Positions 1 to 64,000 of a stretch of 64,000 nucleotides of DNA are shown here, piece after piece. This DNA is from Candidatus Thorarchaeota archaeon (GTDB lineage Archaea; Asgardarchaeota; Thorarchaeia; Thorarchaeales; Thorarchaeaceae), in contig DXJO01000006.1 in assembly GCA_019057475.1 (NCBI GenBank), positions 32,001 through 96,000 of the forward strand, in the 5' to 3' direction. The number at the start of each line of letters is the position of its first letter. Positions within the stretch are counted from its first letter, which is position 1. Below the pieces are notes generated by a model. It searched no databases and was not told the origin of the DNA. It worked only from the letters and a program-made list of their open reading frames with translations. The translations under genes and the position numbers were made by a program.

Positions 1-1303
1 CTTATTTGCTGCGGGCCCTTCACGGAAGGAACTTATGTCCGGCCTTGGGAATCTTGCACAAGCCAGCAGGAAAGATGTCGCCCGATTAAGATTCGACGAG
101 CTCAATAGACGGAAGGTGCTCTTTGATCGAGCATACGCCTTGTCTCACAAGTCCCGATACGAGGAAATCGAGTGGCTCATCCTCAATGCTGATTCCTTCA
201 TCGTTGACAGGGTTTCTTCCGGCACCAGGTCAGTGATTGCTGGTTATCACGAGCTGGAAGACATCGGACTTGATGCCCTAATATCCCATCCTGGTCTCAC
301 AGTAGCCATAAGTCGATTTCAGGATGCTCGAGATGTGCTCACAACCTATGCACGCTATTCCCGCTACGGCTTAGTAGCCAATGATTTCCCTGACCGCGGA
401 ATACAGCCAGAATACGATAGCGTGGATGCTTCCCTTTGGTTCATTATGGGCGTGAGAAGCTACATCAACGCTACTAATGATGTAGAGTTCTTGAGAGGAA
501 TTATCTGGGATACAATGGAGTCAGTGGTCACATCTTTTCGAATGGGAACGAAATTTAACATACATGAAGACTTGGATGGACTCATCTACTCAGGAATTGA
601 GGGGGTTGAGGTTTCATGGATGAACGAGAAAATCGAAAATTGGGTTGCCACACCCCGCATTGGCAAGTGCGTTGAAGTCAACGCATTATGGTATAACGCT
701 CTCATGGCAATGGGCGATATGTCGCAGCTAATGAGCCGAGATCCCTACGAGTATCAAGCCGTTGCGCAGTGGATCCGAGAAGCCTTCGTGCAAACATTTT
801 GGAGTGATGAACTCGGTTATCTGTATGATGTAGTAACCGATGAATCCAATGATAGTTCCTTGAGGCCCAACCAACTCTTTGCACTAAGCCTGCCACATCC
901 TCTTCTTGAAGACCAACAGGCGAAATCTGTGCTCAAGGTTGTGACAGATGAACTGCTAACTCCCTTCGGACTCAGGACGCTCTCACCCAATGACCGCCGA
1001 TTTGCCAGAGCCCTCACAGGGGGGCCTCGAAGCCGTGCCGGGGCGACTCACCAAGGGACTGTGCATCCTTGGTTGATTGGTCCGTTCATCTCTGCGTACC
1101 TCACGGTGAATGGCCGGACTGAAGAGAACAAGAAATATTGCGAGGAAAAGTTCTTCAAACCAGTTCTTGATGCTGTACGTAGAGGGTGCTTGGGCACTGT
1201 GTCAGGTATGTTCGATGCGTCCAAGCCTCACAGAGATCGCGGTGTCGTATCCAGAGCAAGGAACATCGCTGAGCTGCTGCGAGTGTACTTTGAAGAGCTG
1301 TAG
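1..1303 (+). CDS. Amylo-alpha-1,6-glucosidase / glycogen debranching enzyme C-terminal family protein, 5'-truncated by window; catalytic motifs look degenerate
   Basis: Family motifs SVIAGYH, YDSVDASLWF, TPRIGKCVEVNALWYNAL, LRPNQLFALSL, LLTPFGLRTLSP, HQGTV; frame is open from position 2 to the ATG at 35. Confidence 0.8.
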   Translation, partial: LFAAGPSRKELMSGLGNLAQASRKDVARLRFDELNRRKVLFDRAYALSHKSRYEEIEWLILNADSFIVDRVSSGTRSVIAGYHELEDIGLDALISHPGLTVAISRFQDARDVLTTYARYSRYGLVANDFPDRGIQPEYDSVDASLWFIMGVRSYINATNDVEFLRGIIWDTMESVVTSFRMGTKFNIHEDLDGLIYSGIEGVEVSWMNEKIENWVATPRIGKCVEVNALWYNALMAMGDMSQLMSRDPYEYQAVAQWIREAFVQTFWSDELGYLYDVVTDESNDSSLRPNQLFALSLPHPLLEDQQAKSVLKVVTDELLTPFGLRTLSPNDRRFARALTGGPRSRAGATHQGTVHPWLIGPFISAYLTVNGRTEENKKYCEEKFFKPVLDAVRRGCLGTVSGMFDASKPHRDRGVVSRARNIAELLRVYFEEL

Positions 1304-1544
1304 GGCAGCTTAGAGATACGCCGTAGCTTAATATGGGAAAATGGAGGATACAACTGTGCAGTTTGTCGGTTTTTTTCATTACGGGTAGCTAGGATTGACC
1401 CATAATGAACGCGCCATATGAGCTAATGCATGTTCCTCACGGAAGTCGGCCTTTGAATGTCGGTCGAAGCACCGTTTCACGACAGTGTGGACGCTGTGCA
1501 TCTAGAGGTTTGCACGCTGGGCTCACGGCGAGGTGAAATATAAC

Positions 1545-4500
1545 ATGAAGAAAGTAACAACATTGCTCGTTGTCACGATGATCTTGTGCGGCGTTGCTGC
1601 CATGGCTGGATTGGCCAGCGCACAGACGAGCGAAGACCCCTACATTCGAGTTGCGTGGGAAACTGTGTCTGAAACGCACAATTTCACACACAGCGAACAG
1701 AACTCTCAATGGGTCTTCGGTCCGCAGCCGTCCATATGGATCGAATATGCTGACAACAGCACTAACATCAAGGAAAACCACTATCTTGTGGAAAACGGAA
1801 CAGACTTGCTTGTAAACATCATCATTCCTAAGTCCTTCTTGGGCATAGGAAATGAATTGGATACAGTGCAATTCTGGGCTTCAACTTATCGTCCTAGGTC
1901 TCCACTATTCGTGCTGCAGTACAACGCTACCGCATACGATTGGGATATTCTTAGTTTCTATTACGAACCCGGAAGTGAAGAACCTACATCAGCTGATTTT
2001 GTAAGCTTGGACGTTGATGCCAGCAGCTACACAGACAACGACACCGAGGGAAGTGAACAATACGAACTTATCTTCGCGATAGTCTTCGAGGAAGAAATCG
2101 TGACCGATGTGTTCTGGACCGGCTTGAATGCCATTGACACCGACGGTCACCCTGTATCTCCATCTTGGCTCGCTGCGTTGGATGGCGGCTTTCCGTCACC
2201 ACCAATAGGGCTGGGCACAGCTGTGAGTCCACGAGACTTCTCGCTCCCAGACTACTACTATGGAGATATCATTGATCCCTCTGGTGATATCGTGCACTAC
2301 GTTGCAGAGAATGATACATTCATCGTCCGACTCAGGTCTTCGGCCGAGTTTGGGGAGATTGTCATTCCATTTGCCATTCTTACATGGGATGAGAACTACA
2401 TCCAGAATATCACGATTACAATGCCGGTGGGCGACCTCGAGGAGAGCATGTGGGACTTCAATACTGAATGGGAAACGGTGGAATATCCGCATCCAGCGAT
2501 GATGTTCCTAAAGTTCAACGCAACCGACACATATGTGCTTGGAGGCTATCCAGACATAAGCTGGAGCTGGACAGAGCTTGAGCCTGGAATCGGTGTATGG
2601 CTGCCTCGGTTCGATATTCTCGAGAACGATACAATTGATGTCAGCAAGTACTTCGTCGTAGATTATGAAAATACGCATGAGTATGATGAGGGACACCGCG
2701 TCGAGTGGCGTGGTTACTTCACAAACAACACCGACATGAACCCCAGTCCATTGGAGGACGGTGCAATCATCACCCCTGAAATGAGTCTCGCCTTGGTCCT
2801 CGATACCGATGGTAATCCCATAGCGCCGAGACCAGAGATTGCTCAGAAGCAGACGATGAAGCTGGCGTACAAGAAGGGTTTCATAGAGGCCTTCGTATAC
2901 GACCTCATCGGCGATATCGCGTCGACAGCTATGCAGGGCGAACAACTGAATATGACGATGCTGGTCCATATGCCGTATGAAGCCATTAATGGATCATCGA
3001 TCTTTCCTGGTGGCTTCAATATCACTGAAGGAGTCCCTGGATTCTTGAATGTGACCCGCGAACTCGCCAACTTCTCGATAGTTGTTTCAGGCGGTGGAGG
3101 TGGGTCGAATGAAACCCACTACTGGCACAGCGGAGTGGCTTTCGGAATGCTTCTCGATTTCGAGACAGGCACCAATACTACTTGGACTTGGTTGGTTGTC
3201 CGAATCTACGAGCGAGGGGTTGGGCTTAACTATAGTCACAGTGAGCTGCTCCGTGGTGACGATGCCTTGTGGCATGTTTCGGACTTTTGCATTGAACTTG
3301 GTGAGGCCCTTTCAATTTTGAAGGTTGACTTCAAGTTCGACGAGGATGCTCCGGACATAGTTCTTGATAGTTCAACACTGAAGGTGGGATACAATCAGGA
3401 GATTGCCATCTGGAACGGTACTCATAACCTCTCCGGCGAGGAATGGCCCGTGCATCAGACAATCATAGAGGATCTCTCCGGAGATACCCTCTGGAGTCCG
3501 CGCAATCTAAGGCTTGGCGACGTGGATGTATGGATGCCGGAGATTTGGACTGTCACTGAGGACGGAGCCATTGACTTGGACGGTAACACGTACACAACCG
3601 AGGACCAGTACTTTGTGAAGCGGACAGGCTTCTGGGAGGACTGGGGCAATCTCACCACTGAAGGCATGGCTGTGGTCGTACTGTTCGATCCATCACCTGA
3701 TGAAGAAGGCGATGAGTTTGTGTCCTGGAACTGGATGGGTGTTCAAGAGCTGAACCTCGGGTTTAGCGCCAATGAAACATTCTACTGGTATCATGCCTCT
3801 GACTACTCGCTGGTTGACTCAGATGAGATGGAGGACATACGTGAAGTGTTATGGGCCGATGAAGACGTACCGACTCCTGGTTACGGATATGTTGCGTGGC
3901 TCTCGGAGTCCCGGACCCTAGATTTGACTGGAATAACTGGACTCGATAGCAACTCATGGAGCAGTACATGGTTGGCGTGGGGTACTCAGCAGGCTTTCTT
4001 GATATCAGTGTCTGATACGACAGTGGTCGCAGCAACATTCAGAGCTCAGTATGCTGGTCTTTTGCTGTTCAATGATATGCCTGGCGGAGCATCTCCGGAT
4101 GCGCCAGACTTTGTCATAGAGAACGGTCGTGTTGTCACGGACGAAGTGACTCATGTCGTGTTGATAGACTCTGTCGAATCCATTGAGATTAGGCAGCCAT
4201 TTGGTGCCACGAATGGAACGGGTGATGTGCGCGTCGACCCTGACACCGAGATCACATTTGGAATCTCGATATACGATGTCGATGTAACTATCTATCCGTT
4301 ACAGATACAGAACTCAGATGGCTTGAGAGGTCCATGGGCCTTCCGAGAGTCATACGAGGGTGCAATGGGACTCAACTCAACAGACTTCGACTATTGGATT
4401 ACTCATGCCAATGTTGATGAGATGGCTTTTGACATCACTTTCAACGCTGATATGGTTGAGTACGACGCAGAAGACCCAACGACATGGAACCACGTTGTCA

Positions 4501-5102
4501 GCTTCAAGGTAGATCAGATCATCGGGAATTGGACTCTGGAAGAATTCGATGACTCGGTGCTCGAGAGCCGTGGTTTAGCAGTGAACTTCTTCGCTGTTCT
4601 TGGCACAGTCGGCAGGACTCAGTACCAAGCTGGTGAAACTCCGGTGACGGATCCCAACGCGGATAGCACTGCAGCATCGTACTATCAGTTCGGTGCGGAC
4701 GACAATCCGTATGCTAACGTTACAATGGGCGGATTGCCTTACACTTGGGGTGGCGACAACTTTGCAACGGAGTACATCTCCGGCTCGTCAACAGCTCCAA
4801 TTGGGGCATTCAGTCTGGCTTACGAGTCTACCTCAGGTGACACTGTAACAGATTGGAACATCGATGCTTCGATGTTGTTCATGACAGCAGGCTACACCAA
4901 TTGGGGTGGTCACGCTGTCCACTGTGACCCTGTGTTTGTGGCATACACCAGCGCTCATCAGACCGGCACTGCGAGCTCGACTACAACGACTACCACAACT
5001 GGACCGACTCCGCCAGATGAAGGCGATGGTCTAATTGTCCTTGTAGGCGGTGCAGTGATACTGATCGTCCTAGTAGTGGTGCTCCTTCGTCGAAGGCGTT
5101 AG
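1545..5102 (+). CDS. Large acidic cell-surface (S-layer-like) glycoprotein with signal peptide and C-terminal membrane anchor
   Basis: GAGGTGA RBS before ATG 1545; MKKVTTLLVVTMILCGVAAMAGLASA signal; D/E-rich with many N-x-S/T; STTTTTTT linker, hydrophobic helix and RRRR tail. Confidence 0.75.
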   Translation: MKKVTTLLVVTMILCGVAAMAGLASAQTSEDPYIRVAWETVSETHNFTHSEQNSQWVFGPQPSIWIEYADNSTNIKENHYLVENGTDLLVNIIIPKSFLGIGNELDTVQFWASTYRPRSPLFVLQYNATAYDWDILSFYYEPGSEEPTSADFVSLDVDASSYTDNDTEGSEQYELIFAIVFEEEIVTDVFWTGLNAIDTDGHPVSPSWLAALDGGFPSPPIGLGTAVSPRDFSLPDYYYGDIIDPSGDIVHYVAENDTFIVRLRSSAEFGEIVIPFAILTWDENYIQNITITMPVGDLEESMWDFNTEWETVEYPHPAMMFLKFNATDTYVLGGYPDISWSWTELEPGIGVWLPRFDILENDTIDVSKYFVVDYENTHEYDEGHRVEWRGYFTNNTDMNPSPLEDGAIITPEMSLALVLDTDGNPIAPRPEIAQKQTMKLAYKKGFIEAFVYDLIGDIASTAMQGEQLNMTMLVHMPYEAINGSSIFPGGFNITEGVPGFLNVTRELANFSIVVSGGGGGSNETHYWHSGVAFGMLLDFETGTNTTWTWLVVRIYERGVGLNYSHSELLRGDDALWHVSDFCIELGEALSILKVDFKFDEDAPDIVLDSSTLKVGYNQEIAIWNGTHNLSGEEWPVHQTIIEDLSGDTLWSPRNLRLGDVDVWMPEIWTVTEDGAIDLDGNTYTTEDQYFVKRTGFWEDWGNLTTEGMAVVVLFDPSPDEEGDEFVSWNWMGVQELNLGFSANETFYWYHASDYSLVDSDEMEDIREVLWADEDVPTPGYGYVAWLSESRTLDLTGITGLDSNSWSSTWLAWGTQQAFLISVSDTTVVAATFRAQYAGLLLFNDMPGGASPDAPDFVIENGRVVTDEVTHVVLIDSVESIEIRQPFGATNGTGDVRVDPDTEITFGISIYDVDVTIYPLQIQNSDGLRGPWAFRESYEGAMGLNSTDFDYWITHANVDEMAFDITFNADMVEYDAEDPTTWNHVVSFKVDQIIGNWTLEEFDDSVLESRGLAVNFFAVLGTVGRTQYQAGETPVTDPNADSTAASYYQFGADDNPYANVTMGGLPYTWGGDNFATEYISGSSTAPIGAFSLAYESTSGDTVTDWNIDASMLFMTAGYTNWGGHAVHCDPVFVAYTSAHQTGTASSTTTTTTTGPTPPDEGDGLIVLVGGAVILIVLVVVLLRRRR

Positions 5103-5111
5103 GTGCATAAG

Positions 5112-5145
5112 GGGATGCTATGGCATCCCTCCCCTCTCTTTTTTT
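5112..5145 (+). terminator. Hairpin plus T-tract after the surface-protein gene
   Basis: GGGATGC-TATG-GCATCCC stem followed by CCCCTCTCTTTTTTT. Confidence 0.6.
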
Positions 5146-5229
5146 CACTTTTCTTCCTTATATTGCTCGACCCAGTTACAGTTCGAATTCATCTGATTCA
5201 TCTGGGATATTGCTCAATGATTGAATCAC

Positions 5230-5814
5230 TCACTCGGGTAGAGTGTCGCTGACTGAGGAAGGCTCAGCCAGGAAGCTGTCATCCGGAGGCATTAGTAACT
5301 CCCACCCCTTCTTCGAGTATTCGTAGGTTGCACATGATGCATGTCCACAGTGCATCCAGTCTTCTATTCTGGGTTTTCCACCTCTCACCAGAGAGAGGAA
5401 CATGGCGCTGAGAAGCGCATCAACGATTACTGCGACACTGTCACCAGTATGTCTGTCGCCAATTACGTTCATGCATTCCCCGAGCCTATGGCGCGCGTCG
5501 AATAATGATTCTCCTGATTTATGGGTGAATTCAGGATCATCCCACATCTTCTTGAGGAGTGTGCCGAGATCTTTGCTCTTACCTTCTCCCAAGGCTACCT
5601 CCTTAAGACACTCCTTAACGTCTACCGGGGCATCGAACTCTCTTCTCAATAGACCCGCCGTTTTCAGGCATATCTCCGCTGGCGAGGAGTAGACTTTCCT
5701 CACGCCAGTGGCGACTCTGGACCTTCCCAGGTCTCCAACCTGGTTCTTGCCCTTCTCTGAAAGGTCATTAGGTTTGTTTGGATCTGGCTCCCCGTGTACG
5801 ATTACATAGACCAT
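5230..5814 (-). CDS. Histidine phosphatase (phosphoglycerate mutase-like) fold protein, degenerate active site
   Basis: VIVHGE, LSEKGKNQ, VYSSP, LKE, GESL motifs; likely start MVYVIVHG at 5814 (track start 5868). Confidence 0.65.
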   Translation of the reverse strand: MVYVIVHGEPDPNKPNDLSEKGKNQVGDLGRSRVATGVRKVYSSPAEICLKTAGLLRREFDAPVDVKECLKEVALGEGKSKDLGTLLKKMWDDPEFTHKSGESLFDARHRLGECMNVIGDRHTGDSVAVIVDALLSAMFLSLVRGGKPRIEDWMHCGHASCATYEYSKKGWELLMPPDDSFLAEPSSVSDTLPE

Positions 5815-6038
5815 GGTCCGTGGAGCTAAGGACTTTCCTATTTCACGCTCTTGAACTAAGTCGAACATGGGATTTCCATCATCCTATTGCTTGTCAAGAC
5901 CCGTTAATTTGACTTTATGTTATACTTCTGTATGCATGAATATGCGTTTCTGTGCCCATGCTCCGCCACTCATCTGAATTTCTATGTTGCAGAAGACCTT
6001 TTTAGGCAATAATTCTCGGTAAGATTTAGGAGCCCGCC

Positions 6039-6725
6039 ATGAGGATTTCAGTTGAGAAAATGAAGAATTTGGATGGCAAGAACTGCGCCATTTGTGGGAA
6101 ATCACTGCTCAAGTACAATAGTGATTTCCTAGCGTACTTGCCGCTGCCAACGGGAAAGAGCGTAAAGGCCAAGCCAGAGCGGTATCACCTTTTCCAGTGT
6201 CCGAACTGTGAGAAGATAGCACACAAGAAGTGCTGGTACAGGCATGGCGATAAGAAAGTAAAGACTGGCATATTCTCCCGCGCTTACCAATTGAAATGCC
6301 CGAATTGTGAACAAATACTATCTGGTAAAAGAGATAAGCGGCGACAATGGATGAAGGGCTACCAGATACCGGGTTATCCTGATGAAGACTTGATTGAAAT
6401 ATTCCTGGGTGACATAAAGACATTCCAAAGCGGTTCCTTTCTAGATAAGATTGGCTCAACGATTGGAGGCATCTTCAAAGCGATTGGCATCGCAGCGCTT
6501 AATGACAGAGAAACAGGTGCCATTGCCAAAGCAGCCGAGCGTGTTGGCATGACAATCTCACAAATCGCACAACAAATCTTCAAAATGGACGTAACGCCTG
6601 CCCAGAGACAAGGCATGGAGGAGCTCAAGTGTCAAAACTGCGGCGCCCCCTTGCCAGTACCTGACCAATTTGTGGAAGCCGTTGTCTGCGCTCACTGTGG
6701 AACCGCACACTTGCTACCTCCGTAA
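6039..6725 (+). CDS. Zinc-finger protein: N-terminal C4HC3 (RING-variant/PHD-like) plus C-terminal zinc ribbon
   Basis: CAIC...CPNCEKIAHKKCW...CPNC and CQNC...CAHC. Confidence 0.6.
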   Translation: MRISVEKMKNLDGKNCAICGKSLLKYNSDFLAYLPLPTGKSVKAKPERYHLFQCPNCEKIAHKKCWYRHGDKKVKTGIFSRAYQLKCPNCEQILSGKRDKRRQWMKGYQIPGYPDEDLIEIFLGDIKTFQSGSFLDKIGSTIGGIFKAIGIAALNDRETGAIAKAAERVGMTISQIAQQIFKMDVTPAQRQGMEELKCQNCGAPLPVPDQFVEAVVCAHCGTAHLLPP

Positions 6726-6818
6726 TGTCGAACCAATTGTCGAACTCGTCCAAGATTCATTAATATGGCTCACCAGCAAAAGTAGAAGAAGCAAGACCTA
6801 TTGGAGATCGGAAATCCT

Positions 6819-7121
6819 ATGCCCGTTTATCTCGAGTACAATGAATCCACCTCGCAATTCTTCGAAACCACAAGGAACATGGCTGACGATGCGATCATCG
6901 TAGTCGTAGATGAATCCCAGAAGAAACTACTCATGTCCGTGCCGACTGGAATTGGCATGATTGCCCGCCGGTCTGCCGAGCGACAGGTCCGCGGAATTTC
7001 AAAGTCAGGATTTATGCTAGGCTCGGGGGGACGTGTGGGACAGAATCACGAGTTGCAGATTGTTGGCGAAGGCGGCCAGCTTCCTGACAGGCTAAGAGAA
7101 AGCCCTAGAGAAGTCTACTAG
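6819..7121 (+). CDS. Small protein, possibly a divergent single gelsolin-like domain
   Basis: About 100 aa; IIVVVDESQKKLLM...ARRSAERQVRGI...LQIVGEGGQLP resembles the gelsolin strand-strand-helix-strand/EG-x-x-P pattern. Confidence 0.4.
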   Translation: MPVYLEYNESTSQFFETTRNMADDAIIVVVDESQKKLLMSVPTGIGMIARRSAERQVRGISKSGFMLGSGGRVGQNHELQIVGEGGQLPDRLRESPREVY

Positions 7122-7237
7122 CTGGTACTTCCAAGCTGTCGAGCCCTGTTGGATGGCTCTATGTTGCTTTTTCACGTCTACCTGTAAGCTAACATTTATA
7201 TCTATGATTAACCATTGTTAACAATGAGGTTTTTCCT

Positions 7238-7912
7238 TTGTTTCAGTGTTGTGAATTGAAGTTCAGTGACATCAAAAATAAAGACGTTACAGACGCTAGC
7301 GGAAAGAAGGTTGGCCGGGTAATCGATTTCATCGTTCGTTTTACAGACAATAGGATTGAGATGAAGTCTGTTATCCTAGGCGGTGGAAGAATAGAAGAGT
7401 TGTTGGAATCCCTTGGTATTCGTCCGGATAAGGACCCGGTTTTCCAGCTGGACTGCATTGATTCGATATCAGATGTTATCCATCTAAAGGTCGATGTGGA
7501 CACTCTCAAGACCACCTTGGACCCTAATGCGATGGAGGATGGCGACATGAAGATGTCCGAGCTTGCCAAGCTAAAGGTAGTTGACTCAGACGGATTCAAT
7601 GTTGGGAACGTCACGGATGTCTGGTTCGATGAAAACACCAAGCCTTGGCTTCTGATTGGCGGTGGCTTCATTGAAGAAACCCTTGAGAAGTTAGGTGCTC
7701 AGCCTGACATTGACTTACTTGTACCTGAGGAGTTTATCTCGGAAATTCGAGAGAAAGAAATCTGTCTGAAGTGGACACGATTCCAGCTAAAGGCTACTTG
7801 CGAAGAAGATTACGCAAAGTACAAGCATGAATTGGAATCTCGAGCAGAACCTGGCGACGCCCGGTCTACAATGATAAAGCTAATCTCGCACCCGTCCCGT
7901 GGTCGCATTTAG
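7238..7912 (+). CDS. Tandem PRC-barrel domain protein
   Basis: Two repeats (FSDIKNKDVTDASGKKVGRVIDF / MSELAKLKVVDSDGFNVGNVTDV), each followed by GGGxIEExLExLG; GAGGT RBS before TTG. Confidence 0.75.
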   Translation: MFQCCELKFSDIKNKDVTDASGKKVGRVIDFIVRFTDNRIEMKSVILGGGRIEELLESLGIRPDKDPVFQLDCIDSISDVIHLKVDVDTLKTTLDPNAMEDGDMKMSELAKLKVVDSDGFNVGNVTDVWFDENTKPWLLIGGGFIEETLEKLGAQPDIDLLVPEEFISEIREKEICLKWTRFQLKATCEEDYAKYKHELESRAEPGDARSTMIKLISHPSRGRI

Positions 7913-7936
7913 ACTGATCTGCGCCATTAATTTCGA

Positions 7937-9145
7937 TTAGAAGTCCTCTATCATTGAAGGAGGTTCACGCGGGAACCAACTGGCCAGTAGTTCCACGGAC
8001 TTGCTGTCCAGACTAGTGCATAAGCCAAGAGGCTCTAGGTCGTTCGGCCACATTACTCCAAACACTAGTGCACTCAGGCCGCCAATCGACATCTTGATGG
8101 ATGATGCTACGTTTCCGAGGGCCTCAGCTTTCAGACTACCACCCTCCCCGACCAATCGATACGACTGGTTGTTCCACGGGCAGTGTGTATCTTTAACCTT
8201 GATTGTGAGCTCGCCATCAGATGTTGCGGGAAGTCCTTCAACGCTTTTCTCCACATCAACAAGTCTAGCCATGTAGACCACGAGTCGAGCTTCAATAGTT
8301 GGCGGATTAACGCTTGTGAACCAAAAATGATAGTCAATCTCGCTGGGATGCACAGGCATCTTGATTTTTATAATCTGATCATCGTGCATGTGCAAGAAAT
8401 GAAATAGAGCACTCCGCGCCTCGTGGCTCAGCCAGTATTTTTCCCTTATGCGCATTGTTCCCCAGTCATCTTCTTTGCCATATGTTCCATAGCCCTTAAT
8501 GGCATAGACCAATGCGCCTCTAGGCTCATCTTCTCGGTCAAATGCGACTGCAATCGAGCTTTTCTTGCTCAAATTGATGCTCATTTCTTTCCAGCGTTTT
8601 TCACTTCTTCGAACACCGCCGTGAGTCGATTCAACTGACTCCTTGTGAATTGTTTTCAGATGGGTGAACCCTTGCGAGAATTCCATGCGCTCAACATGGT
8701 ATCCAGCAGGGAGGTCCCATCTTCTGAGTCGATCCAAGTTGACCGTCATCCCGCGTATGGGCGTGCAAGACACATACTCAAGACGACTGTAAAACTCATC
8801 CTTGAAGGGATAAAGCACGCTTGTTGCGTATCCGTCGTTGTGCATCTCCTTGAACATATACTTCATCAGTTCCCGGATATGTCCTTGGCGTCGCGTTTCG
8901 GGAGCGCTTGTGATCTCTGCGATCCCACCCATCTTTTTCCAGACTTGGCGAGTGTTTTGCTCGAATGGAAGGAGGCGACTATTGGCAATCACCTTTCCAT
9001 TTTCTTCAAGCGTGAGATACTCATCATAGGTGAGGTCCATTACTTCCTTGAAACCTGGACGAGGCTCTGTGCCCTGCCCGTAGGAATACATTGCCAGCTT
9101 CATCACGTCATCGATTTCGTCCGAAGTTGTGCGGCGTATCTTCAT
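7937..9145 (-). CDS. Eis-like GNAT acetyltransferase with C-terminal SCP2-like domain
   Basis: MGGIAEITSAPETRRQGH, SVLYPF, FYSRLEY, YMARLVDVEK, VKDTHCPWN. Confidence 0.8.
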   Translation of the reverse strand: MKIRRTTSDEIDDVMKLAMYSYGQGTEPRPGFKEVMDLTYDEYLTLEENGKVIANSRLLPFEQNTRQVWKKMGGIAEITSAPETRRQGHIRELMKYMFKEMHNDGYATSVLYPFKDEFYSRLEYVSCTPIRGMTVNLDRLRRWDLPAGYHVERMEFSQGFTHLKTIHKESVESTHGGVRRSEKRWKEMSINLSKKSSIAVAFDREDEPRGALVYAIKGYGTYGKEDDWGTMRIREKYWLSHEARSALFHFLHMHDDQIIKIKMPVHPSEIDYHFWFTSVNPPTIEARLVVYMARLVDVEKSVEGLPATSDGELTIKVKDTHCPWNNQSYRLVGEGGSLKAEALGNVASSIKMSIGGLSALVFGVMWPNDLEPLGLCTSLDSKSVELLASWFPREPPSMIEDF

Positions 9146-9300
9146 TCTCTTTGCCTCTCATTGGGGTCTGTAGTCTTCTCTCTCTAAAACGTGTCTATCG
9201 AAGTAGATGAGGATTGATGTTTGCCATTCAACAGAGATTCAGCGGAATGGGCAGACAGCCATTCGTCCTGCCTAAAGCTCTTACACGTTCCCATAGGCAG

Positions 9301-11484
9301 CTATACCCATGCTTCATCGCTTTCTGGCAAGGTGTCTGCGGGAGGTTCTTGCCCTTCGTACTTCTTGACTATTGCCATCACATCAGGGAAGTCGATTCCA
9401 AGCTCCTTGACCGTGTGCGATGTTGGTACACCGTTGCGTGTCCAGCCCCTTCTCTTGTAAGTTGCGTCTGTAAGGCACTTGTACCTCTCTTCGCGGTGTG
9501 CTCGAAGGGCCTTGTTCTTCTCCGAGGTGTTCATGCTGGTGATGTCCATGCCTATCTCCTTCAGTTGCACATCATAGCGGTCCTGCCTGGATTCGTACTC
9601 CCAGTCGGTCACAGGGCCTACGCTCCTGTAGGGCGGGTTTGAGTCATTGATTCTGAGACCCTTGCCCTGTCGAATGTTGAAGATGCGTTGGAAATTGTAG
9701 ACACGCTCGCTCATCTGGACCAAATCATCACCGGAAACTTTTCTGCCGGTCATAGCAGTGAAGAATCTAGCATAAAATGCAACGTGGCCAGGAACCTTCG
9801 CGGGCTCGTCGGTATCGGAGTTGTCCGCTGGCACAACATCGTTCCAAGGCAGCTTACAAAGACCATTCAATCCGAACCAAGTTCTCCACATTGGGAAGTA
9901 ATGCAGTGCTTCTGCCTTGTCTTCAAAGGTTGGCATGTAGTTGTGGACTTGGTCGAGGAATATCAGCCATGCTTCATCATGCTGTGGCCCTTTCAGTGTA
10001 AGTCCATAGCCGCCTTGCTGGGCAAGGCTCTCCTTGGTCACGTACTCTGAGTATTCGAGACCCTTGTGCTCCATTCCGATGTCCTGCATGACATTTGTAT
10101 CAACACCAAACTCCTTGCCAAAGTAGTCCTTGAGGTAGTGAGTTCCTTTGCCGAAATGCTTGCCGCCGAAGCCCTCGCCAGTGGCCATTTCGTGTAAGAC
10201 TGCAAGTACTTCTTTCACGGCGCCCCAGTTCAGCTTGTGACCTCCAGTAGCTTTTTCGTTAATGTATCCCTCCTCGAAGAGTTCCATGACAAAGGCCATG
10301 GTTGTACCGAAGCTGATTGTGTCAATTCCGTAAGCGTCAGCGTAGAAGTTAATCTCCGCAACATAGTGTGGGTCAAAAACTGCAATGTTGGAACCGCACC
10401 CTGCGATCGTTTCGTACTCGGGTCCGTCGACGACGACGCTCTTGCCCTTGAATGGACCGGTCTTGGGAACGAATCCCACAATGCAGTGAGAGCAGTTGAT
10501 TGCGCACGGTCTCCAACAGCCGTCCCAACCCTTGCCAACGTTACTGAATGTCTTTTCCCAGACATCTCCGAACAGAGCCTTGGCCTCGGGGTCGCTACCA
10601 GTTCTGAAATTACGAGTTGGTAGAAGGTCGAACTCGTCCATAATTGAAGGCAGGTGAGCAGTTCCAATAACCCTCATTCTGTTTTGCACAGGATCCAGAT
10701 TGAGAATCTCCTTTGAGTGGTCTCGACCTACCTGCTTGACACCCTCCATATCATCGGGAGCGTTCATGTTTAGAGTGATCTTGCTAACTTTGGCCACGAG
10801 CGCCTTGACCTTCTTGTTTCTGAAAACTGTACCAATGCCGCCACGGCCTGCTTGCTTGTATCGGGGTAGGTTTCGCCTCATGTCCCACCATGAAAAATTC
10901 AGACACCCCATGTATGCATATTCTGCAGCGGGACCAGATGTAACTACTGACAAATCCTTCCCGTCCTTCTCCGTGTGGCGTTCAGTGAGAACCCTTGTGA
11001 TTTCATAGGCGGTATCAGGCAGATCAGAAGCATCATGGATCTCTATCTTGCCGTTGTCACCATCAATGTAGACATAGATGTCGCTCTTCGCTTTCCCCTG
11101 TATCTCAAGGGCATCGAAGCCTGCCATCTTAAGATTTGGACCAAAGTAGCCCCCTACGTTGCTATCGATAGGAATGCCGGTCATTGGCGAAATCGAAGTG
11201 ACAATCGACTTTCCTGCACCTGGATATTGAGTGACTCCACCCAGCGGTCCAGTGGCGATGCATATCTCATTCTCGGGGTCATCCCACTTCACAACGCGGT
11301 CCTTCGGAAGTCCGTTCCACATTAACCAGAGGTCAAAGCCCTTTCCGCCCGTGAAAGTTTTCTTCATCTTCTCATCAACCGACTTGATCTTGATTGTATT
11401 GTCACTGAGATTGATGTAGAGGGTCTGGTTCGCGTAGCCGCGGTCTAGCTTCGGTATCTTGTATTCAAGTTCTTTCAAGGTCAT
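9301..11484 (-). CDS. aor: Aldehyde:ferredoxin oxidoreductase (tungstopterin AOR family)
   Basis: SPMTG, DSNVGG, AGRGGIGTV, CWRPCAINC, GPEYET, YGIDTIS, GLCKLPW, YKRRGWTRNGVP; likely start MTLKEL at 11484. Confidence 0.85.
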   Translation of the reverse strand: MTLKELEYKIPKLDRGYANQTLYINLSDNTIKIKSVDEKMKKTFTGGKGFDLWLMWNGLPKDRVVKWDDPENEICIATGPLGGVTQYPGAGKSIVTSISPMTGIPIDSNVGGYFGPNLKMAGFDALEIQGKAKSDIYVYIDGDNGKIEIHDASDLPDTAYEITRVLTERHTEKDGKDLSVVTSGPAAEYAYMGCLNFSWWDMRRNLPRYKQAGRGGIGTVFRNKKVKALVAKVSKITLNMNAPDDMEGVKQVGRDHSKEILNLDPVQNRMRVIGTAHLPSIMDEFDLLPTRNFRTGSDPEAKALFGDVWEKTFSNVGKGWDGCWRPCAINCSHCIVGFVPKTGPFKGKSVVVDGPEYETIAGCGSNIAVFDPHYVAEINFYADAYGIDTISFGTTMAFVMELFEEGYINEKATGGHKLNWGAVKEVLAVLHEMATGEGFGGKHFGKGTHYLKDYFGKEFGVDTNVMQDIGMEHKGLEYSEYVTKESLAQQGGYGLTLKGPQHDEAWLIFLDQVHNYMPTFEDKAEALHYFPMWRTWFGLNGLCKLPWNDVVPADNSDTDEPAKVPGHVAFYARFFTAMTGRKVSGDDLVQMSERVYNFQRIFNIRQGKGLRINDSNPPYRSVGPVTDWEYESRQDRYDVQLKEIGMDITSMNTSEKNKALRAHREERYKCLTDATYKRRGWTRNGVPTSHTVKELGIDFPDVMAIVKKYEGQEPPADTLPESDEAWV

Positions 11485-11625
11485 CTTGCACACCACTCGG
11501 AGCAGATAGCACGTTAGACTGAGTTCACAGTTTGCGCTAGTCGCGGTTTGCGCCATGGCTCCCATTTGAGTCTTGCCTTAGGACTGCGGAGCGGAGCCGC
11601 TATCCCTTCGCTACCTTCACACGTG

Positions 11626-12127
11626 CATGAGCATTTTCAAACATGTTGCAGCAGCCATAAAGCCCGTTAAACTCGCATAGATTACATGAACGTTGCTCAT
11701 GACGTACTCCTTGGAACCCTTCGGCCTCTCAAGCGGGTTCAAAAACATAGTCATAACCAACGGTCATCATCGAGAGGATGAGGTTTCTCTCTACGGCAAA
11801 GACAAATTGACATGAACCAAGATCGTTGCCAATGAATGGTTCAATCGACGCTTGGTACGTCAAATCCATACCATAGTAGATACAAAACGGCGGTGTCTTC
11901 GATTCTTGTTCCCGGCATGTACGTTTTCATGTACATAAACGGTCATAATTACTTACTTCTTCGCCATAAAACGTGCATTCCTGTACTGTGTGCAGGAGCA
12001 GCGCTTGACAGCATCGAGAATACGATAAGCAGCGTAAGAATGTACTTAAATTGTGTCGAAAAACGATAGATTATGTACATTCCAATGCCGAACATGAACG
12101 TTTTGTACCTATCCAAACATGAATGTT
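11626..12127. promoter_or_regulatory. Divergent promoter region (aor / hdr-vhu cluster) with repeated CATGWACRTT-like motif
   Basis: Near-copies at 11626, 11685, 11811, 11916, 11928, 12039, 12072, 12093, 12118 within an ~890-bp intergenic region. Confidence 0.55.
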
Positions 12128-12374
12128 CAAAATATGGATGGAAACAGACAAAAAGAAACCAACTATGCCGTGAAGAGAACAGAGTAGTCTGGTTTTAGTT
12201 ACAATTTCCAATACACTAAGCATATTATGGAAGTCTGCCCTATATATCCTCTGATATTACGTGAATTCCGACCTTGACTTCAACAACACCTTGCGGTGAC
12301 ATGCATTGAGCTACCTAGATACTTGGACTTCACAACCAGCAATCAAGAAATATTGCCACTAGGATTGGATATGA

Positions 12375-12866
12375 ATGAAACGGGAATATCACATACCCAC
12401 GTCAAGCTTCACGGAAGAGATTGCGGCTTTATCTGGCGGCGAGGTGATCGAGAAATGCATTCAGTGCGGGATTTGCACTGCTAGCTGTGAAGTCGCAAGG
12501 GTTTCGGAGAGATACCACCCTCGAAGACTCATTCAAAAAATTCTGATAGGCAAGAGGAAGGAGGTACTGGAGAGCGACCTTCCGTGGCTGTGCATGACTT
12601 GCAGATTGTGTGAGGAGCGGTGCCAAGAGGGCGTGAGTCCGGCGGACATATTCCAACTTGTTAGAGCTTTGGCCGCCAAAGAAGGATTTGTGCCCAAGGT
12701 CTTTGCGAATGCTGTCGACTTGGTGCTTCGTGATGGGTGGCTGCTGGCTGCCTCGTATTCAGACTTCATTGAAGATGAGCGTGAAGGAATGGGCCTGGAT
12801 GTTGACCTTCATTGGGACGACACGTTTGTACAACGGCTGAAAGCCATGTTCTTGGGAGGAGCGTGA
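12375..12866 (+). CDS. hdrC: Heterodisulfide reductase subunit C
   Basis: CIQCGICTASC and WLCMTCRLCEERC, two [4Fe-4S] motifs; coupled to hdrB. Confidence 0.9.
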   Translation: MKREYHIPTSSFTEEIAALSGGEVIEKCIQCGICTASCEVARVSERYHPRRLIQKILIGKRKEVLESDLPWLCMTCRLCEERCQEGVSPADIFQLVRALAAKEGFVPKVFANAVDLVLRDGWLLAASYSDFIEDEREGMGLDVDLHWDDTFVQRLKAMFLGGA

Positions 12867-13753
12867 TGCGAATGAAAGAGATACTACTCTATCGGGGGTG
12901 TACAACGCCCGTCAGACTGTCGGAATACGAATCCTCGACAAAGATTGTTCTTAAAGAACTGGGTGTTGACGCTATCGACCTTGTTAATGCCAACTGCTGT
13001 GGGGCTCAATTCGTTGAATCGCTTTACCCAAGGGCCCATGCTGCACTCGGTGGACGTATACTTGCCCTGGCGGAACAAGAGGAAAAAGACATTCTTGCGA
13101 TATGCGGAGCGTGCTCGGGTTCCCTGAAGCACATCAAGCATTTACTCGACTCAGATGAATCGATTAGAAAGGAAGTTAATGGGCTCCTGGCTCATGAAGG
13201 GCTTAAGTATACAGGCAAAGTCGAAGTTAAACACCTCCTACAAATCTTCAACGAAGACATAGGATACAGAGCTCTTGAAAAGGCAATTGTGCGACCCTAC
13301 CAAGAGGTGAGGATGGCAGCTCACTATGGATGTCATGTAACGCGTCCTTTTGAGATTGTTAAAGTGGATGACCCAGAGAATCCCACGATCATTGATCGGA
13401 TAATTCAGCTGACAGGGGCCACTGCAGTACAGTATACAAGCAAGACGCAGTGTTGCGGTGGGCCACTGCTCGCCATGGACGAAGAGCTCGCAACAAAGAT
13501 TGGAGCTGGCAAAATTAACAATGTAATACGCGCGGGTGCACATGGTATTGTTACAGCATGTGCATTCTGCCAGATTCAGCTGACTCAGACACAGCTTGGT
13601 AGTGAATCCACGGTTATCAACCGCATTCCCATCATTACGCTACCTCAGTTCTTGGGGTACGCTATGGGTCTTGACTATAATGACCTTGGCCTATATCTGA
13701 ATCCAATCAGTGCTCGCCATACCGTGTTCCGAACCGCCGGGGAGGTGGCATAA
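12866..13753 (+). CDS. hdrB: Heterodisulfide reductase subunit B
   Basis: Two CCG domains: YRGC..NCCG..CGAC and HYGCH..QCCGG..ACAFC; TGATG overlap with hdrC. Confidence 0.9.
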   Translation: MRMKEILLYRGCTTPVRLSEYESSTKIVLKELGVDAIDLVNANCCGAQFVESLYPRAHAALGGRILALAEQEEKDILAICGACSGSLKHIKHLLDSDESIRKEVNGLLAHEGLKYTGKVEVKHLLQIFNEDIGYRALEKAIVRPYQEVRMAAHYGCHVTRPFEIVKVDDPENPTIIDRIIQLTGATAVQYTSKTQCCGGPLLAMDEELATKIGAGKINNVIRAGAHGIVTACAFCQIQLTQTQLGSESTVINRIPIITLPQFLGYAMGLDYNDLGLYLNPISARHTVFRTAGEVA

Positions 13754-13851
13754 TGACCACTGCGTCTAATGCGACCAGTTTGGCATGTCAAGATGCATCC
13801 CTCAACAGAAGGCTCTCGCTAGTAAATCGTCATTCCCGAGGAAGTGAGTAG
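13753..13851 (+). other. 32-codon micro-ORF bridging hdrB and hdrC (possible gene remnant)
   Basis: GGAGGTG RBS, TAATG overlap with hdrB stop, MTTASNATSLACQDASLNRRLSLVNRHSRGSE, TAG ends 1 nt before next ATG. Confidence 0.35.
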
Positions 13852-13852
13852 A

Positions 13853-14410
13853 ATGGAACGTGCAGAAGACATCAAATCATACAAGCCTGATCAGCCCATA
13901 CAGGATTCCGATGTGCAAAGTGGCTTCAAGTACGAGGTCGCAGAGCATGTTGGCGCAGAAGGCCTGATGAGATGCTTGAAGTGTGGTGCTTGCAGCGGCG
14001 GTTGTCCTGTGGCGGCAGTCACCGACTACAGACCCAGGAAGGTTCTCGGTGATGTTTTGCTTGGCCTAAAGGATCAGGTACTGTCCAGTGACACCCTGTG
14101 GCTTTGTGCTGCTTGCTTCACGTGCGAAGAGCGTTGTATTCAGGAAGTCAACTTCACTGACGTAGTTACTGTACTACGCAACATGGCTGTGCGGGAGGGA
14201 TTTGCCGCAGAAGGCTATATGGAGATGGCAAAGCGAGTTATTCAGTTCGGGCGAGTTAGCCCACTCACTCGACAAGTCGAAAGGATGCGTGAGAATCTCA
14301 ATCTACCGCCACTTCAAGAGCCAGCGATTGAGGAACTCCGGGCAATCATGGAATCCGCTGGTTTTCCTGAGATAATGGAAGCGGCAACAAGGAGGTCGAA
14401 GACAGTATGA
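13853..14410 (+). CDS. hdrC: Heterodisulfide reductase subunit C
   Basis: CLKCGACSGGCP and WLCAACFTCEERC. Confidence 0.9.
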   Translation: MERAEDIKSYKPDQPIQDSDVQSGFKYEVAEHVGAEGLMRCLKCGACSGGCPVAAVTDYRPRKVLGDVLLGLKDQVLSSDTLWLCAACFTCEERCIQEVNFTDVVTVLRNMAVREGFAAEGYMEMAKRVIQFGRVSPLTRQVERMRENLNLPPLQEPAIEELRAIMESAGFPEIMEAATRRSKTV

Positions 14411-15318
14411 AGATGGCAATGGCTTGGGGATGCCTTGTCCCCACTCGAAGATCACTCATAGGATATGAAGCGGCTACTAGAAAGGTTCTGAATCATCTTG
14501 GCGTTGAAACCGTAGATATCCCGAATGAAACCTGCTGTGCACCATTCTGGATGCAGTCTCTCGATTTTACTACCAGCCTAGCCATGGCTGCCCGAAATCT
14601 TGCAAAGGCGGAGGAAATGGGGCTTGACCTCCTAACACCTTGCAGCGGTTGCTTCCACTCCTATATGCGAGTGAATCACACGTATGAGAACCATCCGGAA
14701 ATGCGTGAAAAAGTAAACGATATTCTCGCAAAGGCAGACCTGAGATATGATGGGAATGTCGAGTCGCGTCACGTAGTTGATTTTCTCTACAAAGATATCG
14801 GTGTTAATGCAATCAAGGAGAGTATGAAGATAGATCTTGGTGAGATCGAGATCGGTCTTAGATATGGATGTCACATGCTCAAGCCAAGCGACCTGCTCAA
14901 TATCGAATACTCTGAAAGACCCCGATTCGGGGATGAGTTGCTAGAGGCTGTCGGCGTAAGGTGCAAGGAGTACACAGGGCGCTACAGGTGCTGTGGAGGG
15001 CTTCTTCGAGGAACACAGGATGATGTGGCTGACTATATACTACACGACCGACTGATGGATGCTAAAAATGCCAATCTCGACGGACTTGTGACTGTGTGTT
15101 CTCTCTGTCATATCCAGCACGACATGGGTCAGAAGAGCATCAAGCGGAAATTTGGCATAGAGGACCTCGAGATTCCGGTTTTGCACTTTCCACAATTGCT
15201 GGCTCTAGGGTTTGGATATTCTGCTGAAGAGATAGGACTGAATCTGCACACCGTGAAAACGGACGGAATCGTTGCGAAAATCATTGCGGGCGCATCGAAA
15301 GGAGGTGTCAAGAAATGA
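14407..15318 (+). CDS. hdrB: Heterodisulfide reductase subunit B (first motif CCA)
   Basis: WGC..TCCAP..PCSGC and RYGCH..RCCGG..VCSLC. Confidence 0.88.
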   Translation: MKMAMAWGCLVPTRRSLIGYEAATRKVLNHLGVETVDIPNETCCAPFWMQSLDFTTSLAMAARNLAKAEEMGLDLLTPCSGCFHSYMRVNHTYENHPEMREKVNDILAKADLRYDGNVESRHVVDFLYKDIGVNAIKESMKIDLGEIEIGLRYGCHMLKPSDLLNIEYSERPRFGDELLEAVGVRCKEYTGRYRCCGGLLRGTQDDVADYILHDRLMDAKNANLDGLVTVCSLCHIQHDMGQKSIKRKFGIEDLEIPVLHFPQLLALGFGYSAEEIGLNLHTVKTDGIVAKIIAGASKGGVKK

Positions 15319-18300
15319 GCACTGAGGAACCGAGAATAGGAGTATTCGTCTGCCACTGTGGTCTTAATATCGCTGGCGTAGTGGAATGCAAGAAAGTGGC
15401 CGATTTCGCTGCCACACTTCCTGATGTGGCCTATTCAGTGGACTTGCTGTTCGCCTGTTCCGACGACGGACAGGAACACATCAAGGAAGCCATCCATGAG
15501 CATAATCTGAACCGTGTCATCGTTGCCTCGTGCACTCCTCGGACACACGAACCTGTCTTCAGGCAGTGCCTTGAGGAGGCAGGGCTGAACCCCTATCTGT
15601 ACGACCAGGTCAATCTTCGGGAGCATGTCAGCTGGGTTCACATGGACGAGAAGGAGAAGGCTACGCAGAAGGCTTTGGAACTGGTGGCTATGTCCGTGGA
15701 GCGGGCCAAAAGGTTGGAACCCCTTGAACGTCAGATTGTGGATGTGATTCCGAAGTGTGCTGTCATCGGTGCTGGTGTCGCAGGCATATCTGCCGCGCTA
15801 GACTTAGCAGACGCGGGCTTTGAAACCTATCTAATCGAGAAGAGGCCGACTATCGGCGGGCAGATGGCATTGCTCGACAAGGTCTTTCCACAGAATGACT
15901 GTGCGATATGTATCCTTGGTCCCATCATGTCTCGTGTCGGGCGACATCCGAGAATCACACTCCTGCCTTACAGTGAGTTAGAGACAGTAAACGGGCACGT
16001 TGGCAATTTCCGGCTTACGGTCAGGAAGAAGACCCGCTATATCCACCCGGACATCTGTAATGGCTGTACCGACTGCGAACAGGTCTGTCCTGTTTCTACA
16101 CCCAACTCCTATGAGTTTTGGTTGACGGATCGCAAGGCGGTATACAGACCTTTCCCACAGGCAGTACCCAGTAGCTACACAATCGACAAGAAGGGGATCC
16201 CAGCTTGTAGGTTCTCCTGCCCCGCGCACGTGAATTGTCAGGGTTTTTCCACACTGATCAAGGAGAAACGCTTCAGTGAGGCTCTCGACATTGTAAGAAA
16301 CGCGATACCTTTCGCTGGAGTACTGGGTCGCGTTTGTACAAGTCCATGCGAAGCGAAGTGTGAACGGGGAGCGTTCGATGAAAGCTTGAGCATTAGAAAC
16401 CTACATCGGTTCCTAGCTGACTACGAGCGCGAACATGGCGCTACGAAAGTTGAGAAAATCAAGAAAGACAAGAAAGAAAAGATTGCTGTGGTGGGAGCGG
16501 GACCCGCTGGCATAGCTTGCGCCTATGACTTGGCTAAACTAGGCTATCCGGTGACTGTCTTCGAAGCCAGAGAGGAGAGTGGTGGTCTCCTGAGATGGGG
16601 CATCCCGGAATACCGGCTACCTCGTGATGTGCTGAGGGAGGAGATATCGAGAGTCGAAGGTCTTGGTGTCAAGATTCTTACGGGCAAACCAGTCAAGTCA
16701 ATCGCTAGTCTGAGGAATCGAGGTTTTAAGGCTGTTTTCCTCGCCACGGGCGCACCGGTTAGTACAAAGCTGGGAGTTGAAGGCGAGGATGCCAAAGGCG
16801 TGTTTCATGCCCTTGACTTCTTGAACCAGGTTAACAGCGGAGAGAGTGTTGATCTGGGGAAGAAGGTAGCAATCATTGGGGGCGGCAACGCTGCAGTTGA
16901 CTCGGCGAGAGTTGCGAAACGTCTTGGTGCAAGGACAGTGACACTCATCTATAGACGATCGCGAGTGGAGATGCCGGCCATCCCTAGTGAGATTGAGGAA
17001 GCAGAGAAAGAAGGAGTCAACCTTATGCTCTTGGCTACGCCCATTGGATTTATCATGTCTGATGGTGTCCTTGAGAGCATCAGATGCATCAAGATGCGGC
17101 TAGGTGAGCCTGACGCCTCTGGTCGCAGACGTCCGATACCGATTCCTGAATCGGAGTTTGAGGTGCGTGTTGACAATGTTATCATAGCCGTAGGCCAGAT
17201 GGTGAGCCCCACCAGCATTCTCAAGGGTCTAGAGGTCACACAATGGGATACCCTTTCAGTCGACCCAATCACGTTGCAGACGAGCTTAAAGGGTGTCTTC
17301 GCAGGAGGGGATGTTGTTTCAGGTCCAACGACGGTTGTGGAGGCTGTGGCTGCAGGAATAGAGGCAGCGAAGTCTATCGACCGCTATGTACGAGGCGTTG
17401 ATCTCTCAGAAGGAAGACCTGAGATACTCCGTCTGGTGCCATCTGCTGAGGTGGACAAGACGAGAGCTGAAATCGCTGAACGTGCAGTCATGCCAACTAT
17501 AAATGCGAAATTAAGGAAGAGTAACTTTGCTGAGGTTGAAACAGGCTTGGCCCTGAAGACTGCTGTTGCGGAAGCAGAGCGCTGTTTCAACTGTGCTCTG
17601 TGCTCTGAGTGTAACCTATGTATCGAGGTATGCAAGCCCAACGCCATCGATCATTCGTTGGTGGATGAGTTCGTCGAGCTGGATGTCGGGACTATCATCT
17701 TGGCCACTGGGTTCAAGCCCTATGACCCATCCGAAACTCGTGAGTTTGGTTATGGCGCTTTTAAGAATGTCATTACGAATGCTCAACTAGAGCGGCTAAC
17801 CAATGCCGCTGGACCTACCCACGGCAAAGTCAAGAGACCTTCTGACGGAATGCCGCCAAAGAGTGTTGCATTTGTGCAGTGCGTTGGCTCAAGAGACCGT
17901 AGAGTGAACCAAGACTACTGCTGCTACACGGGATGCGAGAATTCGCTGAAGCAGGCCACGCAGATAAAGGAGAAGTATCCTAACACTGAAATCTCCATCT
18001 TCGCAATGGACATTCGCACTCATGGCTTGGGCTATGAGGGTCTCTACCGCAGGGCTCGAGAGATGGGCGTAATCATCATCAAGGGACGTCCCTCCGAGAT
18101 TGAGGAGATTCCGGGAACAAGGTCTCTCAAAGTGCTCGCTGAGGACCTGTATACTGGCGAAAGACTCGGAACTACTTATGAACTGGTAGTGCTCGCGTCT
18201 GCGTTGCTACCCAATGACGACACGAAGGACCTAGCCCGCAAGTTGAACATTTCCACAGGGGAGTACGGCTATCTGATGGAAGCCCATCCCAAGCTGCGAC

Positions 18301-18686
18301 CAGTAGACAGCTTTCGTGACGGTGTATTTCTAGCGGGAGCTTGTCTTGGTCCAATGGACATCCCCAAGGCTGTGGCCTATGGAAAGGCTGCTGCTGCAGG
18401 TGCTCAGTCCTTGATGGCGCCAGGCAAGTTTCAGGTTGAACCCATTTATGCAGAGATTGACACGACGCTATGCAACGACTGTGATCTCTGTAACGATCTA
18501 TGTCCGTACAGTGCCATAACTGGCGAGGGTGACGAACGGAAAGTCATGTACGAAATCTGTCAGGGATGCGGGACATGTGCTGCTGCCTGTCCACAGATGG
18601 CGATTGACATGCGGCACTATAGATCAGAACAGCTAATGCCGCAGATTGCAGCTGCGGCGCGCATTCATGGAGGGATGAAGAAATGA
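15315..18686 (+). CDS. hdrA: Full-length HdrA with inserted GltD-like NAD(P)H-binding flavoprotein module (HdrL-type)
   Basis: IGVFVCHCG N-domain, GAGVAG FAD site, FPQNDCAICIL, ferredoxin interrupted by CRFSCPAH/GRVC/GAGPAG/GGGNAAVD/YRRS module, QCVGSR, C-terminal ferredoxin. Confidence 0.88.
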   Translation: MSTEEPRIGVFVCHCGLNIAGVVECKKVADFAATLPDVAYSVDLLFACSDDGQEHIKEAIHEHNLNRVIVASCTPRTHEPVFRQCLEEAGLNPYLYDQVNLREHVSWVHMDEKEKATQKALELVAMSVERAKRLEPLERQIVDVIPKCAVIGAGVAGISAALDLADAGFETYLIEKRPTIGGQMALLDKVFPQNDCAICILGPIMSRVGRHPRITLLPYSELETVNGHVGNFRLTVRKKTRYIHPDICNGCTDCEQVCPVSTPNSYEFWLTDRKAVYRPFPQAVPSSYTIDKKGIPACRFSCPAHVNCQGFSTLIKEKRFSEALDIVRNAIPFAGVLGRVCTSPCEAKCERGAFDESLSIRNLHRFLADYEREHGATKVEKIKKDKKEKIAVVGAGPAGIACAYDLAKLGYPVTVFEAREESGGLLRWGIPEYRLPRDVLREEISRVEGLGVKILTGKPVKSIASLRNRGFKAVFLATGAPVSTKLGVEGEDAKGVFHALDFLNQVNSGESVDLGKKVAIIGGGNAAVDSARVAKRLGARTVTLIYRRSRVEMPAIPSEIEEAEKEGVNLMLLATPIGFIMSDGVLESIRCIKMRLGEPDASGRRRPIPIPESEFEVRVDNVIIAVGQMVSPTSILKGLEVTQWDTLSVDPITLQTSLKGVFAGGDVVSGPTTVVEAVAAGIEAAKSIDRYVRGVDLSEGRPEILRLVPSAEVDKTRAEIAERAVMPTINAKLRKSNFAEVETGLALKTAVAEAERCFNCALCSECNLCIEVCKPNAIDHSLVDEFVELDVGTIILATGFKPYDPSETREFGYGAFKNVITNAQLERLTNAAGPTHGKVKRPSDGMPPKSVAFVQCVGSRDRRVNQDYCCYTGCENSLKQATQIKEKYPNTEISIFAMDIRTHGLGYEGLYRRAREMGVIIIKGRPSEIEEIPGTRSLKVLAEDLYTGERLGTTYELVVLASALLPNDDTKDLARKLNISTGEYGYLMEAHPKLRPVDSFRDGVFLAGACLGPMDIPKAVAYGKAAAAGAQSLMAPGKFQVEPIYAEIDTTLCNDCDLCNDLCPYSAITGEGDERKVMYEICQGCGTCAAACPQMAIDMRHYRSEQLMPQIAAAARIHGGMKK

Positions 18687-19111
18687 GTGGCAAGAGGTTC
18701 GAACCTAGTATCGTGGCGTTCACGTGCAACTGGTGCTCTTATGGCGGTGCAGACCTTGCGGGAATTTCACGTATCCAATACCCCCCCAATTCGAAGGTGA
18801 TTAGGCTCATGTGTTCAGGCAGAGTTGACCCGCTGATGACGCTTGAGGCGTTCAAGAATGGAGCTGACGGTGTAATCATTAGTGGCTGCCACATTGGTGA
18901 CTGTCACTACTCCACAGGCAACTACCGAACAGAGGTTCGATTCATGGCACTCCGATCAGCGATGGATGTTATTGGATTAAATCCAGAACGGTTGCGTCTT
19001 CTTTGGGCGAGTGCCTCAGAAGGACAGCAGTGGGCGGATACAATGCGAGAGATGGCTGAGCAAGTTAGAGAGCTTGGACCTAGTCCACTCAAAGGAGGTA
19101 GCAAGAAGTGA
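18683..19111 (+). CDS. mvhD: MvhD [2Fe-2S] hydrogenase delta subunit
   Basis: FTCNWCSYGGADLAG, MCSGRVDP, GCHIGDCHY, WASASEG. Confidence 0.93.
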   Translation: MSGKRFEPSIVAFTCNWCSYGGADLAGISRIQYPPNSKVIRLMCSGRVDPLMTLEAFKNGADGVIISGCHIGDCHYSTGNYRTEVRFMALRSAMDVIGLNPERLRLLWASASEGQQWADTMREMAEQVRELGPSPLKGGSKK

Positions 19112-20448
19112 CTGTTGCAGGGGAAAAGATAGTTGTCGAGGATAGGAAATCTACTGATACTGCCTTAGTAATCGGTGGCGGTGTTTCTGGCATGCAAGCT
19201 GCTCTCGACATTGCCGACCAAGGCTACTCTGTGGTGCTAGTCGAAAGAACACCATCCATTGGTGGGGTCATGGCCATGCTGGATAAGACATTCCCCACAC
19301 TTGATTGTTCGGCATGCATCCTTACGCCCAAGCTGTCTGAGGTTGCTCGGCACCCGAACATCGAGCTCATGACCTACTCTGAAGTCAAGAGCATCACCGG
19401 AACTGCAGGCAACTTTAGAGTCAGCGTTCTTCGGAAAGCACGTAAGGTCCTCGAAGACAAGTGTTCCGGATGTGGGGATTGTGTTCCACACTGCCCAATA
19501 GAAGTGCGAAATGAGTTTGACCAAGGCCTGGGCTACCGCAAGGCGGTGTACATTGGGTTCCCACAGAACACACCCCTCGTCTATACTATTGATTCTGAGA
19601 ACTGTATCAAATGTGGTATGTGTGTCAAGTCATGTGAACGAGAGGCCATCGACCTTGACTTGGAGGATGAGGAGATTGAGATATCCGTTGGTGCCATCGT
19701 GGTGGCAACCGGATATGAGCTCTACAACGTAGCCAATTACAGGCGCTTTGGCTATGGTCGTTTCAAGAATGTGATAAACGCACTCGAGTTCGAGCGCCTC
19801 ATCAATGCCGCTGGACCAACGGCTGGGAATCTCATGAGGCTTAGCGATGGGAAGATTCCAAAGAGCATTGGGTTCATCCAATGTGTTGGGGCACGCGACG
19901 CGACGAAGGACGTACCATATTGCTCGCGAGTATGTTGCATGTACGGTATCAAGAATGCGGTCATGGCCAAAGAGCTCCAACACGAGAACGTGAAGAAGGT
20001 GACCATATACTCGATCGACATTCGAGCGTTCGGCAAGGGTTTTGAGGAATTCTACAACATGGCCAAGGATCGATTTGGCATTAAGTTCATCCGAGGAAGA
20101 GTAGGAGAGGTGTCGGAGAACTCACGGAACAAGAACATCATTGTGCGTGCCGAAGACACGACAACAGGGAAGTTCTTGGAGCAGGAACACGAACTAGTAG
20201 TGCTCTGCCCCGGAATCCTGCCTCCCAAAGGTCTGCGGGATACTGCGAATCAGCTGGGGCTCCAGCTTGACTCAGATGGCTTCATTCACGTGGAACAACC
20301 AGCGAGCAACCCTGTGGACACGGCGGTTTCTGGAGTCTACATATGCGGATGTGTTGAGGGTCCGAAAGACATTCCAGACTCCGTAGCAGCAGGAAGCGCG
20401 GCCGCGATGCGCGCAAGCATCACGTTATGGAGGGAAGGTGAGCACTAA
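19108..20448 (+). CDS. hdrA: HdrA-family subunit lacking N-terminal domain and C-terminal ferredoxin
   Basis: GGGVSG, FPTLDCSACIL, inserted 2x[4Fe-4S], QCVGAR..YCSRVCC, GPKDIPDSV. Confidence 0.85.
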   Translation: MTVAGEKIVVEDRKSTDTALVIGGGVSGMQAALDIADQGYSVVLVERTPSIGGVMAMLDKTFPTLDCSACILTPKLSEVARHPNIELMTYSEVKSITGTAGNFRVSVLRKARKVLEDKCSGCGDCVPHCPIEVRNEFDQGLGYRKAVYIGFPQNTPLVYTIDSENCIKCGMCVKSCEREAIDLDLEDEEIEISVGAIVVATGYELYNVANYRRFGYGRFKNVINALEFERLINAAGPTAGNLMRLSDGKIPKSIGFIQCVGARDATKDVPYCSRVCCMYGIKNAVMAKELQHENVKKVTIYSIDIRAFGKGFEEFYNMAKDRFGIKFIRGRVGEVSENSRNKNIIVRAEDTTTGKFLEQEHELVVLCPGILPPKGLRDTANQLGLQLDSDGFIHVEQPASNPVDTAVSGVYICGCVEGPKDIPDSVAAGSAAAMRASITLWREGEH

Positions 20449-22196
20449 TGGCTACAGAGGAAGTTCCAAGGATTGGCGTATTCGTATGTCATTGTGGACA
20501 TAACATTGCTGGGACTGTAGATGTTGAGCGCGTGGCGGAGATTGCCGCCCACTACCCGAATGTTGAGTTCGCTACACATTTCATGTTCATGTGCAGTGAC
20601 TCCGGACAACAGCTGATTCGCGACAAGATCGAGGAGTTTAGTCTAAATAGGGTCGTAGTTGCCAGTTGCTCTCCCCGGATGCACGAGCCAACGTTTCGAA
20701 GGGTGGTCGAAGAGGCTGATGTCAACAGATACTGCTTCGAACAGGTGAACCTGAGAGAGCACGTGTCTTGGTGCCATATGAGGGAGCCTGAGGCAGCTAC
20801 CGAGAAAGCGATAGATCTTATTCGGATGTCTGTTGCTAGGGCCGCCCTTCTCGTGCCACTCGAGGTTAAGACTGTGAGTGTAGAACCACATACTCTGGTC
20901 GTTGGCGGCGGGGTTGCTGGATTGAGGGCGGCAATCGACATTGACAGCCGCGGCTTCAAGGTCACTCTCGTGGAACGAGAGCCTGAACTCGGTGGGAATC
21001 TAGCAAAGCTCTCTACTCTCTATCAGGGCAATGAGAAAGCCAGTGATGTCATCGAACGTATGGTACTGGCGGCCCGAATTAGCGAGAACCTGACCATAAT
21101 GACTGATTCGGAAGTGGTTGACGTCGAAGGCTATATTGGCAATTTTGATGTGACTGTCAAGAACAATGCCACCGACAAGACAGAGAAGCTCCGGGTTGGA
21201 GCTATAATAGTTGCTACAGGCTTTCAGTCATGGGTGCCTGAAGGAATCCCTCCGTACGGAATGAGTCTGGATGTCATCACGTTGGCCCAGCTAGAGGAGA
21301 TGAAGCGGGATGACAAGTTATTATGTCCAAGTACCGGCAAGCCTCCCAAGAAGGTCATGTTTATCGGATGTGTTGGTTCTCGTCAACCGGGAGTGCAAGG
21401 GCATGAACACTGTTCCAGGTACTGTTGTACTGCCATGGTGAAGGCAGCTGCTGACATAACTGAGATTACTGACGAAGTTCTGATACTCTATGATGATATC
21501 CGTACATTCGGGAAGGGCCACGAGGAGGTCCACCGTTCTGCCCACGAGAAGTTTGTAATGTTCTCCAAGTTTGATCGCACCAAGCCTGCCAAGACAACAG
21601 TAGCTGACGGTGCTTTGAGTGTGAAATGGAGAGATATCTTGGCTGGCGATAATCTTGAGTTCCATCCGGACCTCTTGGTATTGGTTACAGCTATGATTCC
21701 CCCGGAAGGTGTAGAGAAAGTGTCCCAGCTGTTCAGCCTCACACGCTCGGCAGATGGCTTCTTCAATGAGGAACACATCAAGCTGGCTCCTTTAACTACT
21801 CACACCGCAGGTGTGATGATTGCAGGAGCTGCCCAATCTGCAAAGGATTCTACTGACAGCACTACGCAAGCGAGCGGAGCTGCCGCGAAAGCGGCTTCAT
21901 TGATGGCCCGGGGAGAAGTGGAGATTGAATCCACCGTTGCTCATGTGCTAGAAGAGCTGTGTTCCAGCTGTCACACATGCGCCACTGCTTGTCCATACGG
22001 TGCTATCTCCTTTGACACCTCAAAGAAACCGGAGATAGCCGTGGTGACAGAGGCAGAATGTCACGGATGTGGGACCTGCGCAGCAGGGTGTCCAAGCAGT
22101 GCCATTATTATGCGGCATTCGACTGATGAACAAATCACTGCAATGGTTGAAGCGTTTCTCATGCCTCCACCAGTGATGGGGGGTGGTGATTCATGA
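20448..22196 (+). CDS. hdrA: HdrA-family subunit lacking inserted ferredoxin and DCxxC motif
   Basis: IGVFVCHCG, ASCSPRMHE, GGGVAG, GCVGSR..HCSRYCC, C-terminal CSSCHTC/CHGCGTC. Confidence 0.85.
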   Translation: MATEEVPRIGVFVCHCGHNIAGTVDVERVAEIAAHYPNVEFATHFMFMCSDSGQQLIRDKIEEFSLNRVVVASCSPRMHEPTFRRVVEEADVNRYCFEQVNLREHVSWCHMREPEAATEKAIDLIRMSVARAALLVPLEVKTVSVEPHTLVVGGGVAGLRAAIDIDSRGFKVTLVEREPELGGNLAKLSTLYQGNEKASDVIERMVLAARISENLTIMTDSEVVDVEGYIGNFDVTVKNNATDKTEKLRVGAIIVATGFQSWVPEGIPPYGMSLDVITLAQLEEMKRDDKLLCPSTGKPPKKVMFIGCVGSRQPGVQGHEHCSRYCCTAMVKAAADITEITDEVLILYDDIRTFGKGHEEVHRSAHEKFVMFSKFDRTKPAKTTVADGALSVKWRDILAGDNLEFHPDLLVLVTAMIPPEGVEKVSQLFSLTRSADGFFNEEHIKLAPLTTHTAGVMIAGAAQSAKDSTDSTTQASGAAAKAASLMARGEVEIESTVAHVLEELCSSCHTCATACPYGAISFDTSKKPEIAVVTEAECHGCGTCAAGCPSSAIIMRHSTDEQITAMVEAFLMPPPVMGGGDS

Positions 22197-22627
22197 CTGC
22201 CACTGTCACAATTTCTAAAGAGTGGATACCTAGGATTGCAGCCTTTTGCTGCAACTGGTGTTCCTACGCAGGTGCTGACCTAGCTGGCACAAGCAGAATC
22301 CAGTACCCCTCTGCTGTGCGAATAATCAGGGTAAATTGCACTGGTAGGGTCGACCCCGAATTCGTACTAAACGCCCTTGACAAGGGTGCGGATGGAGTAC
22401 TCGTGTCAGGCTGTCATCCAGGGGACTGCCATTACACAAGCGGCAATCTCAAGATGCGGGCACGATGGACGCTACTTCAGATGGCCGTTGAGCAAGCCGG
22501 AATCAACCCCGATAGGATTCGTCTACAGTGGGCCAGCGCTTCAGAGGGACAGAAGTTCGCTGATGGGGTTAGAGAACTCACGGAGAAGGTCAAGAATTTG
22601 GGTCCGTTTAGGAGGGGTTGGCAATGA
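22193..22627 (+). CDS. mvhD: MvhD [2Fe-2S] subunit
   Basis: FCCNWCSYAGADLAG, GCHPGDCHY, WASASEG. Confidence 0.93.
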   Translation: MTATVTISKEWIPRIAAFCCNWCSYAGADLAGTSRIQYPSAVRIIRVNCTGRVDPEFVLNALDKGADGVLVSGCHPGDCHYTSGNLKMRARWTLLQMAVEQAGINPDRIRLQWASASEGQKFADGVRELTEKVKNLGPFRRGWQ

Positions 22628-22971
22628 AAGAGAAATCTACACAGGATAGGATTGAAGCAGCCATTGACGCCTTCGGAAGCGAGCGATTAAGATGGCTTAT
22701 AGGCAAAGGAGACGTTCTAACCCAACGAAACGAGCTGACCGAAGAGAAACTCAAGGAGCTCGTCGACAAAACAGTCCGCGAAGAGATTGACCGGAGTACC
22801 ATTGCCAGGCGGCTTAGAGAGTCGCCTTCAACGATATCAGAGATATCGAAGGCAACGAAGCTGGAAACGGACTACATATTGGAAAATCTCCTCGCCATGA
22901 TGAAGTGGAACCGCGTTGAGATAGTCGATGAGAAGCAGAGAGAATATGTCTATGCTCTGAAGGAGATCTGA
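22624..22971 (+). CDS. Winged-HTH-like small protein coupled to mvhD
   Basis: LRESPSTISEISKATKLETDYILENLLAM HTH-like segment; ATGA overlap with mvhD. Confidence 0.6.
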   Translation: MKEKSTQDRIEAAIDAFGSERLRWLIGKGDVLTQRNELTEEKLKELVDKTVREEIDRSTIARRLRESPSTISEISKATKLETDYILENLLAMMKWNRVEIVDEKQREYVYALKEI

Positions 22972-22973
22972 AC

Positions 22974-23897
22974 GTGACTGAACCAGTTCCTATCGCAATG
23001 GCCCAAGGTAGCTCCTGTTGGGGTTGTTACCAGAGCCTCATTGACATTCACCTTAATCTGGCAACTGTCCTCCCCCTGTTGGACATCAAGTACTGGACGT
23101 GTGTGGCCGACTTCAAGCTCAAGGATTTGGAGGGCTATCCTGACAAATCGATCACGGTCGGCCTGTACGAGGGAATGGCCCGAACAGAGGAGGACATTCA
23201 TCTGCTAAAGCTCATAAGAGCGAAGTGCAAGATACTGATTGCATTTGGCTCATGTTCATGCTTTGGCGGCATTCCTGGAATGGCTAACTTCTCAACGATA
23301 GAGGAGTGCAACGAGGTCAAGTTCCGAAACAACAAGACCGTTAAGGATGGTGAGCTGCCAACAGAGAACCTCCCAGCGATTGCTCCCGTTGTGATACCCA
23401 ACCGAGACATAGTTGACTTTGAAATCTTTTTGCCGGGGTGCCCGCCAACCTCTAGCTTGATTCTCACTGCATTGACTGCTCTGCTTGAAGGCAAACCGAT
23501 TGAGCTACCACCACACACGGTGTGTCACTATTGCGATCGCGAGAAGAAAGAAACCCCGATAGAGAAGATACTGAGACCCTACGAAGGCATAGCAGACCCC
23601 GACCGGTGCCTTCTCGAACAGGGGTATATCTGCCTTGGCTCTGCAACTTGGGGTCTCTGTGAAGGACAGTGTGTCAGCCATGGCGTGACTTGCCGGGGCT
23701 GTTTTGGACCGCCTCCGCCAATCATGGGCGACCAAGGGGCGGCGGCAATATCCATGCTTGGCTCATATGCACCTCTTGAATCGGAAGTCCTTGCTGACAC
23801 GGTCCATGACCCACTTGGTTGCTTCTGGAGGTTCACCTACCCAACAAGCCACCTGGGTGCCATTCGAATAAAGCGAGAGGAGGCAAAGACGAAATGA
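22974..23897 (+). CDS. vhuG: F420-non-reducing [NiFe] hydrogenase small subunit (MvhG/VhuG)
   Basis: SCWGC, FGSCSCFGGIPG, LPGCPP, CHYCDR, CLLEQGYICLG, CRGCFGP. Confidence 0.9.
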   Translation: MTEPVPIAMAQGSSCWGCYQSLIDIHLNLATVLPLLDIKYWTCVADFKLKDLEGYPDKSITVGLYEGMARTEEDIHLLKLIRAKCKILIAFGSCSCFGGIPGMANFSTIEECNEVKFRNNKTVKDGELPTENLPAIAPVVIPNRDIVDFEIFLPGCPPTSSLILTALTALLEGKPIELPPHTVCHYCDREKKETPIEKILRPYEGIADPDRCLLEQGYICLGSATWGLCEGQCVSHGVTCRGCFGPPPPIMGDQGAAAISMLGSYAPLESEVLADTVHDPLGCFWRFTYPTSHLGAIRIKREEAKTK

Positions 23898-25210
23898 CCA
23901 ACGAGAAGATAATCCGCATTGACCCAGTGACACGCCTTGAAGGTCATGGATCGTTGACTATCAAGCTGGGTCCTGGCAACAAGGTCAAGGATGTCCAGTT
24001 CAACGTTAACAGTACACGATTCTTTGAGAAGTTTCTCGAAGGGCGACCAATGGAAGAGGCTCCACGAATCGCTCCGCGGATCTGCGGAATCTGCCCTATC
24101 CCGCATCATCTTGCATCACTGAAAGCCGTGGAGGCCGCCTGGGATGTGACACCTCCACCTGCAGCAATCAAGCTTAGGCGGCTATTGATTGAGGCGAAGC
24201 AGCTCTCATCTCACGCAATTCACTTCTACGCTCTTGCGGCTCCTGATTTTGTCTTTGGACCCTTCGCGAGCCCGGCTGTACGGAACGTTGCTGCTGTTCT
24301 CAAGTATCTCCCTGATGTTGCAGTCCAAGCGATCAAGCTCATGGAGTTCGGTCAGGAACTGTGCGCGACTATTGGGGCCAAGGCAATCCACCCAACAACG
24401 GGCATTCCTGGTGGGATGCTGTACGCTATGAAAGAAGAAGAGCGCGATGATTGGCTCAAGAAGGTCCCTGAGATGCTGGAGAACATCCATAAGACAGTGG
24501 ACCTTGCCAAGACCGTTGTCAACTCATACATCGAGGTGATAACGAAGCTCGCAGTCACTCCAACGTACTACGTTGGTCTGACCAATGATGGAGCTTTTGA
24601 CATCTATGATGGCAAGATTCGCGTGATGGATCCAGATGGCAAGATTGTGAAAGAATTCATGCCTCACGAGTACACAAAGTACTACGGCGAGCACGTTCCT
24701 AAGCACTCCTATGCGACTCACATCTACTACAAACCAGCCGGCTACCCCGAGGGTATTTGGCGAGCGAATACTCTTGCACGATGCAACGTTAACGATAGGA
24801 TGGCCACACCTCTTGCAGACGCGGCCCTGAAGGAGATGAGAGAACTCGTTGGGAGACCCTCGCATCACACGTTTGTATACCACTACGCTCGAATCGTAGA
24901 GATGGTTCAAGCTGCTGAGATGATCAAGACGCTCCTTGAGGATCCCGAGATTGTAAGCACGGACGTGAAGCTTTCTGACGTTGAACCCAAGGCTGGCGAC
25001 GGCGTTGGTGTTGTCGAGGCTCCGCGAGGCATTCTGCTCCACAACTACGAGTCTGATGACAAGGGCATGCTGGTCAAGGCGAATCTCATTGTCGCCACGA
25101 ACAACAATATTGCCGGCATCGAGAAATCATTGATGGTGGCCGCGAAACAAATCTTCGAAGACAAAGTGCTCGAGAAGATTACACTTCCTGAACCCATGGT
25201 GAAAACTTAG
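23894..25210 (+). CDS. vhuA: Group 3c hydrogenase large subunit lacking the C-terminal L2 motif (VhuA)
   Basis: DPVTRLEGH, RICGICP (L1), VEAPRG, LIVAT; ends at TAG without DPCxSCxxH; ATGA overlap with vhuG. Confidence 0.9.
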   Translation: MTNEKIIRIDPVTRLEGHGSLTIKLGPGNKVKDVQFNVNSTRFFEKFLEGRPMEEAPRIAPRICGICPIPHHLASLKAVEAAWDVTPPPAAIKLRRLLIEAKQLSSHAIHFYALAAPDFVFGPFASPAVRNVAAVLKYLPDVAVQAIKLMEFGQELCATIGAKAIHPTTGIPGGMLYAMKEEERDDWLKKVPEMLENIHKTVDLAKTVVNSYIEVITKLAVTPTYYVGLTNDGAFDIYDGKIRVMDPDGKIVKEFMPHEYTKYYGEHVPKHSYATHIYYKPAGYPEGIWRANTLARCNVNDRMATPLADAALKEMRELVGRPSHHTFVYHYARIVEMVQAAEMIKTLLEDPEIVSTDVKLSDVEPKAGDGVGVVEAPRGILLHNYESDDKGMLVKANLIVATNNNIAGIEKSLMVAAKQIFEDKVLEKITLPEPMVKT

Positions 25211-25228
25211 ACAAAAGAATTGATGATC

Positions 25229-25381
25229 ATGACAGAAGAAATACCTGAAGGCGTACTGAACATCATCGAGATGGTTGTTCGGTGCTACGACTGCTGACTA
25301 TCCTGCGGCGCTCATCTCGTCATTATCGACGAAGAGGGCCGCGAACTAGTCAGGAAGGAGCTTCAGACCGGCGGCGGATGA
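25229..25381 (+). CDS. vhuU: Selenocysteine-containing hydrogenase peptide VhuU (TGA=Sec at 25295-25297)
   Basis: MTEEIPEGVLNIIEMVVRCYDC-TGA-LSCGAHLVIIDEEGRELVRKELQTGGG*; supplies the L2 motif missing from vhuA; near-identical second copy. Confidence 0.9.
25305..25342 (+). promoter_or_regulatory. Coding-region stem-loop 7 nt 3' of the Sec UGA (SRE-like)
   Basis: GCGGC/GCCGC, CTC/GAG, TCGTC/GACGA stems with 6-nt loop; stems identical in copy 2. Confidence 0.6.
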
Positions 25382-25419
25382 AGACCCAGAAAAAAGATTG
25401 AAAACTGAGTCTGACCTGC
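25374..25419 (+). ncRNA. Eukaryote-like SECIS element of vhuU copy 1
   Basis: GCGG-ATGA-AGACCCAG-(A-rich loop)-CTGAGTCT-GA-C-CTGC; ATGA core includes the vhuU stop codon. Confidence 0.7.
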
Positions 25420-25727
25420 TCCAGCAGGGGCGGAGTCGGTCTGGCTCCTTCAAACACCAGTCTTGTATGCTCGAACTCCTACACTCCAAAGAAGACAATG
25501 AATGATTTCGGACATTGAATTGTTATTTCGAATCCAGATTCAAAATTCAGAAACATCTTCCTGATTGTCTGTAATCATGCATGAAATCATTGATTGCGTT
25601 TCGTTTCAAATGATGAATCTCGTTTCCGTGACCGAAACCTAACTCAATAGTATTATAATCTCGTTGAGAGGACTCCTCGCTGGCCTCTGGCATGATTGCT
25701 CGCAGAACGGAACGGTGAATTGAGCCA

Positions 25728-28472
25728 ATGACGATTGACCACACATCGAAGAAAAGTACATCCAAACTGGACGTTGTATCTAGCGAAGCCCTGGTTATTG
25801 GGGGTGGCGTAGCTGGCATGCAGGCGGCTCTGGATATGGCTAACCAGGGTTTCAAGGTTCATCTGCTAGAGAAGACTCCTTCTCTCGGCGGAAAAATGGC
25901 GATGATAGACAAGACCTTCCCAACATTGGATTGCTCGGCATGTATTCTCACGCCGCGTCTCAGCGAGGTATCGCGTCATCCAAACATCGAACTACATACG
26001 TATTCTGACGTAATTAGCGTTGCTGGAAGAGTTGGCGATTTCAAAGTAAAGATACGCAAGCGGGCGCGATATGTGGATGAGGACAAGTGCTCGGCATGTG
26101 CGGACTGTGTCCCGGCTTGTCCAGTGGAGGTTCCTAATGAATTCGATCAGAGTCTTGGTTTCCGTAAGGCAATCTATCAACCGTTCCCACAGGCGACACC
26201 GAGCACCTACACCATTACCAAGCTTGGCACACCAGCATGCAGAGAAGCGTGTCCCGCAGACGTGAATCCTCAAGGCTTCATCTCCCTCATGAAGGAAGGG
26301 AGGTTTCATGATGCTCTTAGAATATTCAGGAAGTCCAATCCGTTCCCAGGTGTACTTGGCCGAGTGTGCATAGCCTTCTGCGAGGGCGAGTGTGTTCGAG
26401 GAGAGCTAGATGAGAGTGTAAGCATCAGGAATCTCCACAGGTTCTTGGCTGACTACGAGAGAAAACATGGACCTGATAGGCCAATTGAAGCGAAGATTGA
26501 CAAGGATGAAAGAATCGCCGTGGTCGGCGCAGGTCCCGCGGGTCTGGCATGTGGGTATCATCTTGTCAAGATGGGCTACCCCGTAACCGTATTCGAGGCT
26601 CAACCTGAAGCAGGAGGACTCCTCCGCTATGGCATTCCGGAATACAGACTTCCTCGTGACATACTGGCCGAAGAGATCGACTGGATTGCCAAGCATGGCG
26701 TAAAAATAAAGACAAGCTCTCCAGTCGAGTCAATCAAGAGCCTGAAAAAGGAGGGCTTCAAGGCGATATTCTTGGCTACAGGAGCCTCAAATAGTAACAA
26801 ACTTGGGATTGCAGGAGAGGAGGCAAAGGGCATCTACCATGCCAGTGATTTCTTGGAACGAGCCAACTCAGGGAAACCATATCCGTTGGGCGAAAAGGTT
26901 GCTGTGATTGGCGGTGGGGACGCGGCAATTGACTCCGCGAGAGTTGCCATTAGACTCGGTGCGAAGGAAGTCACGATAGTTTATCGCAGGTCACATGTCG
27001 AGTTGCCTGCCATCCCCAGCGAAGTCGAAGATGCACGAGAGGAAGGCCTTAATCTGCTACTACTGACTAATCCTATCGAAATCCTCACATCAAAGGATGA
27101 GCTGAGGGGCATCAGATGTATAAAGATGAAACTGGGTGAACCAGATCACTCGGGTCGTCGACGGCCCCAAGTCATTCGGGGTTCGGAATTCACGCTGATT
27201 GTAGACAACATGATTATTGCTGTGGGACAGAGCGTGACACCAAAGGGCCTACACGAGGAATGTGATTGTTCGGAATGGGGAACAATCAAAGTGAATCCCC
27301 TAACTCTGGAAACTAACATGGAAGGAGTCTTTGCTGGCGGTGACGTTGTTCTCGGTCCAGCCACCGCAGTTAAAGCCGTGGCCCATGGCAAGGAGGCTGC
27401 AATCTCAATAGATCGATTTCTGAGAAAGGTCAATGTTGAAGCGGATAGAATTGAAGAACGACACCGAGTGAGAGTTGAAGAGGTTGACATGGAAAAACCT
27501 ACTGAGCCTCGCGTAGACATGCCCAAACACGGTGTAGCGGGAAGAATTCAATCTTACACTGAGGTTGAACTTGGGTTTGAACAAGAATCTGCTACACAGG
27601 AGGCTGAACGATGCCTAGGCTGTGCAATCTGTTGCGAATGTGAGCTGTGTGTTGAAGCTTGCACGCGTGAAGCAATCGATCACAAGATGCAGGATGAGAT
27701 AATAGAGCTTCCAGTAGGTGCGATAGTATTGGCCGCAGGATACAGGCTTTACGATGTTAGTGATTACCCCAGGCTCGGATACGGAAAGTTCCCTAATGTC
27801 ATCCACGCGATGGAGTACGAGCGACTGATCAACGCATCAGGCCCAACCCACGGACATCTGATAAAGCTCAGTGACGGGAAGCTACCCAAGAGCATCGGTT
27901 TCATCCAATGTGTCGGTGCCCGAGATGTCAACCGCGGCGTTCCTGAGTGTTCACGAGTGTGTTGCATGTATGGTATCAAAAACGCAGTCATGGCAAAGGA
28001 ACATGACCCTGAGATTGACGTGACCATCTACTACGCTGACATCCGTGCCTTTGGCAAGGGCTTCGAGGAATTCTACAACATGGCTAAGGATCGATTTGGT
28101 ATCAAGTTCATTCGAGGCAGAGTTGGAGAGGTCATGGAGGACCGCGAAACAGGCAATCTCACTGTGAGAGTTGAGAACACCGATGAACATGCCATTCAGG
28201 ACATTGAACATGATCTTGTAGTAATCAGCCCCGGTATTCAACCCCCCTGGGGTCTTGATGTCATCGCCAGTGAGCTCGGACTAGAACTAGATGAGACAGG
28301 CTATGTGCCAGTGAAGGACGAGCTACTTGCGCCTGTGGACACTACTATTCCTGGTGTCTTTGCGTGTGGATGCGTCGATAGTCCCAAGGACATTCCAGAC
28401 TCGGTGACTGCGGGTAGCGCTGCCGCCATGAGGGCGACAATAATACTATCGCAGGCTGAGAAAAAGGAGTAA
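25728..28472 (+). CDS. hdrA: HdrA-family subunit with GltD-like insertion, lacking N-terminal domain and C-terminal ferredoxin
   Basis: GGGVAG, FPTLDCSACIL, CREACPAD/GRVC/GAGPAG/GGGDAAID module, QCVGAR..CSRVCC; GGTGA RBS. Confidence 0.85.
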   Translation: MTIDHTSKKSTSKLDVVSSEALVIGGGVAGMQAALDMANQGFKVHLLEKTPSLGGKMAMIDKTFPTLDCSACILTPRLSEVSRHPNIELHTYSDVISVAGRVGDFKVKIRKRARYVDEDKCSACADCVPACPVEVPNEFDQSLGFRKAIYQPFPQATPSTYTITKLGTPACREACPADVNPQGFISLMKEGRFHDALRIFRKSNPFPGVLGRVCIAFCEGECVRGELDESVSIRNLHRFLADYERKHGPDRPIEAKIDKDERIAVVGAGPAGLACGYHLVKMGYPVTVFEAQPEAGGLLRYGIPEYRLPRDILAEEIDWIAKHGVKIKTSSPVESIKSLKKEGFKAIFLATGASNSNKLGIAGEEAKGIYHASDFLERANSGKPYPLGEKVAVIGGGDAAIDSARVAIRLGAKEVTIVYRRSHVELPAIPSEVEDAREEGLNLLLLTNPIEILTSKDELRGIRCIKMKLGEPDHSGRRRPQVIRGSEFTLIVDNMIIAVGQSVTPKGLHEECDCSEWGTIKVNPLTLETNMEGVFAGGDVVLGPATAVKAVAHGKEAAISIDRFLRKVNVEADRIEERHRVRVEEVDMEKPTEPRVDMPKHGVAGRIQSYTEVELGFEQESATQEAERCLGCAICCECELCVEACTREAIDHKMQDEIIELPVGAIVLAAGYRLYDVSDYPRLGYGKFPNVIHAMEYERLINASGPTHGHLIKLSDGKLPKSIGFIQCVGARDVNRGVPECSRVCCMYGIKNAVMAKEHDPEIDVTIYYADIRAFGKGFEEFYNMAKDRFGIKFIRGRVGEVMEDRETGNLTVRVENTDEHAIQDIEHDLVVISPGIQPPWGLDVIASELGLELDETGYVPVKDELLAPVDTTIPGVFACGCVDSPKDIPDSVTAGSAAAMRATIILSQAEKKE

Positions 28473-28508
28473 TTCTGCTGGTGCATTATGAAGGACAGGT
28501 GATATGAG

Positions 28509-29009
28509 ATGAACAATGAAACACACACACCCTCCTCAGATTTCGCAAAAGAGATTGCCTTAATCCCGGGAGGGGAAGTCATCAACAAGTGTATCCAGTG
28601 TGGCATATGTACTGCCAGTTGTGTTGTGGCCTGTGTAGACGACCAATACCGGCCTCGGCGGCTGATTCAGAAGATTCTGATAGGCAAGAGAGATGAGGTG
28701 CTGAAGAGCGATCAACCTTGGCTATGCATGACGTGCAGAATGTGTGAAGAGCGATGCCAGGAGGGCGTAAGTCCCGCAGAGATATTCCACGCTGTACGAA
28801 TCCTCGCAGTCAAAGAGGGTCACATTCCCAAGGTGTTTCAGATTACTGTCGAAAAGGTACTCTGCGATGGTTGGATGTTAGCAGATGCATATACCGATTT
28901 CAACGAAGATGAGCGAGAGGATCTCGGCCTAAATCCTGCCCTCGCTTGGAATGACACTTTTACGAAGAAGGTGAAGAAGAAGTACCTCGCTGGGGAGGAG
29001 AGCGCATGA
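28509..29009 (+). CDS. hdrC: Heterodisulfide reductase subunit C
   Basis: CIQCGICTASC, WLCMTCRMCEERC; close paralog of 12375..12866. Confidence 0.9.
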   Translation: MNNETHTPSSDFAKEIALIPGGEVINKCIQCGICTASCVVACVDDQYRPRRLIQKILIGKRDEVLKSDQPWLCMTCRMCEERCQEGVSPAEIFHAVRILAVKEGHIPKVFQITVEKVLCDGWMLADAYTDFNEDEREDLGLNPALAWNDTFTKKVKKKYLAGEESA

Positions 29010-29884
29010 AAGAGATAATGCTGTACAGAGGGTGCACTACTCCTGTGAGGCTCCCGGCATACGAGGCAGCCACAATAGCTGTGCTGGGGAAGCTCGGAGT
29101 GAAGGTTGTTGAGATGGATGATGCAAACTGCTGCGGAGCCCAATATGTCGAGTCCGTAAGCAGAATGGCATTTGCAGCAATGAGCGGAAGAATCCTCGCA
29201 CTGGCTGAGAAAGAGAGCCAAGACATCTTGGCGTTGTGTGGCGCTTGTTCAGGTTCCCTGAAGATAAACAAGCATTTTCTGGACAACGACGAGAAGGCCC
29301 GTAAGGAGGTTAACGAACTCCTGTCAGAAGAGGGGTTGAAATATACCGGCAAGACTAGAGTTCGACACCTGCTCCAAGTCTTGAACGAGGATATCGGTTT
29401 CGAAGCAATTGAGAAAGCCATAAAGAAACCCTACAAAGGCTTGAAATTGGCCGCACATTATGGTTGTCACGTAACTCGGCCCTATGAGATTGTTCAAGTC
29501 GATGACCCTGAAAATCCCACAATCATTGACCGTCTTATTGAGATTGCGGGGGCAGAGGCTGTGGACTATGTGGGCAAGACCAGGTGCTGCGGTGGGCCTC
29601 TCCTGGCAATGGATGAGAGTCTTGCGACTCACATTGGCCAAGACAAGATAAGAGATGCCATCGCCGCCGGCGCACAAGGCATGGTCACCGCATGCGTGTT
29701 CTGTGATATCCAGTTGACACAAGTCCAGTTCGGTGAAGATACAGATTCGAGCAAGATGATTCCCGTCATTCCTATTGTGCAGTTTCTCGGTCCAGCCCTC
29801 GGCATCAAGGAGGATGTGCTGGGCATTGAGTTGAACAAGACCAGTCCCGATATCATCTTGTCAGCATTACAGGAGGCGAAATAA
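29006..29884 (+). CDS. hdrB: Heterodisulfide reductase subunit B
   Basis: Two CCG domains; close paralog of 12866..13753. Confidence 0.9.
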   Translation: MKEIMLYRGCTTPVRLPAYEAATIAVLGKLGVKVVEMDDANCCGAQYVESVSRMAFAAMSGRILALAEKESQDILALCGACSGSLKINKHFLDNDEKARKEVNELLSEEGLKYTGKTRVRHLLQVLNEDIGFEAIEKAIKKPYKGLKLAAHYGCHVTRPYEIVQVDDPENPTIIDRLIEIAGAEAVDYVGKTRCCGGPLLAMDESLATHIGQDKIRDAIAAGAQGMVTACVFCDIQLTQVQFGEDTDSSKMIPVIPIVQFLGPALGIKEDVLGIELNKTSPDIILSALQEAK

Positions 29885-31629
29885 TGACTGAAGCAGAAAC
29901 ACCAAGGATTGGCGTTTTCATCTGTCACTGTGGTCACAATATCGCGGGAGTCGTGGATGTGGTAAGAGTCGCTAAGATGGCTGAGTCTCTGCCGCATGTC
30001 GTCTTCTCGACGGATGACATGTTCATGTGTGCTGATGCTGGTCAACAACTAATCAAGGACATGGTGGAGGAGCATAGTCTGAATCGCGTCGTAGTCGCTA
30101 GCTGCTCACCCAGAATGCACGAACCTACATTTCGTAGAGTCGTCGAAGAGGCTGGCCTCAATCGTTATCTCTTCGAGCAGACCAATCTTCGAGAGCATGT
30201 ATCTTGGTGTCACATGAGAGAGCCCGAAGCGGCCACTGAGAAGGCAATGGATCTGGTACGGATGTCTGTTGCGCGAGCGGCCAAGCTTGAGAATCTGCCA
30301 GTGAAGAGCGTTAAAGTCACCCCTCGCACTTTAGTCGTTGGCGGAGGAATCACTGGCCTTCGAGCTGCACTCGATATTGCTAACCGTGGTTTTGATGTCG
30401 TTCTGGTGGACAAGGAACCAAAACTCGGCGGACATGTTGCGAAGTGGACTCACATGTTTACAGGCGACAGGTCAGGATCTGAGGTTGTTGGCCCCTTGGT
30501 CAAAGAAGTGAAAGCGCACAGTCGTATTGAAATTCTGACGAATAGCAGTGTGATCGAGTTTGATGGCTACATTGGCAACTTCGAGGCCACCATAGAGAAC
30601 AGGAAGGACAAGGCTCGCAGTAAATTTGACATTGGCACGGTGATTGTGGCAATTGGTTTTGACGCCTTCAAGCCCCACGGATACTACGGCTACGGAGAGA
30701 GTCCAGATATAGTCACTCTGGCTGAGCTACAAGAGATGCCTCCGAGAGATCGTCTGCTTAAGCCTAGCGACGGAAAGCCTGCAAGCAAGATTGCATTTAT
30801 TGGATGTGTAGGATCGCGTGAGCCTGGCAAGAGGGGTCATGAACATTGTTCCAGGCATTGTTGTCCTGCCGTGGCTAAAGCTGCTTCTGATCTTAAAGAC
30901 AGGCTCGACGAAGTGCTAATCCTTTACAAAAGCATCCGAACGTATGGCAGAGGCCATGAAGAACTGCATCGATTGGCCCGGTCAAAACACGTCATCTACT
31001 CTCGGTTCCCGGACGGAGAAGACCCGGTTATCGAAGTAGTGGACGGAAAAGTCAAGATGAGATGGACTGATATTTACGCAGATGAGGAACTGCAATTTGA
31101 GCCCGACATCCTTGTCTTGGCGTCCGCGATGGTTGCCCGATCGGACATTGACGAAACCACGAAGCTCTTTGGTCTAACTAGGAGTAGAGACGGATTCTTT
31201 AATCCGGAGCATATCAAGCTCGCTCCGCTTACCACACACACTGCAGGCGTTATGATTGCAGGCGCTGCGCAGGCGCCAAAGAATGCGTCTGAGTCAGTTG
31301 TCGATGCCAGTGGCGCAGCAGCAAAGGCCGTCGGAATCATGGCGCGAGGCGAGGTTGAGATTGAATCAACTGTATCTCGTGTCATTTCGGAATTGTGTTC
31401 TTCATGTCACACTTGCGTTACAGCGTGTCCATACGGCGCAATTGAAATGGACGAGTCGAAGGACCCGCCCATCGCCTTCGTGACTGAAGCGAAATGTCAC
31501 GGTTGCGGCACATGTGCCGCAGCTTGTCCGAGCAGTGCTATCATAATGTTGCACTCGACTGACGACCAAATCATGACGATGGTGCAAGCTTACCTCTGCG
31601 CACCACCCGACACAATAGGAGGTACATAG
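29884..31629 (+). CDS. hdrA: HdrA-family subunit lacking inserted ferredoxin and DCxxC motif
   Basis: IGVFICHCG, GGGITG, GCVGSR..HCSRHCC, C-terminal ferredoxin; paralog of 20448..22196. Confidence 0.85.
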   Translation: MTEAETPRIGVFICHCGHNIAGVVDVVRVAKMAESLPHVVFSTDDMFMCADAGQQLIKDMVEEHSLNRVVVASCSPRMHEPTFRRVVEEAGLNRYLFEQTNLREHVSWCHMREPEAATEKAMDLVRMSVARAAKLENLPVKSVKVTPRTLVVGGGITGLRAALDIANRGFDVVLVDKEPKLGGHVAKWTHMFTGDRSGSEVVGPLVKEVKAHSRIEILTNSSVIEFDGYIGNFEATIENRKDKARSKFDIGTVIVAIGFDAFKPHGYYGYGESPDIVTLAELQEMPPRDRLLKPSDGKPASKIAFIGCVGSREPGKRGHEHCSRHCCPAVAKAASDLKDRLDEVLILYKSIRTYGRGHEELHRLARSKHVIYSRFPDGEDPVIEVVDGKVKMRWTDIYADEELQFEPDILVLASAMVARSDIDETTKLFGLTRSRDGFFNPEHIKLAPLTTHTAGVMIAGAAQAPKNASESVVDASGAAAKAVGIMARGEVEIESTVSRVISELCSSCHTCVTACPYGAIEMDESKDPPIAFVTEAKCHGCGTCAAACPSSAIIMLHSTDDQIMTMVQAYLCAPPDTIGGT

Positions 31630-31631
31630 CA

Positions 31632-32078
31632 ATGACGACGAAAACAGCAGCCAAGATTGACAACACTGAGAGTTGGGAACCGAGAATCGTAGCGTTCTGC
31701 TGCAACTGGTGTTCCTATGCTGGAGCTGACCTAGCTGGCACTAGCAGAATCCAGTATCCCCCGAATGCCAGGATTCTACGAGTCAATTGTACCGGCCGGA
31801 TAAGTCTTGAGTTTATCTTGGCCGCTCTTGAGATGGGTGCAGACGGAGTTCTTGTGTCTGGATGCCACCCAGGTGACTGCCATTATACGAGCGGCAACCT
31901 TAAGCTCAGGGCGCGCTGGACTATCATGAAGAAGGCAATTGAGCAGGCCGGTGTTGACCCTCGCAGAGTCCGGCTCCAGTGGGCGAGTGCCTCTGAGGCA
32001 CAGATATTCGCTGACGGTGTCAGAACCTTGGTAAAGCAAGTGAAAGAACTGGGTCCTATCATGGAGGAATGGAAATGA
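31632..32078 (+). CDS. mvhD: MvhD [2Fe-2S] subunit
   Basis: FCCNWCSYAGADLAG, GCHPGDCHY. Confidence 0.93.
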   Translation: MTTKTAAKIDNTESWEPRIVAFCCNWCSYAGADLAGTSRIQYPPNARILRVNCTGRISLEFILAALEMGADGVLVSGCHPGDCHYTSGNLKLRARWTIMKKAIEQAGVDPRRVRLQWASASEAQIFADGVRTLVKQVKELGPIMEEWK

Positions 32079-32314
32079 GTGCAATCATCGCGCACTTCAA
32101 ACAGAAACGCGGGGATGTCCGCGCACAGCGCAAGGCGATAATGGAAGTGTTGTCCGAGGGTCCATCCAAGGTTTCAGTGATAGCTGAAAAAACTGAACTA
32201 TCCAAGGATAAGATCGTCTGGAACCTACTTGGCCTTCTCAGGTGGGGCACCGTAGAGATCATTGGGGAAGAAGAACATGAACTCATGTTCGCTGCAACGG
32301 AGGTCCAAGAATGA
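32075..32314 (+). CDS. Winged-HTH-like small protein
   Basis: LSEGPSKVSVIAEKTELSKDKIVWNLLGLLRWG; syntenic paralog of 22624..22971; overlaps both neighbours. Confidence 0.6.
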   Translation: MSAIIAHFKQKRGDVRAQRKAIMEVLSEGPSKVSVIAEKTELSKDKIVWNLLGLLRWGTVEIIGEEEHELMFAATEVQE

Positions 32315-33234
32315 CAGAACCCACATCAATCGCAATGGCCCAAGGCAGCTCCTGTTGGGGCTGTTTCCAGAGCCTCATCGACATTCACCTCAATCTTGCA
32401 ACTGTTTTGCCGCTGATTGACATCAAGTACTGGCAGTGTGTTGCTGACTTCAAGCTCAAGGACCTTGAGGGCTATCCAGACAAATCGATAACGGTTGGCC
32501 TGTACGAAGGGATGGCTCGAACAGAAGAGGACATTCATCTGCTAAAGCTTATGAGAGAGAAGTGCAAGATTCTGATTTCATTCGGCTCGTGTTCTTGCTT
32601 TGGCGGCATTCCGGGCCTAGCAAACTTTTCAACTCTAGAGGAGTGCCTAGAAGTTAAGTTCAGAAATAACAAGACAGTCAAGGATGGCGAGGTGCCGACA
32701 GAGAACCTTCCAACGATTGCTCCTGTTGTGGTACCTAACAGCACCATCGTTGACTTTGAAATTTTTCTTCCAGGATGCCCTCCGACATCCAAATTGATTC
32801 TAACGGCCTTGACTGCTCTGCTTGAAGGCAAACCGATTGAGCTACCGCCCCACACAGTGTGTCACTATTGCGACCGCGAGAAGAAAGAGACCCCGATAGA
32901 GAAGATACTGAGACCCTACGAGGGCATTGCAGACCCTGACAGGTGCCTGTTAGAACAGGGCTACATCTGCGTTGGTTCTGCAACGTGGGGCCTCTGCGAA
33001 GGGCAGTGTGTCAATCACGGCGCCACATGCCGTGGCTGTTTCGGTCCACCTCCGCCAATAACGAACGACCAAGGAGCGGCGGCAATATCCATGTTTGGCT
33101 CATACGCACCTCTTGAATCGGAAGTCCTTGCTGAAACGGTCCTTGACCCACTTGGCTGTTTCTGGAGGTTCACCTACCCAACAAGCCACCTTGGTGCTAT
33201 TCGAATCAAGCGAGAGGAGGCAAAGACGAAATGA
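32311..33234 (+). CDS. vhuG: Hydrogenase small subunit VhuG, copy 2
   Basis: Near-identical to 22974..23897, all Cys motifs present. Confidence 0.9.
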   Translation: MTEPTSIAMAQGSSCWGCFQSLIDIHLNLATVLPLIDIKYWQCVADFKLKDLEGYPDKSITVGLYEGMARTEEDIHLLKLMREKCKILISFGSCSCFGGIPGLANFSTLEECLEVKFRNNKTVKDGEVPTENLPTIAPVVVPNSTIVDFEIFLPGCPPTSKLILTALTALLEGKPIELPPHTVCHYCDREKKETPIEKILRPYEGIADPDRCLLEQGYICVGSATWGLCEGQCVNHGATCRGCFGPPPPITNDQGAAAISMFGSYAPLESEVLAETVLDPLGCFWRFTYPTSHLGAIRIKREEAKTK

Positions 33235-34547
33235 CCAACGAGCGAACAATCCGCATTGACCCAGTGACACGCCTTGAAGGCCATGGAACGTTGACTATCA
33301 AACTAGGTCCTGGCAACAAGGTCAAGGATATCCAGTTCAACGTTAACAGCACACGATTCTTTGAGAAATTCCTAGAAGGGCGACCAATGGAGGAAGCTCC
33401 ACGAATCGCTCCACGGATCTGCGGCATATGCCCAATCCCACACCATCTTGCTTCACTGAAGGCAGTCGAGGCCGCTTGGGATGTGACACCTCCACCAGCC
33501 GCAATCAAACTGAGGCGGCTATTGATTGAGGCGAAGCAGCTTTCATCTCATGCAATCCACTTCTACGCTCTTGCGGCTCCGGACTTTGTCTTTGGACCCT
33601 TCGCGAGCCCGGCGGTACGGAACGTTGCTGCTGTTCTCAAGTATCTCCCTGATGTTGCAATCCAAGCAATCAAGCTGATGGAGTTTGGTCAGGAGTTGTG
33701 CACGACCATTGGGGCCAAGGCAATTCATCCGACGACAGGCATTCCTGGCGGGATGCTATACGCTATGAAAGAGGAGGAACGCGATGACTGGCTGACGAAG
33801 GTACCGGAAATGCTGGAGAATATCCACAAGACGGTGGACCTTGCCAAGACCGTTGTCAACTCATACATCGAGGTGATAACAAAGCTAGCGGTAACTCCAA
33901 CTTACTATATTGGGTTGACCAACAATGGAACTCATGATATCTACGATGGCAAGATTCGCGTGATGGACCCTGAAGGTAAGATTGTAGAGAACTTCAAGCC
34001 TAGCGAGTACACAAAGTACTACGGTGAGCATGTTGCCAAGCACTCCTATGCAACTCACATCTACTACAAACCAGTCGGCTACCCCGAGGGCATTTGGAGA
34101 GCGAATACTCTCGCACGGTGCAATGTAGCCGATAGGATGGCCACACCTCTTGCAGATGCGGCTCTGAAAGAGATGAGAGAACTCGTTGGGAGACCCTCGC
34201 ATCACACGTTTGTATACCACTACGCTCGAATCGTAGAGATGGTGCAAGCCGCTGAGATGATCAAGACGCTTCTGGAGGACCCGGAGATTGTGAGCACAGA
34301 CGTGAAGCTTTCTGACGTTGAACCCAAGGCTGGCGACGGCGTTGGTGTTGTCGAGGCTCCGCGAGGCATCCTGCTCCACAACTACGAGTCTGATGACAAG
34401 GGCATGCTGGTCAAGGCGAACCTCATTGTGGCCACGAATAACAATATTGCCGGCATCGAGAAGTCATTAATGGTTGCCGCGAAACAAATCTTCGAGGATA
34501 AAGTCCTCGAGAAGATTACACTTCCTGAACCTATGGTGAAAACTTAG
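33231..34547 (+). CDS. vhuA: Hydrogenase large subunit VhuA, copy 2 (no L2 motif)
   Basis: Near-identical to 23894..25210; RICGICP; ends at TAG. Confidence 0.9.
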   Translation: MTNERTIRIDPVTRLEGHGTLTIKLGPGNKVKDIQFNVNSTRFFEKFLEGRPMEEAPRIAPRICGICPIPHHLASLKAVEAAWDVTPPPAAIKLRRLLIEAKQLSSHAIHFYALAAPDFVFGPFASPAVRNVAAVLKYLPDVAIQAIKLMEFGQELCTTIGAKAIHPTTGIPGGMLYAMKEEERDDWLTKVPEMLENIHKTVDLAKTVVNSYIEVITKLAVTPTYYIGLTNNGTHDIYDGKIRVMDPEGKIVENFKPSEYTKYYGEHVAKHSYATHIYYKPVGYPEGIWRANTLARCNVADRMATPLADAALKEMRELVGRPSHHTFVYHYARIVEMVQAAEMIKTLLEDPEIVSTDVKLSDVEPKAGDGVGVVEAPRGILLHNYESDDKGMLVKANLIVATNNNIAGIEKSLMVAAKQIFEDKVLEKITLPEPMVKT

Positions 34548-34565
34548 ACGAGAGAATTGATGATT

Positions 34566-34718
34566 ATGACAGACGAAATACCTGAAGGAGTACTGAACAT
34601 CATCGAAATGGTTGTTCGGTGCTACGACTGCTGACTATCCTGCGGCGCTCATCTCGTCATTGTCGACGAAGAGGGCCGCGAGATAGTTAGGAAGGAGCTC
34701 GTGACTGGCGGCGGATGA
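34566..34718 (+). CDS. vhuU: Selenocysteine-containing VhuU, copy 2 (TGA=Sec at 34632-34634)
   Basis: MTDEIPEGVLNIIEMVVRCYDC-TGA-LSCGAHLVIVDEEGREIVRKELVTGGG*; 4 aa differences from copy 1, frame conserved past the TGA. Confidence 0.9.
34642..34679 (+). promoter_or_regulatory. SRE-like stem-loop 3' of the Sec UGA, copy 2
   Basis: Same stems as 25305-25342; the only change is in the loop (ATTATC to ATTGTC). Confidence 0.6.
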
Positions 34719-34756
34719 AGGCTCGGTCGAAAACTAACGGACCGGGTTGGACAGCC
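34707..34756 (+). ncRNA. Eukaryote-like SECIS element of vhuU copy 2
   Basis: ATGA-A-GGCTCGGTC-GAAAACTAACG-GACCGGGTT-G-GA-C; 9-bp helix with G-U pairs, AAAA loop; ATGA includes the stop codon. Confidence 0.75.
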
Positions 34757-34762
34757 TCGCAA

Positions 34763-34800
34763 GGGCGCGCTAGTCGCGCTCCTTCTATCCCTTTATTTCT
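34763..34800 (+). terminator. GC hairpin plus pyrimidine tract ending hdr/vhu cluster 2
   Basis: GGCGCG-CTAGT-CGCGCT then CCTTCTATCCCTTTATTTCT. Confidence 0.45.
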
Positions 34801-34825
34801 ACAAGAAACGACGATTGTGGTGACC

Positions 34826-35281
34826 GTGATAGGCGAACTGCGAATAGAAAATGCTGAAACCTCAGACTTCCCTGCAATAGCAGCCTTGCTGCGGAACACT
34901 GGTCTTCCTCCTGATGACATCGAACATCATCTGGAAGGCTTTCTGGTAGTTCGGAGTCCAGAGGCTGCGATTGAACCTGATATTCTCTTAGGTAGTGTAG
35001 GTCTGGAAATCTATGGCAAGTTTGCGTTGCTTCGTTCTCTTGCCGTGCATCCGGATTTTCAAGGGAAAGGGCTAGGCAAGCGACTCGTCAGCGGAATTAC
35101 TCGGACTGCAAGGGAAAGAGGAATCACTCGACTCTACTTGCTCACTGATACTGCGGAAGATTTCTTCAAGAGGCTTGGATTCAGTCCAATATCGCGGGAT
35201 GAAGTTCCAGAAGAAGTCAAACAATCCATTGAGTTCACGATCTTATGTACAGAGTCTCCATCTATGATGAAAGAAATCTAA
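34826..35281 (+). CDS. GNAT N-acetyltransferase (ArsN2-like)
   Basis: LLRNTGLP, ALLRSLAVHPDFQGKGLG, LYLLTDTAEDFFKRLGF, IEFTILC; start uncertain, track ATG 34715 lies inside the SECIS. Confidence 0.75.
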   Translation: MIGELRIENAETSDFPAIAALLRNTGLPPDDIEHHLEGFLVVRSPEAAIEPDILLGSVGLEIYGKFALLRSLAVHPDFQGKGLGKRLVSGITRTARERGITRLYLLTDTAEDFFKRLGFSPISRDEVPEEVKQSIEFTILCTESPSMMKEI

Positions 35282-35361
35282 GCTCGAAAGACTTCGTATT
35301 TTCAAGAACCTAAGAAGAGGATATATGAGGCCAGGTCAGTCTTGAATCACGGGGAACGCAT

Positions 35362-35982
35362 ATGAATCTGAATCCTCGTAAATGGCCGCTGACGACCCTT
35401 AGCGGAATCGTTGTTATCTTACTCTATTGTGTCTTCACACTCATTTCTTGGGCTTTCTACCCAGAGCCTTTCAGTCCGTGGGCTAATTACCTGAGCAGGC
35501 TGGGTAACTTCAACCATAGTCCCTTTGGTGCCTATTTTTACAACCTCGGCTGTGTGCTCACGGGAGCGGCTCTAATCCCCTTCTTTTTGGGTCTGAACAA
35601 ATGGCATTCCGAAGGGCGACTGAGCAAGATTCTCCTGATTGGTGGACAGATTGTTGGCATCCTTTCAGCCGTTGCGCTTATCATGATTGGCATTTTCTCT
35701 GAGGATCAGGGCAGTCCCCATATGACGGCCTCCTCAACTTTCTTCGTATTGAACTTCATTGTGTTAATTCTGATCAATGTTGCCCTCCTGTGGCATCCGA
35801 AGTTCCTGAAAGTGATTGCAGTCTACGGCTTTTCGGTTAACGCCCTAAGTTTGGGTTTTGAACTAGTAGTTGGAGGGCCTCTCGTTGAGTGGTTTACAGT
35901 CTTCGGGTCTCTAGGGTTTGTCGCACTACTGTCGTTCAATACGCTAAGTCTAGGCCTGAGTATTAATACGGTGGAAAAATGA
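35362..35982 (+). CDS. Multi-pass membrane protein (DUF998-like)
   Basis: FSPWANYLSRLG, GIFSED..HMTAS, about 6 hydrophobic segments. Confidence 0.6.
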   Translation: MNLNPRKWPLTTLSGIVVILLYCVFTLISWAFYPEPFSPWANYLSRLGNFNHSPFGAYFYNLGCVLTGAALIPFFLGLNKWHSEGRLSKILLIGGQIVGILSAVALIMIGIFSEDQGSPHMTASSTFFVLNFIVLILINVALLWHPKFLKVIAVYGFSVNALSLGFELVVGGPLVEWFTVFGSLGFVALLSFNTLSLGLSINTVEK

Positions 35983-36032
35983 AGAGGAAGGCAGGCCTTA
36001 CCTGCCATTCCTTAGATTTAAGATCTTGTTCG

Positions 36033-37142
36033 TCAGTCGTCCCAATCCAGGGCTCCAAAGTCTCGGGCCTTCTTCCACTGAGCACCACCGCTGATAGCAG
36101 CCATAATCACTAGAGAGAGTAGGAACACTGCGAAATTCTGATATGCGTCGAAACTGTCAGCAAAGAACCAGAACCAAGCTGTCAGTGCTAGGACCCAAAT
36201 AAACGCCAGCCCAATAGCCCACCAATTCTCAGGACCTTCACCTCTACGGCGGGCCCAAGGTAGCCATAGACCTAGAATTACTGCACAGAATATCGCAAAT
36301 GATAGGAGGACAACAGATACATTCTGGTTTGCGCTATAGATAGGATTCCCCGCAAAGTACACCAACCATATCACGATGAACACAAGCCACAGAATGAATC
36401 CTGCCATTGTTCCTTTTAGTCGGGGGAGCAGACCAGGTTCACGGTGAACCTCCCTACCGATTTCAGATCTCCAAGGAGCAATCACTACTACCAACATTAT
36501 CAAGAAGGAAGCAAGTATTATTGCAAAATTCTGATAGACATTGATTGAGTAAATGAGCGCGAAGTCATTCGCAAACGGAAGCCATAACACCAGGAATATC
36601 AGCCATCCAATACCACCTAGTGCACTAATCCGAGCTCCCCAACCTTCCCCTGCCGTTGGAATCCAAAGCAATACATTGAGAGCACCAATAATCAGGAGAG
36701 AGGCAATGCCAATTCCAATATTCTCATAGATTCCGTAATCACCTGCGAAAAAGATTATCCAAGCGATTCCACTAACAGCACTTGTTCGAGCTCTCCAACC
36801 TTCACCCTGAATTGGTATCCGTGAAACGGCATTCAATGCACCGACTATGAGAAGAGCAATTAGCACGACTGCTATGTTCTCAAAGATTCCATAGTTGCTT
36901 GCGTAGAAGAATAGCCATACAAACAGAAATGCCATCCAAGCAATCATACTAGCTAAAGAGCCGTATTCTTGAATCTTCGTTTCTTTGCGTCGACCTCTTC
37001 GTTTCCTAGTTGTAATCTCTATCTCTATTACAGACTCCACAGCCTCAACATCTTCAGGTGGTGGAGTTACATCTTCGTCATTTGGTTTCATTGTATCAAA
37101 CCCTAAATCCAACGCTATGGTTTCTTCTAGAGATATGCTCAT
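36033..37142 (-). CDS. Membrane protein built from five ~55-aa two-helix repeats
   Basis: Repeated W-x6-W-x-x-F/Y-A...(E/Q)N-x-A/S...S/A-L-L unit; charged N-terminus. Confidence 0.6.
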   Translation of the reverse strand: MSISLEETIALDLGFDTMKPNDEDVTPPPEDVEAVESVIEIEITTRKRRGRRKETKIQEYGSLASMIAWMAFLFVWLFFYASNYGIFENIAVVLIALLIVGALNAVSRIPIQGEGWRARTSAVSGIAWIIFFAGDYGIYENIGIGIASLLIIGALNVLLWIPTAGEGWGARISALGGIGWLIFLVLWLPFANDFALIYSINVYQNFAIILASFLIMLVVVIAPWRSEIGREVHREPGLLPRLKGTMAGFILWLVFIVIWLVYFAGNPIYSANQNVSVVLLSFAIFCAVILGLWLPWARRRGEGPENWWAIGLAFIWVLALTAWFWFFADSFDAYQNFAVFLLSLVIMAAISGGAQWKKARDFGALDWDD

Positions 37143-37336
37143 GAATCCGTTTGCGTCGGGTCTTTCTATTCAAAGCCGACCTTTTTTTGTATATAAAGCA
37201 GGGCCACAATTTAGGGTCACATCTTGTGACTAGTAGTTCTATCCATTAAAATAGGTAACAATTGTTAAAAATCTATATGTAGCGATAGTTCGGGCGTATG
37301 GATGATGCATGACTAACTGAAAATAGCACGCTCATT

Positions 37337-38170
37337 CTAGTTGAAAGTCTTCTCTAACCAAGTGACTAACGGAACCCAGCTCCCTTCTGAGAACTCTGTA
37401 TGCTTTCCACCCGGAAAAACATGAAACTTCTTCGAGTCAGAGGGAATCTCCTCAAAGAGCTCACGACACGAATCAACAGAGAATAACTCATCAGAGTCAC
37501 CGATTCCAACGAAGAATGGAATGTGCAATTCCTTTGGGATTTCCATGTCCCTATGATTCATTATTCTCATGAAGCGCAATGTGTATCTGAAATTGAACAA
37601 TGGATCGTCCAATCCGACCATTCCATCTCGCCCGTATTTGATCACTGGCTTGTTTGGCAAGAAAAGAGACCAAAGAGCTATCTTGGTCTTCTGCAGGATT
37701 GACATTTGCGGATACGCTTCTGGTCTAATGGTTCGAGCACCGCTCAACAGGATGACTCCGTCAATGTTCGCGAGGCAATTGTTCATTGCATGTACAGATG
37801 AAAGAACTCCAAGGCTATGTCCGAGCAACACTACAGTGTCATGAAGTTGCTTTGTGAAAGATATTGTTTCGCAAATATCCTTGACAAACCTGTCCTTGCT
37901 CGCGTAATCTCCTCGAACCCCATCAGACAGCCCATGCCCTCGAAGGTCGAGTCCGTAGACTGTGAAACCCGATTTCGCTAGTGGCTCACCAATCATCGAA
38001 TAGGGCCCGCTATGAGCAGTTATTCCATGAAGTATCAGGACCGCTTGCTTACGTTGAGTTCCGCCTTGAGGTTCCCATTTCCTAAGGAAAAGCGTTTGAC
38101 CATCGGAGGTTGTGATTAGATGGTGGGGTCCTTCAAACTGTTGGCGCAGTTTCGAAACATCCAGGCTCAT
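37337..38170 (-). CDS. Alpha/beta hydrolase (lysophospholipase-like)
   Basis: LILHGITAHS, DLRGHGLS, GHSLG, GDSDEL, GGKH; likely start MSLDV. Confidence 0.85.
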   Translation of the reverse strand: MSLDVSKLRQQFEGPHHLITTSDGQTLFLRKWEPQGGTQRKQAVLILHGITAHSGPYSMIGEPLAKSGFTVYGLDLRGHGLSDGVRGDYASKDRFVKDICETISFTKQLHDTVVLLGHSLGVLSSVHAMNNCLANIDGVILLSGARTIRPEAYPQMSILQKTKIALWSLFLPNKPVIKYGRDGMVGLDDPLFNFRYTLRFMRIMNHRDMEIPKELHIPFFVGIGDSDELFSVDSCRELFEEIPSDSKKFHVFPGGKHTEFSEGSWVPLVTWLEKTFN

Positions 38171-38456
38171 GATTTTCACATCATCTGAATTGCAATGCTT
38201 CTCAGGCTTAAACCTTCTTTGAGCACTTTTCTGGCTTGCTAGCTTGAGCAGAATGCGCAAACTGTGAATGATATCGTCGAAAAAGTAACAATGCGTAAGG
38301 TAATAAGGAAACATTTTTGGTAATCAATTGCAGGTACACCAAGCAAGAGACGCTTCGCACACGTGGTTCATTGAGGGTTCATTCCTTTTCGCACCATATC
38401 TGAAGAATTCCCTAGTTTTGACTAACCTGTAATTCGCAAAAGCGAGAGTACATACA

Positions 38457-38987
38457 ATGAGTTACGACAGAGAGCCTATTGAGGCTACAGTGGCTGAATT
38501 GAAGCCACGTATGAAGAATGTCACCATTTCATTCAAAGTGATTGAGATCGGTGAAGAGCGTGAGGTTTCATCACGCCGTGATGGAACGACACACCGTGTT
38601 GTTGATGTGGTAGTTGGCGATTCAAGTGGAACTGTTCAAGTGCCACTCTGGGACGACACAATTGACGCAGTTGAAGCAGGGAAGACCTACAACCTGACTA
38701 ACGGTTACACAGGTCTCTTCAGAGGCAACTTGAGACTGAACGTTGGCCGCTACGGCGAGCTAGCAGATGCAGAAGAAGCCATTGAAGAAATCAACACGGA
38801 ACTTGACATGTCAGCCGAGGAGCACGAAGATACTCGACGTCGCAGAGACTATGGCGGTGGCGGTCGTGGCGGCGGCGGATATGGCGGTGGCGGCGGTGGA
38901 TACGGCGGTCGCAGTGGCGGCGGCGGATACGGCGGTCGCGGTGGCGGCGGCGGTGGATACGGCGGCCGGGACAGACGACGCAGGTAA
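38457..38987 (+). CDS. ssb: Single-OB-fold single-stranded DNA-binding protein with Gly/Arg/Tyr tail
   Basis: VAELKP, VVGDSSGTV..LWD, GYTGLFRGNLRLNVGRYG; C-terminal GGGGYGGR repeats. Confidence 0.85.
   Translation: MSYDREPIEATVAELKPRMKNVTISFKVIEIGEEREVSSRRDGTTHRVVDVVVGDSSGTVQVPLWDDTIDAVEAGKTYNLTNGYTGLFRGNLRLNVGRYGELADAEEAIEEINTELDMSAEEHEDTRRRRDYGGGGRGGGGYGGGGGGYGGRSGGGGYGGRGGGGGGYGGRDRRRR
38849..38968 (+). repeat. Low-complexity coding repeat (YGG/RGG)
   Basis: Tandem ggcggtggcggcggatacggcggtcgc-like units. Confidence 0.8.
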
Positions 38988-39059
38988 TAGTAATCCCGAA
39001 TGGCATTAACCATTTGAGATGACTAACATCAGTTTCGAAGGCGGGTACGACGCCCTTTA

Positions 39060-39096
39060 GGGGGCAATCGTTGCTCTCCTTCTATCCTTTTTTTTT
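39060..39096 (+). terminator. Hairpin plus T-tract after ssb
   Basis: GGGGCAA-TCG-TTGCTCT then CCTTCTATCC and a long T run. Confidence 0.6.
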
Positions 39097-39109
39097 CATC
39101 AATCCATTC

Positions 39110-39979
39110 TTAGAAGCATTTTCGGTCGGGTTCTCTCCCGACATGCTTTTTGTTGAAGCGAATTATTCTCCTAGCTTCTTCAATGTCCGCGTGCATTGCA
39201 CCGGTTGAGCACGCTATGACACAGTTAAAACAGTGAAGGCAATCATTGCGCTTTTTGGACAAGTCTTGTACTGATATCACATGAACGGGGCAGGCGTTTT
39301 CACAAGCACCGCACTCGGTGCAGAGGTCCTTATCGAATCTAATTTTTGTGATTCTGAAGCGTCCAAACGCACGAACGAAAGGATATAGAACTCTCACCTT
39401 CATTGACATGTAGTTCAGCTTCTTTTTTAACACGGTCCACTCGATTGGTTTCTCAAGCCGCTGACGCATTATACTTACGAACTCTGAAATGAGCGTTCTA
39501 TCCTCGCTCCTAGGAAACTCAACATCTTCATCGTAGAAGTGAGGTGTCAAAAGCTTGAGTGCGCCCAGGATTTCAAAGCCTCGGCTGTGAAGCATCTTAC
39601 ACATGTTGAGCAAAGTCTTTCCACTATTCACACCCCCAAATGTCGTAAAACAGAAGGCTTTCCTTGGCTCATTTGCTGTGGCGCCTACGTTTAGCAATCC
39701 CTTAAGAAGGTGCTTGATTGGGTCTAGCATCGTCAATTGGTATACGGGTGTTCTGATGCCCAGAATTGGGATCTCTGCTAGTAGATTCCTTATCTCTAAC
39801 CGACCGTCATCGCTCCCGTAATCTGAAAGATTGAACAATTCAACTTCTCGCAAGAAGGCGAGCTCCTCAGCAAGGAGAGCGGCAACATCCTTCGTACTTC
39901 CGTTCGGTGAAAGATACACGATGCCCACTCGAGGAGGGGTCTTGCCCCATTCGGCATTTATGAGGAAGCCTGCTTCCAT
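39110..39979 (-). CDS. Flavodoxin-like plus 2x[4Fe-4S] ferredoxin fusion (EFR1-like)
   Basis: YLSPNGST, TPVY, FTTFGG, CTECGACENACP, CLHCFNCVIAC. Confidence 0.8.
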   Translation of the reverse strand: MEAGFLINAEWGKTPPRVGIVYLSPNGSTKDVAALLAEELAFLREVELFNLSDYGSDDGRLEIRNLLAEIPILGIRTPVYQLTMLDPIKHLLKGLLNVGATANEPRKAFCFTTFGGVNSGKTLLNMCKMLHSRGFEILGALKLLTPHFYDEDVEFPRSEDRTLISEFVSIMRQRLEKPIEWTVLKKKLNYMSMKVRVLYPFVRAFGRFRITKIRFDKDLCTECGACENACPVHVISVQDLSKKRNDCLHCFNCVIACSTGAMHADIEEARRIIRFNKKHVGREPDRKCF

Positions 39980-40135
39980 GGAAGTACCTCTGTCTTCCAG
40001 ATTGTCGCAAGAGATAGTATTTTCACGATAAATATACCAAGTGAGGTTTAAAATCTCGCCACAGCAATTAAAATTGGTGAATGCGCACTTCGGCTTCGTA
40101 TCTATTCCTGATTGAATCTGCTGGACTTGCGCGGA

Positions 40136-41047
40136 TTATGCGCCTTTCCAGTACACTTGCAGCAGATCATCCTTGAACTCTGAACCATACTTGATGATGT
40201 CCATCGGATTAGCCACAATGAACGAGAATCGATAAACAACACATGCATTTGGAGCGGCCCACACTATATAGCTAGGACTTGTCAGGAACCTGGTTGTCCA
40301 ATTCTTACAGACATTTTCAAATGTAATTCGAAGATTCTGATGATCGAAATTCATATGGAAAGTCAGTTCGAAGGTGTAGCGATATGCTTCATCGTAGCCA
40401 GTCATGTCTTTGAGTCTATAGAGCGCTCTTCTCATTGAGCGCCTTACCGAGGAGTCCTCACCTGACTCCAGATCCTCATTCCTATCGATGAAATCTGACA
40501 TCTCGATGCGATAATTAGTGACCTCACTTGTTACAACCTTGCTATTGGGCACTAACTGAGTCGTTTCATCAGGCAACAGAACTTCCGTGTAATTGAGTGT
40601 AATCTCACGGACGATACCTTCGACACTTCCAATTTTCACGTAGTCTCCAACACGAAACGGTCTAGCGGCAAAGACATACAACCCACTGACGATATTTCCT
40701 AACGCCTGTGAGAATGCGAGACCTATCGCGGTTCCGAATAGTGTAGTTACTGATAGAATTGCAGCGAAACTGGATGAAAAGAAGCCTATAATGACCACGA
40801 CCATGGCTGCAAAGAGAACTAGTCTTGAAATCAGTACTATGCCGCTTGATGCCTCAGGTCCTACCCCCATAGCTGTCAAGGACCTGCGGAGAATCCGTGT
40901 TAAAATGAAGTATAGTAGAAATAGAATGACAAGTTGCAGTATCTGGAGCCAAAAATACTGGATGAATGCGACGGGATCAACAAACAGGTCCGGGATTGTT
41001 GTAGTTTCTTGCATGGCTGACTCCTCAGATGCCACGTTCCTGTTCAC
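40136..41047 (-). CDS. mscS: Small-conductance mechanosensitive channel family protein
   Basis: AIGLAFSQALGNIVSG, PFRVGDYVKI, GIVREITL, VPNS. Confidence 0.85.
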   Translation of the reverse strand: MNRNVASEESAMQETTTIPDLFVDPVAFIQYFWLQILQLVILFLLYFILTRILRRSLTAMGVGPEASSGIVLISRLVLFAAMVVVIIGFFSSSFAAILSVTTLFGTAIGLAFSQALGNIVSGLYVFAARPFRVGDYVKIGSVEGIVREITLNYTEVLLPDETTQLVPNSKVVTSEVTNYRIEMSDFIDRNEDLESGEDSSVRRSMRRALYRLKDMTGYDEAYRYTFELTFHMNFDHQNLRITFENVCKNWTTRFLTSPSYIVWAAPNACVVYRFSFIVANPMDIIKYGSEFKDDLLQVYWKGA

Positions 41048-41272
41048 AGCTATTTGAATTGTGCTGAAGGGCAGCTCCAGTCTAAAGTTTCCTCTAATGG
41101 TTCAACGCTAGTCCATAATCAAGAATGTTTGCTCAGTCGGTACGCTTGCGAGAGATTTTACTCCTCCGTACTATACTACTAACACAGAAATACCAATTTG
41201 GCGCCTTTCAAAATAGCTAATCCAGAGGATTCGATAAACAATACAGAGTAGACCTAACGAGGTTTGACGGCC

Positions 41273-41797
41273 ATGGACGATAGAAGCTTCACTCGCATTT
41301 ACAAAATTGTAGTTGTTGGAAGCGGTGCCGTTGGAAAGACCTCTCTCATCTTGCGATTCACTACGGGCGCTTTCCGTGAAACTTACCTACAGACTCTGGG
41401 CGCAGGGTTCGCGTTCAAGAATTTAGATGTGGATAATCGACTGGTAAAGCTGCAAATTTGGGACCTCGCAGGTCAACCCGAGATGAAGAAGGTTCGTAGC
41501 AACTTCTACACTGGGGCCAGCGGAGTCATCTTCATTTACGATGTGACGCGCCGTGAAACATTTGATGAGATGCTGGGCTGGAAGACAGAGGCTGACACCC
41601 ATGCCCAAGGAAGCATTTCTCTCCTTGTGGCGAATAAGACCGATATGGTGCAAGACAGAGCCGTTACAGAGGCTGAAGGAAGAGAGCTCGCTGGGGAATT
41701 CGGCTGGAACTACATTGAAACCTCGGTCAAGTTGAATGAGAACGTTGGTGATGTTTTCAAAATCGTAACTCGCGAAATAATGAGAGCGATTGATTGA
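41273..41797 (+). CDS. Rab-like small GTPase
   Basis: GSGAVGKTS, TLGAGF, VKLQIWDLAGQ, FYTGASG, YDVT, NKTD, ETSVK; no C-terminal Cys. Confidence 0.9.
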   Translation: MDDRSFTRIYKIVVVGSGAVGKTSLILRFTTGAFRETYLQTLGAGFAFKNLDVDNRLVKLQIWDLAGQPEMKKVRSNFYTGASGVIFIYDVTRRETFDEMLGWKTEADTHAQGSISLLVANKTDMVQDRAVTEAEGRELAGEFGWNYIETSVKLNENVGDVFKIVTREIMRAID

Positions 41798-41878
41798 GCT
41801 CTAACTATTACTCGGAAGAAAGATAACGTTTCATTCACAGAGCACTCCAAGCAGACTGGGGATTTACCGGTGGACTAA

Positions 41879-43312
41879 ATGCCTACGGAAAAAAATAGAG
41901 ATCAATTTCATCTCATCGTTGACAAGTTGCCAGTGGGTATACTGATCGTTGGCAAAAAAGGAATCATCTATGCGAATAAGAAGTTCCACAAGATATCAGC
42001 GGTGTCAGGAGACCTTCTCGGTAGAACAATCGGTGATGCTCTTCTTGCCGCCCTTCCTGGTGAGGTTGAAGCTCTTGAGAAGAAGGTGAATGCTCACCTT
42101 TCAAAGAAATCCAAGCGAACGCAATCAGTTGTTCTTCAGTGGAATGACCGTAAGAGCCGTCCCCGTTTCTTCGATGTGTTTCTGCAGACGATGGATTTCA
42201 AAGGGCAGACCGCCGTTCAGCTCGCATTCACTGATACAACCTTGCTCAGGAGCTCAGAGGTCAAATTGAGAGAACAGTACGAAACGCTTCAGCGCTATCT
42301 GGATATAGCCGGAGCCGCAATAGTTGTCCTAGACGCGTTTGGAAAAGTCACTTTCACCAATCGCAAGGCGACCGAGCTGCTCGGGTACTCGGGATCAGAG
42401 TTTGTGGGCCTGGACTGGTTCGAAACGATTATTCCTCCGCGAATTAGGCTTGAGATGAGGAGTGTCTTCCAGACTATTATTGCAGGTGAGGTTGAAACAA
42501 TCGAATATTACAACAATCCGGTGCTCACGAAACGTGGTGTGGAGAGGATAGTATCGTGGCGAGACACTGCTCTATCTGACAAAGATGGAAACATCATTGG
42601 CGTGCTCAGCTCCGGAATTGATATCACGGAGAGTCAAAGGGCTGCGTCAGAGCTTAAGGCTGCAGTTGAAACATCGATGTTGTATCTAGACCTGATGGGG
42701 CATGACATACGCAACCAACTGCAGGCCATCACCATGAGTGCAGATTTGCTCAAGGACATGGCGCAAGGGCCTGAAGGAGGACGGCTTCTTGAGTATGTTA
42801 TTAGCGCGGCAGATGTTTGTGATGCGCTGATTGACAAAGTCCATGCTACAGAACATCTTCTCTCTGTGCCCCTTGGTGATGTTTCCTTGAAGGAAACTTT
42901 AGAGCAGACATTGGATTTATTCCGTAGAAAGCACCGCAAAGTCAAGGTGATGGTCGACTACGGCGGACTTGACCCAGTTGTTCGTGCGGATCCATATCTT
43001 GAAAATCTATTGAGGGAACTTTTAGAGAATGCAGTCAAACATAATCCCAAAGAAAAGAAACAGGTATGGATCTGCATTGGACAAAGGGACGATGGCTTTA
43101 GAATCGCGATTTCGGATGATGGCCCCGGGATGTCCGAGAAGATGAAACTCTCTCTCTTCGATCTAGAGAAGCGACTTGGAGGTGTTGGAGCACAACAAGT
43201 CAAGCATATTGTCGACAAGTATCGTGGTCATATTGTCGTTGTGGACCGCGTAGAAGATGAACCTAAGCAGGGCGTGGAAATTCGAGTCTGGCTGCCAGGC
43301 TCTAAGCATTAG
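41879..43312 (+). CDS. Cytoplasmic PAS-domain histidine kinase
   Basis: Two PAS domains, GHDIRNQL H-box, ENAVKHN, DDGPGM. Confidence 0.85.
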   Translation: MPTEKNRDQFHLIVDKLPVGILIVGKKGIIYANKKFHKISAVSGDLLGRTIGDALLAALPGEVEALEKKVNAHLSKKSKRTQSVVLQWNDRKSRPRFFDVFLQTMDFKGQTAVQLAFTDTTLLRSSEVKLREQYETLQRYLDIAGAAIVVLDAFGKVTFTNRKATELLGYSGSEFVGLDWFETIIPPRIRLEMRSVFQTIIAGEVETIEYYNNPVLTKRGVERIVSWRDTALSDKDGNIIGVLSSGIDITESQRAASELKAAVETSMLYLDLMGHDIRNQLQAITMSADLLKDMAQGPEGGRLLEYVISAADVCDALIDKVHATEHLLSVPLGDVSLKETLEQTLDLFRRKHRKVKVMVDYGGLDPVVRADPYLENLLRELLENAVKHNPKEKKQVWICIGQRDDGFRIAISDDGPGMSEKMKLSLFDLEKRLGGVGAQQVKHIVDKYRGHIVVVDRVEDEPKQGVEIRVWLPGSKH

Positions 43313-43327
43313 ATGAGTTCTCAGCAC

Positions 43328-44767
43328 CTACTCTGTGCTGAATACCAGCGTCTTTACCACAACGGGAACAACAACCCCCTCGATTATGGGCTCTCCTATA
43401 TCCACGAAATCACCTTCGTCAAGGGAAATTTCATCGATGCAAAGTATCTCGTTCGCGATGCCGGTCTCCCTCTTCATGACATTTCCCACACTATTACCAA
43501 TGTCAGTGTCAAAACACATGAGAATTGATTTCCCAGTTCTTACAGTGGTGGGCAATGCTGCAACAACTCCTTCTGAAAATGACGCAAGATTCTCATATGA
43601 GGGTCTAACTGCGTCCTTGAACGCTAGAATCAACGGGTTTAGGCCTTCCTGAATATCGAATCTCTCAAGTGCTTTCATAATGGCTCTTTTGATTTCCTCG
43701 GAAGTTTGCTTTCCTTTTGGGATGTGAGGAACGACCACAGGCAGATTGCGCAGAGGGTACTCGAGTCCCGCAGAAAGGAAAGTTGTTGAGCCACTTACTT
43801 GCAGGCTGCTTTGTCCAGCACCTATAACGGTGGCCCTAATCTTATGCTCCGGTTCGTGCAAAGGCATACCGCGCTCTGTTACCTTCGCTCGGATTTCATC
43901 AGCAAGTGTGCGACCGAGATCATTAAACTCCCGAGTTTCAGTTTCGTAGATGTACTCAGCGACGCCTCCTGAGAAAGTCAGCTCGTCGATCTTCTGTGCT
44001 GCATCTAAGGGCGGAGTCATCATGAGCATTCTGGTAATGTTCGACTTGGGGGGCCCTTGCAAGGCTTCTACAAGAGACTCTGCGAGAGATGAAGCAAGTC
44101 TTCCCTGAGTATCAGCATCAATTCTTTGGCCAATGCTGAGATTAATTCCAAGTTGTTCAGCAACCTTGCGACCGGTTTCCTCAAGCCGGACAAGTGTCCC
44201 GCTGTCATCAGTTGCCAGCAACCTGCTTCCTACATTTATCGCAGCGGTCTGAACAATTCGTCCTTCTTGGCATATTGAGATGTTCGAAGAACCGCCACCG
44301 ACATCAACATTCATGATTGTAAGACCACTGTTCTCAGACCTTAGTACGGCGCCTGCTCCATACGCAGCTAGTACTGCCTCGAAGTTTGGTCCTGCAGTTG
44401 CTGCCACAAACTTGCCGGTTTCTCCCGCCAAGGCTTTTACAATCTGTTCTGCGTTTTGCTTTTTGGCTGATTCGCCCGTTATGATGACTGCACCAGTGTC
44501 TATCTCTGATACCTTGATTCCCGCCGCAGCATAATCTCTAAGGAACAAATCTCTGAGGGCTACAAGGTCTATTGTATCGGCATCGCTGAATGGTGTTAGG
44601 TGAATTGGTCCTGAGTGAAGGATCTTTCGCTCCTTGATTCTGAACTTCTCAGACTTGCTTTGCGCGTCCTTCTCAAGGAGTATACTGCTAAAAATGATGT
44701 GCGATGTTGAGGAGCCAATGTCAACCCCCACGCTTGTGAGTAGCTTCTGTGTGGTTTTGACAAACAC
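43328..44767 (-). CDS. eutA: EutA-like reactivating factor (ASKHA ATPase)
   Basis: SVGVDIGSSTS, TGAVIITGE, FVAATAGP, NVDVGGGSSN, FSGGVAE, IRATVIGAG, VVPVVVKTL. Confidence 0.8.
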   Translation of the reverse strand: MFVKTTQKLLTSVGVDIGSSTSHIIFSSILLEKDAQSKSEKFRIKERKILHSGPIHLTPFSDADTIDLVALRDLFLRDYAAAGIKVSEIDTGAVIITGESAKKQNAEQIVKALAGETGKFVAATAGPNFEAVLAAYGAGAVLRSENSGLTIMNVDVGGGSSNISICQEGRIVQTAAINVGSRLLATDDSGTLVRLEETGRKVAEQLGINLSIGQRIDADTQGRLASSLAESLVEALQGPPKSNITRMLMMTPPLDAAQKIDELTFSGGVAEYIYETETREFNDLGRTLADEIRAKVTERGMPLHEPEHKIRATVIGAGQSSLQVSGSTTFLSAGLEYPLRNLPVVVPHIPKGKQTSEEIKRAIMKALERFDIQEGLNPLILAFKDAVRPSYENLASFSEGVVAALPTTVRTGKSILMCFDTDIGNSVGNVMKRETGIANEILCIDEISLDEGDFVDIGEPIIEGVVVPVVVKTLVFSTE

Positions 44768-44879
44768 TCTAGAATCGGTGCCTCCTTAGAACTGGCACGA
44801 AGTTCATCAGCCTTTTAGGTTTGCGATTGGAGCTACATTGACTTGCTTCATATCGATGTCTTCATAATGCAATCGTCCA

Positions 44880-45404
44880 ATGGAAACGCGATCAATCATG
44901 GACGTTCTGGAAGCGATTCAGAATCGAAGGAGCATTCGTTCCTACCTCGCTAAAGAGGTTGAAGAGGAGAAAGTCAATATCATTCTGGAGGCCGGTCGAT
45001 GGGCGCCTTCAGCATCCAATAAGCAAGCCTGGCATTTTATTGTTGTACGTGACCTTGAAATTCGCAAGAAGCTTGCAAAGGCGCATCCTTACGGCAGATG
45101 GATGGACCAGTCGCCGGTTGTGATTGTTGTATTGGGTGACCCAGAGAAACATCCCAAGTACCACCTGTGTGACCCTCACAACGCAGTTCAAAACATGCTA
45201 CTTGCCGCCTTCTCGCTTGGCTTGGGCACCTGTTGGATGGGCGTAAGAGATGCTTCCATAGAACCCGAATTCCGCGAGATCCTGGATATCCCTGAGAACT
45301 TGAGGGTTGTTTGCGCAGTTTCCGTTGGGTACAGTGACGTGGATAGAAGCAGCTCGAGACAACCGATTGAGAACATTGTATCGCGGGATAAGTTTGGCAA
45401 ATAG
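44880..45404 (+). CDS. Nitroreductase family protein
   Basis: RRSIRSY, WAPSASNKQAWHF, QNMLLAA..LGLGTCW. Confidence 0.9.
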   Translation: METRSIMDVLEAIQNRRSIRSYLAKEVEEEKVNIILEAGRWAPSASNKQAWHFIVVRDLEIRKKLAKAHPYGRWMDQSPVVIVVLGDPEKHPKYHLCDPHNAVQNMLLAAFSLGLGTCWMGVRDASIEPEFREILDIPENLRVVCAVSVGYSDVDRSSSRQPIENIVSRDKFGK

Positions 45405-45461
45405 CCAGCTTGCCTGACTTGCTAATAACTCAACCAACGAAACCTTAGGCTGGGTGAAATT

Positions 45462-45863
45462 ATGAATGGAGAAAAAGATTTAGAAATCCTCCTGCGCTCC
45501 ATGCGTCCAAAGCTCTCCGAAATCCAGTTTGTTTTCTGTAACATCTTGCGGGACAAGCTCACCACTCTGAAGATGGAGCCGCTATTTGTATTCAGGGAAG
45601 AAGAAGGCGCTACAATCATCATTGAAAAACGGCAAGCAGATTCAGAATCCTTGGACTACGAGGATGTCTGGTCCTGGATTGCACTAACTGTTCACTCCAG
45701 CCTTTCTGCCATTGGTTTTCTCGCGGCCATCACAGCCAAGCTATCTGAAAATCGCATCAGTGTGAACGTTGTATCAGCTTACTTCCACGACCATCTCTTT
45801 GTGCCCCAAGAAAAGGCACGCTTGGCGATGCAGGTGTTGGATGACCTCCAGAGACGTAAATAA
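45462..45863 (+). CDS. ACT-domain protein (DUF2241-like)
   Basis: GEKDLEILLRSMRP, FREEEG, VHSSLSAIG, AYFHDHLFVP. Confidence 0.8.
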   Translation: MNGEKDLEILLRSMRPKLSEIQFVFCNILRDKLTTLKMEPLFVFREEEGATIIIEKRQADSESLDYEDVWSWIALTVHSSLSAIGFLAAITAKLSENRISVNVVSAYFHDHLFVPQEKARLAMQVLDDLQRRK

Positions 45864-45931
45864 CTAGGATTAGTAACACAGATATGCATAAAGAGCACAT
45901 TCAAGTTTGGGATTGAGGTGTTGGGTTCGTA

Positions 45932-46558
45932 TTGAGGCAAGGACGTTCGAGATTCATTCCATTCATAGTTCTTATTGTGATTCTTTTAGTCCCATGCTGC
46001 GCACAAGCTGGTGTTGCAGTGGACATCTGGCTCGATGAAGATGAACTCTACGAGATAGTCATTATGGCCAGCGTGGGTGATATAATCGCGGGGAACTACA
46101 CTGTTGTGGATGCGACCGGCAGTGCACCAATCATGCTGCTAGTTCTGGATTCCGAACACTTCTCGGATTGGGTGAATGGTTCAGTCTACGTGCCCCACGT
46201 ATACAGATATGGCATGTCGGGCGATTTTAGCTTTCCTGTCCCATATGCTGACACGTGGTATGTCGTGTTTTGGAATGATCCAGTCAATTCTGGAGCCAAA
46301 CATGTAGTCGGAAACGTTGACCACTTGATTGACGTTATAACAACCACAACCATCACAAACAGTCCCATTCCTATTGACATGGATGAGAGTCTTACGAGTC
46401 AGCTTTGGATTATCATTATTGGGGCACTAGGAGTGGTGGCGGCTGCGTTCATTGTGTTGATTTTGTTTATTCGACGGAGCGAGGACACAGAATACGTTTC
46501 GCGGTACGACCTGCCTAGGTCCGAAGGAGGCATCTTTCCATCGACAGACTCAGATTGA
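45932..46558 (+). CDS. Secreted beta-sandwich protein with C-terminal TM anchor
   Basis: Signal peptide, FSFPVPYADTWYVVFWN, Thr-rich linker, TM helix. Confidence 0.55.
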   Translation: MRQGRSRFIPFIVLIVILLVPCCAQAGVAVDIWLDEDELYEIVIMASVGDIIAGNYTVVDATGSAPIMLLVLDSEHFSDWVNGSVYVPHVYRYGMSGDFSFPVPYADTWYVVFWNDPVNSGAKHVVGNVDHLIDVITTTTITNSPIPIDMDESLTSQLWIIIIGALGVVAAAFIVLILFIRRSEDTEYVSRYDLPRSEGGIFPSTDSD

Positions 46559-47050
46559 AACGTCAGCTTTCTCAGCCCTCTTTCCACTTAAGTACTCAAT
46601 ATCGATTCTGCCGATGCCCAGTTTTTGAACTGCACTATCCTTGACCTTTGCTGCAATAACCTTTGAGGGATTATCTTCTAGGCACTCTATCATAACACGT
46701 AGTGCGTGTTTCTTTTCCACCAAGTCATCAATGAATGTGACTCTTCCCTTGAACTGAACGGCAGCGAAGATATGGTCACAGTCACCTTGGACATACCCTT
46801 TGTCAAGAAGAGCTTGACCCCAGACAACGCTGTTGGAATTCAGGATATCTATCTTCTTGCCCTCTTTAGCGCAGTGGAAGTAGATGCAATGGCGTTCTCG
46901 ATCGTAACCGTGGCTCAATGTGACAAGATATGGCTCGTTGTCTGAACACATAGCTATTGTCACGTATTGTACCGACTCGAGTATCTCAATCATCTCATTC
47001 CTATCAGTAATCGCCCTTTCTCTTCTTCTGATTTCTCGCAATAGATACAC
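46550..47050 (-). CDS. Pyridoxamine 5'-phosphate oxidase-like / NimA family flavin-binding protein
   Basis: RRRERAI, PYLVTLSHGY, IYFHCAKEGKK, LSGK. Confidence 0.8.
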   Translation of the reverse strand: MYLLREIRRRERAITDRNEMIEILESVQYVTIAMCSDNEPYLVTLSHGYDRERHCIYFHCAKEGKKIDILNSNSVVWGQALLDKGYVQGDCDHIFAAVQFKGRVTFIDDLVEKKHALRVMIECLEDNPSKVIAAKVKDSAVQKLGIGRIDIEYLSGKRAEKADVSI

Positions 47051-47188
47051 CCAGTACTAAGCTTGATTGAGGCCCTCGTAAGGTTCGAAGTGGTCATAAA
47101 GCTCGTGGCTATTACGCATGTGTGTCTTGCAGCTCCAAGTATTGCTCAGTTCGACGACATTCTGGTTTCAGTTGAATTGTCACACTGT

Positions 47189-47299
47189 TTATGGTGTGCG
47201 TGCTAGGTGAGCTTTATGCGGCAAAAAATAGTAAGCCACCGTCAATAGCAGCAAAGATTCCACAATCACGAACAGGGTTACAGTTTCCAAGAGCCACAT
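47189..47299 (-). CDS. Putative 36-aa single-pass membrane peptide
   Basis: MWLLETVTLFVIVESLLLLTVAYYFLPHKAHLARTP*; purine-rich GGAAGGT upstream. Confidence 0.35.
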   Translation of the reverse strand: MWLLETVTLFVIVESLLLLTVAYYFLPHKAHLARTP

Positions 47300-47544
47300 T
47301 TCCTAGACCTTCCATGTAATAGTTGTCCCGAGTGTAGAAAAGGTCTGAGCATATGCATCATATGAAGTGAAGGTTGAAGTGGTTAAAGCATTTGCTGCAT
47401 ATACGGATTTGTACTAGCATTAGCAGCAAGAGTGGAAGTCTAGTTGGGTTTCTCCAATTCGGGCATCACTCAATCAGGATAAGCTTCATAATGCTGTTTC
47501 CGCGAAAAGCGAATACGACACGTTAACTGCTGAAGTGATACGCG

Positions 47545-48357
47545 ATGGATATTGGAGCATCTTTCTATGCGGGTTGTGAGATACCATTCGATCAGTTCCT
47601 TAGCATGTGTAGTAACCTAGGTATGAGCTATGTTGAGATTCAGACTGAACATCCCTACACACCTTCCGAGATGAACAGGAAACATGTCAATGAAGTCAGG
47701 GAACTTGCGAACACCTGCGGTCTCAACATCATCCTTCATGGCTCCCTGTTCGACACAAATCTGTCTAGCCTCAAGGAATGCATTAGAAGGGCATCAGTGA
47801 AGTTCATGCAGGAATGTGTTGAGCTAGCTAGCAAGTTAGGTGCCAATTTGCTAGTTGTACACGCCGGCTCATTTCCCGGAGACTTTCCAAATAATCTGAT
47901 GAATAAAGCCCGCGATCAACTCCATAGCAGTTTCTCTGAATTAACCAAGGTCGCTATGAACTCTGGAGTGACAATCGGCGTAGAAAATAAGCAAAAATCT
48001 GAAGATCGAGAACTGGTTCTGTATCCAGATGAACACCTTGAGGTTGTTGAGGCATTTCGTGATCAAGGGGCTAGGGCAGTTCTAGACATCGGGCATGCTC
48101 ACACTGCTAATAGCGACCTGGCGAACTATACACACCTACTTAATGACCTGAATATCGAGTTGCACCTTCATGATAACAACGGGATTTCTGACGACCATCT
48201 CCTTCTTGGTGGAGGAAGCATTGACTTCGAAAGCTTCTTTGAGGTAGTCAGAAGCATTGGTTTTACTGGCCCGGCGATTCTTGAGTTAAAGAATAGACCT
48301 GACCTAGAGTCCAGTATGGGATTCCTCCGTAAGAATGGTATCCCATGTACGCGATGA
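47545..48357 (+). CDS. Sugar-phosphate isomerase/epimerase (xylose-isomerase-like TIM barrel)
   Basis: VVHAG, GVEN, LDIGHA, LHLHDNNG..DDHL..GGGSIDF, ILE. Confidence 0.85.
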   Translation: MDIGASFYAGCEIPFDQFLSMCSNLGMSYVEIQTEHPYTPSEMNRKHVNEVRELANTCGLNIILHGSLFDTNLSSLKECIRRASVKFMQECVELASKLGANLLVVHAGSFPGDFPNNLMNKARDQLHSSFSELTKVAMNSGVTIGVENKQKSEDRELVLYPDEHLEVVEAFRDQGARAVLDIGHAHTANSDLANYTHLLNDLNIELHLHDNNGISDDHLLLGGGSIDFESFFEVVRSIGFTGPAILELKNRPDLESSMGFLRKNGIPCTR

Positions 48358-48363
48358 CGGATG

Positions 48364-48621
48364 CTAGGCTTGCTTAGCTTTGCTGGCAGCCAAGCGCCAC
48401 ATCATAACACCATCAACGATACGGTAGACTGAGTGAACGAATGCGAAGAATATCACTCCGAGAAGGAACACTATCATCCCCCCGCCCGAAGGTCCAAAGT
48501 CTGGGCCCACATCAGTTAGGTAAATCAAGAGACCTAAGGCCGCCAGAAACTGAAGAAAAGCCAAGATGATTTGGAAGAGCAAGCGGATAATTGAAGCACT
48601 AGTTTCTTTCAAAGCGCTCAC
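48364..48621 (-). CDS. Small two-helix membrane protein
   Basis: 85 aa with two hydrophobic segments. Confidence 0.5.
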   Translation of the reverse strand: MSALKETSASIIRLLFQIILAFLQFLAALGLLIYLTDVGPDFGPSGGGMIVFLLGVIFFAFVHSVYRIVDGVMMWRLAASKAKQA

Positions 48622-48754
48622 CTGCGTGACTTACATTTCAGTATGTGATGTGGGCCTATAAGTTTAGTCAACAAATGAATTAAACATCACGAAACGCAGA
48701 ACAAGTGGCATTTTACAACGAACGTTTTTGAGGGGCCTATCTGGGTGATGGAGT

Positions 48755-49642
48755 CTAATCTTTCGTCTTGATGTAATATGCGCTGAAGATGATTATAGGT
48801 AACACTATGGTGAAGAATACGGCTAGAACAATATGTAATGGGTTCGAGAACGGATCCGGTTTGTACGTGGAAACTTCATACTGCGCCGCCCAGAATGTGA
48901 CGTAGTTATCGTCCAGTTCGCTGATTAGGAATTCCCATCGTATTGTTTCAGTTTCGTTTTCCACCATGAGATCTTCATAGTTTTCTGGTTCGAAACCGTG
49001 CTCCAACAGATTTGCATGGTTCGTCAAATCCATTTGGATAACTTGATGGGTATTTCCATCCCAGCTGCGCGCAGAACCTATACAGTAGGCGAATGTGAAG
49101 TTGTGAGCATTGGAATGAAGCGTGATGTCCGCCTCAACACTGACAACGAGCGTTGAGTTGGGAGGCATTTCAAGTGAGAATATTGCGAATTGATTGCTGC
49201 CGAGCCAAAGCCAATCCGACGCATCAAAATCATAGGTGTCCAAAAGGTCTGCCCACTCCATGACAGAGAAATCGATTTCAGAACCATTTATGCTGATCCC
49301 AAAAGACTTGAACTCCGCTTCCGGCTGGGAGCACAAGCCCCATTCACTTGGGTATACAAATGCGGTGGTGAAATTCTGTCCGGTAACGGTCTGCAGTAGG
49401 AACTGACAGGACACATTGATGATGTAACAGAAGCCATCTTCCACAACAATGCCTATGTCGACGTACGCTTCAGGCATTGAAACGTTTGAACCAAAGCATA
49501 AGCCCGAACCTATGTTCACTTGGTCAGAGACAGGAATTTCGATTACGATTGGGTCTGCTCTAACATGTAGACCTTCAACTGCTATTTGAAACTGGAAGAA
49601 AAGGGCCCAGAGAACTATTGCAGCAATGCAATGCCGTTTCAC
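48755..49642 (-). CDS. Secreted, membrane-anchored hypothetical protein
   Basis: Signal peptide, acidic beta-rich body, YCIGSARSWDG, C-terminal TM helix; GGTGG RBS. Confidence 0.6.
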   Translation of the reverse strand: MKRHCIAAIVLWALFFQFQIAVEGLHVRADPIVIEIPVSDQVNIGSGLCFGSNVSMPEAYVDIGIVVEDGFCYIINVSCQFLLQTVTGQNFTTAFVYPSEWGLCSQPEAEFKSFGISINGSEIDFSVMEWADLLDTYDFDASDWLWLGSNQFAIFSLEMPPNSTLVVSVEADITLHSNAHNFTFAYCIGSARSWDGNTHQVIQMDLTNHANLLEHGFEPENYEDLMVENETETIRWEFLISELDDNYVTFWAAQYEVSTYKPDPFSNPLHIVLAVFFTIVLPIIIFSAYYIKTKD

Positions 49643-49708
49643 CAGATTTGCCCACCCTTACGAGATGGTTATGTCCACACTGGCTTATCAGCGTTATTGT
49701 GTCTTGGC

Positions 49709-52700
49709 TCACATCATTTCGCTGGGCAGCTTCTGATTCCTGTGTGTTGTCTTCGGGAACCACATCAAGATGCCTGCTCCTCTACCCGGTTGCCCAGGCA
49801 CTCTATCGTAAGCCTCAATTCTTCCGCCATATTTTTCCACAATGTGTTTGGCTTGATGAAGTCCCACACCTCCAAACCGTCGTGAGGTGTCGAATAGCTT
49901 TGGCTTGAGCCTCGTTGAGATTCCGGGACCATTATCTTCGATGTTCACTTCGTATCCGTTCCCACTTTCGGACATGTTAATCCAGACTTTCTTTATGTCG
50001 TGTGGGTTTTTTTCGATCGCGTTGTCAATCACGTTATTGAATATGTGCTCAAGGAATTTATCAGCTTGAATGGTTGCTTCGGTTGCCCGAATGTCTGAAA
50101 CGAATTTCACATCCTTGTGCTTAGATGTCATCGTTTCAACGGTTTTCCGGAGGACATCGTCTAGAAGCCTTGGGCTAAGCGGTACAACCATCAGGTCTTC
50201 AGTAATCTTGACCTTGGTAATTATTTTTGCACATTTCTCAGCTGACTCCAGGATTTGATCCAGTTGTTCAGATACTCCGGGTCCTCCTGCTGTATGTCTA
50301 AGAAGCGCGGCTCCACCAAGTATTGCTTGCATTTGATTCGTGATATCGTGACCCAGTATATCGAGGTATAGATTGGACCTTTCGTTGGCCGTTCGAATGT
50401 TCATTTCGGCCTTCTTGCGGTCAGTTACATCAACGAAAGCTGCTTGGACTGCAGGTTCCCCTGCGTAGGTTACTTTTCCGGCTGTAAGTTCAAACCACAG
50501 CAGTTCCCCGTCTTTTCGGGTTACTCGTGCTTCGAAGTGGTCAGGAGTCGACCGCCCTTCAAGGATGTCTCTGAATCGCTGGAAAATCGTTGCTCTGTCT
50601 TCATAATGCACAATATGTTCAAGCTCAGAAGGCTGCAAATTCAAAAGCTCACCGACCGAGTAACCAAAAGTGTTGGCAAGAGCTGGATTCGCAAAGGATA
50701 ATCTGAATGGATCTCCCTGTAGTATGGCAATGCCTTGGAGGGAGCTATCTACTAGCATGCGATATTTCTCTTCGCTCTCCCTTAGAGCCATAATGGCTTC
50801 AGTCTTCTCGGTGATGTCCAAAATTTGCGACAGATATCCCACCAAGGAACCATCCTTTTTCAAGCCCAATGGCACTATGTTGACATCAAGGTATGCGGTG
50901 CCCCGTCTTGATGTTTTGTATTGTCCTACTTCTGCTACCTTGCCATAATCGAAGTCAACCTCATGCCTGACGGATTCACCTCGTCGAATCTTTTCCTTTA
51001 ACATTGAGGGGAGATTCGGGTCATCGAATAAGTTAAATTCACGCAAGTCGTCAAGGCTTGATACTCCCCACAGCTCGAATACTGCTCTGTTGGCATCCAC
51101 AAGATAACCATCGGCATCAAACAATTCGATGCCTATTGGTGATTGCTCAAACATCTGCCGAAACTTCTCTTCACTAGCCTTGAGGGCCTCTTCTGCTTTT
51201 CTACGCTCTGTGAGATCCGAATAGGCCACAACCATCATTTCAGGGAGAGCGCGAAATGCAGTAACCTGAAATGCACTCTTCACTTCGTCATTTTCCTGAA
51301 TGACATCCTCAGTCAGCCACGTACTCCCATTCCTGATGACATTCTGGAGATGTGAGATAATCTCAGAGCCTGGCGGGTCGGGAACCACATCCTTGATTTT
51401 CTTACCGACGAAATCAGCGTCATCCATGCTGAACATGTGCCTTCCGGCAGGATTGACCTCGGAGAGAATTAAGTCGCCGTCTTCATCAAGTCGAAGAAGG
51501 TGCATTCCCAGCGGGATTGATTCGAATATACTTCTGAACTTCGCTTCGGATTCCCTTAACGCATCCTCCGCTCGAATACGTTCAGCTATATTCCGGGCGA
51601 CGCCGATGATTCCTATTGGTGTTCCATCATCATCTCTCAGAAATGAGCGATTTACCTCCATCACGATTCGGCGCCCATTCTTGTGGTAGAGCTCCAATCG
51701 AAGAGCGACGTTGGAATCATATTCGAGGTTCTCCGGCACTGCAGCCATCGCTTCGACAAGTGTTCTTTTTGCTAGCAGCATTGACTCTGGAGTCATTATG
51801 TCTTCAAGGGATTTGCCAACTATCTCACTAACAGTGTAGCCGAGGTGTTCCTCTACTGAAGGTGTGACAAATGTCATTATCAAATTCAAGTCTGTAATCC
51901 AGATTATATCCTTAACATGCTCCGCAAGCAGACGATATCGTGTTTCGCTTTCACGCAGATCCTCTTCCGCAAGGCGGCGGTCAGTTATGTCTCGTACGTA
52001 CCCGATGATTCCTGTAACTTCTCCCGTTTCTCTGTCTCTTAATGGGAACGAATGAAGATCCAGCCATCCAATTTCTTTGCCGCTGGCATCCCTCCTCGGT
52101 ACAATTCCGGAAGCGGCCTTACCTGTTTTCAGTGTTATTGCTGCTGGACATTTCTCGCACGGAGCGGAGCCCCCATGCGCTTCATAGCACTTCTTGCCAA
52201 CCAATGGCATCGCGTGGGCGTACCATTGCTCCATTGTTGGATTAACGCGGAGAATCATTCTGTCCGAATCGAGGATGTTGATGCCATCTTGGATGCTGCT
52301 GAACACACTGGACAGGAAGCGCTCGTTTTCCCGTAGCGCATCTTCAATATGACGAATCTCAGTTATGTCTGTGATGACTGCGTAGGAGCCCATATGCAAG
52401 CCATTCTCGCCAACAAGCGGAGCGCCTGACACAATGGTTGGAACCAGTTTGCCATTCTTTGATGACCATTCAAGCTCGTATTGCGAAGGAAGTCCCTTGG
52501 TCCTCTTTCTGACATTGTCATCTAGAATCGCACGGTTCTTCTCATCTACGAAGCTCACAAGTGAATGGCCTACCATCTCGTTAGGTTCATACCCCAACAT
52601 GGATGCCCAACGTGCGTTGACATAGGTTAGTCTACCACCTTTATCGATAACCCCGAAACCATCATTCATACTGTCAACAAGAGCTCTATACCGAATCGAT

Positions 52701-52759
52701 TCTTCTTCAAGACTAGCGATTCGCTCTTCGTGGGGTACATCAGGAAGTTCGCCTGGCAT
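49709..52759 (-). CDS. Multi-PAS cytoplasmic histidine kinase
   Basis: About six PAS/PAC units joined by ALRESExxYR linkers; GHDITNQM, DNAIE, DNGPGI. Confidence 0.88.
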   Translation of the reverse strand: MPGELPDVPHEERIASLEEESIRYRALVDSMNDGFGVIDKGGRLTYVNARWASMLGYEPNEMVGHSLVSFVDEKNRAILDDNVRKRTKGLPSQYELEWSSKNGKLVPTIVSGAPLVGENGLHMGSYAVITDITEIRHIEDALRENERFLSSVFSSIQDGINILDSDRMILRVNPTMEQWYAHAMPLVGKKCYEAHGGSAPCEKCPAAITLKTGKAASGIVPRRDASGKEIGWLDLHSFPLRDRETGEVTGIIGYVRDITDRRLAEEDLRESETRYRLLAEHVKDIIWITDLNLIMTFVTPSVEEHLGYTVSEIVGKSLEDIMTPESMLLAKRTLVEAMAAVPENLEYDSNVALRLELYHKNGRRIVMEVNRSFLRDDDGTPIGIIGVARNIAERIRAEDALRESEAKFRSIFESIPLGMHLLRLDEDGDLILSEVNPAGRHMFSMDDADFVGKKIKDVVPDPPGSEIISHLQNVIRNGSTWLTEDVIQENDEVKSAFQVTAFRALPEMMVVAYSDLTERRKAEEALKASEEKFRQMFEQSPIGIELFDADGYLVDANRAVFELWGVSSLDDLREFNLFDDPNLPSMLKEKIRRGESVRHEVDFDYGKVAEVGQYKTSRRGTAYLDVNIVPLGLKKDGSLVGYLSQILDITEKTEAIMALRESEEKYRMLVDSSLQGIAILQGDPFRLSFANPALANTFGYSVGELLNLQPSELEHIVHYEDRATIFQRFRDILEGRSTPDHFEARVTRKDGELLWFELTAGKVTYAGEPAVQAAFVDVTDRKKAEMNIRTANERSNLYLDILGHDITNQMQAILGGAALLRHTAGGPGVSEQLDQILESAEKCAKIITKVKITEDLMVVPLSPRLLDDVLRKTVETMTSKHKDVKFVSDIRATEATIQADKFLEHIFNNVIDNAIEKNPHDIKKVWINMSESGNGYEVNIEDNGPGISTRLKPKLFDTSRRFGGVGLHQAKHIVEKYGGRIEAYDRVPGQPGRGAGILMWFPKTTHRNQKLPSEMM

Positions 52760-52902
52760 TTCATCTCAACCTAGTACTGCCTAAGGGCTCCAAGATGTCT
52801 GAGAATACCATGTGATATAGCTTTGTCGGGTGTCTTGACTAGCATCATTGATACACTGTTCAATCTTATCTTCTAGCCGGCTGAAAGATGATGCGAGCTG
52901 CT

Positions 52903-54786
52903 TCATTGCTCTTCTAATTTAGGGATAGTCAACTTGAATGTCGTCTTCTCCGAGGGCTCAAGTGTGATCTTCCATCTATGAGCATCTACTATTTTCTTGA
53001 CAATTGTGAGTCCCATACCGCCCCCCTCCTTCGTTGTGAAGCCGCGGTCAAAGACCTTTTCGCGCTCCTTCTCAGCAATGGTTGTTCCATCGTTGGAGAA
53101 CAATAATGAAATGCTCCCTTCCCCTTTCTCTGCCTTGACTTCAATCACATTCGGCTTTCCGTGCTGTATTGCGTTTGCAAGGAGGTTCTGTACCACTTGT
53201 TTCATCTTCTCACGGTCACAGCTGACCACCGGCAGCTTCTGCTGCTTGAATCGAATGCTTTTGGGCACAACAGTTGCTGCAACTTCAGCAACGAGCTTGT
53301 CGAGATCAACCGGATGGGTTTCTCCAATCACTTGACCTGCATCAGCGAGAGTAATGGATTGTTCAAGCATGGTAACTATACCCCTGGTCAAGTTCGTTAT
53401 CTCTTGAGCACGTGACTGATCATATTCTTCTTCAAGCAGGTTTGCGTATCCTATGATTGCATGTAACGAGCCTCTAAGGTCGTGACCCATAGCATGTGCG
53501 AATTCGCTGAGCTCTTGCTTTTGCTTTAGGAGTATAGCTTGGGATTTTACTCTCTCAGTGAGATCCTCCATGAAAAGCAAAACTCTCGATAGGGTTTCCT
53601 CATAACCTGGCGGAACGATGAGCTGCACGAGTAAATGTTTATTCTCGCCGGACAGATTCAGCATTGTTGCCTCTTTCGCGAAGTATTGCGCCCTCCCAGT
53701 GATCGCAACTATCTCTTCCCGAAACATGTCTAGTGCGTCTTCGAGAATTATGTCACTTAAACTCCCAAGAAGATGAGCTTTGCTTCTTACATTATGCAAG
53801 TCAATCGTGGCTTGATTCACGTCAATCAGTTTCACAAGCTTTGCACACTTGGTGACTTCATCGGGATTTTCCAGGAAGAATTTATTGATGTCCTCGATTC
53901 CGGACGCCTGAAGATCATTAACATACTTCTTGACTTCTGAGAAGTCCTCTATCCATATTGATACTGGTGAGTTTTGGAATATGCTTCGATAGCTACTCTC
54001 ACTCTCCTTGAGGGCCTGTTCTATCTTCCTCGTTTCAGTGATGTCCCTTGTAACGAAGACTGTGCTCTCACCATCCTGATGCAGGTCTATCCCGCAAGAG
54101 AACCAGCGCTTATCGTCGCCCATAGGCATAGAGTACTCTGTGTTTGTGTGCTTTCCAGTTTTTCGCACTTCAGCCGATAGACGTGTCAGCATTTCGGCGG
54201 CCCTAGGAGGCACGATTTCCTTGATGTTGCGTCCTAAGAACGCATCTGGTTTGGCAGGGAATTCTACAGAGCCAGAGGGATAGAATTCTACGAATACATC
54301 ATCTTTACTTAGCACGAATATCGTATCGTTTAGCGATTGAACGAGGGTGCGATGCCTTTCTTCACTCTCTTTGAGGGTCTTTTCTGCGACGACCTGTTCT
54401 GTTATTTCTCTGGACACTTCCACTACTCCGATTGAAGTGCCGTCGTCATCGCGCACCGGATAGCCTCTGACGAGCCACACCCGACCATCTGGGGTTCGCA
54501 TTTCCTTATGATGACTCTCCCCGGTTTCAAACGCCTTGATGACTGGACAGGAATCACATGGTCTCTCGGTGCCATACCAAACCTCGTAGCATCTTTTTCC
54601 CACGAGTTCTTCTTGAGCTAGTTTGACTGCCTCTGCAGATGCTTTGTTGGCCCACGTGATTCGCATGTCTAAGTTTTGGTAGTACATTACATGCTCCGCG
54701 ATGCTATCGAGTATCGCGGTTCTTGCTTTCTCGATCTCTCTAAAGCTGTCCCCCATCATTCTTCTTTCTCCAAAGCTGTCTTCCAC
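52903..54786 (-). CDS. PAS-domain histidine kinase
   Basis: Three PAS domains, HDLRGSL, NLLANAIQHG, FTTKEGGGMGL. Confidence 0.88.
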   Translation of the reverse strand: MEDSFGERRMMGDSFREIEKARTAILDSIAEHVMYYQNLDMRITWANKASAEAVKLAQEELVGKRCYEVWYGTERPCDSCPVIKAFETGESHHKEMRTPDGRVWLVRGYPVRDDDGTSIGVVEVSREITEQVVAEKTLKESEERHRTLVQSLNDTIFVLSKDDVFVEFYPSGSVEFPAKPDAFLGRNIKEIVPPRAAEMLTRLSAEVRKTGKHTNTEYSMPMGDDKRWFSCGIDLHQDGESTVFVTRDITETRKIEQALKESESSYRSIFQNSPVSIWIEDFSEVKKYVNDLQASGIEDINKFFLENPDEVTKCAKLVKLIDVNQATIDLHNVRSKAHLLGSLSDIILEDALDMFREEIVAITGRAQYFAKEATMLNLSGENKHLLVQLIVPPGYEETLSRVLLFMEDLTERVKSQAILLKQKQELSEFAHAMGHDLRGSLHAIIGYANLLEEEYDQSRAQEITNLTRGIVTMLEQSITLADAGQVIGETHPVDLDKLVAEVAATVVPKSIRFKQQKLPVVSCDREKMKQVVQNLLANAIQHGKPNVIEVKAEKGEGSISLLFSNDGTTIAEKEREKVFDRGFTTKEGGGMGLTIVKKIVDAHRWKITLEPSEKTTFKLTIPKLEEQ

Positions 54787-55059
54787 CGTTTTTCTTCCCG
54801 AAATGCATCGTTATCATCAAGGAGGAGGAGTTGTATCGTCTTCTTCACGCCCGTCAACGCCAAAACAAGGCAGGCTCTGCATATATCATTAGCGCACTTG
54901 TACTGACCAATTAGTTGCCAATGTAGAACGTGGATACAGGTGTGGCACAGGACAGATAGATTCGGCAATCTCTCTACTCTTCTCTTGTTCATTGGGGGCG
55001 ACATTTCAACACGGCAATTGCCAAAGGTCTTTGTGTGAGTTGTTGGTCGGGTTATCTAG

Positions 55060-56160
55060 TTGCAGCGCTGGATTATGCACGTAGACATGGATGCGTACTT
55101 CGCTTCCGTCGAACAGTACAGAAATCACCCCGAACTCCAGGGGCTGCCTGTATGTGTAGGTCATAATCCAAAGGGAGGCAAAGGCCGCGGAGTTGTTCGA
55201 GCCGCCTCGTATGAGGCAAGAAATCATGGCATACGGGCTGGAATGCCAGTTTCTAGGGCTTACGGGCTGTGTCCAGATGCAGTCTTTGTACGTGGTGACT
55301 TCCAAAGCTATGTGAGTGCTTCAGACGAGTTCATGGCAGTTCTCCGTGAATTCGCAGACGAGGGAAGGGTCCGACGAGCCAGTATCGATGAGGCCTACAT
55401 TGAGGTCACCTTCAAATGTCAAGGGTATGAACATCCAAGGGAACTCGCACTTGAGATTCAGACAACCATCAAGGACTCCACCAAGCTGCCTTGCTCGGTA
55501 GGCATCGCGCCCAACATGTCAGTAGCCAAGATTGCGACAGGTATGAACAAACCTATGGGAATCACCTTCGTTCCTCAAGACCCATTGGATGTTGTCCGTT
55601 TCCTAGCTCCACTCCCAGTGGATGCATTAAATGGTGTAGGCAAGGTTACAGCCCAGCGTCTCCTACGATATGACATAGAATCTCTTGGACAAATACAGCA
55701 GATGAGCGTGACAGAGCTTTGGCCGATTATGGGAAAAGGCTCGAGATGGTTGTATAGACGCGCATCTGGAATTGACGAGCGCCCTCTTGTTGACAACGGG
55801 CCTCGAGTCCGCAAGTCGATTAGCAAGGACCGAACTTTCCTTGAAGATGTAGAACCGGAGGCCGTGAATTACCTTCATGAAACGATGTCCAAGATTTGTG
55901 AACGAATAGCTGAGAAAGTGAAGAAGAAAGCGCTACAGTACAGAACAGTGACCGTGAAGCTACGCTACGCCGACTATACAACCATTCAACGCAGCCGAAC
56001 CTTGCCAGTATCTACAGGTGATGCTGACATGTTGAAACGGATAGCTCAGGAAATCTTTGACCAAAAGCGTGATCCAGATAGAGCTGTACGACTCCTTGGC
56101 GTGAAAGTGTCAGGTTTGAGCGAGAACTCAGCGCAGATGTGCCTTACTAATTTCTTGTGA
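55060..56160 (+). CDS. dinB: DNA polymerase IV (Y family)
   Basis: HVDMDAYFASVE, ASYEAR, ASIDEAY, SVGIAPN..AKIA...KPMG, VRLLGV. Confidence 0.93.
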   Translation: MQRWIMHVDMDAYFASVEQYRNHPELQGLPVCVGHNPKGGKGRGVVRAASYEARNHGIRAGMPVSRAYGLCPDAVFVRGDFQSYVSASDEFMAVLREFADEGRVRRASIDEAYIEVTFKCQGYEHPRELALEIQTTIKDSTKLPCSVGIAPNMSVAKIATGMNKPMGITFVPQDPLDVVRFLAPLPVDALNGVGKVTAQRLLRYDIESLGQIQQMSVTELWPIMGKGSRWLYRRASGIDERPLVDNGPRVRKSISKDRTFLEDVEPEAVNYLHETMSKICERIAEKVKKKALQYRTVTVKLRYADYTTIQRSRTLPVSTGDADMLKRIAQEIFDQKRDPDRAVRLLGVKVSGLSENSAQMCLTNFL

Positions 56161-56213
56161 CACACGCGATGGCATCAGCTGAACTGAGAAGTGATGCTTC
56201 AGGGAATCTGCGG

Positions 56214-56255
56214 AGAAAAAAGAGAAGTCAGCAGTCAGAAACATTCTGACCGCTG
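56214..56255 (-). terminator. Hairpin plus T-tract between convergent dinB and hppA
   Basis: CAGC-A-GTCAGAA-ACA-TTCTGAC-C-GCTG flanked by AGAAAAAAGAGAAG (pyrimidine/T-rich on minus strand). Confidence 0.5.
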
Positions 56256-56274
56256 TAGCTTCGTACGGTTCTGT

Positions 56275-58395
56275 TCAAAACAATCCGACAAACCATATGT
56301 GGAGCATGGCGATAATGGGTAGGAATAGTGTTGCAGTGAGCGAAAGCACTACGAGAAGAGTGTTGATGCTTGGTCCAGCTGTGTCTTTGAATGGATCACC
56401 GACCATGTCGCCGAGGACGACCGAATCATGAACATCATGCCACTTATCAGTGTCCTTCTCGTATTTCTTGTATTCCGGCGATTCAATCCACTTCTTGGTG
56501 TTGTCCCATGCGCCTCCAGCGTTGTCCATCATGATCGCAAGGATGAAGCCAATCAGAACTGCTCCGCCTAGATACGCAGCAAGAGCCTCAAGTCCCAAGA
56601 TTACACCGGTGAGAATAGTGGCACCGATTGCAATTATGGTTCCTGGCATCAGCTCCCGGATAGCTCCATGAGTTGCTATGCCAATGCATGAGTCGTAGTC
56701 TGGTTGTGAAGTTCCTTCAAGGATTCCGGGGTCTTCAGCGAATTGCCTGCGTATCTCCTTGATCATGCGCCCGGAGTTCTTCGAAACTCCAAGCACCAGT
56801 ATCGCAGAGAAGACGGTTGGAATCAATGTCCCGATGAACGCTCCAGCGATAACAAATGGATTCGCGAAGTCCACAGAGGTTATTCCTGCAGATTGAATGA
56901 ATGCTGAGAATAGTGCTAGTACTGATATCGCGGATGCGCCAATTGCAAAGCCCTTTGTGATTGCCTTGGTTGTATTGCCACTAGCATCCAGTTTGTCACA
57001 AGCAACAATTGCTTCATGTGGGGCATGTGCCTGTTCAATGACACCCCTTGCATTATCGACAATCGGACCATATGCGTCAATGGACATAATGTAACCATTG
57101 GTAGCCAGAAGGCCGACTGCTGCAATCGCTACAGCATATATGCCTCCATCCCAGCCACCTAGACCGGGAGTAATAGCAGTGCTACCCAGAATGAATGACC
57201 CAATAAGGGCAACAACCACACCAATGACAGATGGGACTGTGCTAAGAAGGCCGTATGAATACCCTGACAGGATTAGACCCGCGGGGCTCTCTTCAGCCGC
57301 ATCGACCATATTCATCACAGGTTGGAATCCAAGTATTCCACGGTCACTTGTGAAAACGTCTGACGTGAAACCAATTAGTACACCTGCAACCAAACCGAGT
57401 ATTGCCGCACCAGCTAGCGCGAGATCCAAGCCCACTAATGCCATGAACGCCACAGCGAGTATCGAGAACATTATGGTGGTGAGGTAGGTTCCTCTATTCA
57501 ACGCCGGACCAGGGTCCTCGCTCTCTTTTGGTTTAACAAGAAACACGCCCACTATTGAAGCTACTGTGCCAAGTGCGGCAAGCAGCAGAGGTAGAATAGC
57601 AAATGAAATCGGAGTGCTCACGGTGGCATCTATTGCAGCGCCTATGATGGACGCAGCTAGTATAGATGCTACATTGCTGTCGAAAATATCCGCTCCGCTT
57701 CCCGCAACATCACCAACATTGTCTCCAACTGCATCAGCGATTGATGCGGGGTTTCTTGGGTCATCCTCGGGAATGTGCTGCTCTATCTTTCCGACAATAT
57801 CAGCAGCCATGTCTGCAGTTTTCGTGAAGATTCCGCCGCCAGCCTTTGCAAATAGAGCTACCGTGGAAGCGCCAAAGCTAAAGCCCACAATAATCTCCCA
57901 GATTTCGGGGGTGGTAGCAGCAGGGAAAACGGCTTCCCATAATAGGAGTATCAGTCCTAGGCCAGTTAAGGCGATTCCTGCAATGCAAAGACCCATGAAC
58001 GAGCCTGCTCTAAATGCTACTCTGAATGCTGGAATAAGGCCACCCTTCGCAGCAGCTGCGGCTGTTCGTCTATTCGCTCTAGTTGCCACAATAATCCCTA
58101 GATAGCCAGCAGCCATACTAGCAAGAGAGCCCAGAATATAGGAGATTGCAATTGCAAATGCAAACTCACCAAATACAAGGGCGATCACAACTGCTAGAAC
58201 TAAGGTAAATGCAGTCAAGACTTTGTATTGACGTTTAAGAAACGAGTATGCACCTTGCTCAATGAGGTGGCTGACCTCTTTCATTCGTTCGTCGCCTTCA
58301 TCTGCCTTTTCATTGGCTCTGAAGATGTAAATCGCGACGACAATGGCGAGCAGACCGGATGCAAGTATCGGTCCGATTAACAGTAAGTCCGTCAT
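56275..58395 (-). CDS. hppA: Membrane H+-translocating pyrophosphatase, K+-independent type
   Basis: GGIFTKTADMAADIVGKIE, EDDPRN, DNVGD, DAYGPIVDNA, GNTTKAITKG, DNAGGAWDN, GDPFKDTAGP. Confidence 0.93.
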   Translation of the reverse strand: MTDLLLIGPILASGLLAIVVAIYIFRANEKADEGDERMKEVSHLIEQGAYSFLKRQYKVLTAFTLVLAVVIALVFGEFAFAIAISYILGSLASMAAGYLGIIVATRANRRTAAAAAKGGLIPAFRVAFRAGSFMGLCIAGIALTGLGLILLLWEAVFPAATTPEIWEIIVGFSFGASTVALFAKAGGGIFTKTADMAADIVGKIEQHIPEDDPRNPASIADAVGDNVGDVAGSGADIFDSNVASILAASIIGAAIDATVSTPISFAILPLLLAALGTVASIVGVFLVKPKESEDPGPALNRGTYLTTIMFSILAVAFMALVGLDLALAGAAILGLVAGVLIGFTSDVFTSDRGILGFQPVMNMVDAAEESPAGLILSGYSYGLLSTVPSVIGVVVALIGSFILGSTAITPGLGGWDGGIYAVAIAAVGLLATNGYIMSIDAYGPIVDNARGVIEQAHAPHEAIVACDKLDASGNTTKAITKGFAIGASAISVLALFSAFIQSAGITSVDFANPFVIAGAFIGTLIPTVFSAILVLGVSKNSGRMIKEIRRQFAEDPGILEGTSQPDYDSCIGIATHGAIRELMPGTIIAIGATILTGVILGLEALAAYLGGAVLIGFILAIMMDNAGGAWDNTKKWIESPEYKKYEKDTDKWHDVHDSVVLGDMVGDPFKDTAGPSINTLLVVLSLTATLFLPIIAMLHIWFVGLF

Positions 58396-58552
58396 AGTGG
58401 ATTCACTGTGTCCGTTGGAAAAGCACCTCCCTCTTAGGTGTTACTCTTTGAACTCTCAAATTAGCAATTCGATGAGAGTGAAATCCGCCCGTGATTTCAT
58501 AAGGTACTCCTATCACGTTGGATCGCCTAGACCCTCTTCTACCAGTGGTGAA

Positions 58553-59272
58553 ATGCCTGTGCCTCAAAGAAACATCATTGAAGGACGCCTGATTGAAAGA
58601 CCAAATCGATTCCTTGGAGTAGTGGACATCAATGGAATTCAAGTCAAGGCGTTTATTCCAAATCCTGGCAGGATGTACGAACTGATGGTGCCTGGCAAGC
58701 ATGTCTACCTTACACCTGCCACTGGGAACAAGAGAAAGACTCAGTACAATCTCATTGGCGTTGAGCATGCAGGCGTTCTTGTTTCAATTGATTCAAACCT
58801 GCCTAATCGGTTCATGAAGAGAATGCTTCACGAACACAAACTGGAGATGTTCTCTGATTATGAAACGGTGGTTCCAGAGCCTAGGTACTACAATGGGCGC
58901 TTTGACTTCAAGCTTGAAGGGTTGAACGGGATTACTCTCATAGAGGTGAAGTCGTGTACTCTTGTGGAGGATGGTCGTGCGATATTCCCCGATTCTCCAA
59001 CTAAGAGAGGTGCCAGGCATATGAAACATCTTGCATGGGCTCTAACAGAGAAGATTGCGGATGCGACAGCGGTGGTGTTCATCATTCAAAGACCTGATGT
59101 ACAGGTCTTCTCACCGAATGATCCAACAGACCCGGAATTTTCAAATGCGCTGCGAAGTGCTGCCATGAACGGCGTAGAGGTGTATGCTTTAGCAACCAAA
59201 GTCGTGGATTGGGATCTTCAACTCCTCGGTCAAGTCCCTGCGGAGCTAGAGCACTTCTCCACATCCCATTGA
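58553..59272 (+). CDS. sfsA: SfsA nuclease family protein
   Basis: RPNRF, PNPGRM, RKT, RFDF, IEVKSCTL, FPDSPTKRGARH; GGTGA RBS before ATG 58553. Confidence 0.9.
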   Translation: MPVPQRNIIEGRLIERPNRFLGVVDINGIQVKAFIPNPGRMYELMVPGKHVYLTPATGNKRKTQYNLIGVEHAGVLVSIDSNLPNRFMKRMLHEHKLEMFSDYETVVPEPRYYNGRFDFKLEGLNGITLIEVKSCTLVEDGRAIFPDSPTKRGARHMKHLAWALTEKIADATAVVFIIQRPDVQVFSPNDPTDPEFSNALRSAAMNGVEVYALATKVVDWDLQLLGQVPAELEHFSTSH

Positions 59273-59318
59273 TGGAAACATTAAGCTTTTCTTGCTGTAC
59301 TGCTAGGTTTTTGATGAG

Positions 59319-60458
59319 ATGCTAGCTCGGGTAGGGGAGAAACTGCGTTCGTTTTGGCCAGTGCAGACGTTGAAACTTATCGTTTTACTTCTTATCCCCT
59401 ATAGAGTTTCAATAGAATTCGTTCCCTATGACACCTACATCCATCTCAGCAGCATATTCTGGCAATGGTACTCGTATGAACCTGGTTGGTTTATAGCTCA
59501 GAGATTCGGATTAATGTCTCCTTGGACTGCTGCTGCAAACATTTCAGTGATTACAGCTCCAAGTCTATATTTCTGCTATAGGCTGCGGAGTATGTCGGAA
59601 ACTGAGTCTTCCTCCTGGCTAGCCGCTTCAACTACGGCAGTGTCGTTCATCTGTTTTATTCTGATATCCTATTCATACTGGTTTGAGTTTGGAGGTTGGG
59701 GATCGGATACAATGTATTGGCACGCGCTGCAAGGATTTCTCACAATCCTTCTCACCTTGTTTGTGTTCGTGCCTACCCTTAAACGTGTATCAAACAAATG
59801 CATTCCCAAGCGGCAGATGCGAAGGGCTAAGCGTATCCGCGACAGACTCCATCAGACTCTAGTGAAACTGTTGCCACAACATGTTAGCAGGATGATGATT
59901 CTGGCCGCGTTGGTTCCACCTTACATGTTTGGATTGTTCGTTGACACTTACGGCAGCGGCTTGAGCCTTTTTAGTCCGCTAGCCGGAATGTTTTCCTTTT
60001 ACTTCCAAGTTGATCGCTTTTTAGTAACTCCGTTTCTGCCGTACCGTGCCAGTTTCCTCATGCAACTCGGGAGCACGACAATTGGCTTTCTTGCACTTGG
60101 CATTCTTTGGCTTCAATTACTGTATGCTCACGAAGTTCTAAGATACGTTGAGGGGCGGGTTGGTAAGAAAAGGGTCACGCTCATCGGATTGACGTTACTA
60201 GTTCCGATCGTATTCCTCGGAGTTTCAAGCGGAGTTACAATGATGCTGGGTCAAGCTAATAGCGCATTCATTCCCTTCCCTGTGTCGATTCTTATAGGGT
60301 CTTGGCTTGTTCAGAGAAAGGATCGACTTCTCTCAAATGGAGATGCGGAGCCAGTGGAGGTAGAACCTTCTCCAAGTCATGAGAACGAAGTTTCCGTTCC
60401 TATTATCTACATCTTAGAGTCGCGTTTGAAGAAATTGCTTAGGAGGCATAAATCTTGA
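59319..60458 (+). CDS. Multi-pass membrane protein, unknown function
   Basis: Multiple hydrophobic segments; overlaps start of the ABC ATPase. Confidence 0.6.
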   Translation: MLARVGEKLRSFWPVQTLKLIVLLLIPYRVSIEFVPYDTYIHLSSIFWQWYSYEPGWFIAQRFGLMSPWTAAANISVITAPSLYFCYRLRSMSETESSSWLAASTTAVSFICFILISYSYWFEFGGWGSDTMYWHALQGFLTILLTLFVFVPTLKRVSNKCIPKRQMRRAKRIRDRLHQTLVKLLPQHVSRMMILAALVPPYMFGLFVDTYGSGLSLFSPLAGMFSFYFQVDRFLVTPFLPYRASFLMQLGSTTIGFLALGILWLQLLYAHEVLRYVEGRVGKKRVTLIGLTLLVPIVFLGVSSGVTMMLGQANSAFIPFPVSILIGSWLVQRKDRLLSNGDAEPVEVEPSPSHENEVSVPIIYILESRLKKLLRRHKS

Positions 60459-61378
60459 ACTCGGTAAAGAGTATCGTTGAACGAATGAACAATGACGAGC
60501 TAATCCGACTGGCACGACAACTAGAGGTGTCTTTGACAAATCGGAAAGTTAAGCGTGATTTGCTCGTAGAAACCATTCAAAGCGAGCTCGAAGAGCACTA
60601 TCGTGAAAGGATTCCATGGAAGAAAACTCGATTGAAAGATCCAGCAATCCAGATTAGTGGTCTGACCAAGAAGTTTGGAAATACTATTGCTGTGCGAGGC
60701 CTGAACCTTGTTGTGCGCCCGGGCCAAATCGTGGGTCTTGTCGGGCCTAACGGTGCTGGGAAAACAACCACATTGCGAGTGCTTGCAGGTATTATCAGAC
60801 CAACAGAGGGCTCAGTGCGGGTGAATGGATTCGACATGAACGTTTCTCCGCTCAAAGCCAAACAGACACTTGGATACATACCTGAGAGACCTACCTGTTA
60901 TCCAAACCTGAAGGTCCGCGAGTACCTCACTTTCATCGCCAAAATCTACCGTGTTCCGCCAATTGATGCCACTCTTAGGATGAAGGAATATGTAGACCTG
61001 TTCCAATTGAACGACCTTCTTGATGCCTATATTGGTACTCTCTCAAAAGGCAACTTGCAAAGGGCTCTCCTAGTGGGCATATTTGTAAGACCTCCGCCGC
61101 ACATCCTTGCTTTGGACGAGCCGATTTACGGGCTTGATCCTCGTGGAGCGTGGAGCTTGAAGGTGCTCTTGAAAAAACTACGCGATGAAGGCTCAGCCAT
61201 TCTCATATCTACTCACATTCTTGAAATTGCGGAGGGCCTCTGTGATCGTTTTGTCATAATGAATGAAGGAGACGTTGTAGGAAAAGGAACTCTGGAGGAG
61301 CTACTTGTTCAGACACCTAACGCACATACAATTGAAGAAATATTCTTGGAGCTAACTGGCGGCATACCGGGAACGTAG
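60455..61378 (+). CDS. ABC transporter ATP-binding protein (exporter type)
   Basis: GPNGAGKTT, LSKG signature, LALDEP, STH. Confidence 0.9.
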   Translation: MNSVKSIVERMNNDELIRLARQLEVSLTNRKVKRDLLVETIQSELEEHYRERIPWKKTRLKDPAIQISGLTKKFGNTIAVRGLNLVVRPGQIVGLVGPNGAGKTTTLRVLAGIIRPTEGSVRVNGFDMNVSPLKAKQTLGYIPERPTCYPNLKVREYLTFIAKIYRVPPIDATLRMKEYVDLFQLNDLLDAYIGTLSKGNLQRALLVGIFVRPPPHILALDEPIYGLDPRGAWSLKVLLKKLRDEGSAILISTHILEIAEGLCDRFVIMNEGDVVGKGTLEELLVQTPNAHTIEEIFLELTGGIPGT

Positions 61379-62971
61379 GTGTTTCAACTGAAAGCGAGTA
61401 CTTTCTCTTTGTTAGCTAATGAGATTCGCATGTTATTCAATCACTTGAAGCGCACAATTACTTCACCCTCGATGCTCTCGTTCTATGCAATAATGCTAGT
61501 AGGAACCTACCTCGTGAGTTCGGTCATTGCGATTCTAGGCAGTTACGAGCCGCTTTTCGAAACTGTGACCACAACCATTGAATCTACCATTGACAGAAGC
61601 ATGGTAATGTCTGCTCTAGGCTTGGTCAGTCTAATGGCAGTGGTTGGGGGTTACCTTGGGCGGGGGCCTTCAGCCGAGCTGACTGAGATTGATGAGTACA
61701 TCATGATGCCCACACCAACAATGCCGTATCAATTGTTCATTCCCAAATATATACGTAGAATATTCAGGAAACTGGGCTTTGCGTTCTTGGCTTTGCTTGT
61801 CGTCCTTCCTCTTGTATCTTCTTCGGATATTCCGCTAATTCCTCTAGGGGTTCTGATGGCCTGCTTCATCGTTTTCTTGGAAATAAACTATCTATTAGGA
61901 AGCATTAGCTTTCAGATTCGTTCTAGGCTTGAGAGAAAATTCAAAACGCCTTTCAGGCATTTCATCCTTCTTTTCTTGGCACTTGTTGTGTACATCCCAA
62001 CTCTTCCTGAAGTTACAATAAACCCGATTTCTTCTCTTCTCATTCCTTCAAACGCATTCGCTTACATTGTAATGGAGATGACAGGCATTTTCGCATCCGG
62101 GTTGGGTCCCTTGAATGGATTAGTTTGCCTTCTTCTTGGCTACCCCATCGCGTTTCTTGTGGTAGTCAATCTTGTTGGTCAAGATTATTACGAACGATTT
62201 GCGTTGAAGACATCGAATGGAGGAAATGAGAGCAGAATAAGTAGAATGATCAGAGGAGAGGTTGACTTCTCGGAATCAAGGTTCAATGATCCCCTAATGT
62301 GGGTGTTTCTGAAGGACTTCTGGAGCAAGATGCGCAAGCCGTTTCAGTTCTGGAAATACCTCTATTTCTTCATTGGCATAGCGATTGCATTGTATCTCAA
62401 CATAGTCCGACCAATATGGCTTCCTCCTCTCATCATACCACCTGAATTGAGCTTTGCGGCTGTTCCGGCATTTCTTCTAGTCCTAATATTGGTAACACAG
62501 ATGGCTAGCGTGAGCGCGCTGCTCAGTTTCATTGATGAGAAAGAAAATATATACCTACTAAAATCCAGTCCATTCAAAGCCTCTGATATTGTTCTTGCGA
62601 AGTACTTTCTAAGTCTCTTTGAAGTAACACTCACTGCTGCCCCTATTGTCGGATTCCTAGCGTACTTCATGCGCATAGAAGGCTCCTTCTATCTGCTCAC
62701 CTTGGTTGCTCCACTAGTGCTTATTTTCTCCGCGACAGGTGTTATGGTCGGAGCATATGTCCCTGTGTTCACAAATGAACCGAGCGATCCTCCTGTGCCA
62801 CTTGCATTTGGATTTCCTGCCATCAATATCGGCTTCGGGGCATTGCTGATGGCTATCGTAGCAATATACGCAGACGACATGCAACTAGTGCAAGTCATGC
62901 CTGCGTTCGTTGTCGTGGTTGTCTTGGGTCTTCTAGCATTGGCCACATTCGCACTAAGATCTTACAAGTAG
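61379..62971 (+). CDS. ABC exporter permease
   Basis: Many TM helices, LLKSSP...IVLAKY; abuts the ATPase. Confidence 0.75.
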   Translation: MFQLKASTFSLLANEIRMLFNHLKRTITSPSMLSFYAIMLVGTYLVSSVIAILGSYEPLFETVTTTIESTIDRSMVMSALGLVSLMAVVGGYLGRGPSAELTEIDEYIMMPTPTMPYQLFIPKYIRRIFRKLGFAFLALLVVLPLVSSSDIPLIPLGVLMACFIVFLEINYLLGSISFQIRSRLERKFKTPFRHFILLFLALVVYIPTLPEVTINPISSLLIPSNAFAYIVMEMTGIFASGLGPLNGLVCLLLGYPIAFLVVVNLVGQDYYERFALKTSNGGNESRISRMIRGEVDFSESRFNDPLMWVFLKDFWSKMRKPFQFWKYLYFFIGIAIALYLNIVRPIWLPPLIIPPELSFAAVPAFLLVLILVTQMASVSALLSFIDEKENIYLLKSSPFKASDIVLAKYFLSLFEVTLTAAPIVGFLAYFMRIEGSFYLLTLVAPLVLIFSATGVMVGAYVPVFTNEPSDPPVPLAFGFPAINIGFGALLMAIVAIYADDMQLVQVMPAFVVVVVLGLLALATFALRSYK

Positions 62972-62975
62972 TGTA

Positions 62976-64000
62976 TCATCGTCGGGCTGCGAGTCTCAGA
63001 GCATTGGCAATCACTACTAACGATAAACCCATATCCCCTATTCCGATTGCTACCCAGAGACTAACAAGGCCTGGGACTGCTAAGACCGCTAGGAGAACCT
63101 TCACTCCTATTGACAATCCTACGTTTTGCCTAACAACTCTCATTGTGCCTTTTGATTGCTCTAGCAACTCGAGGATCTTTCTGAGGTCGTCCTTCATAAG
63201 TGCGACATCTGCGGTTTCTAGTGCTGTATCGCTGGCAATTACGCCCATTGCTATACCGACATCAGCAGCGGCCATAGCCGGGGCATCATTCACACCATCT
63301 CCAACCATGAGAACACGTCCTTGCTTGGCAAGATCTTCAATGTATTCGACCTTTTGGGAGGGAAGCAACTCCGCTTTGTATTCATCAATCCCGAGGAACT
63401 CTGCAATTTTCTTTGCCGCGACTTCGTTATCACCAGTCAGCATGACTGTACGAATTCCACGTTGCTTAAGGCTGGTTACCGTTTCCTTTGCACTATCTCT
63501 AACTCTGTCAGAGAGAACAATGGATCCCAAGTGCGTATTTTCTCGTGCAACATACACAAGAGTGCCGGTTCCACATTCGTGGTCGTGTGAGTGATCGACA
63601 ATAATTCCATTTTCTTTGAGCAAAGCCTTGTTCCCCACCAAATGTCTTCGACCTGCAATGCTACCAGCTAAACCTCGTCCTGGAATTGCAAAGAAGTCAT
63701 CCGCATCTGGGATGCGAAAGCCTTGCTGTTCTGATACTTCCAGAAGTGCCTTCGCAATAGGGTGTTCAGACATCCTTTCAAGTGCAATTGCTATCGAAAG
63801 AACTTCCTCTTTCGTAGCACCATTGTGTACACACACATGATCAACAGCTAAGCGGCCTTCAGTGAGAGTTCCGGTCTTGTCAAATGCTACCGTGTAGACA
63901 TTGCTCATGCTTTCGATATACTTTGAACCCTTGACAAGTACTCCATTGCGTGCAGATCCAGCTATTGAAGATACCATACTAACTGGAATCGAAATGGCGA
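62976..64000 (-). CDS. Heavy-metal P1B-type ATPase (ZntA/CadA-like), 5' end outside window
   Basis: FDKTGT, SEHP, MLTGD, GDGVNDAP, TADVAL, IANALRL; HSHDHEC insert. Confidence 0.9.
   Translation of the reverse strand, partial: AISIPVSMVSSIAGSARNGVLVKGSKYIESMSNVYTVAFDKTGTLTEGRLAVDHVCVHNGATKEEVLSIAIALERMSEHPIAKALLEVSEQQGFRIPDADDFFAIPGRGLAGSIAGRRHLVGNKALLKENGIIVDHSHDHECGTGTLVYVARENTHLGSIVLSDRVRDSAKETVTSLKQRGIRTVMLTGDNEVAAKKIAEFLGIDEYKAELLPSQKVEYIEDLAKQGRVLMVGDGVNDAPAMAAADVGIAMGVIASDTALETADVALMKDDLRKILELLEQSKGTMRVVRQNVGLSIGVKVLLAVLAVPGLVSLWVAIGIGDMGLSLVVIANALRLAARR

Follow-up and report, generated by a model that had tools for sequence, protein, structure and literature searches.

Both copies of a [NiFe] hydrogenase large subunit encoded in a 64,000-nucleotide stretch of a Candidatus Thorarchaeota contig (the window) end before the C-terminal motif that should ligate the metal site, which raises the question of how, or whether, the two enzymes are completed. 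The first gene (vhuA copy 1, 23,894-25,210; this and all other window features lie on the plus strand) encodes a group-3c large subunit with a Pfam NiFeSe_Hases match. The second (vhuA copy 2, 33,231-34,547) encodes a truncated large subunit of 438 residues that shares 95.7% amino acid identity with copy 1, which is equally 438 residues long if the ATG shared by both copies is taken as its start. Both proteins contain the N-terminal ligand motif RICGICP and terminate in ...PEPMVKT without a DPCxxCxxH motif. At both loci, a gap of 18 nt separates the vhuA stop from a small ORF (vhuU copy 1, 25,229-25,381; vhuU copy 2, 34,566-34,718), each comprising 50 sense codons with an in-frame TGA as codon 23 (25,295-25,297 and 34,632-34,634) and a second TGA as terminal stop. 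Read through the first TGA, both translate as M..EIPEGVLNIIEMVVRCYDC-U-LSCGAH followed by 21 residues; translation with table 11 yields only a 22-codon ORF that ends at codon 23. The two peptides differ at four residues, namely E3D before the TGA and I33V, L40I and Q46V after it. A sequence-only reading of the window had described the truncated subunits, the RCYDC-TGA-LSCGAH ORFs 18 nt downstream and a frame kept for 27 codons past the TGA with three substitutions, and all of this was reproduced at both loci.

The gene order is identical at the two loci, with genes for an HdrA-like protein, MvhD, a small ORF, MvhG and VhuA, and with vhuU at the operon end. The small subunit mvhG/vhuG (22,974-23,897 and 32,311-33,234) matches Pfam Oxidored_q6, and mvhD/vhuD (22,193-22,627 and 31,632-32,078) matches Pfam FlpD over its full length and, being of the Cys type, is free of in-frame stops. 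Sec in these neighbors, as found in Loki, was seen neither in VhuD, where none of the 12 FlpD matches found genome-wide contains a stop, nor in HdrA, as the hdrA ORFs of the window are uninterrupted. A TAG read-through that would join VhuA directly to VhuU was considered and rejected: the two are in frame here, but the frame relation is 0, 1 or 2 among orthologues. The nearest relatives of the large subunit (97% identity) come from Candidatus Thorarchaeota MAGs, and remoter ones from Helarchaeota, Hermodarchaeota and Atabeyarchaeia. Contigs for both vhuU copies were found in the likely source DNA run, and the duplication of the hydrogenase is thus not a binning artefact. The public runs richest in matching DNA were marine-sediment and cold-seep metagenomes.

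Structural homologs place the TGA at a metal-ligand position. VhuA aligned end to end with chain 9sfi_g (418 residues; E = 1e-134, query residues 7-421 on chain residues 4-417), which is the best PDB match of copy 2, and VhuU residues 5-30 aligned with the 27-residue chain 9sfi_M, whose Sec (given as X) falls on the TGA. 9SFI appears in a paper on the Hdr-Vhu-Fwd complex of M. maripaludis, where the hydrogenase is named VhuADGU (PMC13518236). The likeness to a split VhuA and VhuU, pointed out by the sequence-only reading, thereby returned as the best structural match, and the reading of UGA as Sec gained an aligned Sec residue in addition to the conservation, machinery and SECIS described below. 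In the fused chains 7t2r_D, 5odc_F, 9sw2_F and 3zfs_A, Cys occupies the UGA position. Only part of the methanococcal motif cited by the sequence-only reading was recovered, as D-C-U-L-S-C-G-A-H conforms to U-x-x-C-x-x-H but shows D-C-U in place of D-P-U. This Pro to Cys exchange, usually within R-C-Y-D-C-U, was present in every Asgard orthologue examined and amounts to a variant of the motif that leaves the homology intact. Discussion of a Cys-Sec dyad was not found in the literature on Asgard and methanococcal VhuU that we examined; purely as speculation, this dyad, which stands where D-P-C/U is otherwise nearly invariant, might link Cys22 and Sec23 through a vicinal selenenylsulfide and thereby protect or tune the Ni site.

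The tail of VhuU is in turn homologous to the C-terminal end of 3zfs_A (405 residues), the alpha subunit precursor of F420-reducing hydrogenase, of which a shorter deposit of 386 residues exists (4ci0_A). When the 3zfs_A alignment was extrapolated in register, His29 of VhuU fell on residue 386, the last of 4ci0_A. Judging from this correspondence, cleavage is soundly predicted at His29 and would leave a mature peptide of 29 residues after removal of a 21-residue propeptide, a count of 29 plus 21 that had been given correctly from the sequence. A gene for a HycI-family endopeptidase is located at G000:C54:86565-86873.

To judge the in-frame TGA, we compared orthologous loci. Stand-alone ORFs interrupted by TGA at this codon were recovered from 26 loci in 19 other genomes among 40 relatives searched; in the species-genome set 40 of 52 loci have the TGA, in the metagenome set 16 of 20. 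This recurrence far exceeds chance. Distant homologues (~40% identity) are fused and carry TGT or TGC in a DP-C context at the position of the TGA, and a few stand-alone paralogues also have a Cys codon there; the TGA is therefore kept in orthologues and replaced by Cys in distant or paralogous forms, as the earlier proposal had invited us to check. Across 38 unique sequences, the minor-allele fractions after the TGA were 0.085, 0.05 and 0.262 at codon positions 1, 2 and 3, next to 0.066, 0.009 and 0.311 before it, and the two alternative frames after the TGA were closed in 38 of 38 and 34 of 38 sequences. As variation after the TGA resides mainly at third codon positions, we conclude that the post-UGA tail is translated. 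A metatranscriptome contig of 389 nt from a relative (~91% identical) covers 24,988-25,375, that is, vhuA through the junction and the TGA. It lends weak support to co-transcription of vhuA and vhuU, as it stems from a relative and from an RNA library in which DNA may be present. Three RNA runs contained only 5-11% of sampled words, at 90-95% identity, and thus derive from relatives; their contigs are mute on transcript ends and levels.

The genome (3.34 Mb, 96% complete) encodes a complete Sec pathway, consisting of tRNA-Sec, EFSec, SepSecS, PSTK and a Sec-containing SelD, which settles in the affirmative the machinery search suggested beforehand. The tRNA-Sec scored 52 bits against an Rfam cut-off of 47 and has the anticodon TCA; the genes for EFSec, SepSecS and PSTK cluster with it on contig C42. 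The PSTK homologue scored 134 bits against a curated cut-off of 290, aligned over its full length and adjoins tRNA-Sec. SelD has an in-frame TGA of its own at the canonical HG-U-SCK site, and its stop codon is also embedded in an AUGA, stem and GA arrangement. TGA terminates 580 of 1,557 long ORFs (37%) and, being a normal stop, is not reassigned genome-wide.

Downstream of the Sec codon, comparative analysis revealed a SECIS element at each vhuU gene. The three-helix model was derived from inspection and an RNAalifold consensus and tested on an alignment of 18 sequences. The element of copy 2 (34,701-34,777) is canonical: helix I (34,701-34,710/34,768-34,777) precedes an AUGA core that includes the stop codon (34,715-34,718), an upper stem of 9 bp (34,720-34,728/34,740-34,748) carries an 11-nt loop (34,729-34,739; GAAAACUAACG), and the GA (34,750-34,751) is followed by a small hairpin (34,754-34,757/34,763-34,766). 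The element of copy 1 (25,365-25,442) is divergent, with helix I at 25,365-25,372/25,435-25,442, an AUGA core including the stop codon at 25,378-25,381, an upper stem of 8 bp with one C.A mismatch (25,382-25,389/25,405-25,412), an A-rich loop of 15 nt that ends in A and lacks the terminal loop G (25,390-25,404), the GA at 25,413-25,414 and a second hairpin (25,415-25,419/25,424-25,428). Over the 18 sequences, 91.4% of cells were paired compared with at most 44% when the partners were slid. Twelve pairs were compensatory, and none of 500 shuffles reached the observed values; compensatory changes concerned seven of nine pairs of the upper stem and four of nine of the lower helix. In this lower helix, the last codons (...VTGGG) pair with a segment ~55 nt downstream and enclose the small hairpin, which may explain the strong conservation of the C-terminal GGG.

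The AUGA core containing the stop codon was found in both copies and at 17 of 19 relative loci checked, and likewise at every Sec-type locus of the species-genome and metagenome sets whose stop is ATGA (40 and 15, respectively). A Sec-type locus with an apparent frameshift (L113) lacks the ATGA stop, and a SECIS was found at every checked Sec-type locus with a standard tail length. Among stand-alone Cys paralogues, L112, L126, L131 and L132 have neither the AUGA stop nor the stem-loop. A further one, L130, reads TGC yet retains the AUGA stop and a perfect stem-loop, which suggests that Sec was recently exchanged for Cys and the SECIS left behind as a fossil. An Rfam scan of 18,000-37,000 at E <= 10 matched no SECIS family, and single-sequence folding of the 3' regions gave no significant stability (z -0.7 to -1.2); the MFE folds of these regions disagree with the comparative model. 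A simple SECIS pattern occurred 50 times genome-wide on both strands, both vhuU stops included. Seven further candidates combining this pattern with a TGA-interrupted ORF were discarded as spurious, as no redox-type motif surrounds their TGA. The scan missed SelD, whose stem has a bulge.

A second RNA structure lies within the coding sequence itself. In copy 1, a hairpin of 14 pairs (25,304-25,343) begins 7 nt after the Sec codon, its outer helix (25,304-25,309/25,338-25,343) being best supported; the hairpin of copy 2 spans 34,641-34,680. Over 41 distinct orthologues, 91.6% of cells pair compared with at most 61% after sliding, and four pairs show a change on both sides; RNAalifold retains the outer helix only. 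The Gly27-to-Ala replacement (G to C at 25,308) is accompanied by a synonymous G at 25,339 in 8 of 12 Ala-type and 0 of 29 Gly-type sequences, which are related to each other. We then recoded the 51 nt after the UGA synonymously, keeping the peptide and redrawing codons from the usage of this genome. The mean z was -3.4 over the 41 sequences, 40 of which fell below -1.64 (copy 1, z = -2.6; copy 2, z = -3.7), and the 51 nt before the UGA, serving as control, gave z of -0.1 to -0.3. At 16 further Sec-type metagenome loci z ranged from -2.0 to -4.1, all 16 at or below -1.96. Selection at synonymous sites maintains the hairpin. The MFE folds of both copies contain a longer helix, in which the UGA region (25,294-25,300) pairs with 25,347-25,353. 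This longer helix is broken in many orthologues, where Val-to-Ala changes on the 3' side are uncompensated, and was dropped by inspection.

Could these features be explained without Sec? That the TGA is a true stop, leaving a 22-residue peptide or the decayed remnant of a once-fused subunit and an inactive hydrogenase, agrees with the table 11 ORF ending at codon 23. It must be set against the TGA and the following 27 codons being kept in dozens of genomes with a third-position pattern of substitution, against an enzyme that would miss two of its four metal ligands in all those genomes and against the presence of both Sec machinery and SECIS; we regard this reading as essentially refuted. Hardly more credible is a read-through of the UGA by other means, either near-cognate suppression with Cys or Trp or a lineage-wide reassignment of TGA. 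Cys does work at this position in homologues, and Cys-type stand-alone paralogues exist in relatives, but TGA serves as the stop of 37% of long ORFs, a dedicated tRNA-Sec (TCA) with the full pathway is present, and a SECIS accompanies every checked standard-tail Sec-type locus and is absent from four of five stand-alone Cys forms (three of four from metagenomes and one from the genome of a relative). We are therefore highly confident that both mini-ORFs are genuine vhuU genes whose UGA is decoded as Sec by means of a SECIS, completing a split hydrogenase.

Within this explanation, two narrower points have to be weighed. Only copy 2 might be fully functional, copy 1 being a recent species-specific duplicate with a replaced 3' region and a weak or failing SECIS, a possibility that is compatible with the main explanation as far as copy 2 is concerned. 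The hydrogenase module was duplicated recently: nucleotide identity between the copies is 86% for mvhG, 91% for vhuA and 93% for vhuU, next to 64-67% for hdrA and mvhD; the 100 nt 3' of vhuU are only 56% identical. Same-genus relatives have a single vhuU each, of the copy-2 type, and the copy 1 version of the SECIS had no second instance in the genomes of relatives or the metagenome contigs searched. With its mismatched 8-bp stem and its loop of 15 instead of ~11 nt lacking the terminal G, it departs from the strict lokiSECIS geometry of 9 bp and 11 nt, which copy 2 matches exactly, and for these reasons copy 1 may work less efficiently or be in decay. Yet it falls within the loose Asgard type I model (stem of 7-15 bp, loop of 8-20 nt; PMC11227280), its AUGA/GA core and A-rich loop are retained, helix I is perfect over 8 bp, the second and in-CDS hairpins are present, its peptide differs at four residues only and vhuA copy 1 is intact. 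We consider it rather unlikely that only copy 2 is fully functional, and hold copy 2 to be functional with high confidence, copy 1 with somewhat less. The role of the in-CDS hairpin is more evenly contested, as it could serve mRNA stability, pausing for the hand-over of the peptide to VhuA, or coupling, and have no bearing on Sec decoding. Among five stand-alone Cys forms, three retain z values close to -2, and the strong link to Sec is therefore not an exclusive one. In addition, SelD, the other selenoprotein gene of this genome, has no comparable hairpin (z = +0.7), and an archaeal SECIS works from the 3' end. Conversely, stability is strongest in the Sec forms, with the 40 of 41 and 16 of 16 values given above, and the excess is absent from 15 Cys-type homologues (14 fused-type large subunits and the stand-alone G018; z -1.5 to +2.1) and from the Cys form with the fossil SECIS. 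Moreover, the eukaryotic Sec redefinition element (SRE) lies a few nt after the UGA, a position that the start at 7 nt resembles. We regard a function apart from Sec as a serious possibility that falls somewhat short of probable. Equally tentative is our own proposal that vhuU mRNAs carry two recoding elements, a 3' SECIS whose lower helix is formed by the last five codons and encloses a hairpin, and an unreported SRE-like hairpin.

According to the Sec explanation, the group-3c large subunit would be split such that VhuA provides the N-terminal pair of metal ligands and the ~50-residue VhuU precursor the C-terminal pair, with Sec23 as the putative terminal Ni ligand and Cys26 as the putative bridging ligand, judging from homology. 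The UGA would be decoded by tRNA-Sec delivered by EFSec, with insertion of Sec at residue 23 predicted from the alignments and the genome content. Decoding would be directed by the eukaryote-like SECIS ~80 nt downstream, whose AUGA kink-turn core holds the gene's own UGA stop; this second UGA presumably escapes recoding because it lies so near the SECIS. Once the metal is inserted, a HycI-type endopeptidase would cut behind His29, and the 29-residue mature peptide would stay bound to VhuA in an electron-bifurcating complex of the Hdr/Mvh type, the likely physiological partners of Vhu. Hdr/Mvh-type bifurcating complexes dominate the window, and the split [NiFeSe] hydrogenase is probably the module that handles H2 in them. 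Where annotation overlooks vhuU, metabolic reconstructions of Asgard archaea would wrongly treat the enzyme as defective.

The core of these findings, an Asgard VhuU selenoprotein with its SECIS, has been known since 2016. Loki VhuU with a SECIS embedding the stop codon was described by Mariotti et al. 2016 (PMC4989117), FrhA/VhuU selenoproteins across Asgard archaea, Thorarchaeia included, by Huang et al. 2024 (PMC11227280), and VhuU of Atabeyarchaeia was published in 2024 (PMC11291895). As the biology itself is published, the value here lies in the correct annotation of two genes. Less described appear to be the UGA-proximal hairpin, the lower SECIS helix built from codons and the Asgard-wide D-C-U motif; together with the divergent second SECIS of copy 1, these are secondary points still of interest. 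The UGA-proximal hairpin is the only part that could add knowledge. Neither it nor the lower helix from the last codons is mentioned in PMC4989117 or PMC11227280, and a prior report of a UGA-proximal hairpin in vhuU was not found in the literature examined, although one may exist elsewhere. In the 2016 paper, the Sec redefinition element is brought up solely in connection with eukaryotes (PMC4989117), and the SECIS search of 2024 covered only a window of -30 to +600 nt around the 3' end (PMC11227280).

Compared with the Methanococcales (M. voltae and M. maripaludis; chain M of 9sfi/9t1s), the Thorarchaeota system shares a stand-alone peptide whose gene directly follows that of a truncated large subunit, Sec in place of the first Cys in the C-terminal ligand motif with xxCxxH behind it, and a split of VhuA at the equivalent place, residues 4-417 of the 418 of 9sfi_g being aligned. 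It differs in reading R-C-Y-D-C-U where methanococcal VhuU has R-A-Y-D-P-U, in ~17 extra C-terminal residues of the large subunit and four extra N-terminal residues of the peptide, and in its SECIS, which is of the eukaryote-like Asgard type, whereas the methanococcal type has a GAA_A bulge. Moreover, the host is not a methanogen, unlike the Methanococcales. The fused MvhA/FrhA proteins (5odc_F, 9sw2_F, 3zfs_A) belong to the same fold family, and their R-x-Y-D-P-C-x-S-C-x-x-H motif with its cleavable tail aligns with VhuU residues 4-45, but they are single polypeptides with Cys instead of Sec.

Further close counterparts are Loki VhuU.1 (PMC4989117) and Asgard FrhA/VhuU (PMC11227280), which likewise comprise ~50 residues with one Sec and have an AUGA core that coincides with the UGA stop. 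The 9-bp stem and the 11-nt A-rich loop of the lokiSECIS are the same as in copy 2 (PMC4989117), the loop start here resembles the G[U/G]AAA of Thorarchaeia frhA loops (PMC11227280), and a second vhuU copy also occurs in Loki. Rfam matched no SECIS in the Loki elements either (PMC4989117). Differences concern the 3' core, reported as AA for Loki VhuU and GA here, and the stem and loop of copy 1, which are atypical compared with the Loki and Asgard type I elements. Finally, the in-CDS hairpin is like the eukaryotic SRE (Howard et al. 2005/2007, cited in PMC4989117) in being a stable stem-loop within the coding sequence a few nt after the Sec UGA, present in only some selenoprotein mRNAs alongside a 3' SECIS. 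This likeness is positional only, and some Cys paralogues share part of the excess stability. If the hairpin promotes Sec decoding, the archaea most closely related to eukaryotes would possess an equivalent of the eukaryotic logic of SRE plus SECIS.

The two hydrogenase operons of the window are not equally similar along their length. The mvhG-vhuA-vhuU segments (22974-25381 in operon 1 and 32311-34718 in operon 2) share 86-93% nucleotide identity, whereas the adjoining hdrA and mvhD genes (20448-22627 and 29884-32078) are only 64-67% identical. Because of this difference, the sequence comparison suggests that the hydrogenase module was recently duplicated or gene-converted into two different Hdr contexts. 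Each operon also carries a putative small ORF between mvhD and mvhG, at 22618-22971 (117 aa) and 32069-32314 (81 aa). The two products share only 27% amino acid identity in a pairwise comparison, and both gave weak, exclusively sub-threshold matches to winged-helix domains. MvhD itself is present in three copies in the window (18683-19111, 22193-22627 and 31632-32078). All three are of the Cys type, as are all 12 FlpD-domain matches found in the whole genome, several of which lie within long fused proteins of 654-1,174 aa.

Truncated large-subunit genes also occur without a neighboring vhuU. In several other Asgard MAGs, vhuU was absent from the 0.9-3 kb downstream flank of paralogous truncated VhuA genes (loci L066, L080, L081, L083, L085, L086 and L094), most of which show an identity of ~68%, with L066 at 81% and L094 at 60%. 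In Thor AB_25, one truncated VhuA lacks a flanking vhuU and the other VhuA adjoins one. Paralogs of this kind may share a peptide that is encoded elsewhere.

Three homologous loci depart from the Sec-UGA gene of the window in different ways. At L113 (metagenome contig Ga0209986_10005835), vhuU is 94% identical, and its frame continues beyond ...VTGG into the 3' sequence; the frame appears to shift at the stop/AUGA, and a sequencing error is a possible alternative. The stand-alone vhuU homolog at L130 (metagenome contig SDBV01067372.1) has Cys (TGC) at the Sec position. It retains the AUGA at its end, a perfect 9-bp SECIS-like stem-loop and the second hairpin of the vhuU SECIS; the in-CDS hairpin is lost (z = +2.2 against synonymous recoding). 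This locus appears to have changed recently from Sec to Cys, its SECIS remaining as a fossil. A Thorarchaeota relative (L112; G018:C63:34318-34455) likewise encodes a Cys-type peptide on its own, RCYDC-C-LSCSAF, in which Phe replaces the His of the predicted cleavage site; this locus has no SECIS.

The source genome carries a Sec gene island in which EFSec, SepSecS, tRNA-Sec and, on the opposite strand, PSTK lie within 5 kb (G000:C42:58332-63369). SelD is encoded on the minus strand of another contig (G000:C45, about 24400-25600) and contains Sec at HG-U-SCK. A UGA-proximal hairpin was sought in SelD and none was found. The terminal UGA of the gene lies within an AUGA; downstream of it come a 7-bp stem, which contains a bulged A, and a GA. 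Thus, as in vhuU, the stop codon of SelD is part of the SECIS core, and both selenoprotein families of this genome share this arrangement.

Follow-up and report, generated by a model that had tools for sequence, protein, structure and literature searches.

The closest described systems come from Asgard archaea. The lokiSECIS of VhuU was described as an AUGA, a 9-bp stem, an 11-nt A-rich loop and a GA/AA, and in VhuU.1 the AUGA at the same time supplies the UGA stop, for which it was argued that structural constraints preclude SECIS function at so near a stop, so that this UGA is not recoded (Mariotti et al. 2016, Mol Biol Evol 33:2441, PMC4989117). A later survey of more than 400 Asgard genomes (Huang, Xiao and Zhang 2024, ISME J, PMC11227280) reports that UGA stops often overlap the AUGA, repeats the argument of Mariotti et al. 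on a stop close to the element, gives G[U/G]AAA loops and the lower-stem pairs [U/C]GG_C[C/U][A/G] for Thorarchaeia frhA/vhuU, and states that SECISearch3 returned nothing significant. No SBP2 is reported from Asgard archaea in the literature, Mariotti et al. (PMC4989117) included. A structural point of comparison is the k-junction, which combines a canonical helix 5' of the loop, G.A pairs and a third helix in the non-bulged strand (Wang et al. 2014, NAR 42:5322, PMC4005666).

The DNA that we analysed, referred to here as the window, is a stretch of 64,000 nucleotides from a Candidatus Thorarchaeota contig, and it holds two paralogous clusters of the order hdrA-mvhD-small ORF-mvhG-mvhA-vhuU (20448-25381 and 29884-34718; Pfam assignments). 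The C-terminal metal-binding motif is absent from both large-subunit genes, as a stop precedes the motif and a separate 52-codon gene, vhuU, comes next. The vhuU product reads ...RCYDC-U-LSCGAH and then continues for 25 residues as a tail; its Sec codon is an in-frame TGA, which in both copies stands at the ligand position of DxUxxC. In the maturation of [NiFe]-hydrogenases the tail is removed after the His. Copy 1 matched itself and homologues across the class at 98%, and the genome encodes tRNA-Sec, SepSecS and a Sec-containing SelD with an in-frame TGA. An earlier reading made from the sequence only had stated that both vhuU genes end in GGA-TGA with the ATGA at the base of a hairpin, that this core lies about 80 nt from the Sec codon, and that the coding sequences are nearly identical whereas the 3' helices have diverged. 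This description is accurate to the base, both copies ending in GGC-GGC-GGA-TGA; the gap from the Sec codon to the AUGA is 80 nt; and the two coding sequences share 92.5% identity (12 differences in 159 positions) against about 46% in the 3' regions, both of which pair.

Some further features of the clusters deserve mention. In neither cluster do hdrA and mvhD (20448-22627 and 29884-32078) contain an in-frame TGA, so that they are Cys forms, whereas in Lokiarchaeia HdrA and VhuD are selenoproteins with one common SECIS. Between mvhD and mvhG lie small ORFs at 22618-22971 (117 aa) and 32069-32314 (81 aa), unequal in length between the paralogous clusters, for which no convincing Pfam family was found.

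The features assigned at the two vhuU loci are collected in the table, together with the coordinates of related modules in other genomes of the class that are discussed below. In copy 2 the AUGA is followed directly by an A and then by a 9-bp helix closed by an 11-nt loop (GAAAACTAACG), with a single G between the helix and the GAC. Judged by sequence, copy 2 is an exact fit to the published descriptions and copy 1 is a diverged member of the same kind. Folded one sequence at a time, the short hairpin regions are not significantly stable (z about -1.1), and the case for the element therefore rests on comparison with relatives. A single-sequence z of only about -1 is what a chance hairpin after a stop codon could give, and it is the one observation that suits such an origin; conservation and covariation over 71 Thorarchaeia and 35 Loki-type sequences speak against it, as do the E values obtained with a covariance model of the core (R1), and we regard the probability of a chance hairpin as negligible. 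At E <= 0.01 this model, whose training set included both vhuU sequences of this genome, picked out three places in the 3.34-Mb genome, and the two vhuU ends were the top two, with 59.2 bits (E about 1e-11) for copy 2 and 32.7 bits (E about 7e-5) for copy 1.

Table. Features of the two vhuU loci in the window, and orphan vhuU 3' modules in other genomes of the class.
Feature	Copy	Position	Strand	Remarks
vhuU	1	25223..25381	+	52 codons and stop; Sec TGA 25295-25297; stop TGA 25379-25381
H0	1	25295..25352	+	base contains the Sec UGA; MFE -30.1 kcal/mol, z -3.5 to -5.1
P1, 5' strand	1	25364..25372	+	CAGACCGGC, codons Gln-Thr-Gly; pairs with 25435-25443; centroid fold
AUGA core	1	25378..25381	+	UGA 25379-25381 is the vhuU stop codon
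P2	1	25382..25412	+	SECIS helix AGACCCAG (25382-25389) with CTGAGTCT (25405-25412), 8 bp with one C.A mismatch; 15-nt A-rich loop
GAC	1	25413..25415	+	3' half of the putative G.A/A.G core
P3	1	25416..25433	+	GC-rich hairpin CUGCUCC-AGCA-GGGGCGG (centroid); position homologous to P3 of alignments A2 and A4
P1, 3' strand	1	25435..25443	+	GUCGGUCUG; centroid fold
vhuU	2	34560..34718	+	Sec TGA 34632-34634; stop 34716-34718
H0	2	34632..34689	+	starts at the Sec UGA; MFE -33.6 kcal/mol, z -5.1 to -7.0
P1, 5' strand	2	34700..34710	+	CGUGACUGGCG; pairs with 34768-34778, 11 bp; MFE and centroid folds
AUGA core	2	34715..34718	+	stop codon 34716-34718
P2	2	34720..34748	+	9-bp SECIS helix, GGCTCGGTC (34720-34728) with GACCGGGTT (34740-34748); 11-nt loop GAAAACUAACG
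GAC	2	34750..34752	+	one G between helix and GAC
P3	2	34754..34766	+	GCCU-CGCAA-GGGC; 96.5% paired, closing pair covaries
P1, 3' strand	2	34768..34778	+	CGCUAGUCGCG; MFE and centroid folds
C/U-rich tract after the junction	2	34779..34800	+	from sequence; pyrimidine tract conserved in the class alignment
Orphan modules		L087 (G036:C24) 1111-1152, 1677-1718; L088 (G063:C46) 693-734, 3284-3325		
Orphan modules		L089, L091 6226-6267; L097-L102		

A six-frame search of 87 genomes of the class yielded 73 Sec-type vhuU genes, and an alignment of 71 sequences (A2) was built; these sequences are kin, and all counts drawn from them overstate the number of independent events. The last codon and the stop read NNA-TGA in all 73 genes of the class (GGA in 60, GAA in 9, GCA in 3 and GTA in 1). 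The last residue of the protein thus varies among G, E, A and V across the class, and in the pair of Gly codons ahead of it A is the third base in only 2 of 121 cases. Since the A before the stop stays constant while the amino acid drifts, this A is fixed at the RNA level. In A2 the ATGA and two loop As are invariant (71/71), the loops start with G-N-AAA, and the bases 3' of the stem are GAC in 70 sequences and AAC in one. The upper helix, P2, comprises 8-9 bp with 93.9% of its cells paired, compared with 34-48% when the same structure was slid by 1-3 columns as a control, and double-sided, compensatory changes occur at 7 of its 8 pairs. The proposal of an AUGA...GA element with an A-rich loop, resembling the eukaryotic SECIS, carrying the stop UGA inside its core and covarying among vhuU 3' ends, is thereby upheld by the class alignment.

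Of 39 Sec-type vhuU genes sampled beyond the class (Loki-type families and Atabeyarchaeia), 36 likewise end in NNA-TGA, and the bases 3' of the stem in Loki-type sequences are GAC in 22 and AAC in 13. The three exceptions are two genes with UUGA and one with a TAG stop. The latter (L130, G297:C12), the only Sec-type vhuU seen with TAG, has an intact AUGA hairpin that starts 1-2 bases later and so offers a natural separation of the stop from the core. Free use of TAA or TAG stops with loss of the hairpin had been named as what would speak against the proposal: one TAG was indeed encountered, but the hairpin is intact there. The TAG and UUGA variants indicate that the overlap of stop and core is not essential; it is a strong habit, near-universal yet dispensable. 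Two Cys-type vhuU genes (L074 and L124) end in GCT-TGA and GGT-TAA, and both ATGA and hairpin are absent from them; the element was found in 112 of 112 Sec-type vhuU genes examined and in neither of the two Cys-type genes. In metatranscriptome contigs from four runs of two studies, mvhA and vhuU of relatives were covered at 85-95% identity and the SECIS region was uncovered.

The window elements combine the features that characterize Asgard eSECIS-like elements and lokiSECIS, namely the AUGA, the GA/AA, a covarying stem of 7-15 bp, the loop As and a 3' location in a Sec gene. As in lokiSECIS, the AUGA stands directly 5' of a stem of about 9 bp with an 11-nt loop, copy 2 having exactly 9 bp and 11 nt. 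They differ in that Thorarchaeia loops begin with G-N-AAA and Loki loops with AAAAA, in that Thorarchaeia have GAC where Loki VhuU is reported with AA, and in a single unpaired position (A opposite G/U) between core and helix in Thorarchaeia. With the Asgard eSECIS-like type I, as described by Huang et al. (PMC11227280), they share the AUGA_GA core, the loops, the lower-stem pairs and the stop overlap, whereas the model drawn there consists of two stems, lower and upper, separated by an internal loop. The likeness to the eukaryotic SECIS (RF00031) lies in the AUGA...GA core, in the unpaired As atop helix II and in the presumed distant action on an upstream UGA, but helix II is shorter here (8-10 bp) and the element overlaps the coding region. 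A match to the eukaryotic SECIS model failed to appear: an Rfam scan of positions 20000-40000 at E <= 10 returned weak chance matches only and no SECIS family (RF00031, SECIS_1). By covariance model the element is not a member of the eukaryotic family; it resembles a eukaryotic SECIS and presumably acts like one. The GAA_A bulge type of SECIS of Methanococcales and Methanopyrus has vhuU, the 3' location and the Sec position in common with our case; in copy 2, however, the 3' region is filled by P2, P3, P1 and the pyrimidine tract, leaving no room for a second element. We conclude on these grounds that the element after each vhuU is an Asgard eukaryote-like SECIS with the stop inside its AUGA core, an identification that is correct and was already published.

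Beyond P2, two further helices emerged from the folds and alignments. The 5' strand of P1 is formed by codons -6 to -3 or thereabouts, which encode Val-Thr-Gly (in copy 1 Gln-Thr-Gly), and its partner lies in the 3'-UTR beyond P3, the hairpin that follows the GAC. The unconstrained fold of copy 2 gives P1 and P2. In copy 1 a CCUGC/GCAGG pairing is also possible at P3. Between the two copies P1 shows a compensatory change (CAG/CUG in copy 1, GUG/CGC in copy 2), and across A2 it is 87.5% paired with double changes at 7 of 10 pairs. Most Thorarchaeia genera have CGUGACYGGCG with CGCUGGUCGCG-type partners, one genus has GUGCUGGGC with GCCCGCAC, and Atabeyarchaeia have GUUCAAAU with AUUUGAAC. In Loki-type sequences the coding GUUGGYUU pairs with AARCCAAC located after P3, and one pair of this helix (21-87) is CG in 14 and UA in 12 sequences, the synonymous third base of a Gly codon covarying with its UTR partner. 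P3 follows the consensus RCCC-YGCAA-GGGY, its closing pair being AU in 40, GC in 17 and CG in 3 sequences. All three helices were present in the unconstrained folds of 40 of the 71 Thorarchaeia and 32 of the 35 Loki-type sequences. In Thorarchaeia P1 and P3 face competition from other pairings (GCGG.GG with CCCCGC, and a GYGCG-N5-CGCRC hairpin), and we accepted the multiloop-closing helix for this class on account of the same topology in Loki-type and Atabeyarchaeia sequences.

Taken together, the folds and covariation favour representing the element as a three-way junction, which it appears to be, over a lone hairpin. A two-helix model would instead have the GGC-GGC-GG of the Gly tail pair directly with the bases just after the GAC as a helix I below an internal loop. 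This proximal pairing is found in 95.8% of cells across the 71 sequences, was the choice of RNAalifold on A2, occurs in part in the MFE fold of copy 2 and agrees with the lower stem and internal loop drawn by Huang et al. (PMC11227280). Its 5' strand is nearly invariant, however, with double changes in two sequences only; it excludes P3, whose closing pair covaries; and the Loki-type sequences fold cleanly into P1, P2 and P3 with a covarying P1. Moreover, the lower-stem pairs of Huang et al. (YGG with CYR) suit P1 equally well, which means that P1 was probably partly seen already. The two-helix model is thus unlikely, and the suggestion that the Gly tail may exist mainly to encode the lower helix is not supported in this form, as that pairing, frequent as it is, hardly covaries and competes with P3. 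Neither the main text of Mariotti et al. 2016 nor the main text of Huang et al. 2024 mentions P3 or a junction, one reference title in the latter apart, and in the former P1 is likewise unmentioned. The three-way junction matches the topology of the k-junction in the arrangement of P1, P2 and P3, secondary structure alone being compared, and the linker before the core measures 5-6 nt in Thorarchaeia and 3 nt in Loki-type sequences if two extra pairs form there.

Two sequence features next to the junction were considered separately. The GYGCG-N5-CGCRC hairpin ('hairpin 3') was tried as a terminator hairpin and rejected, being only 76% paired and mostly explained by P1. The C/U-rich tract that follows the junction in copy 2 is a possible archaeal termination signal, judging from its composition. 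A mechanically called ORF of a GNAT acetyltransferase (34715-35281) starts at the ATG of the SECIS AUGA of copy 2 and spans P2, P3, P1 and the pyrimidine tract; as its Pfam match begins only at residue 73, the true start is probably near 34818-34830.

The sequence-only reading would have been weakened by a better SECIS elsewhere in the transcript, and a more stable structure does exist there. A 58-nt coding hairpin, H0, lies at the Sec UGA of both copies, and 0-2 of 200 shuffles were as stable (0 of 200 for copy 2). Across 56 Thorarchaeia sequences it is 90.6% paired, against 31-55% in slid controls. Its GC-rich middle stem begins 6 nt after the Sec codon, is paired in about 100% of cases and contains three covarying pairs; in one covariation a Gly-to-Ala change (GGC to GCC) is matched by a silent GGY-to-GGG change, and in another a silent UGC-to-UGU change is matched by Arg-to-His. 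A 12-nt insertion in some lineages lengthens the apex and the hairpin is kept; no conserved loop motif was found at the apex. H0 is absent from Cys-type homologues (z +0.3 to +1.8), and also from Loki-type (z about 0) and Atabeyarchaeia Sec vhuU genes.

That the real Sec signal might be H0, as a SECIS of bacterial type, with the 3' element secondary to it, would fit the observations that H0 exceeds every other local structure in stability (z down to -7), begins at the UGA, covaries and is without counterpart in Cys forms. We nevertheless consider this improbable: Loki-type and Atabeyarchaeia Sec vhuU genes keep the 3' element and are without H0, the apex tolerates an insertion and is without a conserved loop motif, and archaeal SelB is not known to carry the bacterial SECIS-binding extension. 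With the 3' element retained as the SECIS, the absence of H0 from Loki-type Sec genes marks H0 as an accessory specific to Thorarchaeia, which is not needed for Sec decoding generally. The nearest known counterpart is the eukaryotic Sec redefinition element (SRE), reportedly a coding stem-loop a few nt 3' of the Sec UGA. H0 is like it in that its always-paired stem starts 6 nt after the Sec codon inside the coding region, and unlike it in that the outer stem of H0 pairs the UGA itself and that, among the sampled sequences, H0 occurs only in Thorarchaeia vhuU; our literature search found no archaeal SRE. From the folds and this analogy, H0 most likely would help recoding as the SRE does, or would bring the UGA near the junction.

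The 3' module also occurs apart from complete vhuU genes. About 20 orphan vhuU 3' modules were seen in the class, each behind a gene or gene fragment that contains no Sec codon. The AUGA hairpin is common to all of them, most also retain 10-20 codons from the end of vhuU, and in the copies inspected P3 and P1 come next; the Sec-bearing front of the gene is missing, and the remnants begin near the apex of H0. They often stand in tandem downstream of an intact vhuU, flanking unrelated accessory genes. On two contigs with repeated modules (G052:C80 and G063:C46) the genes between them encode a DUF6036 nucleotidyltransferase, a CAAX protease, two SSB-like OB proteins, an alpha/beta hydrolase and unknowns, and no integrase was found between the modules. 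In two loci (L090, G031:C152, 56-97; L094, G057:C18, 674-716) a full SECIS-like module sits on the stop of a DUF6036/AbiEii-like nucleotidyltransferase gene of about 190 aa, which is without in-frame TGA and ends in DGG-TGA or NRE-TGA.

Two elements elsewhere in the same genome, outside the window, are of related interest. One, at G000:C8:59466-59507 (minus strand), is SECIS-like, is accompanied by a P3-like hairpin and stands 49 nt downstream of the stop codon of a cysteinyl-tRNA synthetase gene that contains no Sec codon; the 42-nt core of this element is identical in the genome of another genus (G059:C1:101589-101630). The selD gene (G000:C45:24506-24509, minus strand) has its Sec in HGUSCK and the stop ccA-TGA, followed by a hairpin ACCAUC/GAUGGU with the loop UGAAAC... 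and then GA, 990 nt after the Sec codon; according to Huang et al. (PMC11227280), Thorarchaeia selD mostly has GUGA. The MFE fold of the selD 3' region shows no three-way junction, and we accordingly make no claim of a junction for selD.

The orphans show that the module can persist without a UGA to recode, and they bear on a reading in which the module is mainly a 3'-end element (a terminator or a determinant of mRNA stability) or a site of recombination, and is linked to Sec only incidentally. The C/U-rich tract downstream of the junction suits this reading, as do the roughly 20 modules that follow non-Sec genes or 3' remnants of vhuU, among them copies arranged in tandem behind vhuU. Against it stand the SECIS signature of invariant AUGA, AA and GAC and the presence of the element in every Sec-type vhuU gene examined and in neither Cys-type gene; most orphans, but not all, carry vhuU C-terminal codons, as expected of gene-end duplication rather than of independent recruitment. 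An incidental link to Sec therefore has only a slight probability.

The alignments show a conserved, covarying architecture, a strict tie to Sec-type genes and a stop whose position is fixed within the core; the G.A/A.G pairs of that core, and with them its non-Watson-Crick geometry, are putative. It is very probable that an Asgard eukaryote-like SECIS ends each vhuU mRNA and directs Sec insertion at codon 25, with the stop in its AUGA and a P1-P2-P3 junction. In the arrangement that we propose, P1 would join the last codons to the 3'-UTR, P2 would be the SECIS helix with AUGA/GA at its base, and P3 would lie between the GA(C) and the 3' strand of P1. When the ribosome reaches the Sec UGA, the junction would be at least 66 nt downstream and could be folded, and with this UGA in the A site the ribosome would abut the middle stem of H0. 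By the time it arrives at the terminal UGA it would have unwound P1 and the core, by the same reasoning as in Mariotti et al. 2016; with these unwound no Sec signal would be left, and release would occur. Cleavage of the tail during maturation may leave this region free to encode RNA structure.

A wider reading, which we hold tentatively and at somewhat less than even probability, is that the vhuU SECIS is a k-junction whose closing helix lies in the last codons of the cleaved tail, that Thorarchaeia have H0 as an SRE-like hairpin, and that the 3' module was repeatedly duplicated at insertion points of accessory genes downstream of vhuU. If this were true, almost all of the 84 nt that encode the tail (about 58 nt of H0, 11 nt of P1, and the core) would be recoding RNA as well as coding sequence.

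The Asgard SECIS is a proposed link between archaeal and eukaryotic Sec decoding, and its exact architecture therefore bears on the origin of the eukaryotic SECIS. As a stop within the AUGA was already published, no new principle comes from the window; the three-way junction, the class-wide covariation of H0 and the orphan modules are modest additions. The class-wide data sharpen the picture in that the A before the stop is fixed whatever the last residue, that the overlap is near-universal but dispensable, and that the architecture of the element is apparently a three-way junction, partnered by a hairpin at the Sec codon. The dispensable overlap, together with the junction and H0, suggests concrete mutants for existing archaeal reporter systems (PMC9622424, PMC11881835).

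Follow-up and report, generated by a model that had tools for sequence, protein, structure and literature searches.

What does the hairpin that follows the selenocysteine (Sec) codon of vhuU do in Thorarchaeia? The question is raised by a 64,000-nt stretch of contig DXJO01000006.1 from a Candidatus Thorarchaeota archaeon (hereafter the window), which holds two copies of this short gene (Table 1). Copy 1 is a 50-codon frame with an in-frame Sec TGA at codon 23, and the encoded VhuU peptide reads RCYDC-U-LSCGAH, followed by a 21-residue tail. Of 400 genomes from the phylum, 291 proved in a protein search to contain vhuU-like frames, nearly all of them with one TGA. All sequences analysed come from metagenome-assembled genomes, and we infer the expression of vhuU and the insertion of Sec at its UGA from conservation.

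Table 1. Features of the two vhuU copies and of their RNA elements, in window coordinates.
Feature	Position	Strand	Remarks
vhuU, copy 1	25229..25381	+	Stop TGA lies within the AUGA of the SECIS core
Sec UGA, copy 1	25295..25297	+	
H1 lower stem, 5' strand, copy 1	25294..25300	+	CUGACUA, UGA included; pairs with 25347-25353
H1 main stem-loop, copy 1	25304..25343	+	Encodes C-G-A-H-L-V-I-I-D-E-E-G-R; conserved with covariation
H1 lower stem, 3' strand, copy 1	25347..25353	+	UAGUCAG
P1 5' strand, copy 1	25354..25361	+	GAAGGAGC, codons R-K-E-L; directly after H1; pairs with 25444-25451
AUGA core of the 3' SECIS, copy 1	25378..25381	+	Overlaps the stop codon; lokiSECIS type
P1 3' strand, copy 1	25444..25451	+	GCUCCUUC; closes the SECIS domain
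vhuU, copy 2	34566..34718	+	
Full H1, copy 2	34631..34690	+	9-bp lower stem including the UGA; main stem 34641-34680; apical loop AUUGUC
Sec UGA, copy 2	34632..34634	+	
P1 5' strand, copy 2	34691..34698	+	Contiguous with H1, no linker
AUGA core of the SECIS, copy 2	34715..34718	+	Overlaps the stop codon
P1 3' strand, copy 2	34778..34785	+	GCUCCUUC

In copy 1, the Sec TGA is followed by 7 nt (CTATCCT) and then by a stem-loop at 25305-25342, made of 5+3+5 bp with the loop ATTATC. Its minimum free energy (MFE) of -21.7 kcal/mol corresponds to a z of -5.2 against 200 dinucleotide shuffles, none of which folded as well, and its counterpart in copy 2 (34642-34679) is identical in fold and energy. 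The coordinates and anatomy that a first-pass annotation of this DNA had given for the hairpin proved exact, the predicted fold matching them at that same energy. The structure, which we call H1, exceeds this first drawing by an extra closing U-G pair (25304/25343) and by a lower stem, in which CUAUC right after the UGA pairs with GAUAG in the Glu-Ile codons. In copy 2 the lower stem is formed by CUGACUAUC (34631-34639) and GAUAGUUAG (34682-34690). Since the pairing spans the UGA in both window copies, the UGA is itself paired, and this is the case in about three quarters of the Thorarchaeia family sequences. With the lower stem included, H1 begins at the UGA and reaches about UGA+56 in both copies; for copy 2, its 52-nt core folds at -28.8 kcal/mol (z -5.1). 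The main stem starts 6-7 nt 3' of the UGA. The internal loop is AUC/A in the window, and DDE-type orthologues have a continuous helix there. We also observed that the lower stem is weaker in copy 1 than in copy 2.

Of the 153 nt of the gene, 11 differ between the copies, and the sole difference inside the 38-nt hairpin lies in the loop (25325, Ile>Val). This had been read as a sign that the stem is constrained. The observation itself stands, but the presence of at most one of 11 differences within 38 nt is not significant (hypergeometric P=0.19), so that the two-copy comparison proves nothing. It had also been assumed that protein constraint is low in the tail, and this was wrong: the tail VDEEGREIVRKELVTGGG is among the best-conserved parts of the protein in the Thorarchaeia family. 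The RNA signal therefore has to be separated from a real protein signal, which was done by recoding and covariation controls.

For the recoding control, the 54 nt after the UGA were rewritten with synonymous codons drawn from the genome's own usage (1241 long ORFs). Both copies folded better than these codon-shuffled controls, copy 1 at -23.7 kcal/mol against -12.0+/-3.9 (z -3.0, 5 of 1000 recodings as good) and copy 2 at -29.4 against -11.7+/-3.6 (z -4.9, 0 of 1000). Among 400 random in-frame 54-nt segments of long ORFs, taken as a genomic null, z had a mean of -0.05 and a standard deviation of 1.09; 1.3% of the segments reached z -3 and none folded below -23.0.

The synonymous-site conservation and covariation expected of an RNA signal were found within Thorarchaeia, across about 60 vhuU orthologues. 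The family sample comprised 59 distinct sequences of the region from 16 genera, all Thorarchaeia, and the hairpin was kept in all 59, with a median MFE of -27.7 kcal/mol (range -38.8 to -20.0). Against synonymous recodings the median z was -4.0, with all sequences at -2 or lower and 80% at -3 or lower. In a gap-free alignment of 46 of the 59 sequences, 91.6% of the pair cells were paired, as opposed to 28-55% when the 3' partners were slid by 1-3 columns, and the covariation score was 0.113 versus 0.072 in shuffles, with 0 of 500 shuffles scoring as high. Three basal-stem pairs had changed on both sides: 18-53 from C-G to U-A (Cys UGC>UGU with Arg>His), 20-51 from G-Y (G-C or G-U) to C-G, and 21-50 from C-G to U-G to U-A. 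At 20-51, 10 of the 11 Gly>Ala changes on the left arm were accompanied by a synonymous GGC>GGG on the right. According to a tree built from the flanking sequence, pairs 18-53 and 20-51 each changed about 3-5 times and pair 21-50 about twice; the tree contrasts (paired-lineage sign tests) were all concordant and too few for significance at any single pair.

Codon choice followed the same pattern. Leu+1 after the Sec codon is CUA in 42 of 46 family members and Arg+15 is CGC in 43 of 43, codons that make up 13% of Leu and 14% of Arg codons genome-wide, respectively. Other paired third positions were also frozen (Ala+5 GCU 44/46, Val+8 GUC 40/42, Glu+13 GAG 43/44), and those of two loop codons and of the internal-loop Leu were nearly free. 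In ten variants that carry a 4-codon insertion, different residues close the stem (GUGCGG/CUGCAC), at -28 to -39 kcal/mol over 66 nt. Selection has kept H1 as an RNA structure; it does not simply follow from the protein sequence. As a separate observation on these variants (L062-L064, L072 and L117-L122), the insertion brings four acidic residues into the tail (EDDDGE.HE), and the RNA stem is rebuilt around it.

Sec-type genes of other Asgard lineages were evaluated with lineage-specific codon usage where codons sufficed, and conservation of the stem in these more distant orthologues held for part of them. Sigynarchaeia (family f23) have the same architecture in 2 of 3 sequences with a different tail peptide (z -2.5 and -3.0), through the stems UAUC/GAUA (lower) and CUGCGC/GCGCGG (main). 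A hairpin is present in 4 of 4 Jordarchaeia (f16), in another register (z -2.6 to -4.1), in 3 of 3 members of family f30 (z about -3) and in 2 of 4 members of f15, and the hairpins of Jordarchaeia, f30 and part of f15 are centred at the same place as H1. Families f21, f17 and f18/19 gave a weak stem signal that was not significant in f17 and f18/19, and no hairpin was detected in f4 or in the large AT-rich Loki-like family f22 (median z -0.6 and -0.7, respectively). The Loki-like negative agrees with a 2016 RNAz scan of Loki-type coding sequences, which found nothing besides the SECIS (PMC4989117).

To place H1 in its message, 36 family sequences were folded together with RNAalifold from the UGA to 90 nt past the stop. 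Five elements were recovered: H1, a helix P1, a helix P2, an AUGA-headed SECIS stem with an A-rich loop and a GNRA hairpin. P2 is the published lower SECIS stem, and the 3' domain, in which many pairs have changed on both sides, is the known lokiSECIS/eSECIS-like element (PMC4989117, PMC11227280). P1 pairs AGGAAGGAG (codons +19 to +21, Arg-Lys-Glu) with CUCCUUCC, which lies in the 3' region some 65 nt beyond the stop codon, so that the entire SECIS falls within the helix. P1 shows covariation among orthologues (AAGGAAC/GUUCCUU or GAGAGCU/AGCUCUC, for instance) and accounts for the frozen codons at the end of the gene (AAG 43/43, GUG 41/41, GGC 37/37, GGA 40/40). We found no description of this outer helix in the published SECIS accounts (PMC4989117, PMC11227280). 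When the two copies are folded as single sequences, P1 follows H1 without a gap, which puts the UGA at the foot of a continuous H1/P1 stack. Drawn as wider intervals, the P1 pairing joins 25352-25361 with 25444-25451 and 34689-34698 with 34778-34785.

Several observations on the 3' domain were made along the way. A conserved GNRA-loop hairpin, CCYCGCAAGGG, lies about 35-50 nt past the stop (L004-L072; 34754-34765 in the window), between the SECIS 3' GA and the 3' strand of the lower stem, so that the vhuU SECIS of Thorarchaeia takes the form of a three-way junction. In copy 1 the SECIS domain (25381-25451) is unlike that of copy 2 (34718-34785) and of all other family members (L004-L072): its AUGA is followed by an additional A-rich segment and by a hairpin of just 5 bp (AGAUU/AGUCU, loop GAAAACUG), and the loop of its second hairpin is AGCA, not GCAA, with P1 (GCUCCUUC) retained. 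Copy 1 may be a diverging or less efficient copy. Rfam gave no match at the gathering score in the window. Two C/D-box sRNA matches at chance level (sR52, E 1.6; sR41, E 4.8) coincide with the SECIS core, GGAUGA, at 25371-25409, owing to the kink-turn-like sequence of that core. The GAA/A asymmetric internal loop flanked by G-C pairs of the methanogen SECIS is not conserved in H1, nor is any kink-turn motif, and it has neither the AUGA...GA/AA core nor the A-rich loop of an Asgard eSECIS-like element, both of which are in the separate 3' element.

Is H1 then tied to Sec? The Sec genes found in this genome are the two vhuU copies and selD; none of its FlpD/MvhD and AhpC-type genes carries a TGA, and a crude SECIS pattern scan together with a CxxU scan of the genome gave no convincing further selenoprotein gene. 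Downstream of the selD UGA no structure was seen in this genome (z about +0.5 to +1.0), and no hairpin in 20 other Thorarchaeia genomes (z -2.2 to +1.4, median about -0.4). The lack of a hairpin in selD of the same genomes indicates that H1 is dispensable for Sec insertion as such.

Genes with Cys in place of Sec gave a mixed answer. A contig scan with the VhuU alignment, the Sec position being read as Cys, returned four Cys-type genes only and no methanogen vhuU. Among the Thor-like Cys-type proteins P0003, P0004 and P0005, the analysis covered the DNA of P0003, which came from a metagenome pattern scan whose 16 hits were mostly due to chance; a phylum search with P0003 returned Sec-type genes only in the 400 genomes sampled. 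In 86 Thorarchaeia genomes a single Cys-type vhuU was found, the paralogue L157 of genome G319, which has no hairpin (-7.8 kcal/mol, z +1.4) and no SECIS; the two Sec copies of that genome fold at -27.5 kcal/mol (z -5.2). Likewise, a Jordarchaeia Cys paralogue (L107) has no excess structure (z -0.2), and its Sec partner in the same genome has a z of -3.2, or -4.1 with lineage codon usage. Excess structure was also absent from the Cys-type genes L053 (z +1.6), L108 (+0.3) and L143 (-0.2). It was present, however, in L151, a Thor-like metagenomic gene that has lost its SECIS (-21.9 kcal/mol, z -2.4), and in two Sigyn-like Cys groups (L084, z -2.0; L142/L152, z -2.6/-2.9). With three Cys lineages keeping excess structure, the link to Sec is supported but not clean.

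Some peculiarities of the genes surveyed may be recorded here. L143 (SDBS01004760.1) has TGT at the Sec position together with an intact-looking AUGA SECIS and its GCAA hairpin, and looks like a recent Sec-to-Cys conversion. In seven Cys-type VhuU sequences (L107, L157, P0007, P0017, P0021, P0024 and P0049) Phe replaces the His of the protease cleavage site (CSAF); these paralogues may be unprocessed, or may no longer be hydrogenase ligand peptides. Nine family genomes (L159-L167) have a second or alternative selD without TGA, in frames of 532-782 residues (a fusion protein), which scores about 400 bits versus about 210 for the Sec-type selD. Finally, a frame at window position 48355 (G000:C29:80354) has the sequence ...CTR-TGA-RMLGLL..., its TGA preceded by 269 open codons and followed by 24; a modest hairpin lies downstream (z -2.1) and no SECIS was seen there, and this TGA is probably an ordinary stop.

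Taken together, we favor with moderate confidence a model where H1 is a putative cis-acting mRNA helper for reading the vhuU UGA as Sec, acting with the eukaryote-like SECIS 80 nt downstream, and where it would be specific to this gene and not a general requirement of the Sec system. Its absence from selD and from a Cys-type paralogue, the 6-7 nt spacing, which is typical of recoding stimulators, and the presence of the 3' SECIS are consistent with a gene-specific helper resembling the Sec redefinition elements (SREs) that lie beside some eukaryotic Sec codons and stimulate recoding (PMC8704476, PMC4561486).

The alternative that survives best is that H1 serves the vhuU message or protein apart from recoding, by protecting a short last cistron from nucleases, by insulating the SECIS fold against the coding sequence or by pacing translation of the tail. 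The lack of a hairpin in selD would fit such a role, as would the excess structure of the three Cys lineages and the fact that the hairpin always overlaps the cleavage-site His and the tail that the maturation protease removes. On the other hand, the five Cys forms without a hairpin speak against it, and the structure of L151, which has a C-C mismatch in the H1 register and is 81-85% identical to Sec forms, is what is expected of a decaying relic. A role unrelated to Sec also leaves the fixed spacing and the pairing of the UGA unexplained. As Cys-type genes are few and non-uniform, such a role retains some plausibility, although we consider it rather unlikely.

H1 could also be a bacterial-type SECIS (bSECIS), or a relic of one, that is read directly by the Sec elongation factor, with the 3' element being secondary. 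Its position would suit this, as it is, like a bSECIS, a coding-sequence stem-loop that starts from the UGA and has its apical loop 24 nt downstream. Bacterial [NiFeSe] hydrogenases, moreover, carry Sec at the same motif. However, no part of the hairpin varies more freely than the apical loop, which has no conserved G or U, and the SelB C-terminal winged helix (PF09107) was not found in this 96%-complete genome, the E. coli control being positive. These two facts make a direct reading of H1 unlikely. The strong conservation of the 3' SECIS domain, with covariation, points the same way, and the published archaeal SelB did not bind its SECIS (PMC11881835). We therefore regard a bSECIS as improbable. 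The least probable account, in which the pairing is a by-product of a conserved peptide (CGAH...DEEGR) and codon bias, draws on the high conservation of the tail and on the 4 of 13 stem pairs that are fixed by amino acids (C-G 25313/25334, U-A 25317/25332, G-Y 25319/25330 and U-A 25320/25329), but it is contradicted by the recoding and covariation controls and was rejected, as synonymous recoding of this peptide costs 10-17 kcal/mol of folding energy, rare codons are invariant at paired sites, the amino-acid change on one arm is matched by a synonymous change on the other, and the insertion variants and Sigynarchaeia form the stem from other residues.

If H1 is indeed a recoding helper, its geometry suggests how it might work. 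When the UGA enters the A site, the ribosome would cover roughly the next 10 nt and the lower stem would already be melted, so that the G+C-rich main stem would abut the mRNA entrance, a placement shared with SREs, with readthrough and frameshift stimulators and with the bacterial SECIS. The ribosome could thereby be slowed and the release factor disfavored relative to the Sec-tRNA, as with eukaryotic SREs and viral readthrough hairpins. About 40 nt would also be folded away, which could shorten the distance between the ribosome and the SECIS domain, with its Sec-tRNA delivery complex, from about 55 to about 10 nt. These pause and compaction effects are not mutually exclusive. In archaea no SECIS-binding protein is known, and the Loki SECIS alone was inactive in Methanococcus maripaludis (PMC11881835).

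A more speculative proposal, which we put forward only tentatively, is that Thorarchaeia vhuU preserves a two-signal stage of Sec decoding, in which a UGA-adjacent hairpin of the bacterial or SRE kind cooperates with a eukaryote-like kink-turn SECIS and is stacked onto it, and that H1 might be the archaeal counterpart, possibly the ancestor, of eukaryotic SREs. In the view put forward by Mariotti et al. (2015), SREs go back to bSECIS elements that were 'downgraded' to a helper role (PMC4561486). An Asgard example, if homologous, would be the missing intermediate between the two, and a helper role for H1 would bear on the descent of SREs from UGA-adjacent bacterial-type elements (PMC4561486). 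It would also mean that 3' regions by themselves do not suffice for reading Asgard recoding signals, which matters for selenoprotein prediction and for heterologous hydrogenase expression, and it would offer a mutable target for testing the competition of ribosome, release factor and SECIS complex. The presence of the hairpin in vhuU versus its absence in selD of the same genomes constitutes a natural experiment.

In our full-text literature searches neither an archaeal SRE nor any account of a hairpin in the vhuU coding region came up, and SRE-type elements have so far been described in eukaryotes only. Among known systems, the eukaryotic SRE of SELENON/SEPN1 (Howard et al. 2005, 2007; PMC8704476) resembles H1 in being a conserved coding-sequence stem-loop a few nucleotides 3' of a Sec UGA, in occurring in only a subset of selenoprotein genes and in sharing its mRNA with a kink-turn type SECIS further 3'. 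H1 differs in being archaeal, the likeness being one of structure and position, in including the UGA in its lower stem and in being contiguous with a SECIS domain about 80 nt from the UGA. Readthrough and frameshift hairpins and pseudoknots (viral and cellular, including the insect HRE; PMC4561486) have a similarly stable structure behind a 5-9 nt spacer; they act, however, without the Sec machinery, whereas vhuU has a SECIS and its expected product contains Sec, not a near-cognate amino acid. Like H1, a bSECIS is a coding-sequence hairpin starting from the UGA that would stand at the mRNA entrance during UGA decoding, but H1 lacks a conserved apical-loop G or U, no SelB winged helix was found in its 96%-complete genome and its message has a separate conserved 3' SECIS. 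The lokiSECIS (Mariotti 2016, PMC4989117; Huang 2024, PMC11227280), finally, belongs to the same gene and message, and H1 stacks on its closing helix; H1 is wholly in the coding region, whereas the lokiSECIS studies modelled 3' regions.
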